A stretch of 64,000 nt of DNA, taken from contig JAYKHS010000007.1 of the NCBI GenBank assembly GCA_035285865.1, positions 32,001 through 96,000 of the forward strand, given 5' to 3'. A program made the position numbers and the translations under genes. The notes under the pieces were generated by a model. It had not been told where the DNA came from, made no database searches, and was given only the letters and a program-made list of their open reading frames with translations. The DNA comes from Candidatus Sericytochromatia bacterium. GTDB lineage: Bacteria; Cyanobacteriota; Sericytochromatia; S15B-MN24; VGJW01. This document shows, piece after piece, positions 1 through 64,000 of this stretch. Numbering within the stretch: the stretch's first letter is position 1; every line of letters begins with the position of its first letter.

Positions 1-5
1 CCCCC

Positions 6-401
6 TTGCCTCCTTCCTGGCCGGACGAGCCTTCCATCCGGGTTCTCCTTCTGCCCAAGGACACCAACGAACATGGCACCATCTTCGGGGGCGTGATCCT
101 GTCCCATCTCGACCTTGCGGCCGCCGTGGAAGCGGGTCGTCACACCGAACATCGCTTCGTCACCGTTGCCCTGCGCGAGGTCAAGTTCGAGCAACCGGTC
201 CACGTGGGGGACACCGTCAGTTTCTACACCCGCCTCGAAGGTCGCGGGCGCACCAGCCTGACGATCGGCATCCGGGTCGAAGCCCGGCGTCGCGGCCCGA
301 GCGCCGAATCCGTCCTCGTGACGACGGCCGAAGCCGTGTTCGTGACCGTCGGTACAGATGGCCGGCCCGTGGCCTGGGACAGCCCGTTGCCCGTCAGTTG
401 A
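6..401 (+). CDS. Acyl-CoA thioesterase (hotdog fold, YciA-like); start may lie upstream of the window
   Basis: LLPKDTNEHGTIFGGVILSHLDLAA, FVTVA and VHVGD...GRTS motifs of 4HBT/YciA thioesterases. Confidence 0.9.
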   Translation: MPPSWPDEPSIRVLLLPKDTNEHGTIFGGVILSHLDLAAAVEAGRHTEHRFVTVALREVKFEQPVHVGDTVSFYTRLEGRGRTSLTIGIRVEARRRGPSAESVLVTTAEAVFVTVGTDGRPVAWDSPLPVS

Positions 402-1014
402 CGGAAGCCGAAGCCTCAGCGGTAGCCTTGGCCTCATCGGTGGCTGGCACCGAGCCCGAGGCCATGCGGCCCTCGGCCCACCCCTCGAGCCCGTCGAGCA
501 AGGCCCTCTGATAGCCCTCGAGGGTGCCGATGCCCAGCCCGAAGACCACCCCGAAGGCCTTGTCCATGAAGGACTTCGGCTCGAGCCGGGTCGAGAACAC
601 CACCTTGACCGAACCGGAAGCCGCCGGTTCGAGGTCGAAGCGCATGAGCATCGGAGCGGCAGGCGCCCCGACTTTGGGCCGGTTGCGGAAGGCATAGGTC
701 TTCCCGGGCTCCCAGACCGCCACCTCCTGCTCCCAAGTCTGCCCCTGGCCGATGGCATACCGGATAAGGGTCGGGTTGCCCGTGGCCGGTTCGACCGAGC
801 GGGAGCCCACCGGAGGCATCATCGGATCGCCCTTGGCGGCCCAGAGCTGCCAACCCGTGACGCCCTGCCAGACCTTGTCGACCGGTGCGTCGATGACCCT
901 GTCCGAGGTACGCGTCACCACGGAAGGCCCAAGCAGCCCGGCGAGGCCGATGGCCGCAAGCGGCAGGATCATCAGGGTAGCCGCAACGACACCGAAACGT
1001 GAAAGAGCACTCAT
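394..1014 (-). CDS. SRPBCC (START/polyketide cyclase-like) ligand-binding protein with N-terminal membrane anchor
   Basis: ATG at 1014 overlaps the upstream stop (ATGA); hydrophobic N-terminus followed by 'DRVIDAPVDKVW', typical of SRPBCC proteins. Confidence 0.75.
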   Translation of the reverse strand: MSALSRFGVVAATLMILPLAAIGLAGLLGPSVVTRTSDRVIDAPVDKVWQGVTGWQLWAAKGDPMMPPVGSRSVEPATGNPTLIRYAIGQGQTWEQEVAVWEPGKTYAFRNRPKVGAPAAPMLMRFDLEPAASGSVKVVFSTRLEPKSFMDKAFGVVFGLGIGTLEGYQRALLDGLEGWAEGRMASGSVPATDEAKATAEASASVN

Positions 1015-2510
1015 GGCCAGACAGTGTACCGCCTGCGGCCGACAACGCGCCTGAGGGCAGCTCGATCGACCTTCGTCCGGTGGCGGGGGTCCCGAGGAAT
1101 CCGCGACACCCGGACCACAGGCAGTGCGGCGAGGCCCACCCGCGAAAGGGCAGCGCCCAGCCCCGGATCCAGGGGTCCTTCCACGGCCAGGACCACCTCC
1201 CCGTCCACCGAGATCAGGCCCGCACCTCCGACCAAGCCTTGCGCGCCGAGCCACTGCTCGAGCGCCAGAGCGTGACGTATGGTCCCGAAGCTCAGGATCG
1301 GATCCCCGACCCGCCCAAGCAGCCATAACCTGCCGAATTCGTCGAGGCGGCCGACATCCCCCATGTGATGCCAAAGTACTCCGTCTGCATCGACGGACTT
1401 GCCCGCCGGCAGGCCATCCTCCCCCCAGTAGGCCCGGACGACATGTGGACCCGCCACCAGCACTTCGTCCTGCTCGGAAAGACGCAGGCCGACTCCGGGC
1501 ACGGGCAAGCCGACGCAGACGCCCCCGCCCTCCAGCGTTCCGGTTGCCAGGACTTCCCAGGATGGCTCGCCCCTGCATAGGGCGACAGGTTCGGCCTCGG
1601 TCGATCCGTAGCCGATGGCGACCCGGGCATCGGGAAAGATTCGGGCGGCGGCAGGCGGCAAGGCAGGATCCACGGCCCCACCGCCCACGAAAACCGCGCG
1701 CAGGCCCGGGACAGGAACACCCTGGCGCACCCACGCGGCAAGCAGGGCAGGCGAAGCCACGACGAGCGTCGCCCCTTGCGCACGCATCTGCTCCCGAGCC
1801 GTGGCCGCCGCCGCATCGTGGCCCGCCAGCCGATGGCGAACGGGCAAGAGGACGGCGGCACCCGTCGCCAGATGATGCAGGGTGAACACGGGCAGGGTAG
1901 CCAAGGCGACATCCCCCGGTCCGTCGCCCAGCTCGGCCGCCAGCAGGCGATGCTGGGCCAACAGCGTGCCGTGGGTCCTGATGGCACCCTTGGGACGACC
2001 TGAGCTGCCTGTCGTGAAAGTCACCAGCGCTGGGTCATGCTCTCCTGCGGCTTTCGGTGCCCGACAGGCGAGCTCGGGGGAACCCGGAGCAAGCGCCGTG
2101 GCGGCATCGAGGATACGTGGCACCCGCCCGAGCGGAGGCCAGAAGAACCGCAGCGCATGCCAACGGCGAGGCAGCACCACCGCGGCGGGCGACGTCCGCG
2201 CGAGGGCATCCGACAGCCCGGAGAGGCCCATCCAGGGGTCGAGGAAGACCGCGACGCCCCCTGTCCACCAGATGGCCAGCAGCCAGACATAGAGCGCCTC
2301 GGACAACGGCGTGAAGACGACGATCCTGTCGCCGGGACGCAGGCCTTCGGCTTCGAGGCGCGCAGCAAGGCGACGCACGGCGTCGGTCAACGCACCGTAG
2401 GACACGACGCGATGGCGACGCGCCCGGGGATCCTCAGGAACGACAAGGGCCGGTGCATCCGGACGCGCTGCCGCGTGGGCCAGCAGGATGGCACAGATGC
2501 CGTCGCTCAC
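1011..2510 (-). CDS. AMP-binding adenylate-forming enzyme (acyl-CoA ligase, OleC-like)
   Basis: FTTGSSGRPKG, YGSTEAEP, WHHMGDVG and C-terminal PRDPRHRTKVDR; GTG start overlaps the upstream stop (GTGA). Confidence 0.88.
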   Translation of the reverse strand: MSDGICAILLAHAAARPDAPALVVPEDPRARRHRVVSYGALTDAVRRLAARLEAEGLRPGDRIVVFTPLSEALYVWLLAIWWTGGVAVFLDPWMGLSGLSDALARTSPAAVVLPRRWHALRFFWPPLGRVPRILDAATALAPGSPELACRAPKAAGEHDPALVTFTTGSSGRPKGAIRTHGTLLAQHRLLAAELGDGPGDVALATLPVFTLHHLATGAAVLLPVRHRLAGHDAAAATAREQMRAQGATLVVASPALLAAWVRQGVPVPGLRAVFVGGGAVDPALPPAAARIFPDARVAIGYGSTEAEPVALCRGEPSWEVLATGTLEGGGVCVGLPVPGVGLRLSEQDEVLVAGPHVVRAYWGEDGLPAGKSVDADGVLWHHMGDVGRLDEFGRLWLLGRVGDPILSFGTIRHALALEQWLGAQGLVGGAGLISVDGEVVLAVEGPLDPGLGAALSRVGLAALPVVRVSRIPRDPRHRTKVDRAALRRVVGRRRYTVWP

Positions 2511-3565
2511 GCCCCGTCCCACCGGCAGAGGATGTGCGTCCGCATCGGCCGACCGCCGATGCCCCGGGACATGTGCAAGGAAGGGTTGTCCTCGGCCATC
2601 AGGGCGTGGACCACTTCGGGAATCCCGAGTTCCGCCGCACGCCGGTGGAAGGCATGCGCCAGGGCGTGGCCGACCGCCGTGCGGCGATGGGCCCGCGCGA
2701 CGCCAAGGGTCTTCAGGACGGCCCGCCCGGGTCTGCGGATCCGCCAGGCCAGCGTCATGCGTCCCGCAAGGCCACCGGCACGCCCCAGCCACGGGCGCAG
2801 ATCCGGTACGCCTAGCAGAAAGCCGACGACCTCCCCCCGCCCATCACGAGCCACGAAGGAAAGGCCCGTGCGCCACAAAGGAGCCATCGGCGCGAAGCGG
2901 GCGAGAAAGGCCTCTGCCGAAAGGGGTGCGAGGTCCAGTCCGCCGGAGAATATTTCGGGCACCATCGGATGTAATTCACCCAGCACGTCCCGCCAGTTGC
3001 CCGGCGTCACCGGCGCAATCCGGTACCCGGCGTCCCGGGCCGGTGCAGCAGAGACGTCCAGCAGACGAGCTGCCTCCTCCGGAGCCTCCTGGACCTGGCT
3101 GATGACCCGGTGGCTCGGCCTGCCCCCGGCCAGTTGCCACAACCGCGGGTCCTCAGGGGGATTCTCGGGCTCCAGCAGGTACGGAGGGTCGTCCTCCGGC
3201 CCCACGCTGAAACGCGCACGCTCCCATGCATCTCCGTCCACCGGCCCCAGGATGGTCGTCGCCCCTTCCTCCCGCAGCCACGAGACCGACGCCCCGAGCA
3301 GTTCGGTGACGACGGCCGGATCCGGCATGGCGGCGAACAGGCCCAGGTGCCCGATCGAACCGCCCGGCAGGCGCCACGCCGTGACGGTGCCGTGCCCCTC
3401 GAGCACGAAGTGCCGACAAACCGCCCAGTCTGCAGTCCGCGAGACGATGGCGGCGAAACGGGCGGGATCCGGGGCGAGAAGCACCGGTCGGTGGCGCCAG
3501 ACCCGTTCCGAGGTCTCGGTCCACGCCCGAAGCGCCTCGTTTGCGCCGGCACCGAACGCCTTCAC
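2507..3565 (-). CDS. GNAT-fold N-acyltransferase-like protein
   Basis: GHLGLFAA, ILGPVDGDAW, LLEPENP and C-terminal KTLGVARAHRRTAVG (acyl-CoA-binding motif A-like); coupled to neighbours on both sides. Confidence 0.7.
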   Translation of the reverse strand: MKAFGAGANEALRAWTETSERVWRHRPVLLAPDPARFAAIVSRTADWAVCRHFVLEGHGTVTAWRLPGGSIGHLGLFAAMPDPAVVTELLGASVSWLREEGATTILGPVDGDAWERARFSVGPEDDPPYLLEPENPPEDPRLWQLAGGRPSHRVISQVQEAPEEAARLLDVSAAPARDAGYRIAPVTPGNWRDVLGELHPMVPEIFSGGLDLAPLSAEAFLARFAPMAPLWRTGLSFVARDGRGEVVGFLLGVPDLRPWLGRAGGLAGRMTLAWRIRRPGRAVLKTLGVARAHRRTAVGHALAHAFHRRAAELGIPEVVHALMAEDNPSLHMSRGIGGRPMRTHILCRWDGA

Positions 3566-6225
3566 GCTGTCGGCACCTCCGGGAGGTCCTGAGGCCGCAC
3601 CGTTCCTGCACGGCCATCCATCTTGACCACCTGGCCGTCACGCAGTGCGCGCGTGAGCCCCGGAATGCCCACGATGGCCGGAAGGCCCATCTCGCGGGCC
3701 ACGATGGCCGAATGGGAGAGGATGCTGCCTCGCTCGATGAGCAGCCCGGCTGACGCCGGATAGAGCGGAATCCAGCCCGGATCGGTCCGGGTGGTCGCAA
3801 GGATCTGGCCCGCCATGCCTGCCGCGTCCGCGGGACGCAGCACGAGGCGCACCGGAGCCGTCACCTTGCCCGGACAGCAACTGACACCGTGCAACACGCC
3901 TTCGGCATCCGGGCCGACGGGTCGATCCGGCAGAACCGCACGCCGGGCCGAAAGGGTCGGCACGCCCATCGTCGTGAATCGCTCGGGAACGTCCATCGCC
4001 CGCCAAGCCGCGACCTGACGGGCGCGCAAGGCAGCCAGCGCGCGCAAGTCCGTCGTCACGGAACGTCCCTCGACCCAGGCCCAGAGCTCCGGGACCGTCA
4101 GGTAGAAGACATCTTCGTGCCGGTCGAGCAGGCCGCTGGCAGCCATGTGGTGGCCGATCGCGCGGAACATGTCGCGACACACCCCGAAGATTCGCGTACG
4201 GGCAAACCGCAGGTTCTCGCGGTTGCGAACGTGCTTGCGTGCCTGTCCGAGGACGGCTCGGACCACCAGGGCGCGCAACGGAAAGCCGGCCAGCCGGCGG
4301 GCCAGCTCGGCCTCTGCGGCCTTGCGCATCGCGGACTCGGCATCGGGTGCGGGGAGGCGCCCGTCGGCCGCAAGGCGCAGATAGTTCTGCAAGGTGGCAT
4401 AAACGAACGCCGGCTGGTCCTTGAGGGTGGGTTCCTCGAGCTTGAGTTCGTCCATGCAGCGGAAGCCCCAGCGGTCGAGGAAGCCCGCGACACCCGCCGC
4501 AAGCTCGGGGTCCCCGTCGCCGACCCAGTCCGGTACCTGCGCTGCCTCGCGCTCGAGCAACGCCGAGGAGCGCCGGGGGTCACGAGACAGTTCGGCAGCC
4601 GTCTCGAGCAGCCAACGCGTCGGGGCGGTCGACTCGATGCCCCCTTCTCCCGACAGCAGATCATTCTGCAGCCCCGGATCCGCATCGGGCAGCCACGAAG
4701 ACAGCAATTTGCGCAGCAGGCCATAGGAGACCATGGCGAAGGTGTCCGTCAGGATGGGCGCCTGCCATCGCCAGAGCAGCGAACGCTCGATGGAGTCGTA
4801 GGCTTCGGCGATCTCGTCGGGCGGCATCGCGCGCCAGTCCCGATGCCGCCAAGTCTCGTACACCTGGTTGAAGTGGATTTGGAACCACGCGACCCGACGA
4901 TCGATGGTGAGAAAAGCCCAGATCAGTCTTCCACCGACGGCCAGCATCGGCCCGAAACGCGCCATCAGGCCGGCACGCGCCGTTTCGGCACCGACAGAGG
5001 CCGAGGCCTTGACCCCCATCATCTGCTCCATGAAAGCCTTGTTGGCCTCATAGCCCGGCAAGAGCGCCACGATGCGGTACCAGTTGCGCATGTTGTAGTA
5101 GATGCGCCCGGCGTGCAGGCCAATCATGTTGCGGAAGGTCGCGGCATTGGCCTGCAGCTTGTCCGGAGGTACCCCCAGCAGGGCCGCGATCTGCTGGTAG
5201 ACGATGGTGTACGCCTGACTCGCGAAGCTGAAGGTCAACGGGGAGGTCACGCCATTGTAGGACTCGACGATGTTGGAGTTGTCCCAAAGACGTTCCAGCA
5301 CACCCTCATGCAGGTCCGGACGACCGCTTGGCAGGCCCGGATCGAGCGTGGTCACCGGTCGGGTCTGCAGGAAGAACCATTCCTCGGCGACCAGGGCGAC
5401 CTCGATGTCCTGGGGATGACCGGCCTCACGGGCAATCCGGCGCGCCTCGCCGGCAAGCGCGCGCACCTTGACCTCATCGAGGCAGGGCTGCATCCGCCGT
5501 GCGCCGGTCACCGCGACGACTGCCGTCCGGCGCTCGCCATCGTGCTTTACGGCGGCATCCTTGTCGGCGACCTCGTAGGACACCGCTCCCAGCCGTTCCG
5601 TGAACCCGTCCGTGGGCACCAGATCGGCCACGACACCCTCACCCAGGCCCCACGCGACCCGTCCCACCACGGTTTCCCGATCACCTGTCACGGGATGGAC
5701 CGTGAAGACCACACCGCTGACCTCGGCATCGACCATCTCCTGGATGACCACGGCCAGCGAAGCGGCCTCGGCACCGAGACCGCGCTGGCCAAGGTAGGCG
5801 AGAACCGCCTCGGAGCCGGCGGCGGCCCAGACATCGGGCAGGGCCTCGAGAACGCCCTCTGGTCCCCGGGCACCCAGCACGGTCCGGAACTGGCCCGCGA
5901 ACGAGCTGCCCCCCCCATCCTCGCCCGTGGCCGACGAGCGGACGGCGAAACGGCGCTGGGCCACCTCGGCCCCCCAGCGTTCGACCATCCGCGCACGGAC
6001 TTCCCGGGCCAGCGCCTCGGGCACCTGAGCACCGGCACCGGCATCGCGCCAGGCCTGCCACGCCTCGACCGTCAGCACCAGCCAGCCGGGGACGCGCAGG
6101 CCGTGCGCGCGCAGCCATGCGAGGTTCGCGGCCTTCCCGCCCACCAGCCTCGGCTCGACGCTGCGCACATCGTCCTCGGAGACCAGCCACCGCGCAGCCG
6201 CGGCAGGATTCTCGACGGGCGTCAC
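3562..6225 (-). CDS. PEP/pyruvate-binding-domain dikinase (PEP synthase / rifampin phosphotransferase architecture)
   Basis: N-terminal VGGKAANL, AVRSSATGEDG...SFAGQF and LQTRPVT; C-terminal phospho-His swivel ERGSILSHSAIVAREMGLP; GTG at 6225 overlaps the upstream stop. Confidence 0.88.
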   Translation of the reverse strand: MTPVENPAAAARWLVSEDDVRSVEPRLVGGKAANLAWLRAHGLRVPGWLVLTVEAWQAWRDAGAGAQVPEALAREVRARMVERWGAEVAQRRFAVRSSATGEDGGGSSFAGQFRTVLGARGPEGVLEALPDVWAAAGSEAVLAYLGQRGLGAEAASLAVVIQEMVDAEVSGVVFTVHPVTGDRETVVGRVAWGLGEGVVADLVPTDGFTERLGAVSYEVADKDAAVKHDGERRTAVVAVTGARRMQPCLDEVKVRALAGEARRIAREAGHPQDIEVALVAEEWFFLQTRPVTTLDPGLPSGRPDLHEGVLERLWDNSNIVESYNGVTSPLTFSFASQAYTIVYQQIAALLGVPPDKLQANAATFRNMIGLHAGRIYYNMRNWYRIVALLPGYEANKAFMEQMMGVKASASVGAETARAGLMARFGPMLAVGGRLIWAFLTIDRRVAWFQIHFNQVYETWRHRDWRAMPPDEIAEAYDSIERSLLWRWQAPILTDTFAMVSYGLLRKLLSSWLPDADPGLQNDLLSGEGGIESTAPTRWLLETAAELSRDPRRSSALLEREAAQVPDWVGDGDPELAAGVAGFLDRWGFRCMDELKLEEPTLKDQPAFVYATLQNYLRLAADGRLPAPDAESAMRKAAEAELARRLAGFPLRALVVRAVLGQARKHVRNRENLRFARTRIFGVCRDMFRAIGHHMAASGLLDRHEDVFYLTVPELWAWVEGRSVTTDLRALAALRARQVAAWRAMDVPERFTTMGVPTLSARRAVLPDRPVGPDAEGVLHGVSCCPGKVTAPVRLVLRPADAAGMAGQILATTRTDPGWIPLYPASAGLLIERGSILSHSAIVAREMGLPAIVGIPGLTRALRDGQVVKMDGRAGTVRPQDLPEVPTA

Positions 6226-7169
6226 AGGCTCACCCCCCGGCCAACCACCAGCCCGACGACAAGAGCGGCCTGCACGAGCACGAAGACCGCCGTCCCCATG
6301 ATGCGGACGGCCTTGGCCGTCGCCGGTCTCGGCCGCACGGCGAAAAGCAGCAGCACCGCTGTTCCGGCTAGCCCCGACAGCAGCACCAGCACCAGGCTGC
6401 CGGCAGGCAAGGCCAACCGAAGCGCCAGCCAGGCCGAGCCCACGATGGCCAGGACCAGCGACAGCCATCCCGCGAGGGACGCCAGCTGGGGACCGTGCAC
6501 CCGCGTGTAGGTGGCGAGGGTCTCGAGCTCTTCCTCGGGTGAACGGGCCTTGCGGGTCAGTTCGAAGAGCAGCCCCAGTCCCACGGCCACGGCGATGACC
6601 AGAGAGAACTCGACCCCGATACCGGAGGGCCCGAGGGGCAACACGCCGACGGCAAGGCAAATCAGGGGCACGATGCCCTGATGGAGCAGGGCGTAGGTCA
6701 GGACCCTGGGCCGCAGCCAGTTGCCCATGAAGAACTCGACACGCATCAGGAGGGCAAACGCCGTGACGGCGCCGAAACCGATGAGGCCCCAACGTCCCAG
6801 CGTTAGGGCCAGAACGGCCATCAGCACGGCAATGCCCCAGCCCAGGATCCGCAACTCGTCCAGCGTGACGATGCCCCGCTGGACGACACGCTCGGGATGG
6901 TTGACGGCATCGTCGGCAAAGTCCTTGAACTCGTCCATGACGCGCAACAGCAGGAAGACGAGGAAGGTCAGGCCGAAAGCCGCGGCGGCTCTTCCGTCGA
7001 GGGGGACCGCGCGATCGCCGGCCAACGCGACGGCGCCCCCGTGGGCCAGTCCGAAGAACAGCAGGATGCCGACCAGATGGGTCGCCAGCGGGAACCGCTC
7101 GGCCTGGTAAGCCCACCAGCGCCGCCAGGCGGGTGCGCGGGTATGTTGGGACAAGGTGCCCTGATTCAT
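6222..7169 (-). CDS. UbiA-family membrane prenyltransferase
   Basis: Multiple TM helices; Asp-rich motif RVMDEFKDFADD...PERVVQRG. Confidence 0.8.
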   Translation of the reverse strand: MNQGTLSQHTRAPAWRRWWAYQAERFPLATHLVGILLFFGLAHGGAVALAGDRAVPLDGRAAAAFGLTFLVFLLLRVMDEFKDFADDAVNHPERVVQRGIVTLDELRILGWGIAVLMAVLALTLGRWGLIGFGAVTAFALLMRVEFFMGNWLRPRVLTYALLHQGIVPLICLAVGVLPLGPSGIGVEFSLVIAVAVGLGLLFELTRKARSPEEELETLATYTRVHGPQLASLAGWLSLVLAIVGSAWLALRLALPAGSLVLVLLSGLAGTAVLLLFAVRPRPATAKAVRIMGTAVFVLVQAALVVGLVVGRGVSL

Positions 7170-7216
7170 CCTTTCGTCATACCCCGACCGCGGCAGCCGG
7201 TCCACCCCGAACGAAG

Positions 7217-8341
7217 ATGCCCGAGATAGCCGACGGCCCTCACGACCTGCCCACCCGCGCCATCGCGGGACGCCCCTTCCACCGCACCATCGGTTACGCC
7301 AATTGTTGGGAGGATGCCCGGGTCCTGCACCAGGGCCTGCAGCCCGAACCCGGAAACCGGATCCTGTCCATCGGGTCCGGTGGCTGCAACAGCCTCGCCC
7401 TGCTGGCGAGCGACCCGGAACAGGTCGTGGTGGTGGACATGAACATCCGGCAGTTGCATGTCCTCGAACTCAAGATGGCCGCGCTCGCGCAACTCCCCCA
7501 CGAGGACAAGCTCGCCCTGCTGGGCGTGGGCGGGGCGGAGCGACGTGCGGGCCTTTACCGGAGCGTGCGCACGGCGCTCTCTCCCGCAGCCCGGGAGTTC
7601 TTCGATGCCCATCCCGGCGTGCTGCGCGCTGGGCTGCTGCAGTCGGGACGCCTCGAACGGTACATGCTGGCCTTCGGCAGCCTGCTGCGCGTTGGACTCG
7701 GCAAGGGCTTCATCCACGACTTCGTTCGCCTCGAGAACCCCCGGGAACAGGCGCAGCGGTTTGCCCGGCACTGGCAAGGCAAGGCCTGGCGGGGGCTGTT
7801 CCGGGTGTTCTTCAGCCGTGCCGTCCTCGAGCGCGCCAAGGATCCCGCGCACTTCCGGCAGGTGCCCGGGGATGCGCTGGGAGACAGGCTTCGTGCCCGC
7901 GCCGAGCATGTCCTGACGGCGTTGCCGATGCGCGAGAACCCCTACATGCGCCTGATTCTGGAAGGTACCTTCACCGATGACGAGGCAGGCCTGCCGTTCT
8001 ACCTGACGCGGGCAGCGCAGCCGATCCTCGCCGCGCGCCTCGATCGGATCCGCCCGCGTCACGGCACCCTTGTCGAAGCTCTGGACGCTGGCCCCTACGA
8101 CCGTTTCAACCTGTCCAACGTCTTCGACTGGATGCCCGAAGGCGAGATGCGGGCGGTGCACGCCACGCTCGGCACCGCCGCCATCCCGGGCGCACGACTC
8201 TGCTGGTGGAACACCCTGCTGGAGCGACGGATGCCGGACTTGCCGGAGCTCGAGGCGCTCGACGCGGAGGCGGAGGCCCTGCTGCTGCGGGACCGCTTCA
8301 TCTACGCGAACTTCCGCATCGGCCGCTTCCGCGCGCCCTAG
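7217..8341 (+). CDS. DUF3419 / BtaA-like SAM-dependent 3-amino-3-carboxypropyltransferase
   Basis: YANCWED, SAM-binding LSIGSGGCNSL, VDMN.RQL..LELK, GRLERY and LSNVFDWM. Confidence 0.82.
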   Translation: MPEIADGPHDLPTRAIAGRPFHRTIGYANCWEDARVLHQGLQPEPGNRILSIGSGGCNSLALLASDPEQVVVVDMNIRQLHVLELKMAALAQLPHEDKLALLGVGGAERRAGLYRSVRTALSPAAREFFDAHPGVLRAGLLQSGRLERYMLAFGSLLRVGLGKGFIHDFVRLENPREQAQRFARHWQGKAWRGLFRVFFSRAVLERAKDPAHFRQVPGDALGDRLRARAEHVLTALPMRENPYMRLILEGTFTDDEAGLPFYLTRAAQPILAARLDRIRPRHGTLVEALDAGPYDRFNLSNVFDWMPEGEMRAVHATLGTAAIPGARLCWWNTLLERRMPDLPELEALDAEAEALLLRDRFIYANFRIGRFRAP

Positions 8342-9291
8342 GATCCTGCAACCCCGCGCAGGCCCGAACCACCGGGAAGCCACACCTTGAGCGCAGCGGG
8401 TCGGATGGCAAAGGAAAGGGAGGATCCCGCTGCAAGGGGCTCCCCGTCGCCGTGGAAGACGAACGGCCGCGATGCCGACAGCGTGAAGGCCGAGCCGACG
8501 GCCTGATGCGCGGGCGGGAAGGGTCGGGCCGGCAACGGCAGGCTGATCCTCCCGACGTCGCGGAGAATGCCGGCGCGCGTGGTACCCAGCAGGGCCATCA
8601 GGCGCAGGGTTCCGTCATCGGGCCGGGCATCGGGCACCGCCCGCACGAAGCGACCGATGGTCGGCACGTTGTGCACGAAGATCGCCAGGCTCCGAAACCG
8701 ATCCGGCAGGCCGTCGGCCTGCTCGATAGTCCAGTCCTGCCAAGCATCCGGATTGCCCGCAACGATACCGACCGTGTGCACCAGGTAGGCCAGAGCCCCC
8801 ATGGCGCGCGTTCCGCTGCCCAGCCAGTCCGAACGCGCCTTGGCCCTGTTGACCGACTCGGCAACCGCGGCAACGGCCCCGACCCCACCGCCGGTCAGAA
8901 AGGGGCGCCCCTCAACTTCAAGCACGTCGACCTGGGCGACACGCCCCACCCGCAGGGCTTCCCCCGCCTTCCAGGGATGCCGAGGCATCCCGATGTGCCG
9001 TGCCCAGTCATTCGCCGTGCCTGCAGGGCACACGGCCACGGGCAGGTCCTGTTCGAGCGCCGGCATGATGGCCGCATTGAGTCCGCCGTCCCCGGAAACC
9101 ACCACCAAGGCATCGTGCCCGCGTGCCGCCGCCCCGCGCATCAGTTCAAGGGACTCGTCCCGGCTGCGCGGGACGGCACCGACCGCACCGGGCAGGGCAA
9201 GGCCCTCCAGAAAATCCTCGAGCAAACCGCGCCGGGCTCCCCGACGTGCGGCCGGATTCACCAGCACCAGCGGCCTGAACGGAACGGACAC
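8338..9291 (-). CDS. Diacylglycerol/lipid kinase family protein (YegS/DgkB-like)
   Basis: VNPAA, SGDGG, PAGTANDWAR and HGDGE; its stop overlaps the DUF3419 stop at CTAG. Confidence 0.85.
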   Translation of the reverse strand: MSVPFRPLVLVNPAARRGARRGLLEDFLEGLALPGAVGAVPRSRDESLELMRGAAARGHDALVVVSGDGGLNAAIMPALEQDLPVAVCPAGTANDWARHIGMPRHPWKAGEALRVGRVAQVDVLEVEGRPFLTGGGVGAVAAVAESVNRAKARSDWLGSGTRAMGALAYLVHTVGIVAGNPDAWQDWTIEQADGLPDRFRSLAIFVHNVPTIGRFVRAVPDARPDDGTLRLMALLGTTRAGILRDVGRISLPLPARPFPPAHQAVGSAFTLSASRPFVFHGDGEPLAAGSSLSFAIRPAALKVWLPGGSGLRGVAGS

Positions 9292-9292
9292 C

Positions 9293-10459
9293 TCAGCCCT
9301 CGCTGCTGCGCGCGGCCCAGCGTCCGAGACCGACCCCGCCCAACGCCAGCAGCGCGGACAGGCCCCAGGCCCATCGACCCAGTCCATGCAGTGCCACACC
9401 CGCAAGCAAGGGTCCGAATGCCCTGCCCAGCGCCTCGAAGGACTGCAGGGCCCCGAGGCCGGTGCCGGCATCGCCGGGCAAGCGGCGCCCCACGCCGGCA
9501 GACAGGGAAGGCCTCATCAGGGCAGACCCGACACCCAGCAGCAACAAGCCGGCACCGACGCCGGGAAGGGCCAAAGGCAGCGCCATCAGGGCGAAGCCAC
9601 AGGCAAAGGCGGCAAAGGCGAGGCTGAGGGCGCGCTCCTCACCCAGTCGGTCGATGAGCCTGCCCGCACCGCCACCGGCCACCGCCGCAGAGATCAGGCC
9701 GAGCAGGCCCAATGTTGCCCCGAGTGCCGCCGGGCCCATGCCGAATCGTTCCAGCAGGTGAACCCCGAGCACGGCCTCCATTCCGGAGAACAACAGCATC
9801 TGAAGCAGACCGGCGAGCAACAGCGGACGTCCTCGCCCCCATGAGCGCGCAAGGGCCTCGCGCAGGCTTCGGGTGGCGCGCTCCCGCTCGGGCACGAGTG
9901 TCTCGGGCAGCAGGAAAGATGCGGCAAATACCACGACCAGGCACGTCACCGAGGCCGCCTTGAAAGGCAGCTCGAGATCCCCGCTCATCGCCAACCAGCC
10001 GCCGATGGCCGGTCCGAGCACGAAGCCCAGGCCAAGCGAGGCTCCCGCGATGGCCATGCCTCGGCCCCGACCGGATGGCGCGGACAGGTCGTCGACCGCC
10101 GCAAGGGCCGCAGGCAGGAGCGCCGCAGCCATCAAGCCACCCGTCAGGCGCGCGGCGAGCAATTCGGCGTAGGTCTCGGCGAACGCCATGCCCGCAAGTG
10201 CCACGGCAAATCCAACGCCGCCCAGCAGGATGACGGGTCTTCTTCCTCGACGATCGGAGAGGCGCCCCCACCAAGGGGCCAGAATGAACTGGATGATGGC
10301 ATAGCTGCCCATCAGCGTGCCCATGGCCATCTCGGGCGAAAGCACGGCAGGGCGGGGCATCTCGGCCACGCGCTGGGGCAGGACGGGGATGACCAGGGCA
10401 AATCCGGCCATCGTCAGGAAGAGAAAGGCAGCCAGCAGGGCAAGGGCGGGAGAACGCAT
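9293..10459 (-). CDS. MFS transporter (DHA1/TetA-like)
   Basis: Motif A WGRLSDRRGRRPV, motif C LGFVLGPAIGG, about 12 TM segments; TATGAT 7 nt before ATG 10459. Confidence 0.9.
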   Translation of the reverse strand: MRSPALALLAAFLFLTMAGFALVIPVLPQRVAEMPRPAVLSPEMAMGTLMGSYAIIQFILAPWWGRLSDRRGRRPVILLGGVGFAVALAGMAFAETYAELLAARLTGGLMAAALLPAALAAVDDLSAPSGRGRGMAIAGASLGLGFVLGPAIGGWLAMSGDLELPFKAASVTCLVVVFAASFLLPETLVPERERATRSLREALARSWGRGRPLLLAGLLQMLLFSGMEAVLGVHLLERFGMGPAALGATLGLLGLISAAVAGGGAGRLIDRLGEERALSLAFAAFACGFALMALPLALPGVGAGLLLLGVGSALMRPSLSAGVGRRLPGDAGTGLGALQSFEALGRAFGPLLAGVALHGLGRWAWGLSALLALGGVGLGRWAARSSEG

Positions 10460-10595
10460 CGCCCCCATCATAAAGGGCACTTGCACCAACCGGTGATTCG
10501 CAAGGCACCAAAGCGGACCGGGACCCGGAATTCCGTGAGGAACCCGAGCCCCGGCAGCACATCTGTTTCGCGGCAGGCGCAGGCCTGCACGGGAA

Positions 10596-11567
10596 CTAAC
10601 GGGGCTGATTCACGGGCAGGGAACCCGACGCGGGGTCTGGGACAAACTCACGAATCTGCTTCGCGCGCAGGGCATCCTCCAGCGTGTTGAACGGGACCGC
10701 CGGATCGGCCTTGATGTGCGTCGGCCCGAGCAACTGCGGCAGCGGCAGCGGCGAATCGGAAGCTGCCGGAGCAAACTTCAGCTCGACTGCACCCTGCAGG
10801 AAGGACGTGGACTGGAACTCGACCTTGCCGTCCGCCTTGCGGGAGAGGAACCAGAGACGCGCGCCGGGAAGGCGGGCCTTGTCGATGACAGGGGTCGTGC
10901 TGGCGGAGGAGGGAACCCCGGCGATCAGATTGAAGACCTGGACATCGAAAGCCAGCACACGGGCCGACCAAGAGGCTGCCATTTGCGGGAATGTCTGCCC
11001 CATGCCGTCCTTGGTGATGAAACCGGCACGAACAGGCGGCACGACGAGACCGAACGGGCGAAGATCCCAAGTGACCCGCGCCGCGATGTCCCGCTTGCGC
11101 TGCTCCTCGCTGAGCTTCGTCGCATCCCCGTTGCGCTGGAAGACCACCCCGCCCAGGCTGTCCTGCGCGATGGCCACCCGATTCACGGACGGAGCCTGCT
11201 CCCCCTCCTTGGCGACGATCGAGGTCGTGATGGCCTGATCGACATCCTTCAGGCGAATCTCGACCTGACGCGTCTGGTCATTGGCCTCGAGTTTCGTGAA
11301 CCGGACCTCTCCGTTCACGATGTCGTATTCATCCGCACCCAGCGTCCGCCCGTCCACGACGACGGCTTCGACGTCCTCCTCGGCCAGCGTCTGCGCCTGT
11401 CCGTTCTCGTCGAGGAAGTCCAGCTTGATGCCGGCATTCTGAAGCAGCGTCGTGGCATTCTGGACGGCCTGCTGGACCTGCGCCGGGGACAGGTTGCAGC
11501 CGACGAGCACGGTGGCTGTTGCGGCAAGAGCAGTGAACAGGGGCCGGAAGGTCCGGGGTGCACGCAT
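10596..11567 (-). CDS. Hypothetical lipoprotein
   Basis: Signal peptide with lipobox LVGC; coding-like codon usage; GAGG upstream. Confidence 0.75.
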   Translation of the reverse strand: MRAPRTFRPLFTALAATATVLVGCNLSPAQVQQAVQNATTLLQNAGIKLDFLDENGQAQTLAEEDVEAVVVDGRTLGADEYDIVNGEVRFTKLEANDQTRQVEIRLKDVDQAITTSIVAKEGEQAPSVNRVAIAQDSLGGVVFQRNGDATKLSEEQRKRDIAARVTWDLRPFGLVVPPVRAGFITKDGMGQTFPQMAASWSARVLAFDVQVFNLIAGVPSSASTTPVIDKARLPGARLWFLSRKADGKVEFQSTSFLQGAVELKFAPAASDSPLPLPQLLGPTHIKADPAVPFNTLEDALRAKQIREFVPDPASGSLPVNQPR

Positions 11568-11761
11568 GGGGAGTTGCCTCGCGGATCGTAAGCGGACGCC
11601 TGCCGTGCAGCCTAGGGGGCCGAAGAGGACGTCCCGGGAACGACCGATATTAGCACGTCAAGGATGCTATGATGCTCCCGTCGGCCTCGCCCCCGGGCGG
11701 CGTCGAACCGCAGGCGGCAGGTGCCCGACAACATGCCGCCCCGTGCCCCTCTTCCGGAAGG

Positions 11762-12718
11762 ATGTCACACGTGTCGGATACCTTGCTCTTCAGGCGTTTC
11801 GGCCAGCTGATCATGGGCCTTGTCGGCCTGACGGTCCTGCTGGTCTTCGCAGGCGTCATCGTTCGGGCCACGGGTTCGGGGCTGGGTTGCGGAACGGCCG
11901 GTGGCTGGCATGATTGGCCCTTGTGCCACGGGCAACTGCTGCCCCCTGGCGAGACGACCGCCATCATCGAGTTCTCGCATCGCGCCATCGCGTCGATCGT
12001 CAGCACCGGCATGCTGGTCGCCGTGGGCTGGCTGGCGTGGACCCCGCGGCTTCGCGGGGCACTCGGCGGACACATGGCCTTGGCGTGCACCTTGCTGGTC
12101 GTCCAGATCACCTGGGGTGCGCTCATCATCCGCCACATGGTGCCGCCCGAGCTGGTCGTGACGCACCTCGCGACGGCTTTGGCCTTCTTCGCCACCATGA
12201 TCACGCTCAGCCTCAGGGCCTTCCGGCTCGCGAACGGCTCAGCGGACCCGCTCGAGCACGGTCGGGCGTACATGGGGCTCGCGCTGGGCACGACCCTCGC
12301 GGTGTACCTGCAAGCCCTGGCGGGTGGCGTGGTGGCCAACTTCGAAGCGGGCCTCGCCTGCCCGGACTTCCCGACCTGCCACGGAGCGTGGCTTCCGGCC
12401 ATGGTGGGCAACGTGGCGCTGCAGATGATTCATCGCTTCGGGGCCTACGCCGTCACGGGACTGGTCCTGACGCTGGCCTGGCGGACCCGGAAGGAGCAGG
12501 GATGGCTGCGCAGGCTGCCTTTGCTGGCTGTCGGCGTCCTTGTCCTGCAGGTCACGCTGGGCATCCTGAACGTCCTCTACAAGCTGCCGCTCGTCGTGAC
12601 GGCCGCCCACCACGGCAACGCCTACCTGCTCTTCGCGCTGCTGATCGGCTTCTCGTACCGGCTTGTCGCGGCCCGGTCCCTGGCCCCCGAGGCAAGGTCC
12701 GCGGTCGTCGCCGCCTGA
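11762..12718 (+). CDS. ctaA: Heme A synthase (COX15/CtaA family)
   Basis: GLGC...WPLCHG, EFSHR, second Cys pair ACPDFPTCHG, conserved His residues, 8 TM; start could be GTG 11771. Confidence 0.9.
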   Translation: MSHVSDTLLFRRFGQLIMGLVGLTVLLVFAGVIVRATGSGLGCGTAGGWHDWPLCHGQLLPPGETTAIIEFSHRAIASIVSTGMLVAVGWLAWTPRLRGALGGHMALACTLLVVQITWGALIIRHMVPPELVVTHLATALAFFATMITLSLRAFRLANGSADPLEHGRAYMGLALGTTLAVYLQALAGGVVANFEAGLACPDFPTCHGAWLPAMVGNVALQMIHRFGAYAVTGLVLTLAWRTRKEQGWLRRLPLLAVGVLVLQVTLGILNVLYKLPLVVTAAHHGNAYLLFALLIGFSYRLVAARSLAPEARSAVVAA

Positions 12719-12766
12719 AGGGACCCCCCGGGCTTGCAGGAACACCGAAGGGGCAGCCTTCCGCTC

Positions 12767-13309
12767 GTGAGGCGGTGGCTGCCCCTGTTCGTGTCGCTGG
12801 CCCTGACGGCCGTCAACCTGCCCGGCGAGCCGGTTCTCGCCGCAGAACAGACGGATACGGAACCCGAGGCCGTTGATGCCGAAAGCCCCCTTGCGGCAAC
12901 TGACGGCTTTAACGAAGCCTCGTCCTCCGCCCTTCCGCGCCTCGAAGGCACGCTCGTGGTCCCGCTCGCGCCTTCTGCCGCGCCTCCACTGCGTGAGGCG
13001 GAGCCTTGGGAACGCCCTTTCGTCTGGGTCGGGACCGCAGGCATGGTGGGCGTCATCATCGGCCTGCTCGGACTCGCCACGCGCATGCAGGGTAGTGCCG
13101 GCGGCACGGGAGGCACGAATGCCACCGGCGGAACGGCCTCCGGTGCATCAGGTCTCGGGGCCCTGCCCATCGGTCCCTATGCCGAACCCATGATGCTGTG
13201 GGGGCTGGGCCTGGGCTTGCCGCTCTACCTGAGCGGGGCGGTGCTCTCCGCATCCCGTGAGGACGCCGAACGACGCCGGGCAACGGGCTTGCCGGGGGAT
13301 GATCGGTAG
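12767..13309 (+). CDS. Hypothetical membrane/exported protein
   Basis: Signal-like N-terminus and two hydrophobic segments; stop abuts the next ATG. Confidence 0.6.
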   Translation: MRRWLPLFVSLALTAVNLPGEPVLAAEQTDTEPEAVDAESPLAATDGFNEASSSALPRLEGTLVVPLAPSAAPPLREAEPWERPFVWVGTAGMVGVIIGLLGLATRMQGSAGGTGGTNATGGTASGASGLGALPIGPYAEPMMLWGLGLGLPLYLSGAVLSASREDAERRRATGLPGDDR

Positions 13310-15220
13310 ATGGACCTCACGGAAGTCCTGGTGGTCGTCTTCGCCTCGGCCATCGCCGGCCGGCTGGTCGACTTTTCTGCCGTCTGGTTCCTGTTCCACC
13401 CCTATCGCAAGGTCAACCTGCCCCTGATCCGGGAGCTGGGTGTCCTGCCGAGACGTCAGGAAGCCCTCGCCGACCAGGTCGCCCTGCTCATCGAAGAGCG
13501 TCTGATCACCCGGGAACGCATCTCGGCCTATCTGGAATCCGGCGAAATCGCGACCAAGGTCCAGGGCTCCGTGCGTGCCATCCTGCACGACGTCCTGACC
13601 ACGCCTCATCCTTCGGTGCGGGACATGCTGCAGCGGCACCTGGGCGAGGCCGTCGACGTCGATGCCGAGATTGCCATGCTCTCGGAACGTGCAGCCGAAG
13701 CCCTCGCCGGGTTGCTCGCCCGACCGGGCTTCCGTGCGCGCCTGACCAACCTCGCGGAGGACCTGCTGCGTCAGTGGGGACCGCGGACGCTCGACGAGTC
13801 CTTGCCTCCCGACCTTGCCGACCGCATCATCCACCATCTCTCGGGTCGGTTCGTGGAGTGGACCGACAACGCGGACGGCGAGGCCAGGCGCCTCGACGCG
13901 TGGCTTGCCTCACTGGGCCCATTGCCGGATCTGGTCCCCCAGGAGACGCTGGACCTGATCCAGGAGCGCCTGAAGGATCGCCTGCCGGACCTTGCCCGCA
14001 TCCTCGAGGACGTCCTGCAGGAGCCTCGGGTCAAGGCGTTCCTGAGAACCTATCTGGTCGAGGTCGTCGACCGGCTGGTGGCCACCAGCCCGAATCTGTT
14101 TTCCGTCGAGGGTCTGCTCGGCGCGTGGAGGCAGCTTTTCCCCGAGGACTTCGCCAAGCGCCTCGACCAATTCGTCGACGACACCCTGCCCCGGCTGCGC
14201 AAGGCCCTCGAGAATCCGGACACGCTGGCCTTCGTGCGTGCCCGCATCGACCGGGCCTTCGCGGAGGCGCGCGTGACGCCGGTAGGCGCTTGGTACGGCC
14301 GTCTCGGCGATCGTGGCCGCGCAGAACTGGTCACGGCGGTGGCCACCCTGCTGCGCAGTCCCATAGCCCTCGCCGTGGCCACGGAGCTTGCCAGACTCGG
14401 TGTCCAGCGTCTGCTGGCCACGCCCATCGAACGCTTCCTGCCGGCGTCATGGCGCGAGGCTGACCCCGTCGGCCGCCGTCTGGCCGAGTTGGAAGAAGTC
14501 CCGATCGAGGACTGGCCGGAGGTGCTTCTGCCCCGCCTTCAGGAACTGCTCACCGGGCAGGAGTTGACGGACGGGTTGCTGGCGGCGGCCACCAACGGAG
14601 ATGGGCGAAGCCTCGCTGCCTGGCTGCGTGCCCACGTGCCCGAGGAGACCGATGCAGGGCGCGAGTGCGCTGCCTATGCCGCCGCCCTCGAAACCGGCAC
14701 GAACCGACCCGAGGGGCATGCGACCCCCCTTCGCGTGGCGGTGGATCGCGCGTGTGCGATGGCTGCGGAGCCCGCGGCCCAGGCCACCCTCAGGCGCTGG
14801 GTGGCCCGGGGCATCGAGGCCCTGGCGGGCCTGCCCGTGGGTCGGCCCGCGGACTGGCTCGACGAAGCGCGGGCCGAGCGTCTGGAATCCCTGCTGGTGA
14901 CCCAGGTGCAGGGCCTCCTCCGCAGCCAGGCCCACCGGGTGGCAGAAACCCTGGACTTCAAGGACATGGTGCGGGCCGGCATCATGCGCGCTGAACCTGC
15001 GGCCATCGAGGACGTCGTCAAGCGTCGCCTCGCCCGTCGGGAGTTCAACACGATCTTCCTCATCGGCCTGATCTTCGGCGGTGGCGTGGGGTTGGCCGCG
15101 ACGCTGCTCTTCAGGCAGGTCGCCGTCTGGTCCGTCTCGCTCGGCTGGAGCGGTGCGGCAGGTGTGGCGGCAGCAGGCGTGGGCATGGTGCTTGTGATGC
15201 TGAGGTTCGTCCGGGTATGA
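13310..15220 (+). CDS. DUF445-family membrane-anchored protein
   Basis: N-terminal TM with AVWFLFHPY...GVLPRRQEALA, long helical middle, C-terminal IFLIGLIFGGGVG TM. Confidence 0.75.
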   Translation: MDLTEVLVVVFASAIAGRLVDFSAVWFLFHPYRKVNLPLIRELGVLPRRQEALADQVALLIEERLITRERISAYLESGEIATKVQGSVRAILHDVLTTPHPSVRDMLQRHLGEAVDVDAEIAMLSERAAEALAGLLARPGFRARLTNLAEDLLRQWGPRTLDESLPPDLADRIIHHLSGRFVEWTDNADGEARRLDAWLASLGPLPDLVPQETLDLIQERLKDRLPDLARILEDVLQEPRVKAFLRTYLVEVVDRLVATSPNLFSVEGLLGAWRQLFPEDFAKRLDQFVDDTLPRLRKALENPDTLAFVRARIDRAFAEARVTPVGAWYGRLGDRGRAELVTAVATLLRSPIALAVATELARLGVQRLLATPIERFLPASWREADPVGRRLAELEEVPIEDWPEVLLPRLQELLTGQELTDGLLAAATNGDGRSLAAWLRAHVPEETDAGRECAAYAAALETGTNRPEGHATPLRVAVDRACAMAAEPAAQATLRRWVARGIEALAGLPVGRPADWLDEARAERLESLLVTQVQGLLRSQAHRVAETLDFKDMVRAGIMRAEPAAIEDVVKRRLARREFNTIFLIGLIFGGGVGLAATLLFRQVAVWSVSLGWSGAAGVAAAGVGMVLVMLRFVRV

Positions 15221-15858
15221 ACGCGACCGTCCGTCGGATCGCGACCCTGCTGCTTGCCGTCCTGGTCCCACTCGGTCCGGTCGCGGGTCCCGCTGGGGCC
15301 GCGGGCGTCGTCACGATCGAGGATGCGGAAGGTCGCTTGCTGTGGGGCAAGGGCGTCGAGGGGCATACTCCTTGGTCCGAACGCAGCGTCTGGGTCGAGG
15401 GGGAGTGGATCTGGAGCGCCGCCCCCATCGATGCTCCGGACCCGCAGCAGCTCCGCTTCGCGTTGCCAAAACTACAGGACAACATCTTGAAACTTAGCGA
15501 CCTGTTTTTATATCAACAAATGAAGTCAGGCAACAAAGATACAATGGTCAAGGAGCAGGAGGCCCTGCGCCTGAGGCTCCGGCGTCACTTCGACGAAGGG
15601 GCTGTGCGTGCGGTCCGCTACGCCGGCGGCCCCGGCGCGTGGCAAGTCCAGGTCGCCTACGAGCTCCCGGCCTTCGAATCGGCGATTGGCTTCCGCGCGT
15701 TCTCCGAGGCCCCGCGCCCGGTGGAACCGACCCAGCTCGAGAAGGTCGTGGCGGGAGAGCGCTGGTGGAACAGGGCGTGGGACATGGCGTGGCTGGCCAC
15801 GATGGGCCTGGCCGTCACGGTGGCGGTCCTGCTTGTGGACGCCACCACGCGGCGCTGA
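15217..15858 (+). CDS. Hypothetical exported protein with C-terminal TM
   Basis: ATGA overlap with the DUF445 gene; signal peptide and C-terminal hydrophobic helix. Confidence 0.7.
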   Translation: MNATVRRIATLLLAVLVPLGPVAGPAGAAGVVTIEDAEGRLLWGKGVEGHTPWSERSVWVEGEWIWSAAPIDAPDPQQLRFALPKLQDNILKLSDLFLYQQMKSGNKDTMVKEQEALRLRLRRHFDEGAVRAVRYAGGPGAWQVQVAYELPAFESAIGFRAFSEAPRPVEPTQLEKVVAGERWWNRAWDMAWLATMGLAVTVAVLLVDATTRR

Positions 15859-15866
15859 TACCCGGA

Positions 15867-16958
15867 TCAGGGTGCAGGTGCCGGCTGGAAGGTCCCGTCC
15901 AGGATCTGCGCGCGCCAGCGTTCGACACGACGCTGCAGATGCCGCAGGTTGTGGATGGACAGCAGCGTGTGGGCCAGCCACTCTCCGGCGCGGACAAGGT
16001 GATGCAGGTAGCGACGGTCGAACCTGGCACACGTCATGCAGTCGCAATCCGAGTCGATGGGCAAGGCATCCTCCGCGAACCGCGCGGCCTTGATGTGGAA
16101 GCGGCTCTCTCCGGACCAGACCGTACCGTGCCGCGCCATCCGCGTGGGATGCACGCAATCGGCCATGTCGATGCCGTGGGTGATGGCGAGATGAAGATCC
16201 TCGGGCGTGCCGATGCCCATCAGGTACCGTGGTTTGGTCGCCGGGAGCAACGGGGTCGTGACGGCAAGCGTCGCCGCCATGTCGGCCCGGGACTCTCCGA
16301 CCGAGAGCCCACCCACGGCATATCCGGGAAAATCCATCGGCACGAGTGCCTCGGCCGACCGACGCCGCTCGGCGGGATCGATGCCGCCCTGCACGATGCC
16401 GAAGAGCGCCTGATCCGGACGATCGTGGACGGCAAGGCAGCGCTCGGCCCACCGCGTCGTTCGATCGACGGCGCGGCGAACCTCGGCCGGATGGGCCGGT
16501 AGCCGGATACACTCGTCGAAAGCCATCGCGATGTCCGCTCCGAGATCCATCTGGATCCGCATCGAGGTTTCGGGGTCCATGAACCATCGCGAGCCGTCGA
16601 TGGGGCTGCGGAAGCGGACGCCCTCGTCGCTGATCGAGCGCAGCGCCGCCAGAGAGAAGACCTGAAAGCCGCCGGAGTCCGTCAGCATCGCCCGGGGCCA
16701 GCGCATGAAAGCATGCAGACCGCCGGCCCGCGCGACGCGCTCGGAACCCGGACGCAGCATGCAGTGGAAGGCGTTGGCAAGGACGATGCCCGCTCCGGTA
16801 TCGGCCACCTGCTCCGGCAGCAGGGTCTTGACCGTCGCCTGGGTGCCCACGGGCATGAAGGTGGGCGTCGGAATGTCCCCGTGGGGAGTATGCAGGATGC
16901 CCGCACGCGCCGACCCGACCTGGGCCAGCACCGTCATGCGGACGGGTGGCTGAGTCAT
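15867..16958 (-). CDS. tgt: Queuine tRNA-ribosyltransferase (tRNA-guanine transglycosylase)
   Basis: TPTFMPVGT, LTDSGGFQVFSL, FGIVQGG, PRYLMGIG, zinc site CDCMTC and HNL. Confidence 0.96.
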   Translation of the reverse strand: MTQPPVRMTVLAQVGSARAGILHTPHGDIPTPTFMPVGTQATVKTLLPEQVADTGAGIVLANAFHCMLRPGSERVARAGGLHAFMRWPRAMLTDSGGFQVFSLAALRSISDEGVRFRSPIDGSRWFMDPETSMRIQMDLGADIAMAFDECIRLPAHPAEVRRAVDRTTRWAERCLAVHDRPDQALFGIVQGGIDPAERRRSAEALVPMDFPGYAVGGLSVGESRADMAATLAVTTPLLPATKPRYLMGIGTPEDLHLAITHGIDMADCVHPTRMARHGTVWSGESRFHIKAARFAEDALPIDSDCDCMTCARFDRRYLHHLVRAGEWLAHTLLSIHNLRHLQRRVERWRAQILDGTFQPAPAP

Positions 16959-17119
16959 CGACCGACTCCCATCGGCCGCGGCGCACCGGGAAGCGAAGCC
17001 GGCGTCGGCGTCGGCGTCGGAGCCAGCGTCGGGTCCCCGAGGACGAAGCCGGGAAACTCACATGCCGCGAGCGACACCGCGACGACACACAGCAAAGCTG
17101 CCGCCATCGACCTGCTCAA
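16955..17119 (-). CDS. Small (50-54 aa) proline-rich lipoprotein, absent from the ORF track
   Basis: (L)SRSMAAALLCVVAVSLAACEFPGFVLGDPTLAPTPTPTPASLPGAPRPMGVGR*; lipobox LAAC; TTG overlaps the cyclase stop and TGA overlaps the tgt ATG; alternative ATG at 17107. Confidence 0.7.
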   Translation of the reverse strand: MSRSMAAALLCVVAVSLAACEFPGFVLGDPTLAPTPTPTPASLPGAPRPMGVGR

Positions 17120-20070
17120 GGTTGCCAAGCCCGGACTCCTTCCCGCGTCGCGAGGCGACGTGCCTCGACGACAGCCCCCGCACGCCGGAGGCGCTCCAAG
17201 GGGTCTCCCACCATGGTGCCATCCACAGGCGACAAGCGCATGGCATCCGGATCAATCTCCTGCCACAACCGCAGGCTGCGGGCCTGCTCGAGGAAGGCAC
17301 CCAGGCGCCCGTGCCAGATGGTCGCCACGGTGGCCTCCCGAGCTGCCAACGCGTGGTCGCCGTGATGCCAGGCCCATCGGGCGCGCGCACGACGGGCCAG
17401 GGCCTCCTGACGGCGGTCCCCGGCCGCGAGGGCCAGCCGCAGGGATTCGTCCAGCGTGGTGCCGGCACCGGCCATGTCGCCATCGAAGGCAAGGGCGATG
17501 GCGCGGAGCCGCATGTAGTCGCTCCACGGGGCGCCGACCGCCATCTTCCTCAGGAGCACGGCGGCCCGCTCGAGCGCAGGTTCGGCTTCCTCGACCCGAG
17601 GTTCCGTGAGCGCCGCACGGACCTGCAGCAACGCGAGACAAACCGCCGTCAGCGGGTCGCCGGCCAGCACCGCACGCCGTTCCCAGTCCGCCACGAGCGG
17701 ACGAATGGTGTCCCACTCACCGAGTTCGAGGCGTACCACGCCCATGTTGAGCTCCATCGCCAGCCACCGGCGGGTCGCCGACTCCTGCAGGTAGAGCCGG
17801 CGACATCGATCGAGGGCGCGCGCCGCCGCACGCAGATCCCCGCGCGCGTGCAGGATCGTGCCGAGGTTATGCCACGCATCGCCCTCGCCCAGGCGATCCC
17901 CCAGTGCCTGCCGCAGGACCAGCGCCTTCATCGCGTGGCGACGTGCGGAACCGACGTGGCCCACGAGGCGCTCGTGCACGGCCAGGTCGTGCTGCAGGCG
18001 CGCAAGCAGGGCATCGCGCGCCGGTCCAGCCGGCTGCATCCTTACGCGGTGGAGAACGCTCCGGGTCCGCTGACGCGCCTCTCTCCAACGCCCGAGACGC
18101 ATTGCGAACCAAGCCCGCTCGGCAGCGACCCGGTCGGCCTGCGCACCGGGAGCGAGGCGATCCTGGATGCGCTCCAGCAAGGCAATGCCGAGGCCATACT
18201 CACCCAAGGCATCCATCACCCGCAAGACGGCCAACAACAACTCCATGTCGGGCGGATCGGCTTCGAGCAGGGGCAAGATACGGGGCCACTCGCTGACGAC
18301 CGACGGCGCCTCGCCCGCCGCCAGGCGGACGCGAAGCCAGAGGGCCCAGTCCCGGGCGTCCTGTGGCGGGCCCGAGCGCTCGAAAAAGACCAGCGCCTCC
18401 CGAGGGCCACCGGCATCCAGCGCCTCGCGGGCCGCATCCAGCCAGGCCACGCGAGCCTCCTCGGAATAGCCCGCAGCCGCCCACTGGCGGGCACGCCACG
18501 ACGGCGGCAGCAACGCCATGGCAGAGCACGCTGCCACCCGGGCATGCCGTTGGCGACGCTCGGGTTCGAGCATCTGGCCGTACAGGGCCTCCTGAAGCAG
18601 GGCGTCAGCAAAGCCCCATTCGTCATCACCGCAAGGGCGAATGATGCCATGCGCGGCCAGGCGGGCTGCGGCACCCTGCTCCTCGGGCCGCAGGAGCGCA
18701 TCCCAGAGCGGGCGCGGCCAGCGCGGCCCGAGCACGGCGGCAAGCAGGGCAACCTCCCGCACCGCTCCGGGCAGATGATCCAGACGGGCCTGCATCAGGC
18801 CATGGAGGCCCGGGGGGGACTCTCCACCCCCGGCCTGCAACAGCTCGCGAAGATGCAGCGGATTGCCCGAGGCCCTGCGGACCACGCTGCGGAACGCCTG
18901 AAGCTCATCCGGCGTGACCCGAGCGACCTCCACGCCGGTCCACAGGCGCAGCAGGTGCAAGGCTTCAGCGTCACTCAGGCCCGCCAGTTCCACGCGCTCC
19001 GCTTCGAAGCCGGCGAGGCCCTTCGGGTCCCTGCCGGCGAGTACGACAAGGTCCTGCCCGGCCCTCCGTACAAGGGCAGCTGCCAGGACACGCTGCGTCC
19101 ATGCATCCATCCACTGCACGTCATCGAGCAGCCAGACCACGGGGTCCATCCCGGCAGCACCAGCGACCCGGGCTTCGCCATCCTTGGCACCGGGTGCCGG
19201 ACAGGGGGACCCGGGAGCAAGCAATGGCCAAAGTCGACCGAGATAGGCCCCGGGCTCCTCCGCACGGTGTGCCGCCATGCCCGCACGGATGATTCTCACG
19301 CCCGGCGACCGCCGCGCAAGGGAGTGCAGCCGGGCCAGCAGGGCTGTCTTGCCGATCCCTGCAGGCCCATGAAGCAAGATCGCCCGGGGGTACCCTCGGC
19401 CGTCCAACAGAGCGGTGAAGCGATCCAGGAGCTCGGTGCGGCCGACGAAGGGACCGCGATGTCCCCAGCCGGCGCTCTCCGGCCGGACACCGAGTACCCT
19501 GTGGCAGGCGACAGGCTCGGGAAATCCCTTGAGAACGGCCGGTTCCAGCGGCAGGAAAGCGAAGCGCCGGCGCGCCATGCGCCGGGTCACGTCGCACGCG
19601 AGGATCGAACCGGGCGCGGCATGGGTCTCGAGGCGCTTGGCAAGGTTGACCGTCGCCCCGAGCACCGTCCACGTGCCCTCGCCCCCCGCCCGGACCGGCC
19701 CCGACACGACGTGACCGGTGGCGAGGCCGACCCGCATGGCCACCGCGCGCGCGACATGCGGGTGCGCAGGCAGCGCCGCCAGCGCGGCCTGCATCGCCAC
19801 CGCGGCCTGCACGGCCCGGGCTGCGTCGTCTTCGTGCCCGACGGGGTCCCCGAAACAGGCCAGCAGACCGTCCCCGAGAAAGCGATCCACCCTCCCCCCG
19901 GCAGCCTCGACGGGGGGCACGATCGCACCCAGGACGGCATCGAGCAGTTCCAGCAACGCCTCCGGCTCGAGTTGCCGGGCGAGACCGGAGAAGTCGACAA
20001 GATCCGCGAACATCACGGTCATCCAACGTCGCCGGCCCTGCGACCAGAGCGGCAAGGACTCGGTCATCAC
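17116..20070 (-). CDS. Class III adenylate/guanylate cyclase fused to AAA/STAND ATPase and TPR-like helices
   Basis: VMFADLVDFS, FLGDG, TVNLAKRLE; FVGRTELL, Walker A GPAGIGKT, LLDDVQWMD, SGNPLHL; TPR-like HNLG repeats. Confidence 0.88.
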   Translation of the reverse strand: MMTESLPLWSQGRRRWMTVMFADLVDFSGLARQLEPEALLELLDAVLGAIVPPVEAAGGRVDRFLGDGLLACFGDPVGHEDDAARAVQAAVAMQAALAALPAHPHVARAVAMRVGLATGHVVSGPVRAGGEGTWTVLGATVNLAKRLETHAAPGSILACDVTRRMARRRFAFLPLEPAVLKGFPEPVACHRVLGVRPESAGWGHRGPFVGRTELLDRFTALLDGRGYPRAILLHGPAGIGKTALLARLHSLARRSPGVRIIRAGMAAHRAEEPGAYLGRLWPLLAPGSPCPAPGAKDGEARVAGAAGMDPVVWLLDDVQWMDAWTQRVLAAALVRRAGQDLVVLAGRDPKGLAGFEAERVELAGLSDAEALHLLRLWTGVEVARVTPDELQAFRSVVRRASGNPLHLRELLQAGGGESPPGLHGLMQARLDHLPGAVREVALLAAVLGPRWPRPLWDALLRPEEQGAAARLAAHGIIRPCGDDEWGFADALLQEALYGQMLEPERRQRHARVAACSAMALLPPSWRARQWAAAGYSEEARVAWLDAAREALDAGGPREALVFFERSGPPQDARDWALWLRVRLAAGEAPSVVSEWPRILPLLEADPPDMELLLAVLRVMDALGEYGLGIALLERIQDRLAPGAQADRVAAERAWFAMRLGRWREARQRTRSVLHRVRMQPAGPARDALLARLQHDLAVHERLVGHVGSARRHAMKALVLRQALGDRLGEGDAWHNLGTILHARGDLRAAARALDRCRRLYLQESATRRWLAMELNMGVVRLELGEWDTIRPLVADWERRAVLAGDPLTAVCLALLQVRAALTEPRVEEAEPALERAAVLLRKMAVGAPWSDYMRLRAIALAFDGDMAGAGTTLDESLRLALAAGDRRQEALARRARARWAWHHGDHALAAREATVATIWHGRLGAFLEQARSLRLWQEIDPDAMRLSPVDGTMVGDPLERLRRAGAVVEARRLATREGVRAWQP

Positions 20071-20112
20071 ATGCCCCCCGGCAGCGATCCTGCTACGGGC
20101 GGGCGAGCACGC

Positions 20113-20928
20113 CTAGCGCGGCACGGACGACGACGGTTGGCCGGAGGTGCCACGCGCGACCAGCGCGCGCACCTTGGCCGCATCCGTCCGGCCGTCCGCA
20201 CCCTTGAGCGCGGAGGCCACGATGGCGCCGGAGGCACAGGCCATGAATCCGGGCAGGGATTCGAGGGTCAGTCCGGACCCCACCAGCAGGGGCACGTCGG
20301 GCAGCACGGCTGCCACGCGCCGGAAGTCTTCCGGATTGGCTGGCAGACCGGTACCTGCCCCCGACAGGATCAAGGCATCCGCTCCACCGCGAAGGACGGC
20401 GTCGCGCGCCTGATCCTCGAGGCCGTAAGGAGCCAGCGGCACGGCATGCTTGACCGCCACGTCAGCGAACAGCGCGACATCGGTGCTGAGGGTACGCCGC
20501 AGTTGGGCCAGTTCCCACGCTTCGCCCTGGATGATCCCCTGATCGGCGAGCACGGCGCCGACGAGGACGTTAACGCGGATGAAGTCGGCCCCGACGGCAT
20601 GGGCAACGGACAAGGCCGACGCCCCGTCGTTGCGCAGGACGTTGATGCCCCAGCGGACTTCGGGAAAGCGGACGCGCAGGCGCTCGGCCAGCACGGTCAT
20701 CGCCGCGACGGTGGCCGCGGAAACCCGACCCCGCACGAAGGGCCGATCCCCGTAGTTCTCGAGGACCAGAAGCCGCATGCCCCCAGCCACATAGGCTGCC
20801 ACCTCGGACTCGGCATGTGCGAGAACGTGCTCGAGGCTTTCGGCAGCATCGGGCGCCCCGGGCAGGGGCAAGAGATGCACGACTCCCACCAGCGGCCAGT
20901 TACCGCCCGACAGCCAGTCCGGCCTCAT
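20113..20928 (-). CDS. btpA: BtpA/SgcQ family TIM-barrel protein
   Basis: VGVVHLLPLPGAP, LENYGDRPF, GINVLRND, ADVAVKHA, LVGSG. Confidence 0.9.
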   Translation of the reverse strand: MRPDWLSGGNWPLVGVVHLLPLPGAPDAAESLEHVLAHAESEVAAYVAGGMRLLVLENYGDRPFVRGRVSAATVAAMTVLAERLRVRFPEVRWGINVLRNDGASALSVAHAVGADFIRVNVLVGAVLADQGIIQGEAWELAQLRRTLSTDVALFADVAVKHAVPLAPYGLEDQARDAVLRGGADALILSGAGTGLPANPEDFRRVAAVLPDVPLLVGSGLTLESLPGFMACASGAIVASALKGADGRTDAAKVRALVARGTSGQPSSSVPR

Positions 20929-21743
20929 GCGCCCTCTCCCCTTGGTTCCGGAGCCAGGACCCGCTCGCCGGGAAGCCTGAGTTCGCGTCCATCCTCGTCC
21001 AGTTCCACCCTGACGGCGATGTTGGCCGGATCCACTGCGAGGACGATGCCCTTGCCATGGGGTGTGGTGACGGCCGCACCGACCATCGGCAACTCCTGAC
21101 GCACCTCGAGGACCATCTGATGCTCGTAGGAGAGGCAACATTTCAGGCGGCCGCACATGCCGCTGTTTTTCGAGGGATTGGCGGGCAGGTTCTGGTCCTT
21201 GGCCATCTTGACGGTGATGGGCATGAAGGTCTTGAGAAAGGTGCTGCAACACAGTTCCTTGCCACACGCCCCGACACCGCCCAGCAGCCTCGCCTCGTCC
21301 CGCACGCCGATCTGGCGCAGTTCGATGCGTGTCCTGCGAAACAGCCCCGTCAGATCCCGCAGCAACTCCCGGAAATCGACGCGACCCTCCGCCGTGTAGT
21401 GGAAGGTCAGCCGGACGAAGTCGAAGGTGTAGACGGCATCCACCAGGTCCATGCCCAGCCCGTGGGCCGCGACTCGCTCCGCACAGGCCTTCAGGGCCTT
21501 GGCTTCCTCGCGCCACTTGGTCTCCAGCTGAAGCCGATCCGCCTGCGTCGCGACGCGCAACAGCGGCACCGCCGGTCCGTCCACGCGCACTTCGGCGACG
21601 GAATCGGGCAACAGCAGTACCGGACCGCACTCAAGGCCCCGATCCGTCTCGTAGACCACGAAGGTCCCGGTGACGAGGTCGCCTTCGACGCCGTCGAGAG
21701 GACGGAGATCGCCTGGGCGAAGGCGGACGGCGGGCACGGGCAT
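20925..21743 (-). CDS. ricT: PSP1-domain protein RicT/YaaT
   Basis: GRVDFRELLRDL, RIELRQIGVRDEA, CGKELCC, SGMCGRLKCCL; AGGAG SD 7 nt upstream; downstream of holB as in Firmicutes. Confidence 0.92.
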   Translation of the reverse strand: MPVPAVRLRPGDLRPLDGVEGDLVTGTFVVYETDRGLECGPVLLLPDSVAEVRVDGPAVPLLRVATQADRLQLETKWREEAKALKACAERVAAHGLGMDLVDAVYTFDFVRLTFHYTAEGRVDFRELLRDLTGLFRRTRIELRQIGVRDEARLLGGVGACGKELCCSTFLKTFMPITVKMAKDQNLPANPSKNSGMCGRLKCCLSYEHQMVLEVRQELPMVGAAVTTPHGKGIVLAVDPANIAVRVELDEDGRELRLPGERVLAPEPRGEGA

Positions 21744-21754
21744 CTGCAGACTCC

Positions 21755-22861
21755 TCAGGCCAACCGGGCGAGGCCGTGCGCACCCGCCATCCACGCGTTC
21801 GGAGCCTGGACACCTGCCTCGAGACGCCGACGCACCTCGAGCAGCAGGGACAGCCTCTCCATGACGCCGTCCGCGCCACCGCAGGCCTCGATCACCGGAC
21901 CGCAGTCTGCCGCATCGTCCGAGCGCGGGACCTGGCCCGTCCGGGCCCACCACCAAGCCTCGGCCACCCGATCGATCATCGTGTCGACCAGCCGCAGATG
22001 CACCTCGAGGACGTCCTGCGGGGCCTTGACCTCACACTTGTCCGGCCATGTCCTGATGGCTTCGAGTGCCGCGATGCGTCGGACGGGATCCCGCTCGAGC
22101 AACCAGGGCCGCGCGATGTCCCGCCACTCGTCCCCGGGAGGCCCGGGCTGACCGTCCTTCCGCTTGGAAGGGGGCTGGGCCAGGGCGTGCGCCACGCCCG
22201 GCCTGCCGGCCGAGACCCGCACGGCACGGGAACGAAGGGGGCTTTCGCCGACATTGTCCGCATCCAGCCACGTCCGGATACGCGCATCCGGGACAGGCCC
22301 GAACGTCACGCGACGACAGCGGGAGACGACGGTGGGCAGGATATCCGAAAGGGCAGACCCCAGCAGGATGATCACGGAAGGCCCGGGAGGTTCCTCGAGC
22401 ACGACCAGCATCGAGTTGATCGCGGGGATGCTCATGCCGTCGATGCGCACGACATGGACCTGAAGCCTGCCTCGGAGCGGAGCCAGCTGCGCGCGACCCT
22501 TCAGGGTGTCCTGCGGGCCATCGACCAGCTTGGAGCCCGTCGAGGAAGACGGGGATATCTGTTCGATCGAGACGCCCTTGCGTCCGCCCAGCGGGAGATA
22601 GAAATGCAGATCGGGATGGTTCCCGTTGTCTGTCAACCGGCAGCTCTGGCACCTGTCCGGTTGCCGCGGGGCGCAGGGCGTGGCCGTCCCCAACCGATCA
22701 CACAGCAGGGCCGCGGCCCAGCGCCGAGCCGTCGTGAGCTTGCCGGCACCCCGCGCACCTACGAAGAGCCAAGCATGATGGGGTTGTGACAGCGAACGAT
22801 CCAGTTCGTCGAGAACCGTCTCGTCCACGAGCAGGCCCTCGGCCCACGGGGGGGTCGGCAC
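21755..22861 (-). CDS. holB: DNA polymerase III delta' subunit
   Basis: HAWLFVGARGAGK, zinc finger, HPDLH, LEEPP, LPTVVSRC; synteny with ricT. Confidence 0.85.
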   Translation of the reverse strand: MPTPPWAEGLLVDETVLDELDRSLSQPHHAWLFVGARGAGKLTTARRWAAALLCDRLGTATPCAPRQPDRCQSCRLTDNGNHPDLHFYLPLGGRKGVSIEQISPSSSTGSKLVDGPQDTLKGRAQLAPLRGRLQVHVVRIDGMSIPAINSMLVVLEEPPGPSVIILLGSALSDILPTVVSRCRRVTFGPVPDARIRTWLDADNVGESPLRSRAVRVSAGRPGVAHALAQPPSKRKDGQPGPPGDEWRDIARPWLLERDPVRRIAALEAIRTWPDKCEVKAPQDVLEVHLRLVDTMIDRVAEAWWWARTGQVPRSDDAADCGPVIEACGGADGVMERLSLLLEVRRRLEAGVQAPNAWMAGAHGLARLA

Positions 22862-22871
22862 GGCGGCCGTC

Positions 22872-23819
22872 CTAGCCCTCGACGTGGTGGAAGTTCATCC
22901 CCTGGCCGGGCGCGGCGAAACAGATGACCTTGCTGCCGCCTTCCTTGCGGGCAAGATCCAGACGACGGGTCGCCATCTGCACGAGGGCGCGGGGCGAGGT
23001 CGTCTCCACCGTGGACGACACCCCGACGGCAGGTGCCATGTAGGGCGCCAGCTGGAGCATCCGGCGGGTGAACCGCTTCAGGACCTCGACGGCCGCCTCG
23101 GCAGAGGTCGAGGGGAAGTAGAAGAGCAGGTCGAAGCCGTCCCAGCGAACGGCCCAGTCCGTCTGGCGGACCACCTGACGGACCACCTGGCCGACGTCCC
23201 CGAAGCGGGCATTGGCCTCGTCGGGGGTCATGGTCCTCGCCACCGCCGCAAACTCGGGCAGCCCCACGACGGCAACCGAGCCCGTCTCGCGACTGCGGAC
23301 CAGGCGCTCGCACTCCTCGCGGAAACGCTCGTTGAAGTAGACGCGGTTCCACAGGCCCGTCAGCCTGTCCGTGCTGGTGCGCTTGTTGACTTCTTCCTCG
23401 AGTCGGGTGGCGTGGACCGACAGCCCGAGGGCCGGAGAGACGAGCCGGGCAAGGGCACCCGCGAAGGCGAGATCTTCGTCGGCGACGAGCAGGGCACCGT
23501 AGACCTGGCGATTGGCGAGCACCGGCACGCGCACGGCACCGGCGACGTCACCGAGGGGCACCGGCTCGGGATCGGCCGAAGTCAGGTCGGCCATGCGATC
23601 CGACGCGCCCTTGAAGAGCTTCTCGGCAGCCTGGCCGGACGGCATGAAGCCGTCGGGACCGTTCAGGCGCAGGGCCACGGAGGCCGTCGGCCGGAACTCG
23701 GAAAGGGCCTCGGCGAGGCGGCCCAAGACGAAATCGAGGCTGCTGCTGGCCGGGACGGCCCTCGCGATCTGGACCAGAGCTTCGTACTGATTGGGCGCGA
23801 GCGTGGCGGACGCTTCCAT
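22872..23819 (-). CDS. GAF-like plus degenerate GGDEF-domain protein
   Basis: TDRLTGLWNRVYF; active site degenerate (RWDGFDL); RxxD I-site (RQTD) retained; GAGGAA SD. Confidence 0.8.
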   Translation of the reverse strand: MEASATLAPNQYEALVQIARAVPASSSLDFVLGRLAEALSEFRPTASVALRLNGPDGFMPSGQAAEKLFKGASDRMADLTSADPEPVPLGDVAGAVRVPVLANRQVYGALLVADEDLAFAGALARLVSPALGLSVHATRLEEEVNKRTSTDRLTGLWNRVYFNERFREECERLVRSRETGSVAVVGLPEFAAVARTMTPDEANARFGDVGQVVRQVVRQTDWAVRWDGFDLLFYFPSTSAEAAVEVLKRFTRRMLQLAPYMAPAVGVSSTVETTSPRALVQMATRRLDLARKEGGSKVICFAAPGQGMNFHHVEG

Positions 23820-23918
23820 CGGGTTTCCTCGAGCAGGGTGCGGCAAGTGCATCATACCAAGCCCGAGCGCTGCATCACCCCATCGACGCGCAAGGACGGG
23901 CAGCCTAGACTTGGAGCC

Positions 23919-24788
23919 ATGTCAGCGCAGCCCTCGCCAGCCGCACCCCGGCCCGTGCTGGGCGTGTACGACTCCGGCGCGGGCGGCCTGTCGGTCCTGC
24001 GCCACTTGCGCGTGCGGCGTCCCGACGTCCCCGTCCTCTACATGGCCGACACGGCCCGCGTGCCCTACGGGGGGCGGCCGGCAGACGAGATCCTGGCCTT
24101 CAACCGCGAGATCACGGACGGCCTCGTGGCGCGCGGGGCGCGTCACCTCGTGGTGGCGTGCAACACTTCCTGCGCGCTCGCGCTTCCGACGGTGCGGCAC
24201 GAGGCCAAGGTGCCGATGACGGGCCTGTTGCCTGTCGCCGCTCGCGCCGCACTCAGGCACGGCAGGCGAATCGGCGTGCTGGCGACGGAAGCCACCATCC
24301 GCAGCGGGGCCTACGTCTCGGCCGTCAAGGCGCTCGATGCGGGTGCCACCGTAGCCCCGCTCGCCTGCCGGGACTGGGTGCCTCTGGTCGAAGCCGGCAT
24401 CACGGAGGGTCCGCGCGCTGAGCGGGCCGTCGCCCAGGCCCTGCAGGCCTGGGCGGACGAGCCGCCTCCGGATGCCGTGATCCTGGGCTGCACGCACTTC
24501 CCGTTCCTGGCCGACGTCATCGCACGGCACCTTCCCGGCACGCCTCTGGTCGACCCGGGCCCACTGGTGGCCGATGAGGTCCTGCAGGACCTGCCGGAAA
24601 AACCGGGGGAGGCGGCGCCCCTCACCCTGCTGGTCAGTGGCTCGCCCGAGGCATTCCTCGCTACTGCCGAAATCCTGGTCCCGGGCCTGGATCCTGCGGA
24701 GGTCCTCGCCTGGCAGGTCCCGCTGGACGCGCAACCCGGTGGCCCTGACGCCCGACCGGGTGCCGCCGGTATCGCCCGGTTACGCTGA
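23919..24788 (+). CDS. murI: Glutamate racemase
   Basis: YDSGAGGLSV, VPYG, VACNTS and ILGCTHFP catalytic Cys motifs. Confidence 0.95.
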   Translation: MSAQPSPAAPRPVLGVYDSGAGGLSVLRHLRVRRPDVPVLYMADTARVPYGGRPADEILAFNREITDGLVARGARHLVVACNTSCALALPTVRHEAKVPMTGLLPVAARAALRHGRRIGVLATEATIRSGAYVSAVKALDAGATVAPLACRDWVPLVEAGITEGPRAERAVAQALQAWADEPPPDAVILGCTHFPFLADVIARHLPGTPLVDPGPLVADEVLQDLPEKPGEAAPLTLLVSGSPEAFLATAEILVPGLDPAEVLAWQVPLDAQPGGPDARPGAAGIARLR

Positions 24789-24843
24789 CGCGTCGGCACG
24801 CGGGCAGCAGGCAGGGAAACCGGGAGTCTTCTGCCCGGATGGC

Positions 24844-25419
24844 TCAGGGCTGGCCGGACAAGCGCGTCACGGAGGCGTCGCGCTGCAGGCGTCCCCCGAT
24901 CCCCGCGACCGTGTCCACCCACCAGCCCCACTCGGCCGCGTGGTCGTGGCCATCCGCCCATCGGCGTGCCCACGGGTCCCCTTGCTCGGCCACCCCGACG
25001 AGATAGGCGCAACGACGGGCTGCCGCATCCAGAAACATCCGGCCGGCCAAACGCTCGGCGGGCGGCAGGTCCGACCAACCGGCGGCCGGCAAGGCGGCCG
25101 GCAGCATCGACAATTGACGCGCGACCCGGGCAAGGTACTCGTCCTCGAGCGGCCCCGCCCCCGCGAGCGCACGTCGGATGCGTACCCCGCCGGTGCCTGC
25201 AGCCGCCGGATTGAATCCGCCGCCTTGTCCCTCACCCAGAAAGAGCATGCCGGCGCCCCCGATGGTCAGTGGCCGGTTGGTACCTGCGGCCGGCGCGAAA
25301 GCAGGTGCAGGCGCGGCGTCGGACGGTGACGACGCAGGCTCCGGAGCTCCATGGGGCGTCCCGGCACACCCCCCGGTCAGGACCATCAGGGAAAGCCACG
25401 AGCGGCGCATCAGGGACAT
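24844..25419 (-). CDS. Hypothetical lipoprotein
   Basis: MSLMRRSWLSLMVLTGGC lipobox-like signal followed by a Pro/Ala linker. Confidence 0.6.
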   Translation of the reverse strand: MSLMRRSWLSLMVLTGGCAGTPHGAPEPASSPSDAAPAPAFAPAAGTNRPLTIGGAGMLFLGEGQGGGFNPAAAGTGGVRIRRALAGAGPLEDEYLARVARQLSMLPAALPAAGWSDLPPAERLAGRMFLDAAARRCAYLVGVAEQGDPWARRWADGHDHAAEWGWWVDTVAGIGGRLQRDASVTRLSGQP

Positions 25420-25490
25420 GGTCCCAGACTGTCGGCGACGGACCGGCGCCAACCAGTCCCTCGTGGAGGGGACGTTTCGTGCCGAACGGC

Positions 25491-26300
25491 CTACCGCCGC
25501 TTCCGCACGGGGTCCCCGTACAGGAAGCGCATGGCGGCAGGCAAACGGCGGCGCCAGGACCGCTCGTCGTGGCTGCCGGTGCGAACTGGATGCCACGTCA
25601 GATCCCGGCCTTCGACAAACCCCTTGCGCCGCAACAGCTGGGCCATCCATTCGGCGTGTTGCAACGGATAGCCGCCGGCCTCGCGTCCACCGCAATCCAG
25701 CCAGATGCGCGGCTGCCCCCAGGCGGGTGCCTTGGCCACGAAGGGGAAGGCTTCACCGTCCGCGACCCAGAGCGAGGGCGACATGCACAGGAGGCGCGCG
25801 AACCGGTCGTTGTGGCGAAAAAAGGTCACGAGCGCCGCGAGTCCCCCCATCGAGGATCCTCCGATGAGCCAGTCCTCCCGGTCCTGGGAGACCTGCAGGT
25901 TTTGCCTCGCCCACGTCGCGAGATCCGCGGCGATCCAGTCCGCAAGCACCAGCCCGTGCGCCGGCTCTTCCGGCTCGACCGGCCACGGCGCCAGTTCCTG
26001 CACGCGCGAGGCCCCGCCGTGATGCAGCGCGAGCACCACCGGCACCACCAGGCCGCGTTGCGCGCGGCGATCGAGGACGCGGTGCAGGTGCCATCCCCCC
26101 GCAAAGGTGCCGTGGTCCTCGAAGAGATTCTGACCGTCGAAGAGGATGGCGAGCGGCCACTGCCGGTCGACTCGCCCGTATCCGGGTGGCGTGTAGAGCG
26201 TCGCGGGCAGTTCGGCCGGCAGACCCGGAATGCGGAACCGCGGCCCGGGCCGAAGGGTGCCGGGCGGGGCCGGCGATCGCAGCTTGCGGGGGGGCGTCAT
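25491..26300 (-). CDS. Alpha/beta-hydrolase esterase (enterochelin esterase-like family)
   Basis: LYTPPGY, FDGQNLF, GGSSMGG nucleophile elbow, SPSLW, HDERSW. Confidence 0.88.
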   Translation of the reverse strand: MTPPRKLRSPAPPGTLRPGPRFRIPGLPAELPATLYTPPGYGRVDRQWPLAILFDGQNLFEDHGTFAGGWHLHRVLDRRAQRGLVVPVVLALHHGGASRVQELAPWPVEPEEPAHGLVLADWIAADLATWARQNLQVSQDREDWLIGGSSMGGLAALVTFFRHNDRFARLLCMSPSLWVADGEAFPFVAKAPAWGQPRIWLDCGGREAGGYPLQHAEWMAQLLRRKGFVEGRDLTWHPVRTGSHDERSWRRRLPAAMRFLYGDPVRKRR

Positions 26301-26325
26301 GGGGGTTTCACGCTACCATGGGCAG

Positions 26326-27639
26326 GTGAGCGGGGCCAAAATGGGCGCGGACGGCTGGGAAGTCGCCGTGGTGGGCGGCGGGGCGGCAGGCATGCTGGCC
26401 GCCCTCGAGTCGGCGCGCGCCGGTGCACGCACCATCCTGCTCGAGAAGACGAGTCGGCTTGGCACCAAACTGCGCATCTCCGGCGGGGGCCGCTGCAACA
26501 TCACCAATGCCTTGGACGACCTGAAGGCATGGGAGCGGATGTTTCCGGGAAACGGGGCCTTCCTGCGTCATGCCCTGCGTGCTTATCCCCCGGCAGCGTT
26601 CCTTGACCTGATGCACGAGGAAGGAGTTCCGACCCATGTCGAGCCCCCCTACGGCAAGGTCTTCCCGGCCAGTGGCAAGTCCGGCGACATCCTCGATGCC
26701 CTGATGCGGGCCATGCGCCGGGCGGGCGTCACGATCCGGACGGATGCCCCCGTGCGGGACGTCCTGACAGGAGAGGACGGCGCGGTTTGCGGCCTGCTGC
26801 TGGACGGCGGTCGCCAACTGGCTGCGGGTGCCGTCATCTGGTGCACCGGCGGGCGTTCCTTCCCGAAGTCGGGAAGCACGGGGGACGGCTATCCGGTGCT
26901 GCGCAGGCTAGGCCACACCATCGCACCGACGTACCCGTCGCTCGTCCCGTTGCGGGTCTCGGGCACGACCGAACATGCGGGTGTGGCGCTGCGTGGCATC
27001 CGCGGGAGGGCTCGGGTCCCCGGGCAGGGTGAGCCCATGCCGTGGGAGGGTGACGTGCTCTGGACACACTTCGGGCTCTCCGGGCCGATCGTCCTGCAGT
27101 TGAGCCGAGCACTCGCCGAAGGCTGGGTGCGGGGCACCGCCGGCCGGCTGGAGCTCGACCTCGTCCCGGACCGCTCGGCCGAGCAGCTTGACCAGAGCTT
27201 TCGGCAGCTGGTGACGTCGGCCGGTGGGAGGACGGCCCGAAGCCTCGTGCCGGACCTGGTGCCCCGGGCGCTCGTACCCGAGGTGCTGGCATCGGCCGAA
27301 GTCCCCGCCGAACGGCGTCTCGCGGAGATGACGCGTGCAGAGCGGCAGCGCCTGGTCTCGACCTTCAAGGGGTGGGCCTTCGCACCTTCGGGCTGGCACT
27401 CCTTCGAGGCGGCGGAAGTCACGGCCGGTGGCGTGGTGGTCGCGGAAGTGAATCCGCGCACGATGGCCTCGCGCAAGGTGAATGGCCTCTACCTCGCGGG
27501 CGAGGTGCTGGACGTGGACGGCTTCGTGGGGGGCTACAACCTGCAGGCCGCGTGGTCGACGGGTGCGGCTGCAGGCAGGGCCGCGGCCGCCCGAGCCGTC
27601 ACGTGCCGATCCGCGTCCCCGTCTGCTACGATCCGCTGA
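26326..27639 (+). CDS. HI0933/YhiN-family NAD(P)/FAD-dependent oxidoreductase
   Basis: GGGAAGM, KLRISGGGRCNITN, TGG.SFP..GSTGDGY, HFGLSGP, GGYNLQAAWSTG; GTG 26326 lies 6 nt after TACCAT (alternative ATG 26341). Confidence 0.93.
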   Translation: MSGAKMGADGWEVAVVGGGAAGMLAALESARAGARTILLEKTSRLGTKLRISGGGRCNITNALDDLKAWERMFPGNGAFLRHALRAYPPAAFLDLMHEEGVPTHVEPPYGKVFPASGKSGDILDALMRAMRRAGVTIRTDAPVRDVLTGEDGAVCGLLLDGGRQLAAGAVIWCTGGRSFPKSGSTGDGYPVLRRLGHTIAPTYPSLVPLRVSGTTEHAGVALRGIRGRARVPGQGEPMPWEGDVLWTHFGLSGPIVLQLSRALAEGWVRGTAGRLELDLVPDRSAEQLDQSFRQLVTSAGGRTARSLVPDLVPRALVPEVLASAEVPAERRLAEMTRAERQRLVSTFKGWAFAPSGWHSFEAAEVTAGGVVVAEVNPRTMASRKVNGLYLAGEVLDVDGFVGGYNLQAAWSTGAAAGRAAAARAVTCRSASPSATIR

Positions 27640-27656
27640 CCTTTTCCGGAGACACC

Positions 27657-29159
27657 ATGCGCCATCCCCGCTCCAGCGGCCTGCTGCTGCACCCCACCTC
27701 ACTGCCCGGTCCGTTCGGGATCGGCGACATCGGTCCCATGGCGCACAGCTTCGTCGACTTCCTCGCCATGGCCGGGCAGTCGCTCTGGCAAGTCCTGCCC
27801 CTGGGGCCGACCAGCTTCGGGGACTCGCCCTACCAGTGCCTGTCCTCGTTTGCCGGCAACCCCAACCTGATCTCGCCCGAGGCACTTGCCGAAGCCGGTC
27901 TCGTGACGGCCGAGGAGTTGGCGGCCTATCCGCGATTCGATGACGGCCGCATCCGCTTCGGCCCGGCCATCGAGGCCAAGCAGGCACTCCTGCGCGAGGT
28001 CCATCGCCACTGGGAAGGGCGGGCGAGCCAGACGCTCAAGGACCGCTTCTCCCGCTTCGTGCGGGGGCACGCACAGGCCGGCTGGCTCGAGGATTTCGCC
28101 CTCTTCATGGCCCTCAAGGCCGCCCATCAGGGCGCTCCGTGGCCGCAATGGCCGGCTGCCATCCGGGACCGAGATGCGGGAGCCCTCGACGACGCACGGC
28201 GCCGCCTCGCCCACGACATCGGTTATCACCTGCTCTGCCAGTTCCTCTTCCGCGAGCAGTGGGATGCCCTGCGCCAGCGCGCGGCCCTGGATGGTATCAA
28301 GCTGGTCGGGGACATCCCCATCTTCGTCGCCTACGACTCGGCTGATGTCTGGCGCGACCGCTCCCTTTTCCAACTGGATGATCAGGGCCGTCCGAAGGCC
28401 GTGGCCGGCGTCCCGCCGGACTACTTCAGCCGGACCGGCCAGCTCTGGGGCAATCCCCTGTACGACTGGCAGGCGGTGGCGGATGACGACTACCAGTGGT
28501 GGGCCCGCAGGCTGGGTCATGCCCTCTCGCTCTGCGACATCCTGCGCCTCGACCATTTCCGAGGCTTCGAGGCCTACTGGGCCGTCCCGGCCGGTGCCCC
28601 GACGGCCGAGAGCGGAGCCTGGGAACCCGGTCCCGGGCAGGCGTTCCTCGATGCGATGCGGCGTCATCTGGGCCACCTGCCCCTGATCGCCGAGGATCTG
28701 GGCGTGATCACCCCTCCCGTTGCCGCGCTCCGCGACGACAACGAACTGCCGGGGATGCGCATCCTGCAGTTCGCCTGGGATGGCAAGGCGACCAACGACT
28801 TCCTGCCGCACCGCCACGACCCGCGCAGTGTCGTCTACACCGGCACGCACGACAACGCCACCACGCGCGGCTGGTGGCAGGGTGCGTCCAAGGAGGAGCG
28901 GGCGCGGGTGGCGGCCTACCTCGGCAAGCCTGTCGACGATCCCGCCTGGGCGCTGATTGAACTGGGCATGCGTTCGCCGGCGGACCAGGTCATCATCCCG
29001 CTGCAGGATCTCCTCTCGCTCGGGGACGAGGGGCGCATGAACCTGCCGGGCGCAGCCGAGGGCAACTGGGGTTGGCGCCTCGGGCAGCCCGGACTCTCCG
29101 AGGCCATCGCCCGGAGGCTCGGCGACCTCACGAGAACCTACGGACGCTGGCCTGCCTAA
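27657..29159 (+). CDS. malQ: 4-alpha-glucanotransferase (amylomaltase, GH77)
   Basis: GLLLHPTSLPG, GVPPDYFSRTGQLWGNPLY, RLDHFRGF, IAEDLG, YTGTHDN. Confidence 0.96.
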   Translation: MRHPRSSGLLLHPTSLPGPFGIGDIGPMAHSFVDFLAMAGQSLWQVLPLGPTSFGDSPYQCLSSFAGNPNLISPEALAEAGLVTAEELAAYPRFDDGRIRFGPAIEAKQALLREVHRHWEGRASQTLKDRFSRFVRGHAQAGWLEDFALFMALKAAHQGAPWPQWPAAIRDRDAGALDDARRRLAHDIGYHLLCQFLFREQWDALRQRAALDGIKLVGDIPIFVAYDSADVWRDRSLFQLDDQGRPKAVAGVPPDYFSRTGQLWGNPLYDWQAVADDDYQWWARRLGHALSLCDILRLDHFRGFEAYWAVPAGAPTAESGAWEPGPGQAFLDAMRRHLGHLPLIAEDLGVITPPVAALRDDNELPGMRILQFAWDGKATNDFLPHRHDPRSVVYTGTHDNATTRGWWQGASKEERARVAAYLGKPVDDPAWALIELGMRSPADQVIIPLQDLLSLGDEGRMNLPGAAEGNWGWRLGQPGLSEAIARRLGDLTRTYGRWPA

Positions 29160-29195
29160 GGTCCTCAAGGCCCCGTGACGTGCTAGATTGAAGCC

Positions 29196-30167
29196 ATGAA
29201 CTTTCTTGACCAGCTCAAGAATCTTGCCAACAAGGGCAAGGACGAGCCGAAGCCTGCCGCCGAGGAAGGCGGTCTGCCTGCTGCGCGCCCGCGGAAGCGG
29301 CGCAAGCAGAACCTGAACCCGCTCGATCCCAAGAACCTGCCGGCCCTGATTCCGGTTGCCATCGCGGCCATCGGCGGGCTGGTGTTCGTCATCTATCTGG
29401 CGATCCAGAACATCTTCTTCGCGCCGCCTCCCATCCCGACGGATACCCCTCCCCCGCTCCAGACGCCGCCCCCGGCTACCGACAGCGTGCCGGCCGGATC
29501 CGCGACGGGCACCTTGCCGGTGGCGATGGATGCTTCTGCCGCGATGGACCCTGCGAACCCGGTCACGAGCGTGGCGACCTACTATCCGCCACCCCGGCCC
29601 ATCAGTCTGCCGCAGGCCGGAGCTACCGGCCAAGCCGCCCAACCCGCGGCCAATCCCGCGATGATGCCGGCCTCCAGCGGCAACCAGATACCCCGTCTTG
29701 ACGTCCTCTACGTGCCCGAGCAGCCCAATGCTCCGGTGCACCTGGCCAGCACGGCAGAGGAACTCGGGCAAACCGACCTGATCTTCTGGCAGATGATTCC
29801 GGTCCGGGACATCCGCGTCAGGGTCCACCAGCGCCAGCGCTTGTCGACCACCGGCGAGGCCGTGGTCCTGATCGAGTTCGAGGATGACCCCGCGGCCATG
29901 GCCGGGCGCGTCACCCGCAAGAAACCCGACAACACGGTGGAGACCTACATCCTTGCATCGCGGGACACGGCGTGGGTACCCGAATCGACGACCCTTCGCG
30001 GGGCACAGTACCTGAATCTGGTGTCCCCCGTGACGGCTGCCCGCGCCGGTGCCGTGCTGGCCGGATGGGAGGATCTGATCAGGCGAGCAGTCGAAGCGGC
30101 CGCGCTCACGGCCTCGGGGTCCGGAGCCGCCCAGCCTGCTGCCGGGGCGCTGCCGCAGCGCCCCTGA
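29196..30167 (+). CDS. Hypothetical single-pass membrane protein with Pro-rich linker
   Basis: Strong coding bias, one TM helix; TGCTAGATT extended -10 box 6 nt upstream. Confidence 0.75.
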   Translation: MNFLDQLKNLANKGKDEPKPAAEEGGLPAARPRKRRKQNLNPLDPKNLPALIPVAIAAIGGLVFVIYLAIQNIFFAPPPIPTDTPPPLQTPPPATDSVPAGSATGTLPVAMDASAAMDPANPVTSVATYYPPPRPISLPQAGATGQAAQPAANPAMMPASSGNQIPRLDVLYVPEQPNAPVHLASTAEELGQTDLIFWQMIPVRDIRVRVHQRQRLSTTGEAVVLIEFEDDPAAMAGRVTRKKPDNTVETYILASRDTAWVPESTTLRGAQYLNLVSPVTAARAGAVLAGWEDLIRRAVEAAALTASGSGAAQPAAGALPQRP

Positions 30168-30176
30168 GGCCCGCTA

Positions 30177-30217
30177 GCCAAAGAGCCCGTGCGCCAGCTG
30201 GCGGCGGGCTCTTTGGC
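30177..30217 (+). terminator. Intrinsic terminator-like hairpin
   Basis: GCCAAAGAGCCCG...CGGGCTCTTTGGC inverted repeat just after the stop. Confidence 0.65.
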
Positions 30218-30294
30218 ATGGGGGAGAGAGCGATGGCCTGCGCGACTCCCGGAGGCTTCACCAAGTCTTCCCCGCGCCCGCCCTGTACGAAATC

Positions 30295-30323
30295 TTGACA
30301 GCTCGTGCACGGCCTAGTACGGT
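30295..30323 (+). promoter_or_regulatory. Sigma70-type promoter of tetR-fadE
   Basis: TTGACA (30295-30300), 17-nt spacer, TACGGT (30318-30323). Confidence 0.7.
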
Positions 30324-30347
30324 TGTCCTATTAGGACGCTCGTACCA
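30315..30347. promoter_or_regulatory. Tandem palindromic operators, probably bound by the adjacent TetR
   Basis: TAGTACGGTTGTCCTA and TAGGACGCTCGTACCA, 1 nt apart, the first overlapping the -10 box. Confidence 0.65.
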
Positions 30348-31010
30348 ATGGCTCGCATGTCTGCTCCCCCGTCCGCGACACCTTCGGCGATTGTCGCGGC
30401 GGCTGCGGAGTTGTTCCGCAAGCACGGGTATGCAGGGACCTCCATCCAGCAGGTTTCGGCTGCCGTGGGACTGTCCAAGGGCAACCTGACCTACCACTTC
30501 CCCAGCAAGCGCGAGCTTTTCGATGCGGTCCAGCACGAGGCCCTGCGCTACGTTGAAGAGCGGGTCATGGACCGGTCCTTTGCCGAAGGCCCGGATACCC
30601 TGTCCGGCCTCGAGGCGTTCGCGCGCCGCCTGCGCCGCCTGTTCGTGGACGAGCAGGACGTCTTCGTGGGGTGCCTCTTCACGAATGTGGCGATGGAGAC
30701 GCGACACGCGGATCGCGCCGTGGCCGACATGGCCCGCCATCCGCTGGTGGTCCTGCGCGAGCGCGTGGCCCATCATCTGGCCCGCGGTCAGGCGCTGGGC
30801 GAGGTGCGCACCGATCTTCCGCCCGAGACGCTTGCCCGGATGTTCTTCTGGCTGTACGAGGGGGCCCTGACGATGGCCCGGGCTCTCGAGGACAGCGCCG
30901 AATACGACCTCTTCCGCAGTTCGCTGCGGCAGTGGTTCGCCCCTGGTGCCGCCCGTCCGGATGGGGCGGCCAAGGTTCCAACCCACACGATGCCTTCAGG
31001 AGGCCAGTGA
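30348..31010 (+). CDS. TetR/AcrR family transcriptional regulator
   Basis: HTH AAELFRKHGYAGTSIQQV...GLSKGNLTYHFPSKREL; GCLFTN in the C-terminal domain. Confidence 0.93.
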   Translation: MARMSAPPSATPSAIVAAAAELFRKHGYAGTSIQQVSAAVGLSKGNLTYHFPSKRELFDAVQHEALRYVEERVMDRSFAEGPDTLSGLEAFARRLRRLFVDEQDVFVGCLFTNVAMETRHADRAVADMARHPLVVLRERVAHHLARGQALGEVRTDLPPETLARMFFWLYEGALTMARALEDSAEYDLFRSSLRQWFAPGAARPDGAAKVPTHTMPSGGQ

Positions 31011-31015
31011 CGATC

Positions 31016-33484
31016 ATGGAAGCAGCAATCTGGGGGGGGATGGCCGTACTGGCCATCGGCCTCCTCTATGCCAGACAGGGATACTGGGCGTGGGTCGTGC
31101 CGGGCGCGGCCGGCCTGACGTGGTGGTGGCAGCAGGGTGGCGTGGAGACCACCGGCTTCCAGGCTGCGGCCGGGCTCTGGGCGTCGGCGGCCGTGCTCTT
31201 CGGCGTCGCGCCGCTGCGTCGGGCCCTGTTGTCGGGCGGCATCATGAAGTTCGTGACGACCATCCTGCCCAGGATGGGCGAGACCGAGCGCATCGCACTC
31301 GAGGCCGGAACCGTCTGGTGGGATGGGCAGATCTTCTCGGGCAACCCCGACTGGAGCAAGCTCCTGAACTTCCGGGTCCAGCCCCTGTCCGCCGAGGAAC
31401 AAGCCTTCATGGACGGACCCGTCGAGAAGGTCTGCTCGATGATCCACGACTTCAATGCCGAGCAGGCGGGTGACCTGCCCAAGGAAGTCTGGGACTATCT
31501 CAAGCGCGAGAAGTTCCTCGGGATGATCATCCCCAAGGCCTACGGCGGACTTGAGTTCTCGGCCGCCGCGCAGTCGGCGGTGATCGTCAAGCTGGGCAGC
31601 CGCAACGGCACGGCCGCCGTAAGCGTGATGGTGCCCAACTCGCTTGGCCCTGCGGAGCTGCTGCTGCACTACGGCACGGAAGACCAGAAGAACTACTATC
31701 TGCCCCGCCTCGCCATCGGCGAAGAAGTCCCGTGCTTTGCCCTGACAGGTCCCGAGGCCGGCTCGGACGCGGGTGGCACCCAGTCCACGGGCGTCGTCTG
31801 CCGCGGGATGTGGGAAGGCAAGGAAGTCCTTGGCATGAAGCTGAACTGGCGCAAGCGCTACATCACGCTGGCCCCGGTGGCCACCGTGCTGGGCCTCGCC
31901 TTCAAGCTGCTCGATCCGGATCACCTGATCGGCGACAAGGACGATCTGGGCATCACCTGCGCCCTGGTTCCGGCGGACCTGCCCGGCATCGAGATCGGCG
32001 AGCGCCATGACCCTCTGGGCAACAGCTTCATGAACGGTCCGACCTTCGGAACGGATGTCTTCGTGCCGCTCGACTTCATCATCGGCGGACAGAAGATGGC
32101 CGGCCAGGGCTGGCGCATGCTGATGGAGTGCCTGGCGGCCGGACGGTCGATCTCGCTGCCCGCCTCGGCCTGTGCCGCGGCCCAGGGTTGCACGCGGGCG
32201 GCAGGTGCGTACGCGACGATCCGCGAACAGTTCGACATGCCCATCGGTCGCTTCGAGGGCATCGAGGAACCTCTGGCGCGCATCGGTGGCCTCACCTACC
32301 TGATCGACTCCATGCGTCGCCTGACGGCGGGTGCCGTGGATTCGGGCGAGAAGCCCAGCGTCATCTCGGCCATCGCCAAGCGGTGGGCGACGGAAACGCA
32401 GCGGCAGATCGTCAACGACGCGATGGACATCGTGGCGGGGGCCGGCATCAGCCAGGGCGAACGCAACGTCATCGCCCGGGCCTACCTGAGCACGCCCATC
32501 GGCATCACGGTCGAGGGTGCCAACATCCTGACTCGAACGCTCATCGTCTTCGGGCAGGGGGCCATCCGCTGCCATCCCTTCGTGCAAACCGAGATGCGGG
32601 CGTGTGCCGAGAAGAACGTCGCGAAGTTCGACGGGGCCTTCTGGGGCCACATCAACTTCGTGTTCAGCAATGGGGTCCGGTCCTTGCTGCTGGGCCTGGT
32701 GGACGGTGCGTGGGCCCGGCCCGGGCATCGGCATGCCAAGGTCGCGCGGTATCTTGGCCAACTCAGCCGGATGTCCGCAGCCTTCGCGCTCTGCTCCGAT
32801 GCCGCGATGGGTACGCTGGGCGGCTCGCTCAAGGGGGCCCAGAAGCTGTCCGGCCGCTTGGCGGATGCGCTGGCCTACAACTACATGGCTTCCGCTGCCG
32901 TGAAGCGCTTCGTCGACGAGGGCTGCAAGCCCGAGCACGAGCCCTTCATGGACTGGAGCGTGCAGTTCGCCCTGTACCAGATCCAGGAGGCCCTCGACGG
33001 CTTCCTGCGTAACCTGCCGCTCCGGCCGGCCGCGTGGGCCCTCCGGCTGGCCGTGTTCCCCTTGGGTCGCCGTTATGCCCTGCCGGGCGATCGCGTCGGC
33101 GGCAAGGTGGCGCGTGCCCTGCTGGATGACCGTCAGGAGCGTCTGGACCTCACCCGGGACATCTACATTCCTCGGCTGGGCGAGCCTGGCCTCGGACTGT
33201 ACGAAGAGGCCCTCGACGCCGTCGTGGCCGCACAGCCTGCCGTCCGCAAGTTGAAGGAAGCCCTGCGCAGCCGCAAGCTGAACAAGTTCCCCGAGCAGAC
33301 GCAGGTGGAACGGGCGCTCGAGGCCGGCATCCTTACGGCCGAAGACAAGGCCCTGATGGATCGGGCGGATGCCTTCCGCGACGACGCCATTCAGGTGGAC
33401 AGCTTCCCGAAGGAGAGCTTCCCCCGGCGTCCCCGGGAGATCCACTCCAGCCCGGTGCGGGAGGCGGTGTCGGGGCGGCGGTAG
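31016..33484 (+). CDS. fadE: Acyl-CoA dehydrogenase (long E. coli FadE type)
   Basis: TERIALEAGTVWWD, MVPNSLGPAELL, CFALTGPEAGSDA, PIGITVEGANILTR; N-terminal TM helices. Confidence 0.95.
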   Translation: MEAAIWGGMAVLAIGLLYARQGYWAWVVPGAAGLTWWWQQGGVETTGFQAAAGLWASAAVLFGVAPLRRALLSGGIMKFVTTILPRMGETERIALEAGTVWWDGQIFSGNPDWSKLLNFRVQPLSAEEQAFMDGPVEKVCSMIHDFNAEQAGDLPKEVWDYLKREKFLGMIIPKAYGGLEFSAAAQSAVIVKLGSRNGTAAVSVMVPNSLGPAELLLHYGTEDQKNYYLPRLAIGEEVPCFALTGPEAGSDAGGTQSTGVVCRGMWEGKEVLGMKLNWRKRYITLAPVATVLGLAFKLLDPDHLIGDKDDLGITCALVPADLPGIEIGERHDPLGNSFMNGPTFGTDVFVPLDFIIGGQKMAGQGWRMLMECLAAGRSISLPASACAAAQGCTRAAGAYATIREQFDMPIGRFEGIEEPLARIGGLTYLIDSMRRLTAGAVDSGEKPSVISAIAKRWATETQRQIVNDAMDIVAGAGISQGERNVIARAYLSTPIGITVEGANILTRTLIVFGQGAIRCHPFVQTEMRACAEKNVAKFDGAFWGHINFVFSNGVRSLLLGLVDGAWARPGHRHAKVARYLGQLSRMSAAFALCSDAAMGTLGGSLKGAQKLSGRLADALAYNYMASAAVKRFVDEGCKPEHEPFMDWSVQFALYQIQEALDGFLRNLPLRPAAWALRLAVFPLGRRYALPGDRVGGKVARALLDDRQERLDLTRDIYIPRLGEPGLGLYEEALDAVVAAQPAVRKLKEALRSRKLNKFPEQTQVERALEAGILTAEDKALMDRADAFRDDAIQVDSFPKESFPRRPREIHSSPVREAVSGRR

Positions 33485-33500
33485 CGCGCCTTCGGACCAA

Positions 33501-33538
33501 GACACCCCCTGTTTCCGGTTTCGGGAGCAGGGGGTGTC
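33501..33538 (+). terminator. Terminator hairpin after fadE
   Basis: GACACCCCCTG...CAGGGGGTGTC inverted repeat. Confidence 0.65.
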
Positions 33539-33635
33539 CTCGAAAAGCTGCCTCTGCACGACCATTCATATGGTATGCTTATCTCAGCCAGCGTTTAGAT
33601 AATTATCGGCTATCTTTGAGCTATAGGAGTCTCCT

Positions 33636-34736
33636 TTGCATCGAGTCAACATCGCACTGCGCAGTGTCGTCCCCTTTGCCTTGGCGTGCACCATCGGCCT
33701 CGCTGCCTGCGCTCCTGCTTCGACAACCACCACCACTTCGACCCCTGCTCCCGCAAGTAGCCCCTCGCCCGCAAGTAGCCCCTCGCCCGCAACCAGCCCC
33801 TCGCCCGTGGCACAGGTCACGCCAACCCCGACCCTCACCTTGGGAACGCCTTCGATCGTGGCGAGTTTCGACGCAAGCCAAAGACAGTTCGCTGAGGGCC
33901 TCGCGTTGGACAAGTCAGGTGCTTATGCCTACACTGCCACGCTCGCCGGCGAGATTTTCAGGGTCAACCTGCAGGATGGCAAAAAACTGCGGGTAGCCAC
34001 CCTTGAAAACTTTCCGCAGGACACCGAGGAAGGACAACTATTTGTAGCGGGGGTTGCCTTCGATGCTGACGAGAATCTTGATATCGCCGTCGCCTACTTC
34101 GCCGAAGACGGCAAGTACGAATCTGGTATTTACCGCATGGCGAAGGGCGGTTCGGTTGCCAGCCTGCGCACACGAGTGCTGGGCTTTCCGAACGGCATTG
34201 CCTACGCTCCAGATGGCACGTGCTTCGTCAGCAACTCTTTCGGCCAGATCTTGACAGTCTCCGCATCAGGGGAGGCTTCCGAGTGGTTCAAAGAGGCTGG
34301 GGTGACCAACGGAGATGAGGATTCTGCCTGTGCCACCGGCTTGGTGATCGGTGCAAATGGCATTCATGTCACCGGTGATGCCGTGTACTTCACCAATTCC
34401 GACCGGGCTCAGCTGGTTAAGGTGGTCCGCAAATCCGACGGCACGGCAGGAGAGCGGTCCTTCGTTGTGTCCTCCAACTGCGCCACATTCAACGGTGCCG
34501 ACGGATTGGTCCTGGGTCCCGACGGTAACTTCTACGTAGCATCCAATAACCAGAATGCCCTGCTCAAGGTCACACCAGCCGGCGCTGTCAGTGTCGTAGC
34601 GAGCAGCTCGGTGTTCGCGTTCCCGACCAGCCTGGTCTACAGCGCCAAGGACAGCGCGATTTACCTTAGTAATTTCGCCTACGGCGGCGATGTCAATAAG
34701 CCGGGTATCGTAAAGGTTCCCGTCCAGAGGAACTGA
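33636..34736 (+). CDS. SMP-30/gluconolactonase-like beta-propeller lipoprotein
   Basis: Lipobox LAAC, Ser/Pro/Thr linker, AEGLALD, FPNGIAY, GANGI, GADGLVL blades; AGGAG SD before TTG. Confidence 0.82.
   Translation: MHRVNIALRSVVPFALACTIGLAACAPASTTTTTSTPAPASSPSPASSPSPATSPSPVAQVTPTPTLTLGTPSIVASFDASQRQFAEGLALDKSGAYAYTATLAGEIFRVNLQDGKKLRVATLENFPQDTEEGQLFVAGVAFDADENLDIAVAYFAEDGKYESGIYRMAKGGSVASLRTRVLGFPNGIAYAPDGTCFVSNSFGQILTVSASGEASEWFKEAGVTNGDEDSACATGLVIGANGIHVTGDAVYFTNSDRAQLVKVVRKSDGTAGERSFVVSSNCATFNGADGLVLGPDGNFYVASNNQNALLKVTPAGAVSVVASSSVFAFPTSLVYSAKDSAIYLSNFAYGGDVNKPGIVKVPVQRN
33750..33806 (+). repeat. 18-bp tandem repeat (3 copies) encoding PASSPS/PATSPS linker
   Basis: CCCGCAAGTAGCCCCTCG twice, then CCCGCAACCAGCCCCTCG. 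Confidence 0.8.
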
Positions 34737-34754
34737 GACCATTGAGGTCGATGC

Positions 34755-34794
34755 TCCCGCGCCCCGCGTTCCTGATGGAACACGGGGCGCGGGA
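34755..34794. terminator. Hairpin between convergent genes
   Basis: TCCCGCGCCCCG...CGGGGCGCGGGA. Confidence 0.65.
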
Positions 34795-34833
34795 TCTCTT
34801 GGGAAGTGTGTGAGCGGATGCGCGGACCGTCCT

Positions 34834-35739
34834 TCAGACGAGTGCCGTGTCGAGGAACGGGAGTAAGTCCACGATGGCCTGTTCCCGTGGAGTAGGCGGC
34901 AAGCCCCGCCGCATCCGCATCTGCACCCACCAGGCGCGCCCGTGAACCTCGAGCCGGATGCCGAGGCGCACGAGGGGCACGGCCCACGGGTGGTGCTTGC
35001 GGGCCAGAAGCACACTACCCGCATAACCCTCACGAATGGCCTTGGCAAGAACCGCAGGGTCCGACCGCGTGGCCACGCCCTCGTGATGACGAACGTGGAT
35101 CGCGGGCGCACACGCGATCGTCCAACCCGCCTTGCGCAGCCGCCATGAAAGGTCGAGGTCCTCGTTGTAGAAGAAGAAGCCCTCGTCGAGCCAGCCGATG
35201 GCGTCAAGCGCCTCGCGCCGAAGCAGAAGACAGGTCCCCGGCAGCCAATTCATCCGGACAAGGCCCCGGCCGCGTCGCCTCCACGGCGCCATCGGCGGCC
35301 CCTGGACCCGACCGTCCGGCCAGTGCATCAGGGGCGACAGGGCACCGAGCGTGGGGTCGGCATCCATGACCGCCACCAGCCTTTCGAGGGCTTGCGGCAG
35401 CATGGTGACATCGGAGTTGAGCAGCAAGACATAGGGCGCAGCTACGTGGCGACCGCCGCGGTTGCACGCAGCCGCAAACCCCACGTTCTCGGCATTCCGC
35501 AGGATGACGGCATCCGGTGCCGCCCGCTCCACAACGGCCAGACTGTCATCCGTTGAGGCGTTGTCGACCACGACCGCCACATAGGACTCGGGAACTGCTG
35601 CAGCAGGCAACGCGGCCAGAGTGGACGAGAGGACGGAGGCACCGTTCAGGTTCGGGATGACGACGACGACCCGCGGTGACGCCTGGAGAGCGGCTGGCGG
35701 GACGGATGGTCCGGGGGCATGGGGCATGGGCAAGCCCAT
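34834..35739 (-). CDS. Glycosyltransferase family 2 (rhamnosyltransferase-like)
   Basis: VVDNASTD, NVGFAAACNRG, LLLNSD, FFFYNEDLDL; true start may be ATG 35727. Confidence 0.92.
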   Translation of the reverse strand: MGLPMPHAPGPSVPPAALQASPRVVVVIPNLNGASVLSSTLAALPAAAVPESYVAVVVDNASTDDSLAVVERAAPDAVILRNAENVGFAAACNRGGRHVAAPYVLLLNSDVTMLPQALERLVAVMDADPTLGALSPLMHWPDGRVQGPPMAPWRRRGRGLVRMNWLPGTCLLLRREALDAIGWLDEGFFFYNEDLDLSWRLRKAGWTIACAPAIHVRHHEGVATRSDPAVLAKAIREGYAGSVLLARKHHPWAVPLVRLGIRLEVHGRAWWVQMRMRRGLPPTPREQAIVDLLPFLDTALV

Positions 35740-35757
35740 GCTAGCAGGGCCGCCCGT

Positions 35758-36285
35758 TCAGAAGCCCCACTCACCCACATAGGCTGCGAAGGCCTGCCAC
35801 TGCCGAAACGGGATGATGCCCGGATCCGCACCCTCAGGCGTATCCCAGGCCTTCAGGAACTCCCTCCGCAGGCGATAGGCAAGCGGTGCCCCTCCGATCA
35901 TCAGGTCGTCCAAAGTGCCCACCCATTCGGGAATCTCCTCCCATCCCGTCACGTGCCGCAGGGTGCGCAGCACGGCAGGGTCACCAAGCTGATCGACTCT
36001 GGTCTCGTGCAGCCACCGATCGAGCAGGGCAAGGCGACGAGGTTGCTCGGCAGGATCCATGAAGGAAACCGTCGTGCGGCAGGACTCGGCCAGATCTTCG
36101 AGTGAGCGGAACCAGAACAGCACCGGCCCGACGTCCGGCAGGTCCGGGAGCCGAACGCAATAGCCCACCAGCGTGGCCGGTGCCACACCGTCCCGGACCA
36201 GTTGCGCAAGGGCCCCGAGGGCAATCGGCGGGGCCGGGGCGCGGACGGGCGTGATGCCGAGATCGGTGACGAGCGTGTCCTGCAC
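35758..36285 (-). CDS. Hypothetical protein
   Basis: AAGGAG SD upstream of GTG; coding-like bias. Confidence 0.65.
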   Translation of the reverse strand: MQDTLVTDLGITPVRAPAPPIALGALAQLVRDGVAPATLVGYCVRLPDLPDVGPVLFWFRSLEDLAESCRTTVSFMDPAEQPRRLALLDRWLHETRVDQLGDPAVLRTLRHVTGWEEIPEWVGTLDDLMIGGAPLAYRLRREFLKAWDTPEGADPGIIPFRQWQAFAAYVGEWGF

Positions 36286-36539
36286 GATGAACTCCTTCCG
36301 GAACCCGGTCCGGCCGCGATGCCTTGCATCAACATCTTCAGGGATTTCTCCTGCCGAAGAACACGTCTTTTCCGGACTCTTGAAAATCCCGGAACATGTT
36401 GCCTTGAGCTTGCCGAGACCCCCTGCACGGTGGAAGAAACGAAGCCACTGGCGGCGTGCTTGTCAAGGAAAGCACCGGTGCGTGCGGCCGGTCAGCGGGG
36501 CATGAACCGAGGATTCTCGAACGGATCGGCGACTCCCTC

Positions 36540-36568
36540 TTGACGCTGACGCCGCGGCTGCCTACGAT
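36540..36568 (+). promoter_or_regulatory. Sigma70-type promoter of the ankyrin gene
   Basis: TTGACG, 17-nt spacer, TACGAT. Confidence 0.6.
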
Positions 36569-36626
36569 ATCTTTAACGCCTCATTAATGCGTTCTTCATC
36601 AGATACCTTTTACGGAGTGCCCGTTC

Positions 36627-37235
36627 ATGAATAAGTTTCGTGCGGTGGTGATGGCGGTTGCCCTCGGCAGCGTGGCCGCCTGTGGCCAGGTCTCCCCCGT
36701 GGCTCAGGGACAGGCCGTCACGGTCCTGTCGGCCCGCTCGGCGGCGACCGAAGCGCGGCTCCTCGATGCCGCAGGCAAGGGTCAGACCGAGTCTGTCCGC
36801 GCCCTGCTTGATCAGGGTGCGCGGGTCGATGCCCAGAACGGCAATGGCTACACGGCCCTCGCCCTCTCGGCTTGGCGCGGCCATCAGTCGACCGTCGCCC
36901 TGCTGCTGTCCCGCGGTGCGCAGGTCAACCTCGCGACCGAGGACCGCAAGACGCCGATCCACTGGGCGGCCGTGGCCGGCCATGCGGGCATCGTCCGGGA
37001 TCTCGCCGCGGCAGGCGCCCTCGTCGACAACCGTGACAAGGATGGCTGGACCCCCCTCGCGTGGGCCTCGTTCAATGGCAAGGTGGAAGTCGTGCGGGTC
37101 CTTATCGCTGCGGGAGCAGACGTCAATGCCCGCAACGACCGCGGCACGACGGTGCTCGAGCTGGCGCGCAACGGCGGCTTCCTGCTGCCCAACTTCGAGT
37201 TGCTGCGCATCCTCCGCGAGGCCGGCGCACGCTAA
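36627..37235 (+). CDS. Ankyrin-repeat lipoprotein
   Basis: Lipobox VAAC; 4-5 ankyrin repeats (GYTALALSA, KTPIHWAA, GWTPLAWAS). Confidence 0.92.
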   Translation: MNKFRAVVMAVALGSVAACGQVSPVAQGQAVTVLSARSAATEARLLDAAGKGQTESVRALLDQGARVDAQNGNGYTALALSAWRGHQSTVALLLSRGAQVNLATEDRKTPIHWAAVAGHAGIVRDLAAAGALVDNRDKDGWTPLAWASFNGKVEVVRVLIAAGADVNARNDRGTTVLELARNGGFLLPNFELLRILREAGAR

Positions 37236-37249
37236 GCCCCGCCTCTGGG

Positions 37250-37278
37250 GGGCCGGCTCTCGCGCAGGGGGCCGGCCC
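37250..37278 (+). terminator. Possible terminator hairpin
   Basis: GGGCCGGC...GCCGGCCC followed by TT. Confidence 0.45.
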
Positions 37279-37365
37279 TTCGTCCGTTTTGCGGACAGGC
37301 AGGGCACTTGACCAGTCAGGGAGTCATCCCCGATGATCTCGCCTGTACCAGAGGAGTCTGCCCCG

Positions 37366-38730
37366 ATGTCCCATCCCTTTCGCAAGGCCGGAGCGTGGTC
37401 CGCCGCTTTGATGAGCGTGGCTGCCTGCACCGCCACGCCGCCCGCCCTCAAGCCCGCGACCGAACTCGCCGGGACCGGCTCCCCCTTGGTCGTCACCCGC
37501 GAAGAGCAGATCCAGGCCATCAAGGACACGGTCTCTGCCGCACAGGGTCTCAGCCGCAAAATGTCGGGCGGCGGTGCCTCGGCTCTGAACAGCGCCCCGG
37601 GTAGCCTCAAGGACAGTGGCACTTCGGCGCTCAACAATACGGCAGCCCTGAACAATACCTCAGCACTCAACAACACGGCGGCACTCAACAATACGGCCGC
37701 CCGCAGGATCCTTGCGGCGGATGTCGCCGGTCGCCTGACGCAGGCCGCAGCCACGTGGAAAGCCGATGCCTCGGCCTCGTTCTCCGTGGACTACGACGCG
37801 ACCACCCGACAGATCACCGCGCTCTCGGGTTCGGACTGGCGGATCGGCATCGGCATCGAGGGCGGTGGCACGCCCGCACGCCGCGCCCAGGCCTCCCTGC
37901 AGAACCTGCCGGACAACTCCAGGGTGGACTTGGCCCTCGGCATCCGTGCCGACACGTGGACGGCCTTCCCCTTCGGTGTAGAGACGGCGACGGATGGCAG
38001 CACGTCTTCCGTGATGCCGTTTGAACTCTTCTACAACCAGCTGCCCGACCTGGGCACGCTGCAGCAGGTGTCCGTGGATGCCGGCGTCCTCTTCGGGGGG
38101 GATGCCGACAAGAGCGCCAGCCTCAAGGTCGTCGCCGAGGAGTTCAAGGACGCAACCGGAGTGCTTGCGGATTCACCCTCACCGGATGCGTCGGCCTCAA
38201 CCGCTGCCGCACCGCTGCGTCTGCCCCACCGGCTCTCGGTCAGGATGACCAGTTCAGGCAACGCCATGGACATGGCCATGACCATGAAGCCGACCGATAC
38301 CTACGTGGAGATGGACCTGAAGGGCACGGTGGCCCTGAAAATGCCCAATGGCAAGGCACTCGAGTGGACCGTCGCCAACCGCATCCAGATCGACCCGAAG
38401 CGCGAGGCCAGCGACCGCCTGGAGGTCGACTGGACCCTGCCCGCCAAGTCCATCCGCTTCACCGGCACGGGCACGGCTGCCCCCGATGGCACCGTCACGA
38501 TCGACGGCCGCTTCGTCTCGACGATCGATGGCACGGAGCTGGGTCGGACCCGCTACACCACGACGGACAAGGACTCCTCGGGCGGCGTGCTTTCTCCCGC
38601 GGTCCTGTTCCCGGACGCGAGCACGCTGGAGCTCAAGGGCGAGGACTTCGTCGACCTCGGTCCCTACGCCGACAAGCCGGCCTCGGGCAGCTTGAACCCC
38701 ATCGAACCGGCCACGACCAGCGCGAACTAG
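37366..38730 (+). CDS. Hypothetical lipoprotein with ALNNT(A/S) repeats and beta-rich C-terminus
   Basis: GAGGAG SD; lipobox VAAC. Confidence 0.8.
   Translation: MSHPFRKAGAWSAALMSVAACTATPPALKPATELAGTGSPLVVTREEQIQAIKDTVSAAQGLSRKMSGGGASALNSAPGSLKDSGTSALNNTAALNNTSALNNTAALNNTAARRILAADVAGRLTQAAATWKADASASFSVDYDATTRQITALSGSDWRIGIGIEGGGTPARRAQASLQNLPDNSRVDLALGIRADTWTAFPFGVETATDGSTSSVMPFELFYNQLPDLGTLQQVSVDAGVLFGGDADKSASLKVVAEEFKDATGVLADSPSPDASASTAAAPLRLPHRLSVRMTSSGNAMDMAMTMKPTDTYVEMDLKGTVALKMPNGKALEWTVANRIQIDPKREASDRLEVDWTLPAKSIRFTGTGTAAPDGTVTIDGRFVSTIDGTELGRTRYTTTDKDSSGGVLSPAVLFPDASTLELKGEDFVDLGPYADKPASGSLNPIEPATTSAN
37624..37698 (+). repeat. Degenerate 18-bp coding repeat, (S/A)ALNNT x4
   Basis: SALNNTAALNNTSALNNTAALNNTA with synonymous variation between copies. 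Confidence 0.8.
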
Positions 38731-38746
38731 CATTCCCGTATCGACA

Positions 38747-38782
38747 AGAGCCCCTGCAACCCATATGGATTGCAGGGGCTCT
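38747..38782. terminator. Hairpin between convergent genes
   Basis: AGAGCCCCTGCAA...TTGCAGGGGCTCT. Confidence 0.7.
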
Positions 38783-38799
38783 CCCGTTTCAAGTCAGAC

Positions 38800-39765
38800 T
38801 CAGATCTTCGGCACGACGGCCACGCGCAGGCCGCCCATCTTGACGTAGCTGTAGGGCATAAGGAAGTAACCACCCGCGGCCCAATCGCTGCCCCACGAGT
38901 TCCGGATGACGAGGACCTGCTTCTTGTCGTCGTAACCGACGGCCAGAACCGCATGGCCGCCCATGAACTTGTCGTTTTCGGTCGGGATCGGCATCAACCC
39001 GTCCTTGCCAGTCTTGCCGATGCTCTGGAAGACCATCATGCCGAGCAGCACGGGCATGCCCTTCTCGAGGCTGGTCCGCACGGCAGACAACTTGGTGGCC
39101 ACGCTGAAACCCGAGACGATCCGCTTCTTCTTGGCTGCGGCCACGAGATCGGACCCGGGCTTGCGAGAGAGAAAATCCTGACGCAGCTTTGCATCTTCCT
39201 GGCCCTTGGCGTCCAGATAGGGGAACGCGGCCTCATCGACGGTACCCAGGTTGTCGAGCATCTTGGTCGCCAGCTCCATCGGAGCACCCGAATCCTCGTT
39301 GCGCATGCCCATGGCCGCACGCGTCTGGTACCACGTGTAGGCCGGGGACTGGGGCTCGTCGTTGCCGCGCTTGCGCAGCAGGAACTCCTGCAGACCCTTG
39401 ACGGTGGCGAAGGACGTGCAGCTGCCGAACTGCCCCTGATTGGCCACCGGACTGCACTGACGCCGCAGGTCGACGCTCACGGGGCGGCTGGCCATCGTCT
39501 CGAAGCCGATGAGACCCCTGCCATCCTCGCCATCGAGGCTCACGCCCTTGGCACCCTTGAGGTCGGCACCGAGCCCGAACTTGAATCCAGCCCGCCGCCT
39601 GCCATCAAGCAGGGAGAGCTCGTCCATCTCGGCTGCGCGCGACATCATGGCCGCAGAAACGGGCTGGCCGAGGCCGGGTGCCATGGTGGCCGAGGGCGCG
39701 CCGCAACCGGCAAGGGCCGAGAGGGCGAGCAAGCCGGGAAGCATGATTCGGGTGCGGGTCTTCAT
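38800..39765 (-). CDS. Papain-family (C1A) cysteine peptidase lipoprotein
   Basis: Lipobox LAGC; NQGQFGSCTSFA, GGHAVLAVGY, RNSWG. Confidence 0.93.
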   Translation of the reverse strand: MKTRTRIMLPGLLALSALAGCGAPSATMAPGLGQPVSAAMMSRAAEMDELSLLDGRRRAGFKFGLGADLKGAKGVSLDGEDGRGLIGFETMASRPVSVDLRRQCSPVANQGQFGSCTSFATVKGLQEFLLRKRGNDEPQSPAYTWYQTRAAMGMRNEDSGAPMELATKMLDNLGTVDEAAFPYLDAKGQEDAKLRQDFLSRKPGSDLVAAAKKKRIVSGFSVATKLSAVRTSLEKGMPVLLGMMVFQSIGKTGKDGLMPIPTENDKFMGGHAVLAVGYDDKKQVLVIRNSWGSDWAAGGYFLMPYSYVKMGGLRVAVVPKI

Positions 39766-39810
39766 ATCGGGTCATCGCCCGGGATGCACCCGCGGATTCT
39801 TGTCCCGAGG

Positions 39811-40926
39811 TTAACTCATGGCCAAGGATGAACCAAGGCGACGACGTCCCGCCTCGGCCCAGTCATCCCAAAGCCCCAGCCATACCGCGAGGATCGCCGG
39901 ACCGAGGAACAGTCCCAGCAGCCCGAAGATCGCAAGCCCCCCCAGGATGGCGAAGAAGGTCTGCAGGTACGGCAACCGTGTCGCATTGGCAATCACGAGG
40001 GGACGCACGAAGTTGTCCACGGTGCTGACCAGCAGGAAACCCCAGGCCAGCAACGCCACACCTTGGAGCAGGTTGCCCGTCACGAGCAAGGCCAGCGACG
40101 TCGGAATCCAGACGAGGGTCGCCCCGAAGGGCAGCATCGCCATGACGGCCGTCGCCACGCCGAGCAGGGCCGGAGCCTTGATGCCCACGAGACTGTAGCC
40201 GACGGCCGCGACCAATCCCTGGGAGATCGCTGCCCCGATGACACCGGCGAAGACGGCACGCAGCGCATCCCGCATGGGCTGTGCGAGCCGCACTGCCCGC
40301 TCCCCGAGCAGATGCGTGGCCACGGCACGGGCCTCGCGGGTGTAGCGCTCGCCGTTGCGGAAGATGAAGAACAGCGTGAAGAGCGCCAGCCCCCCCTGCA
40401 GGAAGCCCTTCAGGAAGCTGGCCAAGATGAGGCCACCCGGTCGGAGCAACGGCAGCACCACCTCGCGTCCCATGAAGCCACCCTTGCGAATGGCTGCCTG
40501 AAGATCCTGATAGCCCGCGGCGGCACCCGGAAGCTGCTCAAGCATGGGCGGCAGGGGCGGGGGAGCCTGCCAGTGGCGCATGAAGGCGTCATAGGTCGGC
40601 CCGACCTCCCGTGCCAAGGATGAAACGATGACGCCCGCAGGCAGCAGCAACACCGCCGCCACGAGCAGCACCGTCGCGCCGGCGGCGAGGTTGACCCGCC
40701 CGCGGAACATGTCCCTGATGCGGCTGTAGAGGGGCCAGCTGATGGCCGCCAGCACGAAGGCCCAAGTGATGGCCTCCCAGAGCGGCCGAAGCAGGATGGC
40801 CGTCAGCAGGATCAAGGCCCCGATGGCCACCGGCCAAGCCAAGGTTGGCGGCAGCAGCCTGTCACCGAACGGTCGCAAGCCGGTCGTCGGGGCACCGGGC
40901 CCGGGGGTCACTTCGGGTTGTTCCAT
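39811..40926 (-). CDS. AI-2E family transporter
   Basis: Multi-TM; LPFGATLVWIP, VDNFVRP, GGLAIFGLLGLFLGP. Confidence 0.9.
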   Translation of the reverse strand: MEQPEVTPGPGAPTTGLRPFGDRLLPPTLAWPVAIGALILLTAILLRPLWEAITWAFVLAAISWPLYSRIRDMFRGRVNLAAGATVLLVAAVLLLPAGVIVSSLAREVGPTYDAFMRHWQAPPPLPPMLEQLPGAAAGYQDLQAAIRKGGFMGREVVLPLLRPGGLILASFLKGFLQGGLALFTLFFIFRNGERYTREARAVATHLLGERAVRLAQPMRDALRAVFAGVIGAAISQGLVAAVGYSLVGIKAPALLGVATAVMAMLPFGATLVWIPTSLALLVTGNLLQGVALLAWGFLLVSTVDNFVRPLVIANATRLPYLQTFFAILGGLAIFGLLGLFLGPAILAVWLGLWDDWAEAGRRRLGSSLAMS

Positions 40927-40972
40927 GGGGTTCCTGTCACGATGCACCTCGGCACGGGCCCATCGTACCCCC

Positions 40973-41791
40973 TCAGGGGCGAGTCCAAGGCGCGGCCCCC
41001 TGCATCATGTCCCCGAGGATCCCCGACACCAGGGCCGGCTGCCGCCACGGCACGGCGTGACCGCAATCAGGCGCCACGACACGATCGGCCAGGCCAGCCG
41101 TGCGGGCCATGATCGTCTCGTCATCGCCACCGATCAGCAGGCGAGTTGGACAAGCCGGAGCTTCCGTGACGCGGGTGCCGCGATGGTCCGCCCAGCACAC
41201 CAGCAGCCTCCCGAGCGCCTCCCCGCGCACACGCGCAGCCATCAGTCCGACCGTCGCACGCTCGCGCCCTGCGAGCAACGGCTGGGCATCCCAATCGGCA
41301 AGCACGGTGACGCGGTCCTCCGCACCGAACCGCGAGGCCCACGCCTCGAGCCATGTCTCCCGACCGGGCTGGCCCTCCGCAGCCGAGCGGCCAGGAGCAC
41401 ATGAGACGCCCAGCACCCCCTTGCATGCCGGTCCGAGGCGGCGGGCCAGATGCCACGCGACGCGTCCACCCATGGAGTAACCGCAGAGCAACGGTTCGCG
41501 CAGGCGGTCCCCGCAGACCCCGACAAGGTCGCCGAGGAAAGCTGCCGGGCCATCCTCGTCGGCGGCAAGCCAGGCCGTCGCACCCGACCCAGGCAAATCG
41601 GGGGCGAGGATGGTCCAGTCGACCGGCAGACGTGAGGCGACTCCCTCCCACATGCCCCCCGGCCAGCTGAAACCGGGGAACAGCAGCACCGTCGGGCCTG
41701 CGCCCCCCTCGAAGGCCCAGAGGCCGATCCTGCGCCCGCCGGCTGCGAAGACCTCGGAAGGCCGCAGGCGCGGGGAGGCTTCAGCCGCCAA
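40973..41791 (-). CDS. Alpha/beta hydrolase (MenH-like)
   Basis: PDLPGSG, GYSMGGRVA, CGHAVP. Confidence 0.78.
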   Translation of the reverse strand: MAAEASPRLRPSEVFAAGGRRIGLWAFEGGAGPTVLLFPGFSWPGGMWEGVASRLPVDWTILAPDLPGSGATAWLAADEDGPAAFLGDLVGVCGDRLREPLLCGYSMGGRVAWHLARRLGPACKGVLGVSCAPGRSAAEGQPGRETWLEAWASRFGAEDRVTVLADWDAQPLLAGRERATVGLMAARVRGEALGRLLVCWADHRGTRVTEAPACPTRLLIGGDDETIMARTAGLADRVVAPDCGHAVPWRQPALVSGILGDMMQGAAPWTRP

Positions 41792-43007
41792 GCAGCTTGG
41801 TGACGACGCCCCTCAGGCCGTCGCCGAACAGGCCCTGGAACATGCTGTTGCCCAGCATGTAGCCCAGCGTGGTGGCGGCGAAGCCGATGGCGAAGAAAGG
41901 CAAGCCGGCCGTGATGCCGAATCCGGCGGCGACGGCCAGAGCGCCGCCCGAGAAGATGGCCCCGAGGCCGCCCCCCACGAACCCCCCCGCCGTATCGGCG
42001 ACGACCGCCCCGATGGTCTCGGGCAGGCCCTGACGGCCCGTCAGCATCATGTAACCGTTCTGCACCAGCGAGAGCACGCCGGCGAAAACACTGGAAACCT
42101 TGGCGGCCTTGAACGCGCCCTGCGCGATCTGCTTGAAGCCGGCCTTGATGACATTCCAATTCCACGGCTTGGCGGCCTTGGCCGCATCGCCGGCTGCCTT
42201 GGCGGCATCCCCGGCAGCCTTGGCTGCGTCTCCCGCCCCCTTGACCGAGCGCCCCGCCTGACCTGCGGCAGCACGGCCGGCATCACCGGCTCCGCGGGCG
42301 GCACTCGTCGGGCCACCCGCCCCGCCGGGGGCAGCCCCGCGCGCGGCACCGGACGCACCCCTTCCGGCCGCAGACGCACCACGGCCTGCAGCAGAAGCGC
42401 CGCTTGCGGCACCACCGCCCGCAGCACCCGACCCTCCACCGGCGGCCATGGGCGGGGATCCGGAGGCCGCACCTGCTCCCTGCGGGGGACGAAGCCAGCG
42501 CGCACGCACGACCTCGACATCCTGAATCCGTTGCATGCCGGCCGGCGTCCTCAGGACACGGCTGTTCGTTACGACACGCTTCCCGAGGTCCTTGGGCAGC
42601 GTGGCCATGCCATCGAGCGCACCACGAACGGGCACGGCACCAGCTGCTCCGCCACGCGCGGCACTGCCCGCCGCCGAGTGCACGGCCCGTCCGGCGTTGC
42701 CCGCAGCCTCGCGAACGGCGGTCGCAGCCCCCCCGGAGCCTGCCTGCCGGGCGGCTTCGACGGCGCGTTCCGCCACGTCACGGATGGGCTGGGCGCTGCC
42801 GCCCACCGAGCCTACGCCCTTGGCTACCGTCTGCCAGCCCTCGATGACCTCGCTGGGCGTGAATACGTCGCGGGCGTGCTGCATCAGCTTTTCGCCGCCC
42901 GGCCCACGCGCGAAGTCGCCCGCCCGTCGACCGGCAGCACCGGCGATGTCCTTGAGCCTCGCCCAAGCACCTTGGGCGAAGTTCGAAAGGCCTTGGCTAT
43001 CCATCAC
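41781..43007 (-). CDS. Gly/Ala-rich low-complexity protein with C-terminal glycine-zipper membrane helices
   Basis: AGDAAKA x3 repeat; GGFVGGGLGAIFSGG hydrophobic helices; no signal peptide. Confidence 0.7.
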   Translation of the reverse strand: MMDSQGLSNFAQGAWARLKDIAGAAGRRAGDFARGPGGEKLMQHARDVFTPSEVIEGWQTVAKGVGSVGGSAQPIRDVAERAVEAARQAGSGGAATAVREAAGNAGRAVHSAAGSAARGGAAGAVPVRGALDGMATLPKDLGKRVVTNSRVLRTPAGMQRIQDVEVVRARWLRPPQGAGAASGSPPMAAGGGSGAAGGGAASGASAAGRGASAAGRGASGAARGAAPGGAGGPTSAARGAGDAGRAAAGQAGRSVKGAGDAAKAAGDAAKAAGDAAKAAKPWNWNVIKAGFKQIAQGAFKAAKVSSVFAGVLSLVQNGYMMLTGRQGLPETIGAVVADTAGGFVGGGLGAIFSGGALAVAAGFGITAGLPFFAIGFAATTLGYMLGNSMFQGLFGDGLRGVVTKLLGG

Positions 43008-43188
43008 ATGGGTGCTATCCCCGAAATGGCCGGAGAGGTCGGTTAACGAAGCCTCAAACCTGCATTAAGGCTAACCGGACCGAGGTTTGCCGACCCCGGC
43101 AAAACCGTGTTAGCATCGGCCTTGGAGGGCGTCGCAGCCGTGCGTCCGCCCGCGTCGCCCCCGCAGGTCCCGTCCCAGGAGCGCCCCA

Positions 43189-44532
43189 TTGTCCGTCTCG
43201 GAAGTCCAGCGTTACCACACCCTCATCGACGAGGCAGCCTTGCCCGCCTCCGAACTGTCCGCTTTCCTGGACCGCATTCGCGAGGCGCGGGTGACCTTCG
43301 GGGAGCGGGTCAGTTGCCACTACTTCCGGCCCCAGATGCTGACGCCTGCCCAGTACGAGCAGATCCGCCGGGTGGTCCGGCACATCTGGTCCGCCCTCGA
43401 GAAGTTGGCTCCCGTCATCGCGGGGCGCGACGACCTGCAGGATCGCCTGGGCCTGACGCCCCGCGAGCGCGAGTTGGCTGCGATCGACCCGGGCTACCGT
43501 CGGGTCAGTCCGATGGCGCGCTTCGACAGTTTCCTCGTGGACGACCGCCTGAGCTTCGTCGAGCTCAATGCCGAATGCCCTGCCGGGCCGGCCTACACCG
43601 AGGTGCTCGCGGGCGTGTTCCTCGACTGGCCGCTGATGCACAGCTTCCAGCAGGACTTCGACGTGCGTCCATTCGAGACGCGCAGGCGCCTGCGCGAGAC
43701 CCTGCTCGCGACCTATGCCGAGTGGGGCGGAGATGGCAAGCCCGTCATCGCCATCGTCGACTGGAACGACGTGCCCACGTACTCCGAGTTCGAACTGTGC
43801 AAGGAGTATTTCACCTCCGAGGGTCTCGAGACGCACATCGCCGATCCACGGGAGCTGACCTACGACGGCGAGCGCTTGCGCACCAAGGACGGTGTCGCCA
43901 TCGACCTCGTCTATCGGCGGGTCCTGACCAACGAGTTCCTCGAGAAGTTCGACGAAGTGCAGCCGATGCTCGAGGCCTACCGCGACCGCAAGGTCTGCGT
44001 CATCAACCCCTTCCGCAGCAAGTACCTGCACAAGAAGGCCATCTTCGCGCTACTCACGGCCGAGGACCTGCAGCACCTCTTCACGCCCGAAGAACAGAAG
44101 GCCATCCGGGCCCACATCCCCTGGTCGCGCATCCTGACCGAGATCCGCACGGAGCACGACGGCGAGGCCATCGATCTCGTGTCGTGGAGCAAGGCCAATC
44201 GCGAGCGACTGGTGCTCAAGCCCAATGACGAATACGGCGGCAAGGGCATCCACATCGGCTGGACGCTCGATCAGGCCGCGTGGGAACAGGCCGTCGACGA
44301 TGCGGTCGACCAGGATTATCTGGTCCAACAGGCCGTCGAGGTCGCCTACATGGACTTCCCCACGTGGACGGGGGAAGGCCTCGCCTTCCAGCGCCAGCTC
44401 GTCGATCTCGACCCTTATGTCTTCGAGGGCGAGGTAGAGGGCATCCTCACCCGTCTGTCCGCCTCGGCCCTGGCCAATGTCACGGCAGGCGCCGGCATCG
44501 TCCCCACGTTCGTCGTCTCACCACGGAGCTAG
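43189..44532 (+). CDS. Circularly permuted (type 2) ATP-grasp protein
   Basis: ARFDSF, FVELNAECPAG, DLVYRR, VLKPNDEYGGKGI; AGGAG SD before TTG. Confidence 0.85.
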   Translation: MSVSEVQRYHTLIDEAALPASELSAFLDRIREARVTFGERVSCHYFRPQMLTPAQYEQIRRVVRHIWSALEKLAPVIAGRDDLQDRLGLTPRERELAAIDPGYRRVSPMARFDSFLVDDRLSFVELNAECPAGPAYTEVLAGVFLDWPLMHSFQQDFDVRPFETRRRLRETLLATYAEWGGDGKPVIAIVDWNDVPTYSEFELCKEYFTSEGLETHIADPRELTYDGERLRTKDGVAIDLVYRRVLTNEFLEKFDEVQPMLEAYRDRKVCVINPFRSKYLHKKAIFALLTAEDLQHLFTPEEQKAIRAHIPWSRILTEIRTEHDGEAIDLVSWSKANRERLVLKPNDEYGGKGIHIGWTLDQAAWEQAVDDAVDQDYLVQQAVEVAYMDFPTWTGEGLAFQRQLVDLDPYVFEGEVEGILTRLSASALANVTAGAGIVPTFVVSPRS

Positions 44533-44536
44533 ACCC

Positions 44537-45667
44537 ATGTTCGAGCAGTTCACGCTGGGCGTCGAAGAGGAATACCAGATCGTCGATCCCGTCACCCGGG
44601 AGCTGCGCAGCCACATCTCGGTGATGATGGACGAGGGGAGCGTCCTGCTGGGCGAGCACGTCAAGCAGGAGATGCACCAGTCCGTGGTCGAGGTGGGGAC
44701 CGGAATCTGCAAGAATGTCGCCGAGGCCCGGGCCGACGTGGTCAAGCTGCGCCGCATCGTGTCGGACCTGGCCCGCAAGAACGGGTTGGGGATCGCGGCG
44801 GCCGCGACGCATCCGCTCAGCGACTGGGCCCAGCAGGACATCACGGAAGCGCCCCGCTACCACGCCCTCGTCGAGGATCTTCAGGACATCGCCCGCGGCA
44901 ACCTGATCTTCGGGCTGCACGTGCACGTGGGCATCGAGAACAACGACCAAGCCATCGAGTTGTTCAACCAAGCCCGTTACTTCTTGCCGCACATCCTCGC
45001 GCTCTCCTGCAGCTCGCCCTTCTGGGTCGGCCGTAACACCGGCCTGAAGAGCTACCGCTGCTCGGTCTTCAAGCGCTTCCCGCGCACGGGCATCCCGGAT
45101 GCCTTCGAGTCCTACAGCTCGTTCGATCGGTACGTGAAGACCCTCATCGAGACCGAGTGCATCGACAACGGCAAGAAGATCTGGTGGGACCTGCGGCCCC
45201 ATCCGTTCTTCAGCACCATCGAGTTCCGGGTCTGCGACATCCCGACCAGCGTCGATACGACCATCGCCATCACGGCGCTCATCCAGGCCCTCGTCGCCAA
45301 GCTCTACACCTTGCGGACGCAGAACATGCAGTTCCGCGAGTACCCCCGTGCCCTCATCGAGGAGAACAAGTGGCGCGCCAGCCGGTACGGGTTGGACGGG
45401 AAGATGATCGACTTCGGCAAGAACAAGGAAGTCCACACCAAGGATCTGATCCACGAACTGATCCAGTTCGTGGACGACGTGCTGGATCCGCTTGGCTCGC
45501 GTTCCGAGGTCGAAAACATCTACCGCATTCTGGATCAGGGCACCGATGCGGACCGTCAGCTCGAGGTCTTCAGGGAATCGGGCGGTGACGTCAAGGCCGT
45601 CGTCGACCACATTCTGGCACAGACCATGGTGGGCGTCCCCGAGCGGGCGGAGATTCCGCTGCTTTGA
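44537..45667 (+). CDS. Carboxylate-amine ligase (YbdK/GCS2 family)
   Basis: TLGVEEEYQIVD, FGLHVHVG, SSPFW, FPRTGIP, IWWDLRP, IEFRVCD, ENKWRASRYG. Confidence 0.94.
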   Translation: MFEQFTLGVEEEYQIVDPVTRELRSHISVMMDEGSVLLGEHVKQEMHQSVVEVGTGICKNVAEARADVVKLRRIVSDLARKNGLGIAAAATHPLSDWAQQDITEAPRYHALVEDLQDIARGNLIFGLHVHVGIENNDQAIELFNQARYFLPHILALSCSSPFWVGRNTGLKSYRCSVFKRFPRTGIPDAFESYSSFDRYVKTLIETECIDNGKKIWWDLRPHPFFSTIEFRVCDIPTSVDTTIAITALIQALVAKLYTLRTQNMQFREYPRALIEENKWRASRYGLDGKMIDFGKNKEVHTKDLIHELIQFVDDVLDPLGSRSEVENIYRILDQGTDADRQLEVFRESGGDVKAVVDHILAQTMVGVPERAEIPLL

Positions 45668-46692
45668 AAACCCGTCTCGACCTCGTGGCCTTCGACGAGG
45701 ATCTCAGGCCTGGTGCCGCGAACGCGGTGCGGACCTGCCTGAAGGTGCGTGAGGGAGAGCGGGTCACGCTGATCACCGATCGGGACACCATGACGGTGGC
45801 CGCGTGTCTCTTCGACGAACTCAAGGCCGTGGGCGCCGACGTGTCGGACTTCGTGGTTGAGGACTACACGCTGCGCCCGATGGGGCATACGCCGCGGGAG
45901 ATCCTGGAGAGTGTCGCCCAGAGCGGGGCCACGCTCTACGCAGTCAAGCCGCGTCCCGGCGAGGTGCCCAGCCGCGCCGAGGTGATCAACCTCGCGACCC
46001 GCAAGAAAGTCCGTTATGGGCACATGGTGGGCATCACGGAGCAGATCATGCGCATGGGCATGCGCGCCGACTTCGATCGCATCAACCGGATGTCGCTCGG
46101 CCTGAGAAGAATGCTCTCGGAGACCCGCGTCATCCGCGTGACCTCACCGGCGGGCACCGACCTCGAGGTCGAGCACGATCCCCTCAAGTACACGTGGATC
46201 AAGACCTCGGGGCTGATCTCGCGGGATGCCTGGGGCAACTTGCCCGGTGGTGAGATTTTCACCCATCCGTCCCTCGTGCGTGGCGTCTGGGTCTGCGACG
46301 GCCCCGCTGGGGACTATTTCAGTTCCAAGTACGGAGACCTGGTCGCAACCCCGATGAAGGTCGAGATCACGAACTCACGCATTCGCAAGGTCTCCTCCGA
46401 CCTCGAGGGTCTGGCGCAGGAGTTCTGGGACTACGTCAACGACGCCCCCAACGCCAACCGCATCGGCGAAGTTGCCGTGGGCACCAACATCGGCGTCACC
46501 GAATTCACCGGCAATCTGCTTCAGGACGAGAAGATTCCCGGTTTCCACATCGCCTTTGGCGAACCCTGCGGGGTGCTGACCGGTGCAGACTGGTCCAGCC
46601 CCGCCCATATCGATCTCCTGGCCCGGGGATGCAACATCTGGCTGGATGGCCAGTGCATCATGGCCGACGGGGTGTTTCTGATCGACGGTTGA
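45664..46692 (+). CDS. M29-family (aminopeptidase T-like) metalloaminopeptidase
   Basis: GNLPGGEIF, GEVAVGTN, LQDEKIPGFHIAFG, HIDL; TTGA overlap with the upstream gene. Confidence 0.88.
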   Translation: MKTRLDLVAFDEDLRPGAANAVRTCLKVREGERVTLITDRDTMTVAACLFDELKAVGADVSDFVVEDYTLRPMGHTPREILESVAQSGATLYAVKPRPGEVPSRAEVINLATRKKVRYGHMVGITEQIMRMGMRADFDRINRMSLGLRRMLSETRVIRVTSPAGTDLEVEHDPLKYTWIKTSGLISRDAWGNLPGGEIFTHPSLVRGVWVCDGPAGDYFSSKYGDLVATPMKVEITNSRIRKVSSDLEGLAQEFWDYVNDAPNANRIGEVAVGTNIGVTEFTGNLLQDEKIPGFHIAFGEPCGVLTGADWSSPAHIDLLARGCNIWLDGQCIMADGVFLIDG

Positions 46693-46718
46693 TTGGCCCC
46701 AACGGGCACGGAGGAAGC

Positions 46719-47759
46719 ATGGCGAAGCAGAAGAAGACAGTTGCGCTTCTGGTGGGCTGGGAAGAGACCTTCCCCAAGGCCTTCATCGAAGCTGTGAATA
46801 CCAAGGGCAAGGGTGAAGTCGAGGCGGTCTTCGCCAAGGTCGGCGTCACCAAGATGAGCGATGGCAAGGCCTACGACGTCATCGTGGACCGCATCTCGCA
46901 CGAGATCCACATGTACAAGCCGTGGCTCAAGAACCAGGCACTCAAGGGCGCGTACGTCATCAACGACCCCTTCTGGTGGCTGGCCGATGACAAGTTCTTC
47001 GACAACGCGCTGGTCGAGCAGCTGGGCGTGGCCGTGCCCAAGACCGTGGTCCTGCCCTCGTTCACGCCCAATCCGAACACCTCGGACAAGAGCCATCGCA
47101 ACATGATGCTGATGGACTGGGAGGACATCTTCAACTACGTCGGCTTCCCCTGCTTCCTCAAGCCCTACGACGGTGGCGGCTGGAAGCACGTCTACAAGTG
47201 CCGCACGCCCCAGGAAGTCTTCGAGAACTACGCCAAGAGCGGTCAGCTCGTGATGGTCCTGCAGGAAGGCATCGAGTTCGACAGCTACTGCCGCTGCCTG
47301 TGCATCGGCAAGGACACCATCATCCCCATCAAGTACGATCCGGGCGCCAAGGAGCGCACGGGCTTCGGGGCCTATGTCCAGTCCGACGAGTTCGAGAAGG
47401 GACCGCTGGCCGAGCGCATCCTGCGTGACGCCCGGGCGATCAACCACGCGCTGGGCTACGACATGAACTCGGTCGAGTTCGCGATCCGCGACGGCATCCC
47501 TTATGCCATCGACTTCATGAACCCCGCCCCCGACATGGACTTCTACTCGCTGACCGAGCCGTATTTCAAGAAGGTCGTCGACGCCTTCAGCGATTACGTC
47601 ATCGAACTGGCGAAGTCTGGTGCGGGACCCAACACCCGGCACTATCCGTGGCGCGAGCTGCTCAAGACCGGAGGCAAGCTGCCCGCAGTCAAGACGTCCG
47701 TGACGCCCAAGGCGCGCAAGGCCGCGGCTCCCAAGGCCGAAGCCGCCGCGACCAAGTAA
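46719..47759 (+). CDS. ATP-grasp (RimK/GshB-like) ligase
   Basis: DDKFFD, VPKTVVLP, FLKPYDGGGW, LQEGI, NSVEFA, IDFMNPAPD; GGAGG SD. Confidence 0.88.
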   Translation: MAKQKKTVALLVGWEETFPKAFIEAVNTKGKGEVEAVFAKVGVTKMSDGKAYDVIVDRISHEIHMYKPWLKNQALKGAYVINDPFWWLADDKFFDNALVEQLGVAVPKTVVLPSFTPNPNTSDKSHRNMMLMDWEDIFNYVGFPCFLKPYDGGGWKHVYKCRTPQEVFENYAKSGQLVMVLQEGIEFDSYCRCLCIGKDTIIPIKYDPGAKERTGFGAYVQSDEFEKGPLAERILRDARAINHALGYDMNSVEFAIRDGIPYAIDFMNPAPDMDFYSLTEPYFKKVVDAFSDYVIELAKSGAGPNTRHYPWRELLKTGGKLPAVKTSVTPKARKAAAPKAEAAATK

Positions 47760-47770
47760 AGCCGTCAACC

Positions 47771-47815
47771 GGCCGCCCCTCGTCTGCCCTCAGGCCGGCG
47801 AGGGGCGGCCTTCTT
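47771..47815 (+). terminator. Intrinsic terminator
   Basis: GGCCGCCCCTCG...CGAGGGGCGGCC followed by TTCTT. Confidence 0.7.
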
Positions 47816-47886
47816 GAAACGGGAGTTGGCCTCGTGCATCGATGCACCCTTGCGGACTTGACCCACAGGTGGTACCACGACGCTCC

Positions 47887-48381
47887 ATGAGCATCGACAT
47901 CCAGCATCACGCCCTTGCCCACCTGACACTCCTGTCCGAGCCTCAACCGCCTGCCTTGGTGCAATCGGTCGCACGGAATCCGGGCACCTCTCCGTGGATG
48001 GCCGCGGCAGCGCCCGTGGTGCTATCCATCGGTTCCGCCGTCGCGTCCGCTCAGGTATGGCCCAGGATGTTTTCCAGCGACGGCAGAGAGAACTGGGCGG
48101 CCGCCAACGCCATCGGAGCCGTGACGGATACGCTGGCCTTCGGTTCCGGGCACTTCCTTGCCGGAGACGTGCCGCGCAGCATCGGCATGGCGCTGGGTGG
48201 CATGGCCGTCAGGCAACTGGCGTGGGCTGGCTTGATGTCGAGCATCTCTCACAACTGGACGGGCGGGTCCACCAAGCAGCCTTGGGACGATGCGGTCATG
48301 GTGGGCTCCCTCGGCTTGCTCGGCCTCGTCTACATCGGCATTCCCGTGGACGCTTGGCAGACCGCTGCCGCAGCACGCTAA
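47887..48381 (+). CDS. Hypothetical membrane protein
   Basis: Several hydrophobic helices; TACCAC 8 nt upstream of ATG. Confidence 0.6.
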   Translation: MSIDIQHHALAHLTLLSEPQPPALVQSVARNPGTSPWMAAAAPVVLSIGSAVASAQVWPRMFSSDGRENWAAANAIGAVTDTLAFGSGHFLAGDVPRSIGMALGGMAVRQLAWAGLMSSISHNWTGGSTKQPWDDAVMVGSLGLLGLVYIGIPVDAWQTAAAAR

Positions 48382-49006
48382 AGGCAACACGCACGGCGCG
48401 CCATCAAAGCCTGCCAGACCGATTGCTGGGCTGATCCAAGGGTCTTTCTGGAGCGAGCGCGCTTTCTGTCCGCAACAGAACCACAGGTCGTGCATCGCCG
48501 TGGGACCCTCGAGGCAAGTTGCTTGATAGCCACCTACTGAACCTCAACGGCTCAGGGCAGGGTCCCCCCGCCGAACGCGAGTGCGCGAGGCAAGAAAGCT
48601 GTCCCCTTGGATGCATCAGGCGCTTGTGGATAACCGACCGCCGTGTCACACCGACGGTCCACAGGAACCCTTGCCAGAAGTTGGAACCACCCGAACAGAC
48701 AAGGTCCCCGCAGGCAGGCCACGGAAGCCCTCCGGTCGACGGCAGCAACTCGCCTGCGACGCAGGATTCGGCGATCGCGCCCAAAAGCCGGACAATGGGC
48801 GGGCGAGCCACCCTCCAGACGGCCAGGCCGGTGCAGGATTCGCCTTCTTCAATGTTTCTTTTCAGCAGCATAACCTCTCCTTAACGACATTCGTGTCCTG
48901 ACACCGGATAGTGGAAAGGTGCGGCGGACCTGCAACGTTGCCGGCGACGCTTGCCCTCGGGTGTGTTATTAAATTTCCATTGTCCCGACCTTGGGTGCTT
49001 TTCCTG

Positions 49007-49759
49007 ATGCGTGGTTCTCTCTTCAAGTCCCTGCGGCACTGCGGCAGCCTTGCCGTCGTGGGCGCCGTCCTTGTCGGCTGTGGCACGGGATCGACCCTGG
49101 GCGGACCGGATCCCTTCGCCGGCGCCACACCCCCCGCGCCCGAACCGACCATGCTGCCGACGTTCCCCGGTATCGGGCGTGGCGTGCCGGACAATGGCGC
49201 GGCACAGTACTGGGCCCGGGCCGTCAGCCAGGCGCACCAGCAGGTACCCGCCTACACGGCGCAGATGACCTACCTGCAGATTGCCGGCAGCAAGACCGTT
49301 CGTGGCGTCTACGACCTGCGGGGCAAGCGGCCTCGGTTGCTGCGGATCCAGATCCTGCAGGGCGAAGGCCAGGGGACCAAGCTGTCGTGGTCGGGCGGCA
49401 GGACCATCAAGGTACGCGCCGCAGGCCTGCTGAGTGCCATTCCTCTGGATCTGCCCCTGACGGACCCGCGCATCATCTCCCCGCGCGGCTACACACTCGA
49501 CCAGACGGATATCCCGGGTCTGCTCTCCCTGTTGAACCATCCGGCGGCCCAGGTGCAGTTCCTTGGCGAGCAGGGGGGAATGGCAACGCTGCGCATCACG
49601 GGCAGCCACCTGCTCAGCGGCGTGCGCGACATGACCGCCCGTATCAACACCCGCACGGGCTTCGCGTCGAGCGTCGAGATGTCGGACGGACGACAGGTCG
49701 TCTTCCGCATCGAGCTGATGAACTTCCGTCCCGTTCAGGACGTCTCGGTCGAGATCTGA
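49007..49759 (+). CDS. Lipoprotein with a probable LolA-like/lipoprotein-sorting beta fold
   Basis: Lipobox LVGC; beta-rich YTAQMTY...RIQIL...INTRTG pattern; paralogue at 50611-51348. Confidence 0.7.
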   Translation: MRGSLFKSLRHCGSLAVVGAVLVGCGTGSTLGGPDPFAGATPPAPEPTMLPTFPGIGRGVPDNGAAQYWARAVSQAHQQVPAYTAQMTYLQIAGSKTVRGVYDLRGKRPRLLRIQILQGEGQGTKLSWSGGRTIKVRAAGLLSAIPLDLPLTDPRIISPRGYTLDQTDIPGLLSLLNHPAAQVQFLGEQGGMATLRITGSHLLSGVRDMTARINTRTGFASSVEMSDGRQVVFRIELMNFRPVQDVSVEI

Positions 49760-49775
49760 TGCATTGATTGCGGAG

Positions 49776-50595
49776 ATGTCGCCCGAGGTAGCCCTCTGGT
49801 GGGGCCTGATGAGCCTTGCCGGCGTGCTGAACATCGCCCTTTGGCGTGGCTGCGGCCGCGAGGGGATGACACGGGCGGCGAGGACCTGAAGGGTCTTCTG
49901 CACTACCGCGTGTGGCGCTGGATTCTTGCGGGCGGATTCGCACTGGGTTGCGCATCCCGTTCCCGCGCCGATGGCCAGAGGATCGCGATGCTGGACACCC
50001 CGATCGCCAGTGTGGCCGTCGGCCGCAGCATCGCGGCGATAGCCGAGACGATGTTCGTCGCGCAGTGGGCCTTGTTGCTGAACATGTTGGCACGCCATTC
50101 GGGCTCTCGGACCACCCGCGTGCAATCAGGATGTTGGTGCCCATCATCCTGATTGCCGATACTTGCTCCTGGACGGCGGTCCTGACGACCAACTACCAGA
50201 GCAACGTCGGCGAGGAGTCGTTGCGGGCCGCAACGGGCACGCTTTTCGTCGTGGGCTTGGTGGCCTCATGGAGGCGGACACATGCGGGAGCTCGCCCCTT
50301 CGTGACTCCGGCCATCACCCTGAGCGTCCTCTATGTCCTGTACATGGTCACGGTCGACGTGCCCACGTACATCACGCGGTGGCACGCCGACACGCTTGCG
50401 GGCAAGCCACATCTGGATTTGGCGGCCAGGTGGCTCGACGCGACGCGCGTGGTCTTTACCGGACGATTAGAGGACTGGCGGGACGAGATGCCGTGGATGT
50501 CCCTTTACTTCAGCTGTGCCGTCTGGATGAGCCTTGCCATGGTTTGCCTGCCCCGCTTTCCTGGACAATCGCCGAGCAGTGCCACACCGGACTGA
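49776..50595 (+). pseudogene. Frameshifted polytopic membrane protein gene
   Basis: Membrane-protein-like sequence continues across three frames: MSPEVALWWGLMSLAGVLNIALW / SVAVGRSIAAIAETMFVAQWALLL / LVPIILIADTCSW...WMSLYFSCAVWMSL; shifts near 49845 and 50125. Confidence 0.7.
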
Positions 50596-50610
50596 AACCG
50601 GCGCGTCTGC

Positions 50611-51348
50611 CTAGATGTCCAGCGAGACATCCGAAACGGAGCGGAACTGCTTCAGATCATGCGAACCACCGGCTCTCTCGGGTCGCTCATTTCGACGAAT
50701 GCCGCATGACCCGAGCGCGCGTCGATGCCCCGTAGTCATCGATACCATCCCGGACAGCAGGTGGGAGCCGGTGACCTTGAGGTGGGCCAAGCCCGCCTGT
50801 TCACCAAGGAAAGTCACCCGTTCGGACGGATGATTCAGGAGACCGAGCAGTCCGGGAATGTCTATCTGGTCCAAGGTGTCGCCTCGAGGCGAGTTGATAC
50901 GCGGATCGGTCAGGGGCAGATCGATGGCCACGGCACCCAGCAAGCCTGCGGCACGGACCTTGATGGTCTTGCCACCGGCCCACGAGAGTTTGGTGCCATG
51001 GCCGTTCCCCTGAAGAATCTGGATCCGCATCTGGCGGGGACTCTTGCCCCTGAGGTCATAGAGTCCCCGGTACAGCTGACCGTTGGCCTTCTAGAAGTAG
51101 GACATCTGGGCGGTGTAGGCGCGCACGGCCCCGTGCGCCTGGTTCACTCGGCCCCTCCAGTAGGACACGGCCTCTTGGACCGGCGCACCGGGCATCGACG
51201 GCTGGCCGCCGAATTCCGGCAAAGGTGTGGCCACGGGAAGCGTGAGCACGGGATCCGGACGGGCGGGGGACTGACCGCAGGCCGAAAGCAAGGTGGCGGC
51301 CAGTAACGGCCAACCGCGCACCCGCACGGTTGCGAAAAGGAATCTCAC
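50611..51348 (-). pseudogene. Disrupted paralogue of the 49007-49759 lipoprotein
   Basis: High similarity (e.g. GTKLSW.GG.TIKVRAAGLL, DLPLTDPRI.SPRG.TLDQ.DIPGLL); in-frame TAG at 51091-51093 where the paralogue has Gln; shifted-frame segment near the 3' end. Confidence 0.85.
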
Positions 51349-51476
51349 GCAAGGTCTTTCACCCTTGAAGGCCGCGCCTTAACACCGTCTTATACATGCA
51401 ATTTCGCTGTTACAAGCCTGTTGCAACACCTTGCAGGTTGTCGGCAGCCCATGGGTTCATCTATATTTAACAATCC

Positions 51477-52091
51477 ATGCGTTACCCGACCACCGTCGTC
51501 CTATCGGCAGCACTGACCCTCGCGCCCCTCGCAGGGTGCGCCAGCGCGAGCCTCGCACCGCCCCCTGCAACGACTGGCGAGATCCGCGTGGCGGCAGCGG
51601 GAGCGGATGCCGTCGAGAGCAAGCTTGGGGTGACTCGCGTGCTGGTCTCGACGGCCGGTGGCACGCACCTCGCTTGGCGTATCCAGGGCGACGACAGGCC
51701 GGTGCTGACTGAATTGTTGACCAATGACTCCCGGACCGACGAACTGGCTTCCGGACTCGCGCTGCTCGCGGCGGACATGTTGATTGCCGGGGCGCGGGCG
51801 TGGCTGGTCTACGCCGCGACGCATCCCGGTAAGGAGTTCGATCGCGAGGCCTGCGTCCGTGCCATCGTGGCCGCCATGGTCGCGCAGGCCGTTTCGACGA
51901 TTCCCGTCGTCGGGGGCGTCCTGAGTGGCCTTTTGCTGCCGATCGTCTTCGCCTGGATCGCGCGGTCTGGCAAGTGGCCGTGGCAGGTCAGGATGCGCGG
52001 CCTGCTCGAGATCGGCGCCCACCTGCACGCGGCCATCGTGAAGGCCCTTGCGGGAGCTGACGCACGTCCTCGTCCCGTGCCCGCCTCGTGA
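51477..52091 (+). CDS. Hypothetical lipoprotein/membrane protein
   Basis: Lipobox LAGC; C-terminal TM helices; GTGA overlap with the next gene. Confidence 0.65.
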   Translation: MRYPTTVVLSAALTLAPLAGCASASLAPPPATTGEIRVAAAGADAVESKLGVTRVLVSTAGGTHLAWRIQGDDRPVLTELLTNDSRTDELASGLALLAADMLIAGARAWLVYAATHPGKEFDREACVRAIVAAMVAQAVSTIPVVGGVLSGLLLPIVFAWIARSGKWPWQVRMRGLLEIGAHLHAAIVKALAGADARPRPVPAS

Positions 52092-52858
52092 AGACCAACG
52101 TCAATCGGTACCGGACGCTCTGGCTTTCGGACATCCACCTTGGCACGCGCGCCTGCCGTGCGGAGGCGCTCAAGAGCTTTCTCAAGACGCACCACGCCGA
52201 GACCATCTACCTTGTCGGGGACGTGATCGATGCGTGGATGCTCAAGGACAAGTGGCACTGGCCCACGGCCCACAGTGACATCCTCCGGATGTTGGTGAAA
52301 AAAGCCAAGAAGTGCCGCATGGTTTATGTCCCCGGCAATCATGACAGCCTGCTGCGCCCGTTCCTGCCGCTCGACATCGGTGCCATCGAACTCCGTCACG
52401 AAGCTGTCCACGTCACGGCGGACGGCCGTCGCTTGCTGGTGATGCACGGCGACATCTTCGACGGTGCACTCTCGCGCGGCAAGGTCCTGACGACCGTGGG
52501 CACCTGGATTTACGACGCCCTGATCGAGATCAACGGCTGGCTTCATCGATTGAACGCTCGGCTCGGTCGCCCCCACTTCTCCCTGGCGCAGTTCCTGAAG
52601 GAGAACAGCAAGGATGCCCGCGTCATGATCGCGCGCTTCCGCGAGCTGGCAATCGCCCACGCGGCCCGGCGGGGCTTCGACGGGATCGTGACCGGGCACA
52701 TCCACCACGGCGAGTTGGCCATCGTGGACGAGATGCTCTACGCCAACTCGGGCGATTGGGTCGACGACTGCACGGCCATTGCCGAGACGTGGACGGGCGA
52801 ACTCGTGGTGCTGAGACAGACCGCGGAAGCGGTCACCGCCGAGACCGAGACCAGTTGA
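52088..52858 (+). CDS. Metallophosphoesterase, UDP-2,3-diacylglucosamine diphosphatase (LpxH)-like
   Basis: SDIHLG, LVGDVID, PGNHD, HGD, GHIH, NSGDW. Confidence 0.88.
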   Translation: MKTNVNRYRTLWLSDIHLGTRACRAEALKSFLKTHHAETIYLVGDVIDAWMLKDKWHWPTAHSDILRMLVKKAKKCRMVYVPGNHDSLLRPFLPLDIGAIELRHEAVHVTADGRRLLVMHGDIFDGALSRGKVLTTVGTWIYDALIEINGWLHRLNARLGRPHFSLAQFLKENSKDARVMIARFRELAIAHAARRGFDGIVTGHIHHGELAIVDEMLYANSGDWVDDCTAIAETWTGELVVLRQTAEAVTAETETS

Positions 52859-53541
52859 TCGGAGCCCCCTGGGCCGTAGGCGGTGTGGACGGCTGCAAGT
52901 CCGGCTGGGTCCTGGCCGGGATGGGGCCAGACGGCTCGCTCGGACTCGAGCTCCACTCCGCCATCGACACTGTTTTGGAACGGGTTTCCGGGGTGGTCGC
53001 CATCGACATGCCGATCGGGCTTCCGGAAGCTGGCCCCAGGGCGTGTGACCTTGCGGCCCGCGGCCTTCTCGGTGCGCGGCGCCACAGCGTGTTTCCAGCG
53101 CCTCTGAGGTCGATGCTGGAGGCCAGAAGCCATGCCGAGGCCTGCGCCTTGGGACGTCGGACGGACGGTCGGGGCCTGTCGCTGCAATCGTGGAACCTGA
53201 TCCCCAAAATCAGGGAAGTCGACGAATACGCCAGTCGGGTTCCCGCAGGACGCCTCATCGAGGTCCATCCGGAACTCAGCTTCAGGGGCATGCAGGGCGG
53301 GCATCCCTTGTTCGCGTCCAAGAAGACAGAGGAAGGCCGTCAGCAGCGCGCCAAGCTTCTGCGTCAAGCCTTTGCCGATTGGCTTCCCCAGCGGGCGCCC
53401 GCAGGATCCGGTGTCGACGACGTGCTGGACGCGTTCGCCGCCCTATGGACGGCGCTCAGACATCGCGACGGCTTGGCTGTCCCGACGACAGCAGCCGAAG
53501 AACGGGACGCACGAGGCCTGCTCATGCAAATCCACTGGTGA
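52855..53541 (+). CDS. DUF429-family predicted nuclease (RNase H-like fold)
   Basis: GVDGCKSGW, IDMPIGL, EVHPELSF, DDVLDA; TTGA overlap. Confidence 0.85.
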   Translation: MIGAPWAVGGVDGCKSGWVLAGMGPDGSLGLELHSAIDTVLERVSGVVAIDMPIGLPEAGPRACDLAARGLLGARRHSVFPAPLRSMLEARSHAEACALGRRTDGRGLSLQSWNLIPKIREVDEYASRVPAGRLIEVHPELSFRGMQGGHPLFASKKTEEGRQQRAKLLRQAFADWLPQRAPAGSGVDDVLDAFAALWTALRHRDGLAVPTTAAEERDARGLLMQIHW

Positions 53542-53651
53542 CGGAGGACCACGAAGCCACATTTTGCCAAGAAGAAACATTCCGCAAGAACGCGTATTTC
53601 CAGCGATGACTCGATTTAGCAATCAGACGGGCAGCAGAGAGGGAATGGATC

Positions 53652-54491
53652 GTGAGCAGCAGGCACGCCGCGCATCATCACGGTAGGCACCACGGCAGCC
53701 ACAGGTCGCATCACGGCCATCACCACGGCTCGCACGGCCATCACAGTTCGCACGGCCACGCCCACGGACCCCATGCGGCCCGCTCGGCCGCCCGTCACGC
53801 TGCGGATGCCGCCCACCGGAAGGCCGAGGCCGCGCGCATCGCTCGAGAAGCCGCAGACAAGCAAGCGAAGCGCGAAGCAGCGCGTCACGCCGAAAAAGGG
53901 CACGGCGACCGGCACCAGCACGCGACGCCCCGGGGCCTGCGCTCGTCGGTCAAGCTGGATGAAGGGCACCACACCCGCCACTCCGAGCCCCACGCCCTCA
54001 AGGCTGCCTCGACGCCCTCCGGCCACGGGAGCAGGGACGTGTCCCCGAACGCCAAGGCGCAGATGGATCGCCTCACCGAGACGGCCGGACGGTCGGCTGC
54101 CCATCGCCGTCCCGGTGGCTGGTGCTATCGCGCGGTCAAGAAATTCATCGCCTCGACCCCGGGCGGATACGGCGGCCTGAACGCCGGCAACATCTACAAG
54201 ATTCCACAGGCCCGGGCCCGGGACTTCGCGGACTTCATGAACCGGGACGGCAACGCCGCCAAGTACGGCCTGCGTAAGCTGGATATTTCCAATCCCTACG
54301 ACGCGCCCAAGGGTGCCCTGGTGGTGGTGGCCCCGGGGACTCCGGGGACCCGCCATCCGACGGCGGGCGACATCACCATCGCCGCAGGCGGCGGGCGATT
54401 CTACAACGACGGCAACATGGGTTACGGGGGTCCGAGGAACTTCCCGCCCGGCAACCGGCATGTGCTGGGCATCTACGTTCCGGCGAACTGA
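53652..54491 (+). CDS. His-rich protein with a C-terminal CHAP/NlpC-like domain
   Basis: 19 His in the first 41 aa; GWCYRAVK and PKGALVVV...HPTAGDITI. Confidence 0.7.
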   Translation: MSSRHAAHHHGRHHGSHRSHHGHHHGSHGHHSSHGHAHGPHAARSAARHAADAAHRKAEAARIAREAADKQAKREAARHAEKGHGDRHQHATPRGLRSSVKLDEGHHTRHSEPHALKAASTPSGHGSRDVSPNAKAQMDRLTETAGRSAAHRRPGGWCYRAVKKFIASTPGGYGGLNAGNIYKIPQARARDFADFMNRDGNAAKYGLRKLDISNPYDAPKGALVVVAPGTPGTRHPTAGDITIAAGGGRFYNDGNMGYGGPRNFPPGNRHVLGIYVPAN

Positions 54492-54497
54492 CGCGGC

Positions 54498-56045
54498 TCA
54501 GGCCTCGGCCACCTCGAACGCCACCACGTTGCGTTCGGCCCGGCCGAACTCGATGCCGACCAGCGTGACGTGGGTACCGGGCTGGCGAACCTTGTCGGCA
54601 TAGCCTCTGGCCAGAATCTGGGCCAGCGCTTGGCCCTCTGGCTGGTCGTCGACCACCTTGAATTCGAAGACATACGCGCGTCCCGGCACACGCAGCGTCA
54701 GGTCGATGCGTCCCTTGTTGGTGGCGTCCTCGACCCTCAGGTCCAGGCCAAGGGCTGCGAGGTGGCTGTAGAACACGCTGGCGTAATACCCCTCGAAGCG
54801 GGCGATGGGATTGTTGCGCAGCCAGTCGTGCGGGATGCTGGCGAACAGCCGATAGGTCGCGTCACGCAAGGCATCCAAGTTGCCGGCCAAAAGAGCTTCG
54901 GTAAGCTGTATCGTCAGGTCGCTCGCAGCACCGGCAGTCTGGCCCAATGCGGGCAACAGGCTGAGGTTCAGACTGGCTTCGACCTCGCGATTCGGATAGC
55001 CCAAGGTGTAGACCCAACTGCCCGTGGCGATTTCGCGCGCGTCATGAATGGTCAGGTACCCCGTCTGCCAGAGCAGCGCCTCGGGCTCGATATGGTCGAC
55101 ATCGAAGGCCGACATGATCTCCGCACGGGTGCGGCGCTTGGCCAGATCAGGCGAGAAGAACCCTCGTCGCGCCAGCAAGGCGACCAGAAAGCTGGGCGTC
55201 CCTGTCTCGAACCAGTACGGCCTGAACTGCTTGCTCTCGAGGAACAGCAGGACGTCAAAGGGATTGTAGACGGCCGTCCCGAGCCAGTTGTAGCCGTTGT
55301 ACCAACGCCGGACGGCATAGAGGTCCACGGCGTCCAGTTCCGGCGCAAAGACGGTCTCGAGGTCCTCCTGCGTGTAGCCGCACAACGCCGACCAGCGGGC
55401 ATCCAGCGTGATGTCGCGCAAATGGTTGAGGCCCGAGAACAGGCTCACCTTGCTGAACTTGCTGACGCCCGTCAGGAAGACGAACTTCAGGTGGGCATCG
55501 GCGTCCTTGAGGACGCCATAGATGTCGCGCAACGCGTCACGCATCTGGCGTGCCAGATCGGGCTGTTCCAGATGGTCCAGGATGGGCTTGTCATACTCGT
55601 CGACCAACACGACCACCCGCTGGCCGGACTTTCGGTGAAGTGCCTGAATGAGCTGGTGCAGACGCCCTCGGGTATCCTGCGCCCGGCCAATCAGGCCGCA
55701 TTCCGTCTCGACTTCTTCCAACTGCCGCAGGATCCAGCCCTGAAGGTCTTCACGCGAGAAAGCCTGCCCACCCCCAAAGCTCAGGCGAACGACGGGGTAA
55801 CGGACCGACCAGTCCCATCGGCTCTCCGCCGCAAGGCCCGTGAAGCGTTCGCGGTTCCCCTCGAACAAATCCTTCAGGGTGTCGAGGAAAAGGCTCTTAC
55901 CGAAGCGGCGAGGACGGGACAGGAAGAACGCCTTGCCGGACTGCACCAGATCCACGGCCATCCCCGTCTTGTCGACGTAATAGCAGCCGTCCTCGCGAAT
56001 CTCGCGGAACGTCTGGATGCCGATTGGCAGAGTCTTGCGGGTCAT
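54498..56045 (-). CDS. AAA-ATPase-like protein with C-terminal PD-(D/E)XK nuclease domain
   Basis: LPIGIQTF, YYVDKT, SRPRRFGKSL, LVDEYDKP, YNPFD, GRIDL...VFEFK. Confidence 0.92.
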   Translation of the reverse strand: MTRKTLPIGIQTFREIREDGCYYVDKTGMAVDLVQSGKAFFLSRPRRFGKSLFLDTLKDLFEGNRERFTGLAAESRWDWSVRYPVVRLSFGGGQAFSREDLQGWILRQLEEVETECGLIGRAQDTRGRLHQLIQALHRKSGQRVVVLVDEYDKPILDHLEQPDLARQMRDALRDIYGVLKDADAHLKFVFLTGVSKFSKVSLFSGLNHLRDITLDARWSALCGYTQEDLETVFAPELDAVDLYAVRRWYNGYNWLGTAVYNPFDVLLFLESKQFRPYWFETGTPSFLVALLARRGFFSPDLAKRRTRAEIMSAFDVDHIEPEALLWQTGYLTIHDAREIATGSWVYTLGYPNREVEASLNLSLLPALGQTAGAASDLTIQLTEALLAGNLDALRDATYRLFASIPHDWLRNNPIARFEGYYASVFYSHLAALGLDLRVEDATNKGRIDLTLRVPGRAYVFEFKVVDDQPEGQALAQILARGYADKVRQPGTHVTLVGIEFGRAERNVVAFEVAEA

Positions 56046-56123
56046 GCCACCCCATCGTGGCCGACTCATCGGTGGTGCGCAAGCCTGCGGGCTGGCAAGG
56101 CTGGCACGCCTCGGCGACAGCCC

Positions 56124-57182
56124 TCAGAAGCCCTGGACCATCCCCAACGTCAGCGTGTCCTGGACGGGCAGGCGCGCCCCGCCAGCACCGGGATAAAGGG
56201 CAGCCGCCGCCTCGTCATGCCGGGCCTCGAGCCGCCAGAGCCAATCCCGATGGGCCCGCCAGGAAGCCGTCGCCGTCACGGACCGGACCCAGGGCACGGG
56301 CCAGAAAATCGCACCCGGCACAAGGGCGCTGGCCGCCAGAGCTTCCTCGCGGAAGCCATCCACCCGCAACGCCAGGTCCAGCCGTTCCAGGGGCGTGGCC
56401 CGGACCGTGACAGCCGCCGCCTGCCACTGCGCGAGGCCGGTATCCCCACGCTCGGAACCGATGTCGACATGGGCCTGCAGCGCCCAGACCCGGTCCAACT
56501 GCCACGTCGCATGGGCATCGAGCAAGTGACGCCAGGGCCGCCCCTCCGGAGCACCGAGGGGCCTTTCCTGACTGCCGGCCCACAACACCGAACCCGACAG
56601 GCCCTCCCGCAGCTCCCACGCCCACTGCACCATCGGGGACAACCCCGGCACCCCATCCGTCGCCGCGTTCCAGCCATTGGTCAACCAGAACGCCAAAGCA
56701 TGGCCCGGCGCCAACGACCACGTGGTGCGCACGCCCGAGTGGTAGTAAGGCAGGGCATAAAACAGGTTGGATCGGGACCACGTCCAGTTCTGGCGGACAG
56801 CCACGGTCTCTGGCCCGATGGGTGACAGGAACAGCCCAGCATCGACCGCCCAGCGGGGAGCCACCGTACCCCCGGCCCACGCTTCGAGCAGATGCCTCCA
56901 GAGCGTCGCGTCGCTCGCTCCCTCGCCGGCCGCGGCGCGCCATTCGGGTTCGGACCCGTAATAGGCGGACGGCATCAGGCCCGTCTGCAGCGCCAGTCGT
57001 CCCCGCAGGGCACCGCGATCCCACGGCAGGTCCAGCACGGCATTCGCCACGCTGAAGCCTGTCCGCCCGTCCACCACGCGGTACGCGTTCACGAGGCCGT
57101 CGGGCGCGGTCAGGTTGGCCGAGGCCTGGACCTCCATCCAGCCCGCGGGCGCTACGGGTGGCGTGTAGGGGAGGTCGGTCAT
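56124..57182 (-). CDS. Putative outer-membrane beta-barrel porin (BBP2-like)
   Basis: GLFLSPIGPE....NWTWSRS, PYYHSG, NGWN; terminal Phe. Confidence 0.8.
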   Translation of the reverse strand: MTDLPYTPPVAPAGWMEVQASANLTAPDGLVNAYRVVDGRTGFSVANAVLDLPWDRGALRGRLALQTGLMPSAYYGSEPEWRAAAGEGASDATLWRHLLEAWAGGTVAPRWAVDAGLFLSPIGPETVAVRQNWTWSRSNLFYALPYYHSGVRTTWSLAPGHALAFWLTNGWNAATDGVPGLSPMVQWAWELREGLSGSVLWAGSQERPLGAPEGRPWRHLLDAHATWQLDRVWALQAHVDIGSERGDTGLAQWQAAAVTVRATPLERLDLALRVDGFREEALAASALVPGAIFWPVPWVRSVTATASWRAHRDWLWRLEARHDEAAAALYPGAGGARLPVQDTLTLGMVQGF

Positions 57183-57199
57183 GGGCGGTGATCGTACCA

Positions 57200-57286
57200 A
57201 GCGAGGAGCATGGGCGAATGGCCAGCGTGACCAAGCGCTTCTGCGAGCCTCTGCCAGGAAGAGAAACTGCTCCCCGGGAGTCCTGA
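57200..57286 (+). pseudogene. Possible 3' remnant of a Phd/VapB-like antitoxin
   Basis: Frame reading ...VTKRFCEPLP... ends 5 nt before the vapC relic and resembles the 'FFEPLP' C-termini of such antitoxins. Confidence 0.35.
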
Positions 57287-57291
57287 GCCGC

Positions 57292-57675
57292 GTGCGGTTG
57301 TTGCCGGATCCGCACGTCCCGTCCTGGTGGCCTGCCGGGGATGCTTTCCTGTCGTCGGTGGCCATGGCATCTACCCCCGACCGCAGACACGAAGGCTTCG
57401 TCAGCGCAGCCTCGGCTTGCGAGACTTCAACCAAGCACCGGATTGGCAAACCTTCGGGCGCCGGCCCACTTGTCCTGGACCTGCGGTGCGAAGTCGTAGC
57501 GCATGGATTCATGCCGCTTCCGGTCACGCTTGAGCAGGGGCAGTCGGCAGGTTCTCTGGATTGGGCCCACCGAGAGCCGTTCGATCGCCTGCTGGTGGAT
57601 TAGGCACGCGATGAGAGACTCGCGTTGGTTTCCAGCGAAACCGCCTTTGACGGGCTTGGCAGCGTGCGGATCTAG
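57292..57675 (+). pseudogene. vapC: Decayed VapC/PIN-domain toxin
   Basis: VRLLPDPHV..WW, FVSAASACE..TK..IGK, HREPFDRLLVD*A..E.L.LVS.E..FD; internal TAG at 57601-57603. Confidence 0.8.
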
Positions 57676-58011
57676 TCGGTGGGGGGTCAAGGCAGGCCAA
57701 CTCCCGGTCTCACGGGATTGCGCCTCTGGCCGCCACCGGCTGGGCACTGAGATCTCCCGAGGCGAATCTGTCCGGAACCACGTCCACCGCAAGCGACCGA
57801 CAGAAGCGACAGGCTCACCTTCATCGCCCCTGAACCCACCGCCATGAGGGACATTCTCTTGCACGAGTAAGTGCTGCGCGATGTCCAGGACGCGATGGGT
57901 GTCCCTGAACGTCACCAAGGCCCGGGTTTGCTGCGCCTCGGCTGTGGTTCCGGATCGGATGCGAACCCAACATGGACAAAGGGTTCCAGAGTCACGGGAC
58001 AAGCCCTCGCC

Positions 58012-58893
58012 CTATGGCATCGACCTGACAAGGCGGAAGCCAAGGTTGCCGTAGCGGAGGCTCGGGACGTTGAAGTTGCGATTCGCCGCACGCGTGCTCG
58101 CGGCATCGTGGAGCCACGATCCACCCCGGATGACTCTGTATCGAGTCGGCCCCAGAGGCTCAGCGAGCGATCCTGGATAGCTGCCGTACCAATCCTGGCA
58201 CCACTCCCAAACGTTGCCCGCCATATCGTACAGGCCCCACGGATTACATTGCGTCAGGCCGACCGGATGGGTCGTGCCGTCGCTGTTGCCGCCGAACCAC
58301 GCATGGGTCCCCAGCAGGTTGCTGTCCGCTCCGAAGACCCACGCTGTCGCGGTACCCGCCCGATACGCATACTCCCACTCGGCCTCCGTCGGCAGACGCC
58401 AACCGGTCGTGCTGTCGGGCGCGGGCGACGTCAGCGTTACCCTGCTGCAGTTGTAACTGCCCGTCCCCGGCTTGCCGGTACAAAACGACAGGTCATAAGC
58501 CTTGGGCAGGCCGTCCTTGGCCGACAGGGCGTTGGCGTAGGCCACGGCGTCGAACCAACTCAATGTCTCAACCGGGCGATTGTCATCATCTGCAAAGGTC
58601 GAGGGATTGTTGCCCATCAGCGCACGCCACTGGCCCTGCGTCACCTCAGTCGTCTGCATCCGGAAGGTACGGGTCAAGGTCACCGGATGTTGCATCTCGT
58701 CCGAGGAGCGGCCCGATTCCGATGACGGGGAGCCCATCTGGAAGGTACCGGCAGGCAGGTCGACAGACTGCATGGTCGCGACTCCGGGGAGCGTCAGGTT
58801 CTCGCCCAAGTGGCCAGCATTCGCGACACCAGCAACAGAGCCTGCCGCGACCAGACTGGCCGTGAACAATATTCTGGCGCGCCAAACCCGCAT
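58012..58893 (-). CDS. Secreted FGE-sulfatase (SUMF1/C-type-lectin fold) domain protein
   Basis: AGTFQMGS, TEVTQGQW, RLPTEAEWEYA, GLYDMAGNVWEW, RGGSW, GFRL; signal peptide; AAGGAG SD. Confidence 0.93.
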   Translation of the reverse strand: MRVWRARILFTASLVAAGSVAGVANAGHLGENLTLPGVATMQSVDLPAGTFQMGSPSSESGRSSDEMQHPVTLTRTFRMQTTEVTQGQWRALMGNNPSTFADDDNRPVETLSWFDAVAYANALSAKDGLPKAYDLSFCTGKPGTGSYNCSRVTLTSPAPDSTTGWRLPTEAEWEYAYRAGTATAWVFGADSNLLGTHAWFGGNSDGTTHPVGLTQCNPWGLYDMAGNVWEWCQDWYGSYPGSLAEPLGPTRYRVIRGGSWLHDAASTRAANRNFNVPSLRYGNLGFRLVRSMP

Positions 58894-59079
58894 CACATCA
58901 TCTCCTTCAACCATCATGGAAACATGAATCCGTTCGAACCCAGGATTCGCACGCCATAGGATCGCCACGGGTACCGCGACCTTGCCCTTGGGGTCTTTCC
59001 CCTTGGCCAGAGTGTGGCGCCACGTGGCCAGATCAGGCGGCCACAGCGGCTGTGGAGTCCGAATCCATCAAGCCAGTGA

Positions 59080-59316
59080 TGGCAGAAACCGGAACATCCG
59101 GAGAAGCATCACGCCCAGGCAACGGCGGTCATCGATTCCGACCGCAGCCAGCGGCTCTTCACATGGCATCTGGTCGACGCCCTGCTCTACGGAACCCGAG
59201 ACCTCGGCTCCCTCGCCAACCGCGTCCGGGAAGGCGTCGCACGGGCCTCACGCGCGCGCGGGCCGATCTACGAACAGACGCCGGCGATGGAAGGACGACG
59301 GGACGGGAATTTCTGA
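59080..59316 (+). pseudogene. Start-less gene fragment resembling a caspase/peptidase C14 C-terminus
   Basis: GC3-rich open frame ...QRLFTWHLVDAL...LANRVREGV...YEQTP...*. Confidence 0.35.
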
Positions 59317-59343
59317 CGCTTCCGCGTCAGTGCCCCGCTGCCG

Positions 59344-61050
59344 TCAGTCCCCCTCGTCCAGCAGCTCCATCGTCTCGTCCGGTTGCCCGTCCTCGTCGGT
59401 ATCCACGTGGACCGTCATCGGGCCCGAGCCGTCCCACGCCGCATAGTCCAGCCAGAGCGTCGCGGTCTTGTCGAGCGAGTTCGTGAAGTTCCGGAAGACG
59501 TGGTCGCCCGAATCGTCGATCCGGTGCACCACCACGTCGAAGCCGGTCTCTCCCGTGACGCCGCGAGCCTCGACGCGCAGGCGCCCCTTGGCCTGTTCGA
59601 TCTCCACCTCGACCTCATGCCCGTCGCTGTCGCCGCCGGCGATGACCGCGAAGGCGTAGTCCGCCTGCTCGGTCTGCAGACCCAGCGTCAGGAACGGGGT
59701 CTCCGAGGTGCGGGTCACGTAGCACAGACGCCGACCGTTGGCATGAAACTTCACCTGATCCTGCTGTCCGGGATCCAGACGGATGTCGTCCACGCTCATC
59801 TCGTAGCCGGGGCCGACCACCGTGATGCTCGAGTCCTCGTCGTCCGACAGGGTCCGGCCATCCAGCGTGACCGTGAGATCGCCCTGTCCGGGGACCAGGA
59901 ACACCGGGGGCGTGTCCTGCCGCCAGAGGTCTCCGCCCTTGGGCGACATGACCTGGCTGCCCGGGAAAGTGTTCACGAACTGGCCGTCCGCGAAGCCGAC
60001 CTGATGGCCGGCATCGTCCTCGACCAGCGCCCGACCCTTGCCATGGGTGAAAACCTGTCGCCCCCGGGCGGCCGGAGGCTGTTCGTCGGCGCCCAGGTCC
60101 TCGCAGAACGGGCACTCCTGCGTTTGCTGGCGCACCGACAAGGGCGTCAGCGTCAGCGTGCCCGTGGTCGCGTCACCCTCATAGACGCTGTCCGGCTCGT
60201 CCGGATTCGTGGCCGCCATGTATGACCAGGTATTGGCGCCCGTATCGACCGTCACCCGGCGCTCCTGACCGGGATGGTTGTTGTCGTAGACCTGCACGTA
60301 GCGGAGCGCACCCGCACCCGCGGCGACGCCCCACGGCGTGATGGCGTGACCGGCCTGGTACCCCCGCTTGTAGATGCCCATCGTGTAGGCCTCGGCAGCA
60401 CCGGCCCTGAAGCTGTCCAGCAGGGCGCGCATGACCTCGACCGGCGTCAGGTCCTTGCGTTCGGCCGGCTGGGTCGGGCTGACGGCCTGCTGGGCAAACC
60501 AGTAGGCGATCTCACGCTGCAGCCCGGCATTGTTGGCGAACGGCAAGGCGTAAGTGGTGTCGACGGCGCCAAAGTCCGCCGGACTGGCAAGCCCCTTGTG
60601 GAACATCAGGCTGAGCACGGCCATGCCTTCGCAATGCCCGCCGGACATGCTCTGGTTGGTCTCGTCCATCCACGACTGCGCAGCCGGCGTCAGCACGCAA
60701 TCGTCCCCGTTACCCGAACCACAGACACCCGTCCCGAACAGCCGCACCATCTCGGCCGCCGTCAGGTTGACCACGCCCGCCTCACCCCCGTAGTTCTCGA
60801 AACCGAAGCCGTCACGCCCCGGATCGAAGGCCAGGGCCCCCACCATCGGGTCGGGCGTCTTCCCCGGCGAGGCCGTCACGACGGGCGTCGGCGCGGGCGA
60901 AGCTGTCGGCTGGGCAGTTGCGGTCGGTGAGGCCGTGGGCGTTTCCGCCAAGGTGGCCAGCAAAGTCTGCGCCGCAGGTGTGCACGCGGCGAGGGCCAGG
61001 GTGGCCGCAACGGGTGCAAGGGCCGGAATCCATCGTTGATGACGCTGCAT
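59344..61050 (-). CDS. Lipoprotein with a papain/transglutaminase-like Cys-His-Asp domain
   Basis: Lipobox LAAC; DGFGFENY, GGHCEGM, GHAITP, VYDNNHP. Confidence 0.78.
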   Translation of the reverse strand: MQRHQRWIPALAPVAATLALAACTPAAQTLLATLAETPTASPTATAQPTASPAPTPVVTASPGKTPDPMVGALAFDPGRDGFGFENYGGEAGVVNLTAAEMVRLFGTGVCGSGNGDDCVLTPAAQSWMDETNQSMSGGHCEGMAVLSLMFHKGLASPADFGAVDTTYALPFANNAGLQREIAYWFAQQAVSPTQPAERKDLTPVEVMRALLDSFRAGAAEAYTMGIYKRGYQAGHAITPWGVAAGAGALRYVQVYDNNHPGQERRVTVDTGANTWSYMAATNPDEPDSVYEGDATTGTLTLTPLSVRQQTQECPFCEDLGADEQPPAARGRQVFTHGKGRALVEDDAGHQVGFADGQFVNTFPGSQVMSPKGGDLWRQDTPPVFLVPGQGDLTVTLDGRTLSDDEDSSITVVGPGYEMSVDDIRLDPGQQDQVKFHANGRRLCYVTRTSETPFLTLGLQTEQADYAFAVIAGGDSDGHEVEVEIEQAKGRLRVEARGVTGETGFDVVVHRIDDSGDHVFRNFTNSLDKTATLWLDYAAWDGSGPMTVHVDTDEDGQPDETMELLDEGD

Positions 61051-61103
61051 CGCCGAATGCTACGCCCCGGCGAGGATGCCTGTCCAACTCGGCCCAGCCG
61101 GCG

Positions 61104-62345
61104 TCAGGGAAGGGCTCCCCGAAGCACCCGCGGATAGGGCCCCCCGGGCCCGGTCCAGGCGCGCACGTCCTCGCGCTGGGCCAATCGCGCCGCCACGACG
61201 AGCGTGCCATCCGTCTGGACGACCACCCAGCGCTCGCCGACCTCCCGCGCGAGCAGCCACGAGCGGCCACTGACCGCCACGACATCCGGGGCATCCACCG
61301 CAGTAGCCAGATCATCCAGCCGGACACCGGGGGCCTCCATGCGAATGCGCCGCCAGCCATAGCCCCCGCCCGACGCAGACGGTGCCACGCCCAGCCTCAG
61401 GACCAGCAAGTCGCCGATACCTGCGAACCCCGGGCGCATCGCGGCGACGTAGCGATCTCCGGCGGGCAGCGCCGGCAGCATGGCGACAGGCGGCGGGGCG
61501 GACGGGGTCGGGGCCGCCACCGATCGAGGCTGGACGGTCGGACGCGGCAGGCGCGCCTTCCGTGCGGAACCGGAGAGGGAAATGTAGGCAATCTCGCCGG
61601 GAGCGGGCGAGGCCGTGGGCCGGGGCCTGGGCGAGGCCAGCGGTCGCGGTGGGGCAGGCGAGGCCACGGCCGTCGGCACGGGGCGGGGTGCGGGCGTTGC
61701 CGTCGGTCTGACGACAGGTGGACGAGGGACTGCAGTGGCAGCCGGGGCAGGGGTACGCGGGACAGCCGCCACGAGCGGCGTCGCGGAGCGGGCCAAGACC
61801 GCACCGGAACCGGTGGCAGCCGCCTGGCCCGACGATGCGGGGCCCGTTGCTGACCGAGCCGGACGCGCCGGCAGGGGCGGAACCAACGCTCCTGTCCGCT
61901 CGAAGGCCACCTGCGTCGCCTCGGAGCCCGGCGCATCCAGGAGAATGGCCGCCTGCCGGTACGGACTGCGCGCCTCGCCAATCACGAGCAAGCCGGGCCT
62001 CGTGCCCTTGGGCAGGAAGAATGAGACCTCCCACGACCCCGTCGCGAGGGGTGACAACTGTCGGAAGTCGGTCGAGGGCGCCTGACGATTGCGGGGGGGC
62101 AAATAGGTATACGTCTGGGGGTCCCGCTCCTCCGGTGCGTGATGCACGAACAGCCTGTCGCCTTCCGAAAGGTTTTCGACCTCGAGCCTTACGACGAGCC
62201 GATCTCCTTCTCGGGTCATCTCGATCAGAGTCGCGCCGACGGCATCGTTGCCGAACGAACGCCAGACACCGGCGGCCCAAGCGGGAGCCGCGACCAGGGC
62301 AGGAAGCAGCAGCCCGATCGCGAGGCCCCGTCGACGCCACGCCAT
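61104..62345 (-). CDS. Hypothetical secreted protein with Pro-rich linker
   Basis: Signal peptide ending AWA; beta-rich N-terminal domain; P/T/A-rich linker. Confidence 0.65.
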   Translation of the reverse strand: MAWRRRGLAIGLLLPALVAAPAWAAGVWRSFGNDAVGATLIEMTREGDRLVVRLEVENLSEGDRLFVHHAPEERDPQTYTYLPPRNRQAPSTDFRQLSPLATGSWEVSFFLPKGTRPGLLVIGEARSPYRQAAILLDAPGSEATQVAFERTGALVPPLPARPARSATGPASSGQAAATGSGAVLARSATPLVAAVPRTPAPAATAVPRPPVVRPTATPAPRPVPTAVASPAPPRPLASPRPRPTASPAPGEIAYISLSGSARKARLPRPTVQPRSVAAPTPSAPPPVAMLPALPAGDRYVAAMRPGFAGIGDLLVLRLGVAPSASGGGYGWRRIRMEAPGVRLDDLATAVDAPDVVAVSGRSWLLAREVGERWVVVQTDGTLVVAARLAQREDVRAWTGPGGPYPRVLRGALP

Positions 62346-62449
62346 GCCACGCATCCTGACATGCCCACGACCCCGGACGCCGTGACGACGGTCCATGTCG
62401 TGCAGGCACCCCTTCCAACGGCTACGCCTCGGCCCCTACAATACCGGAC

Positions 62450-63232
62450 ATGGACGAGACCCTCTCCGTCGCCCTCGCCGCCGCGAATGCAGCAGGGGCC
62501 TTGCACCTCGAGGGCCTTGGCCGGGTCCGGCAGGTCCGCACCAAGGCCCATAACGATCTGGTCACGGATGTGGATGTCGCGGCCGAGGCCGCCATCAAGG
62601 CCATCATCCGCGAGGCCTTCCCGGACCACGCCATCGTCGGCGAGGAGAGCGGCGGCACTCTCGTGGACGGTCCCTGCTGGGTCATCGACCCGCTCGACGG
62701 CACGACCAACTACGCGCACGGCTTCCCGTTCTTTGCCGTGTCGATCGCCCTGTGCAAGGACCGGCAACCGGTGCTGGGCGTCATCCACCAGGCGACCAGC
62801 ACCGAGACCTTCTGGGCCCTTTCTGGCCGCGGGGCCTTCCTGAACGGCCAGCCCATCCGCGTCAGCACGGTGCCCGAGCCGTCGGGGGCCCTCGTCGCGA
62901 CGGGCTTCGCTCCAGACGTGGGGCGCGACCCCAAGAACACCGCCGAGTTCCTCGCGGCCCTGAAACAGGTCCAGGCCGTCCGGCGTCCCGGATCGGCCGC
63001 GATTGACCTCGCGGCCGTCGCCTGCGGGCGCTTCGATGCCTTCTGGGAATACGGCCTCGCAGCGTGGGACGTGGCAGCCGGCGCCCTGCTCGTCACCGAG
63101 GCCGGCGGACTCGTCACGGCCGTCGATGGTGGCCCCTTTGCCCTCGACGCCCGCACGATCCTCGCCAGCAACGGCCTGCTCCACGAGACCTTCCGCGAGG
63201 TTCTGGCAGGCAGGACCGAGGCGCGCCCTTGA
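62450..63232 (+). CDS. suhB: Inositol monophosphatase family protein
   Basis: DLVTDVD, GEE, WVIDPLDGTTNY, GSAA, WDVAAG. Confidence 0.93.
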   Translation: MDETLSVALAAANAAGALHLEGLGRVRQVRTKAHNDLVTDVDVAAEAAIKAIIREAFPDHAIVGEESGGTLVDGPCWVIDPLDGTTNYAHGFPFFAVSIALCKDRQPVLGVIHQATSTETFWALSGRGAFLNGQPIRVSTVPEPSGALVATGFAPDVGRDPKNTAEFLAALKQVQAVRRPGSAAIDLAAVACGRFDAFWEYGLAAWDVAAGALLVTEAGGLVTAVDGGPFALDARTILASNGLLHETFREVLAGRTEARP

Positions 63233-63243
63233 AGAGCCGATCG

Positions 63244-64000
63244 ATGAAGAGGCGCAAACCCGTCGACCGAAAGTCCCGGGCCTTTCCCGTGGGCTGGGTG
63301 GCCGGTCTGCTGATCGTCGCGGGTCTCGGCGCGGGCGCAGCGACCTTGCGAGCGCAGGCGGGCACCGGCATCTCGGGCCATCCGGCATCCGCCGGGGCGA
63401 CACCCGTGGTCCCGACCGACCCCGAGGATGCCTTGGTCGCCTTCCATGCCGCCCGACGCGACCTCACCGAGGGCGACCCGAGCGGGGGCGCTTCCGTGGC
63501 GGGCGCTTCCCCGGCACGCGTGCGCCTCGAAGGCCTTGCCGAACGGGCACCGGGTCGTGCCCGGACACTGGCGCGCATCCTGCTCTCGGACCTCGATCGA
63601 CAGACCGGAACGGCCGGGGCCGCAAGGTGGCTGGAGCAAGCTTCCCGCGAGGGACCCGACCTCGAGGCCTGGTCTGCCGTCGTTGCCGGTGGCGCCACGC
63701 TCGAGGCCAAGGCGCGGAGCATCCCTGCGGATGATCCCCTCGCCACGCTGGTATGGCTCGAGGCTGCGCGGTCCCTCAAGACTGTACCTGCGGCCGACCG
63801 CCTCGGGTGGCTGAAGCGCGCCGCGGCGAGCGGTCCGGGTGATCTGGCGGGTGCCACGCTCGCCCTGCGGTTGGAACTCGGGGATCCGGACGCGCTGGAT
63901 GAGGCCCTCGGCCGACGGGACCTCGCCAGCCAATGGGTGCCGAAACTGAGGGCGATGGCCCCCGCCAGCCGTTCCCCGGAGGCCCGCATGCGGGTAGCGG
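63244..64000 (+). CDS. 5' part of a membrane-anchored/exported helical protein, truncated by the window end
   Basis: MKRRKPVDRKSRAFPVGWVAGLLIVAGLG...; frame stays open to the end of the window. Confidence 0.65.
   Translation, partial: MKRRKPVDRKSRAFPVGWVAGLLIVAGLGAGAATLRAQAGTGISGHPASAGATPVVPTDPEDALVAFHAARRDLTEGDPSGGASVAGASPARVRLEGLAERAPGRARTLARILLSDLDRQTGTAGAARWLEQASREGPDLEAWSAVVAGGATLEAKARSIPADDPLATLVWLEAARSLKTVPAADRLGWLKRAAASGPGDLAGATLALRLELGDPDALDEALGRRDLASQWVPKLRAMAPASRSPEARMRVA

Follow-up and report, generated by a model that had tools for sequence, protein, structure and literature searches.

Half of the chemistry encoded by the gene cluster described here has a characterised relative, the salinipostin (spt1-9) cluster, which the preliminary description of this locus overlooked. 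The salinipostin cluster encodes a dikinase (Spt1), an AMP ligase (Spt2), an acyl reductase (Spt5), a kinase (Spt6) and a UbiA protein (Spt7), and its products are long-chain phosphotriesters with a long alkyl chain on phosphate (PMC8209734). RPH has a three-domain architecture with a phospho-His, an Arg666/Glu667 pair and a hydrophobic Met673 (PMC4844700). FcrA is an HMGR-derived fatty acyl-CoA reductase described for wax esters, with ether-lipid roles suggested for some members, and its paper names neither UbiA nor kinases (PMC11948995). The gene set as a whole had been thought to match no characterised pathway, and indeed our literature searches found no paper on it, though the roles of Spt1 and Spt7 may be published beyond the literature covered. 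A term search of the Lipocone preprint, an ether-lipid preprint and the Ger/Mss, nocuolin and lactylate papers did not find the cluster.

The window, a 64,000-nucleotide stretch of Candidatus Sericytochromatia DNA, carries nine genes at the locus (Table 1), all with intact reading frames. As first described, the five minus-strand genes from UbiA-like to SRPBCC are joined by 4-nt start/stop overlaps (four in all, three GTGA and one ATGA), with SRPBCC translationally coupled to the upstream block. The exact coordinates bear out these overlaps and the 47-bp divergent gap to the DUF3419 gene, within which a purine-rich ribosome-binding stretch precedes the UbiA-like ATG. The thioesterase gene does converge on one end, overlapping SRPBCC by 8 nt. 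The convergence reported for an MFS-lipid kinase pair at the other end holds in that the kinase meets the DUF3419 stop with a 4-nt overlap; what was missed is that the MFS gene and the kinase gene, which starts 1 nt past the MFS stop, share the strand of the five-gene block. DUF3419 is thus a single inverted gene in an otherwise co-directional run. In another genome of the same family, the MFS, kinase, FcrA, UbiA, dikinase, GNAT, ligase and SRPBCC genes all lie on one strand, and the thioesterase gene is 1.9 kb from SRPBCC. The thioesterase gene, which may in fact begin slightly ahead of the window, is probably a bystander, and the MFS protein is a possible exporter. Pfam agrees with the original family calls with two reservations: the UbiA-like protein has a UbiA fold and no Pfam match, and OleC is only a resemblance, as the AMP ligase falls below the OleC and PRK09274 thresholds (124 bits versus 900 for OleC, and 101 versus 850). 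The OleABCD olefin pathway was rejected on this score, and no ole genes are found among the nine.

Table 1. Features of the locus, numbered from the first nucleotide of the window
Feature	Position	Strand	Remarks
Hotdog acyl-CoA thioesterase, YciA-like	6..401	+	PF03061
SRPBCC lipid-binding protein, N-terminal hydrophobic segment	394..1014	-	PF10604; lineage-specific accessory
AMP-binding (adenylate-forming) ligase, PRK09274/OleC-related	1011..2510	-	Core; PF00501
YghO-like GNAT acyltransferase	2507..3565	-	Core; PF00583
Phospho-His dikinase, RPH architecture	3562..6225	-	Core; PF01326 + PF00391; Spt1-like sister family by sequence
UbiA-fold membrane transferase	6222..7169	-	Core; Spt7-like sister family by sequence
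Divergent gap (47 bp), UbiA-like ATG (7169) / DUF3419 ATG (7217)	7170..7216	.	Sequence
DUF3419 BtaA-like protein	7217..8341	+	Core, inverted here; PF11899
YegS/DAG-kinase-family lipid kinase	8338..9291	-	PF00781 + PF19279; fills kinase slot
MFS transporter	9293..10459	-	PF07690; lineage-specific, co-directional with operon

We surveyed 95 dikinase loci from many phyla, 48 of them well-flanked; GTDB genomes contain at least 541 relatives of the dikinase. The gene-neighbourhood comparison proposed earlier for the UbiA, dikinase and DUF3419 homologues reveals co-occurrence across phyla, with the UbiA-like, dikinase, GNAT, AMP-ligase and DUF3419 genes all together at 32/48 well-flanked loci, and these five plus a kinase-slot gene at 29/48. 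Across all 95 loci, the UbiA-like gene is present at 80 (immediately upstream of the dikinase in 68), the AMP ligase at 68 and the GNAT and DUF3419 genes at 67 each; DUF3419 is also present in 24 of 27 dikinase-bearing relatives. Fusions link the AMP ligase to the UbiA-like protein at several loci (P0035 and P0134 among them) and the dikinase to DUF3419 in P0181. The lipid kinase (15/95 loci) never occurs with a membrane protein of the CdsA fold that takes its place elsewhere (43/95), and it therefore belongs to the unit, although these loci are not independent because the exclusivity follows lineage. Searches of Pfam, NCBIfam and PDB sequences gave no match for the membrane protein, and its fold match to CdsA is weak (E 0.04, probability 0.99), so that it may be either a CTP-dependent kinase of the phytol/dolichol type or a cytidylyltransferase. 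The genes between 394 and 9291 thus make up a single conserved unit of biosynthesis. The thioesterase, MFS and SRPBCC proteins, originally counted as members, are limited to the host's own family in the survey and were ruled out as universal parts. At three loci, none with DUF3419, that gene is replaced by CdsA, a CDP-alcohol transferase and a PS decarboxylase, and at one locus by CarS; these swappable head genes suggest a lipid with an exchangeable head.

The dikinase keeps the phospho-His (H838) and the Arg-Glu pair (R669, E670). A further arginine, R676, is found in 120/120 homologues and in the spt-like proteins, and is hydrophobic in 4/4 RPH-type controls. The invariance of R669, E670, N671 and R673 at the survey loci owes something to the search pattern itself, and R676 was therefore rechecked in an independent set. 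NCBIfam scores fall below the cut-offs for Rph (285 bits versus 999) and PigC (253 versus 1300), and a role in rifampin resistance was rejected on the Rph score and on the Arg at the Met673 position. For comparison with salinipostin we used four spt-like clusters recognised by gene content rather than the Salinispora sequences. Their dikinases match the cluster profiles at E 1e-77 to 1e-97, have the WDNSNI-ES and RE-LRF-R motifs in common at 31-34% identity, and form one clade with the cluster dikinase (support 1.000 against RPH-type controls).

The UbiA-like protein gives only sub-threshold NCBIfam prenyltransferase matches, and the UbiA alignment is too divergent for scanning loci. Its nearest fold is archaeal DGGGP synthase (E 2.4e-6), with the membrane PRTase 8j8j also among the matches (E 2e-3). 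The first Asp-rich motif is kept (R76-x-x-D79-E-x-K-D83-x-x-x-D87) and the second is lost, E203-x-x-R206-K207 aligning with NDFKS of chlorophyll synthase. Spt-like UbiA proteins match the cluster profile at E 1e-24 to 2e-29 and share both motifs; on these dikinase and UbiA profiles the next-best ORF of the host genome reaches E 0.05. H163, present in 80/81 cluster copies, is absent from Spt7-like proteins. By these comparisons the dikinase and the UbiA-like protein are sister families of the Spt1- and Spt7-like proteins. The locus itself is not a salinipostin or spt-like member, because neither AfsA (Spt9) nor NDK (Spt6) is among its nine genes.

The reductases of related clusters point to fatty alcohols. 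All 32 cluster HMGR-like proteins of relatives carry the FcrA signature: in 32/32, Leu862 is replaced by Phe and the HMG-binding Lys by a small residue (the published 'Lys795' was taken as the Lys of the human NKNLVGS segment), and Ser684 is Asp/Glu in 31/31 having a residue there. They keep the catalytic E/K/D/H. A mevalonate role for these proteins was rejected by this signature; the true HMGR of relatives lies in a separate mevalonate operon. Bdellovibrionota loci lacking FcrA carry an acyl-ACP-reductase-like and a PRK07201-like reductase, never alongside FcrA. In the host genus, 4/4 genomes have a fatty acyl reductase and no FcrA. The host's own is an unlinked PF07993 protein on another contig (C13), with no acyl reductase at the locus; it is fused to an acyltransferase, lies beside an AGPS-like gene, occurs in five genomes without the dikinase and likely has its own job apart from the cluster. 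Neither FcrA nor this type of reductase is found in 8/27 dikinase-bearing relatives. Because the salinipostin product has its alkyl chain on phosphate, the chain here is probably fatty-acid-derived rather than prenyl, and a phosphoester likelier than an ether. The prenylation first envisaged does not fit fatty-alcohol-forming enzymes in the reductase slot or a UbiA-like protein without its second Asp-rich motif.

The remaining core genes bear on the head. The GNAT family profile finds E. coli YghO with E 3e-46, where shuffled sequences score no more than 2.1 bits, and E. coli yghO adjoins spt, ACP and acyl-AMP ligase genes; from gene position, YghO is presumably the orthologue of the bacterial ceramide synthase bCerS. 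No serine palmitoyltransferase is found among the nine genes or recognised in the recurring cluster families. The GNAT is probably an N-acyltransferase. DUF3419 matches PF11899 at 204 bits (cut-off 28), branches apart from the BtaA of btaAB pairs in a quick tree and is probably a SAM 3-amino-3-carboxypropyl transferase. PDB sequence searches with both proteins returned no match. For the cluster proteins looked up in the atlas, the labels were 'GNAT' and 'hypothetical'. A two-sequence BtaB profile gave one weak match in all locus ORFs (E 9e-8) and a best match of E 2e-6 in the host genome, which is 83% complete. Because no BtaB partner was found, a trimethylated betaine head, as one form of the zwitterionic lipid proposed earlier, is unlikely.

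Our preferred reading, held tentatively and a little short of even chances, is that the cluster would phosphorylate a long-chain fatty alcohol twice and then join the alkyl chain to phosphate, giving an alkyl-phosphoester membrane lipid with an N-acylated homoserine head. A fatty acyl thioester would be reduced to the alcohol by FcrA in most relatives and here probably by the C13 reductase, and the lipid kinase would convert the alcohol to an alkyl phosphate. The dikinase would then make the diphosphate (ATP to AMP + Pi), the extra Arg676 holding the existing phosphate, and the UbiA-like protein, its second acidic motif now basic, would displace diphosphate with a phosphate oxygen as acceptor. 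Finally, an aminocarboxypropyl group from SAM would be added and left unmethylated, and the GNAT would acylate it, the AMP ligase having activated the acyl donor; the proposal leaves free the backbone and whether the UbiA-like step or the head-group step comes first. Of what was first suggested, one conserved system with a lipid as its best reading is borne out, and prenylation is not supported.

We consider it unlikely that the UbiA-like protein instead forms a C-O ether on glycerol or glycerol phosphate, so that the product would be an alkyl ether lipid whose head is either homoserine or CDP-derived. The nearest solved fold is that of DGGGP synthase, the CdsA/PssA/Psd and CarS variants copy the archaeal order, and the cluster is present in Desulfosarcina variabilis, an ether-lipid producer. 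Ether-lipid roles have also been suggested for some FcrA proteins (PMC11948995). However, the Spt7-like proteins also have the basic second motif and give a much stronger profile match than DGGGP synthase does (E 2e-10), an AGPS-like ether route is present in the host anyway, and no glycerol-phosphate acyltransferase or dehydrogenase recurs among the families at three or more loci, some of them unannotated.

A quite improbable variant of the same product class has the dikinase activate the phosphate of a head partner, or close a cyclic phosphate of the sort that salinipostin-type rings require, with alkyl phosphate from the kinase as the UbiA-like acceptor, on the model of decaprenyl-phosphate phosphoribosyltransferase. 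No attack on a carbon lacking activation would then be needed (in classic UbiA chemistry, saturated alkyl diphosphates make poor donors), and the 8j8j fold match would fit. The same type of dikinase, Arg676 included, occurs at two AfsA-linked Streptomyces loci whose fetched flanks contain no acyl reductase, so its substrate may be something other than an alkyl phosphate. No AfsA or other phosphorylated-partner gene recurs in the cluster, however, and a kinase followed by a dikinase offers the simplest two-step activation. There is similarly only a slim chance that the cells export the product as a small amphiphile, a phosphoester-type signal or enzyme inhibitor, instead of keeping it as a bulk lipid of the membrane. 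The closest characterised relatives do yield secreted metabolites, MMPL exporters (11/95 loci), P450s (6/95) and here an MFS protein accompany the cluster, and its spread is patchy, with plasmid copies; against this stand steady retention (dikinase in 24/27 genomes of the host's order, G000 counted), phospholipid head-group enzymes in the variants and the lack of a recurrent neighbouring regulator in the family count across loci. Transfer of an activated prenyl chain, or salvaged phytol or prenol, is very improbable despite the UbiA fold, the suitability of allylic diphosphates, the missing FcrA here and a membrane slot protein whose motifs presumably resemble those of phytol kinase, because three unrelated acyl reductases occupy the reductase slot, no prenyl-diphosphate synthase recurs among the families across loci and the second Asp motif is gone.

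Extending the alkyl-phosphoester reading, bacteria of more than 10 phyla might make an undescribed class of membrane lipid, possibly glycerol-free, in which a salinipostin-type dikinase/UbiA module attaches fatty alcohols through a phosphodiester or triester to N-acylated homoserine, a proposal that we regard as doubtful. If true, a head would here gain its two tails by a third route, next to those of ester/ether glycerolipids and of sphingolipids, and this would be the first lipid pathway in which a UbiA-family enzyme transfers a fatty alkyl chain. The operon occurs in hundreds of genomes, including cultured strains, where annotations as PEP synthase, HMG-CoA reductase and ubiquinone prenyltransferase mislead metabolic reconstructions, and it is a possible source of the unidentified amino-phospholipids of planctomycetes, acidobacteria, bdellovibrios and cyanobacteria. 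The spt-like link gives the 'unknown lipid' concrete predicted features, an alkyl-O-P bond and methionine-derived homoserine, which would also help to assign what the dikinase and the UbiA protein do in making phosphotriester natural products.

The cluster thus resembles several known systems in part. The dikinase has the three-domain architecture, phospho-His and Arg-Glu pair of RPH and PigC/RedH (PMC4844700), but differs in its invariant Arg for Met673, its separate clade and its sub-cut-off NCBIfam scores. DUF3419 shares family and conserved motifs with the BtaA/BtaB betaine pathway (PMC6642084), but at about 25-30% identity, on a separate branch and with no BtaB partner here. The GNAT profile matches YghO of the E. 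coli sphingolipid gene block, tying it to bacterial bCerS/YghO (PMC11087976), and the cluster HMGR-like copies in relatives have all three pocket substitutions and the catalytic residues in common with FcrA, which this genome lacks. UbiA prenyltransferases (UbiA, DGGGPS, ChlG) have the same fold and first motif, without the loss of the second. The archaeal DGGGP synthase-CarS-archaetidylserine route is alike in its UbiA fold and in the CarS or CdsA/PssA/Psd of variants, whereas the UbiA-like protein is 18% identical, lacks the second Asp motif and would act on a fatty, not isoprenoid, chain. Compared with salinipostin, AfsA, ACP, NDK and a nucleotidyltransferase are absent, with DUF3419, the YghO-like GNAT and the lipid kinase instead, H163 differs, and the cluster spans many phyla whereas spt-like clusters occur in actinomycetes; a dikinase, an AMP ligase, a kinase and a UbiA-type enzyme are nonetheless common to both, the dikinase and UbiA-like proteins being similar in size to their counterparts, and a long alkyl chain is expected in the product here too, whereas the acyl reductase of this genome lies away from the locus.

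All nine reading frames of the block proved intact. The layout given in the preliminary description was reproduced: 4-nt overlaps at four junctions, a divergent gap of 47 bp and convergence at both ends; the start of the lipid kinase is at 9291. Pfam matches were obtained for 4HBT, Polyketide_cyc2, AMP-binding, Acetyltransf_1, PPDK_N with PEP-utilizers, DUF3419, DAGK_cat with YegS_C, and MFS_1. The UbiA-like protein had no Pfam match, and none of the nine proteins reached an NCBIfam cut-off. The close homologues that carry names all come from Candidatus Sericytochromatia, and the host genome is 83% complete.

The block had also been taken to be one system. This held for its core genes, which recur together across dikinase loci; the SRPBCC, thioesterase and MFS genes were seen in no family but the host's. 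The dikinase is present in 27 of 41 related genomes, 24 of which also carry DUF3419. A GTDB genome scan with the central domain of the dikinase confirmed at least 541 relatives among the 600 stretches listed, and 80 loci were recovered among the matches listed, from Acidobacteriota, Planctomycetota, Bdellovibrionota, Verrucomicrobiota, Myxococcota, Cyanobacteriota, Desulfosarcina and others. Two records of a plasmid collection, from Brevibacillus laterosporus and Roseinatronobacter, contain the dikinase as well, and the UbiA-like profile matched 886 representatives with E no higher than 1e-30. Cultured, non-pathogenic strains with a complete cluster include Microcoleus sp. FACHB-1515, Desulfosarcina variabilis and Roseinatronobacter sp. 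S2. The census covered 95 dikinase loci after removal of five duplicate loci and of three host-genus near-copies; the loci were picked by dikinase presence, and related ones are not independent. The partners were UbiA-like (80), AMP ligase (68), GNAT (67) and DUF3419 (67). Where at least 6 kb flanked both sides (n = 48), these counts were 46, 42, 42 and 39, and the gene-neighbourhood check found all four partners together at 32 of the 48. The UbiA-like gene lies immediately 5' of the dikinase at 68 of 80 loci; gene order varies otherwise, and some loci have the ligase fused to UbiA or the dikinase fused to DUF3419. We regard the gene unit as real with near certainty.

The UbiA-like protein has a confident predicted structure (pLDDT 96.8), whose closest solved fold is DGGGP synthase. 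Its motif 1 is retained, and motif 2 reads E203-x-x-R206-K207 in 80-81 of 81 copies. The dikinase has the RPH architecture with H838, R669 and E670, and the matching RPH residues are required for the second transfer, according to a study that also describes RPH Met673 as a hydrophobic pocket residue (PMC4844700). At the Met673 position all 98 locus copies have Arg676, as do all 120 homologues from an independent search; the four RPH-type controls have Ile or Leu there. Judged from sequence, an arginine in place of the hydrophobic Met673 suggests that the dikinase acceptor is anionic.

A search for control dikinases placed the nearest relatives outside the cluster at Streptomyces AfsA loci, one of which has a UbiA-like gene matching the cluster profile at E 4e-39. 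The salinipostin (spt) cluster, as described, comprises Spt1 (PEP-synthase-like), Spt2 (AMP ligase), Spt3 (nucleotidyltransferase), Spt4 (ACP), Spt5 (thioreductase), Spt6 (NDK), Spt7 (UbiA-type) and Spt9 (AfsA), with Spt2 and Spt4 as proposed carriers of the aliphatic chain and spt1, 5, 6, 7 and 9 kept in all 91 spt-like clusters (PMC8209734, including supplement Fig. S1). Among 401 Actinomycetota genomes 13 matched the dikinase profile, and four of nine regions examined have an spt-like gene set, recognized by Pfam fully in L169 and partially in L171 and L173, and by cluster profiles in L174. The dikinases of these four match the cluster profile at E 1e-77 to 1e-97, retain Arg676, share 31-34% identity with the window protein, and group with the cluster dikinases in a single clade (support 1.000 versus RPH-type controls). 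Their UbiA proteins match at E 1e-24 to 2e-29, have both motifs in common with the cluster and form a sister branch; the host genome's next-best ORF on this profile reached E 0.05. This tested kinship to Spt1/Spt7-like proteins is newly added here, and was measured on the four actinomycete clusters rather than on Salinispora sequences. Four further actinomycete loci (L162, L166, L170, L172) have the same dikinase type by AfsA and/or a UbiA-like gene, with an incomplete spt set; L162 and L166 also carry an isoprenylcysteine-methyltransferase-like gene, with which a methyl phosphoester product would be consistent.

From the dikinase and UbiA kinship and the spt gene content, the ligase, reductase, kinase, dikinase and UbiA-like protein thus form a module common to both kinds of cluster. 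We propose that an alcohol would be converted to an alkyl phosphate and then a diphosphate, and transferred onto a phosphate oxygen, with N-acyl homoserine as the head group; we hold this scheme tentatively, at slightly less than even confidence. In salinipostins the chain is attached at a phosphate oxygen. This agrees with the long-chain bicyclic phosphotriesters given as spt products (PMC8209734). An ether link in place of the phosphoester, as the DGGGP synthase-like fold might allow, is unlikely. A different order, in which the alkyl phosphate would itself be the acceptor, we consider rather improbable.

The kinase slot of the proposed pathway holds a 440-residue membrane protein at 43 of the 95 loci and a YegS/DAGK kinase at 15, with both together at none. 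This exchange, newly added here, draws the lipid kinase into the cluster. The membrane protein has motifs that we take to be those of phytol/dolichol kinases, sequence library searches matched nothing, and its fold match to CdsA is weak (E 0.04); on these grounds it is a likely, putative kinase. On the head-group side, E. coli YghO scores E 3e-46 on the GNAT family profile, and none of 200 shuffles exceeded 2.1 bits. The yghO gene of E. coli M1/5 neighbours those for serine palmitoyltransferase, ACP and acyl-AMP ligase, where the ceramide N-acyltransferase bCerS would be expected to lie (PMC11087976), and YghO is probably the bCerS orthologue. We infer that the natural GNAT substrate would be a free homoserine amine. 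The DUF3419 protein belongs to the BtaA family (PMC6642084); it is 25-30% identical to rhizobial copies and forms a branch of its own in a quick tree of 37 rows, and no BtaB partner was found for the cluster DUF3419. All three loci with CdsA, CDP-alcohol transferase and PS decarboxylase lack DUF3419, CarS follows the dikinase at L041, and phosphonate genes adjoin the UbiA-like gene at L035. A constant core with swappable head-group enzymes would be the pattern of a membrane-lipid pathway, and an exported metabolite is quite improbable. A second cluster type (L031, L033, L034, L102) combines CdsA, CDP-alcohol transferase, PS decarboxylase and two desaturase types without DUF3419. On a Rhizobium plasmid (L159), DUF3419 occurs with an oxidoreductase, an MBL hydrolase and an adenylate-forming enzyme.

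Features with coordinates in the window and in the regions compared with it
Feature	Region	Coordinates	Remark
Lipoprotein-like ORF	window, neighbour	10596-11567	no Pfam match
Heme A synthase COX15/CtaA	window, neighbour	11669-12718	Pfam
DUF445	window, neighbour	13310-15220	Pfam
ORF, presumably tgt-like	window, neighbour	15867-16958	by motif
AGPS-like FAD oxidase overlapping fatty acyl reductase-acyltransferase fusion	L136 (host genome G000, contig C13)	3574-8075	
Mevalonate operon (HMGR, GHMP kinases, IDI-2, decarboxylase)	L139	7963-13359	example; in most Sericytochromatia
FcrA-like protein, 400-residue C-terminal extension	L168 (Actinomycetota genome)	4020-6497	inside the cluster
UbiA-like, dikinase, CarS (CDP-archaeol synthase family)	L137	2615-6749	minimal bacterial operon
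PEP mutase, TPP decarboxylase, Fe-alcohol dehydrogenase, acyltransferase	L138	4673-9673	divergent from UbiA-like gene; possible phosphonolipid variant
MMPL exporter	L134 (G000, contig C3)	99254-101527	profile E 1e-244; unlinked in host, type within the cluster in other Sericytochromatia
DUF3419, iron redox enzyme, GNAT, RND exporter	L158 (Mycobacterium riyadhense plasmid)	8055-13716	
ORF, presumably resembling ETX/MTX2-type pesticidal protein	L042	25793-26746	2 kb past Brevibacillus cluster

The reductase slot holds an HMGR-like protein at 32 loci; acyl-ACP-reductase-like (7), PRK07201-like (4) and AurF-like di-iron (7) proteins occur at none of these. The HMGR-derived fatty acyl-CoA reductase FcrA has a signature of three pocket substitutions (PMC11948995): Ser684 to acidic, the HMG-binding Lys to small, and Leu862 to bulky. 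These were found in 31 of 31, 32 of 32 and 32 of 32 cluster HMGR-like proteins. FcrA-like genes occur in 12 of the 41 relatives, all within the 27 with the dikinase. As a further addition, the host genus lacks FcrA: its four genomes (G000-G003, including two at 94% and 98% completeness) contain no PF00368 gene and no HMGR-family gene, and each encodes a fatty acyl reductase. On host contig C13 this reductase is fused to an acyltransferase and adjoins an AGPS-like gene, a compact eukaryote-like ether-lipid operon; the C13 type is present in 15 of 41 relatives. Counting against a fatty-alcohol source, 8 of the 27 dikinase-bearing relatives show neither FcrA nor the C13 type, with other SDRs present in them. 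Even so, the product is probably built on a fatty alcohol, and prenylation, the preliminary reading of the UbiA-like gene, is very improbable. Cluster variants with a class-III aminotransferase (L094, L117, L122) may use a fatty amine in place of the alcohol; in L094 the aminotransferase is fused to a reductase-like part (PigE-like), and a second dikinase is present.

No description of the gene set was found in the openly accessible literature searched, and that the product is a new lipid class we consider possible but doubtful. Identity with BtaAB, Ole or RPH was rejected for the cluster, and identity with the spt cluster was ruled out because AfsA is absent here. In the actinomycetes the common module would serve an AfsA-made butyrolactone phosphate, whereas in the present cluster it would serve partners supplied by DUF3419 and GNAT.
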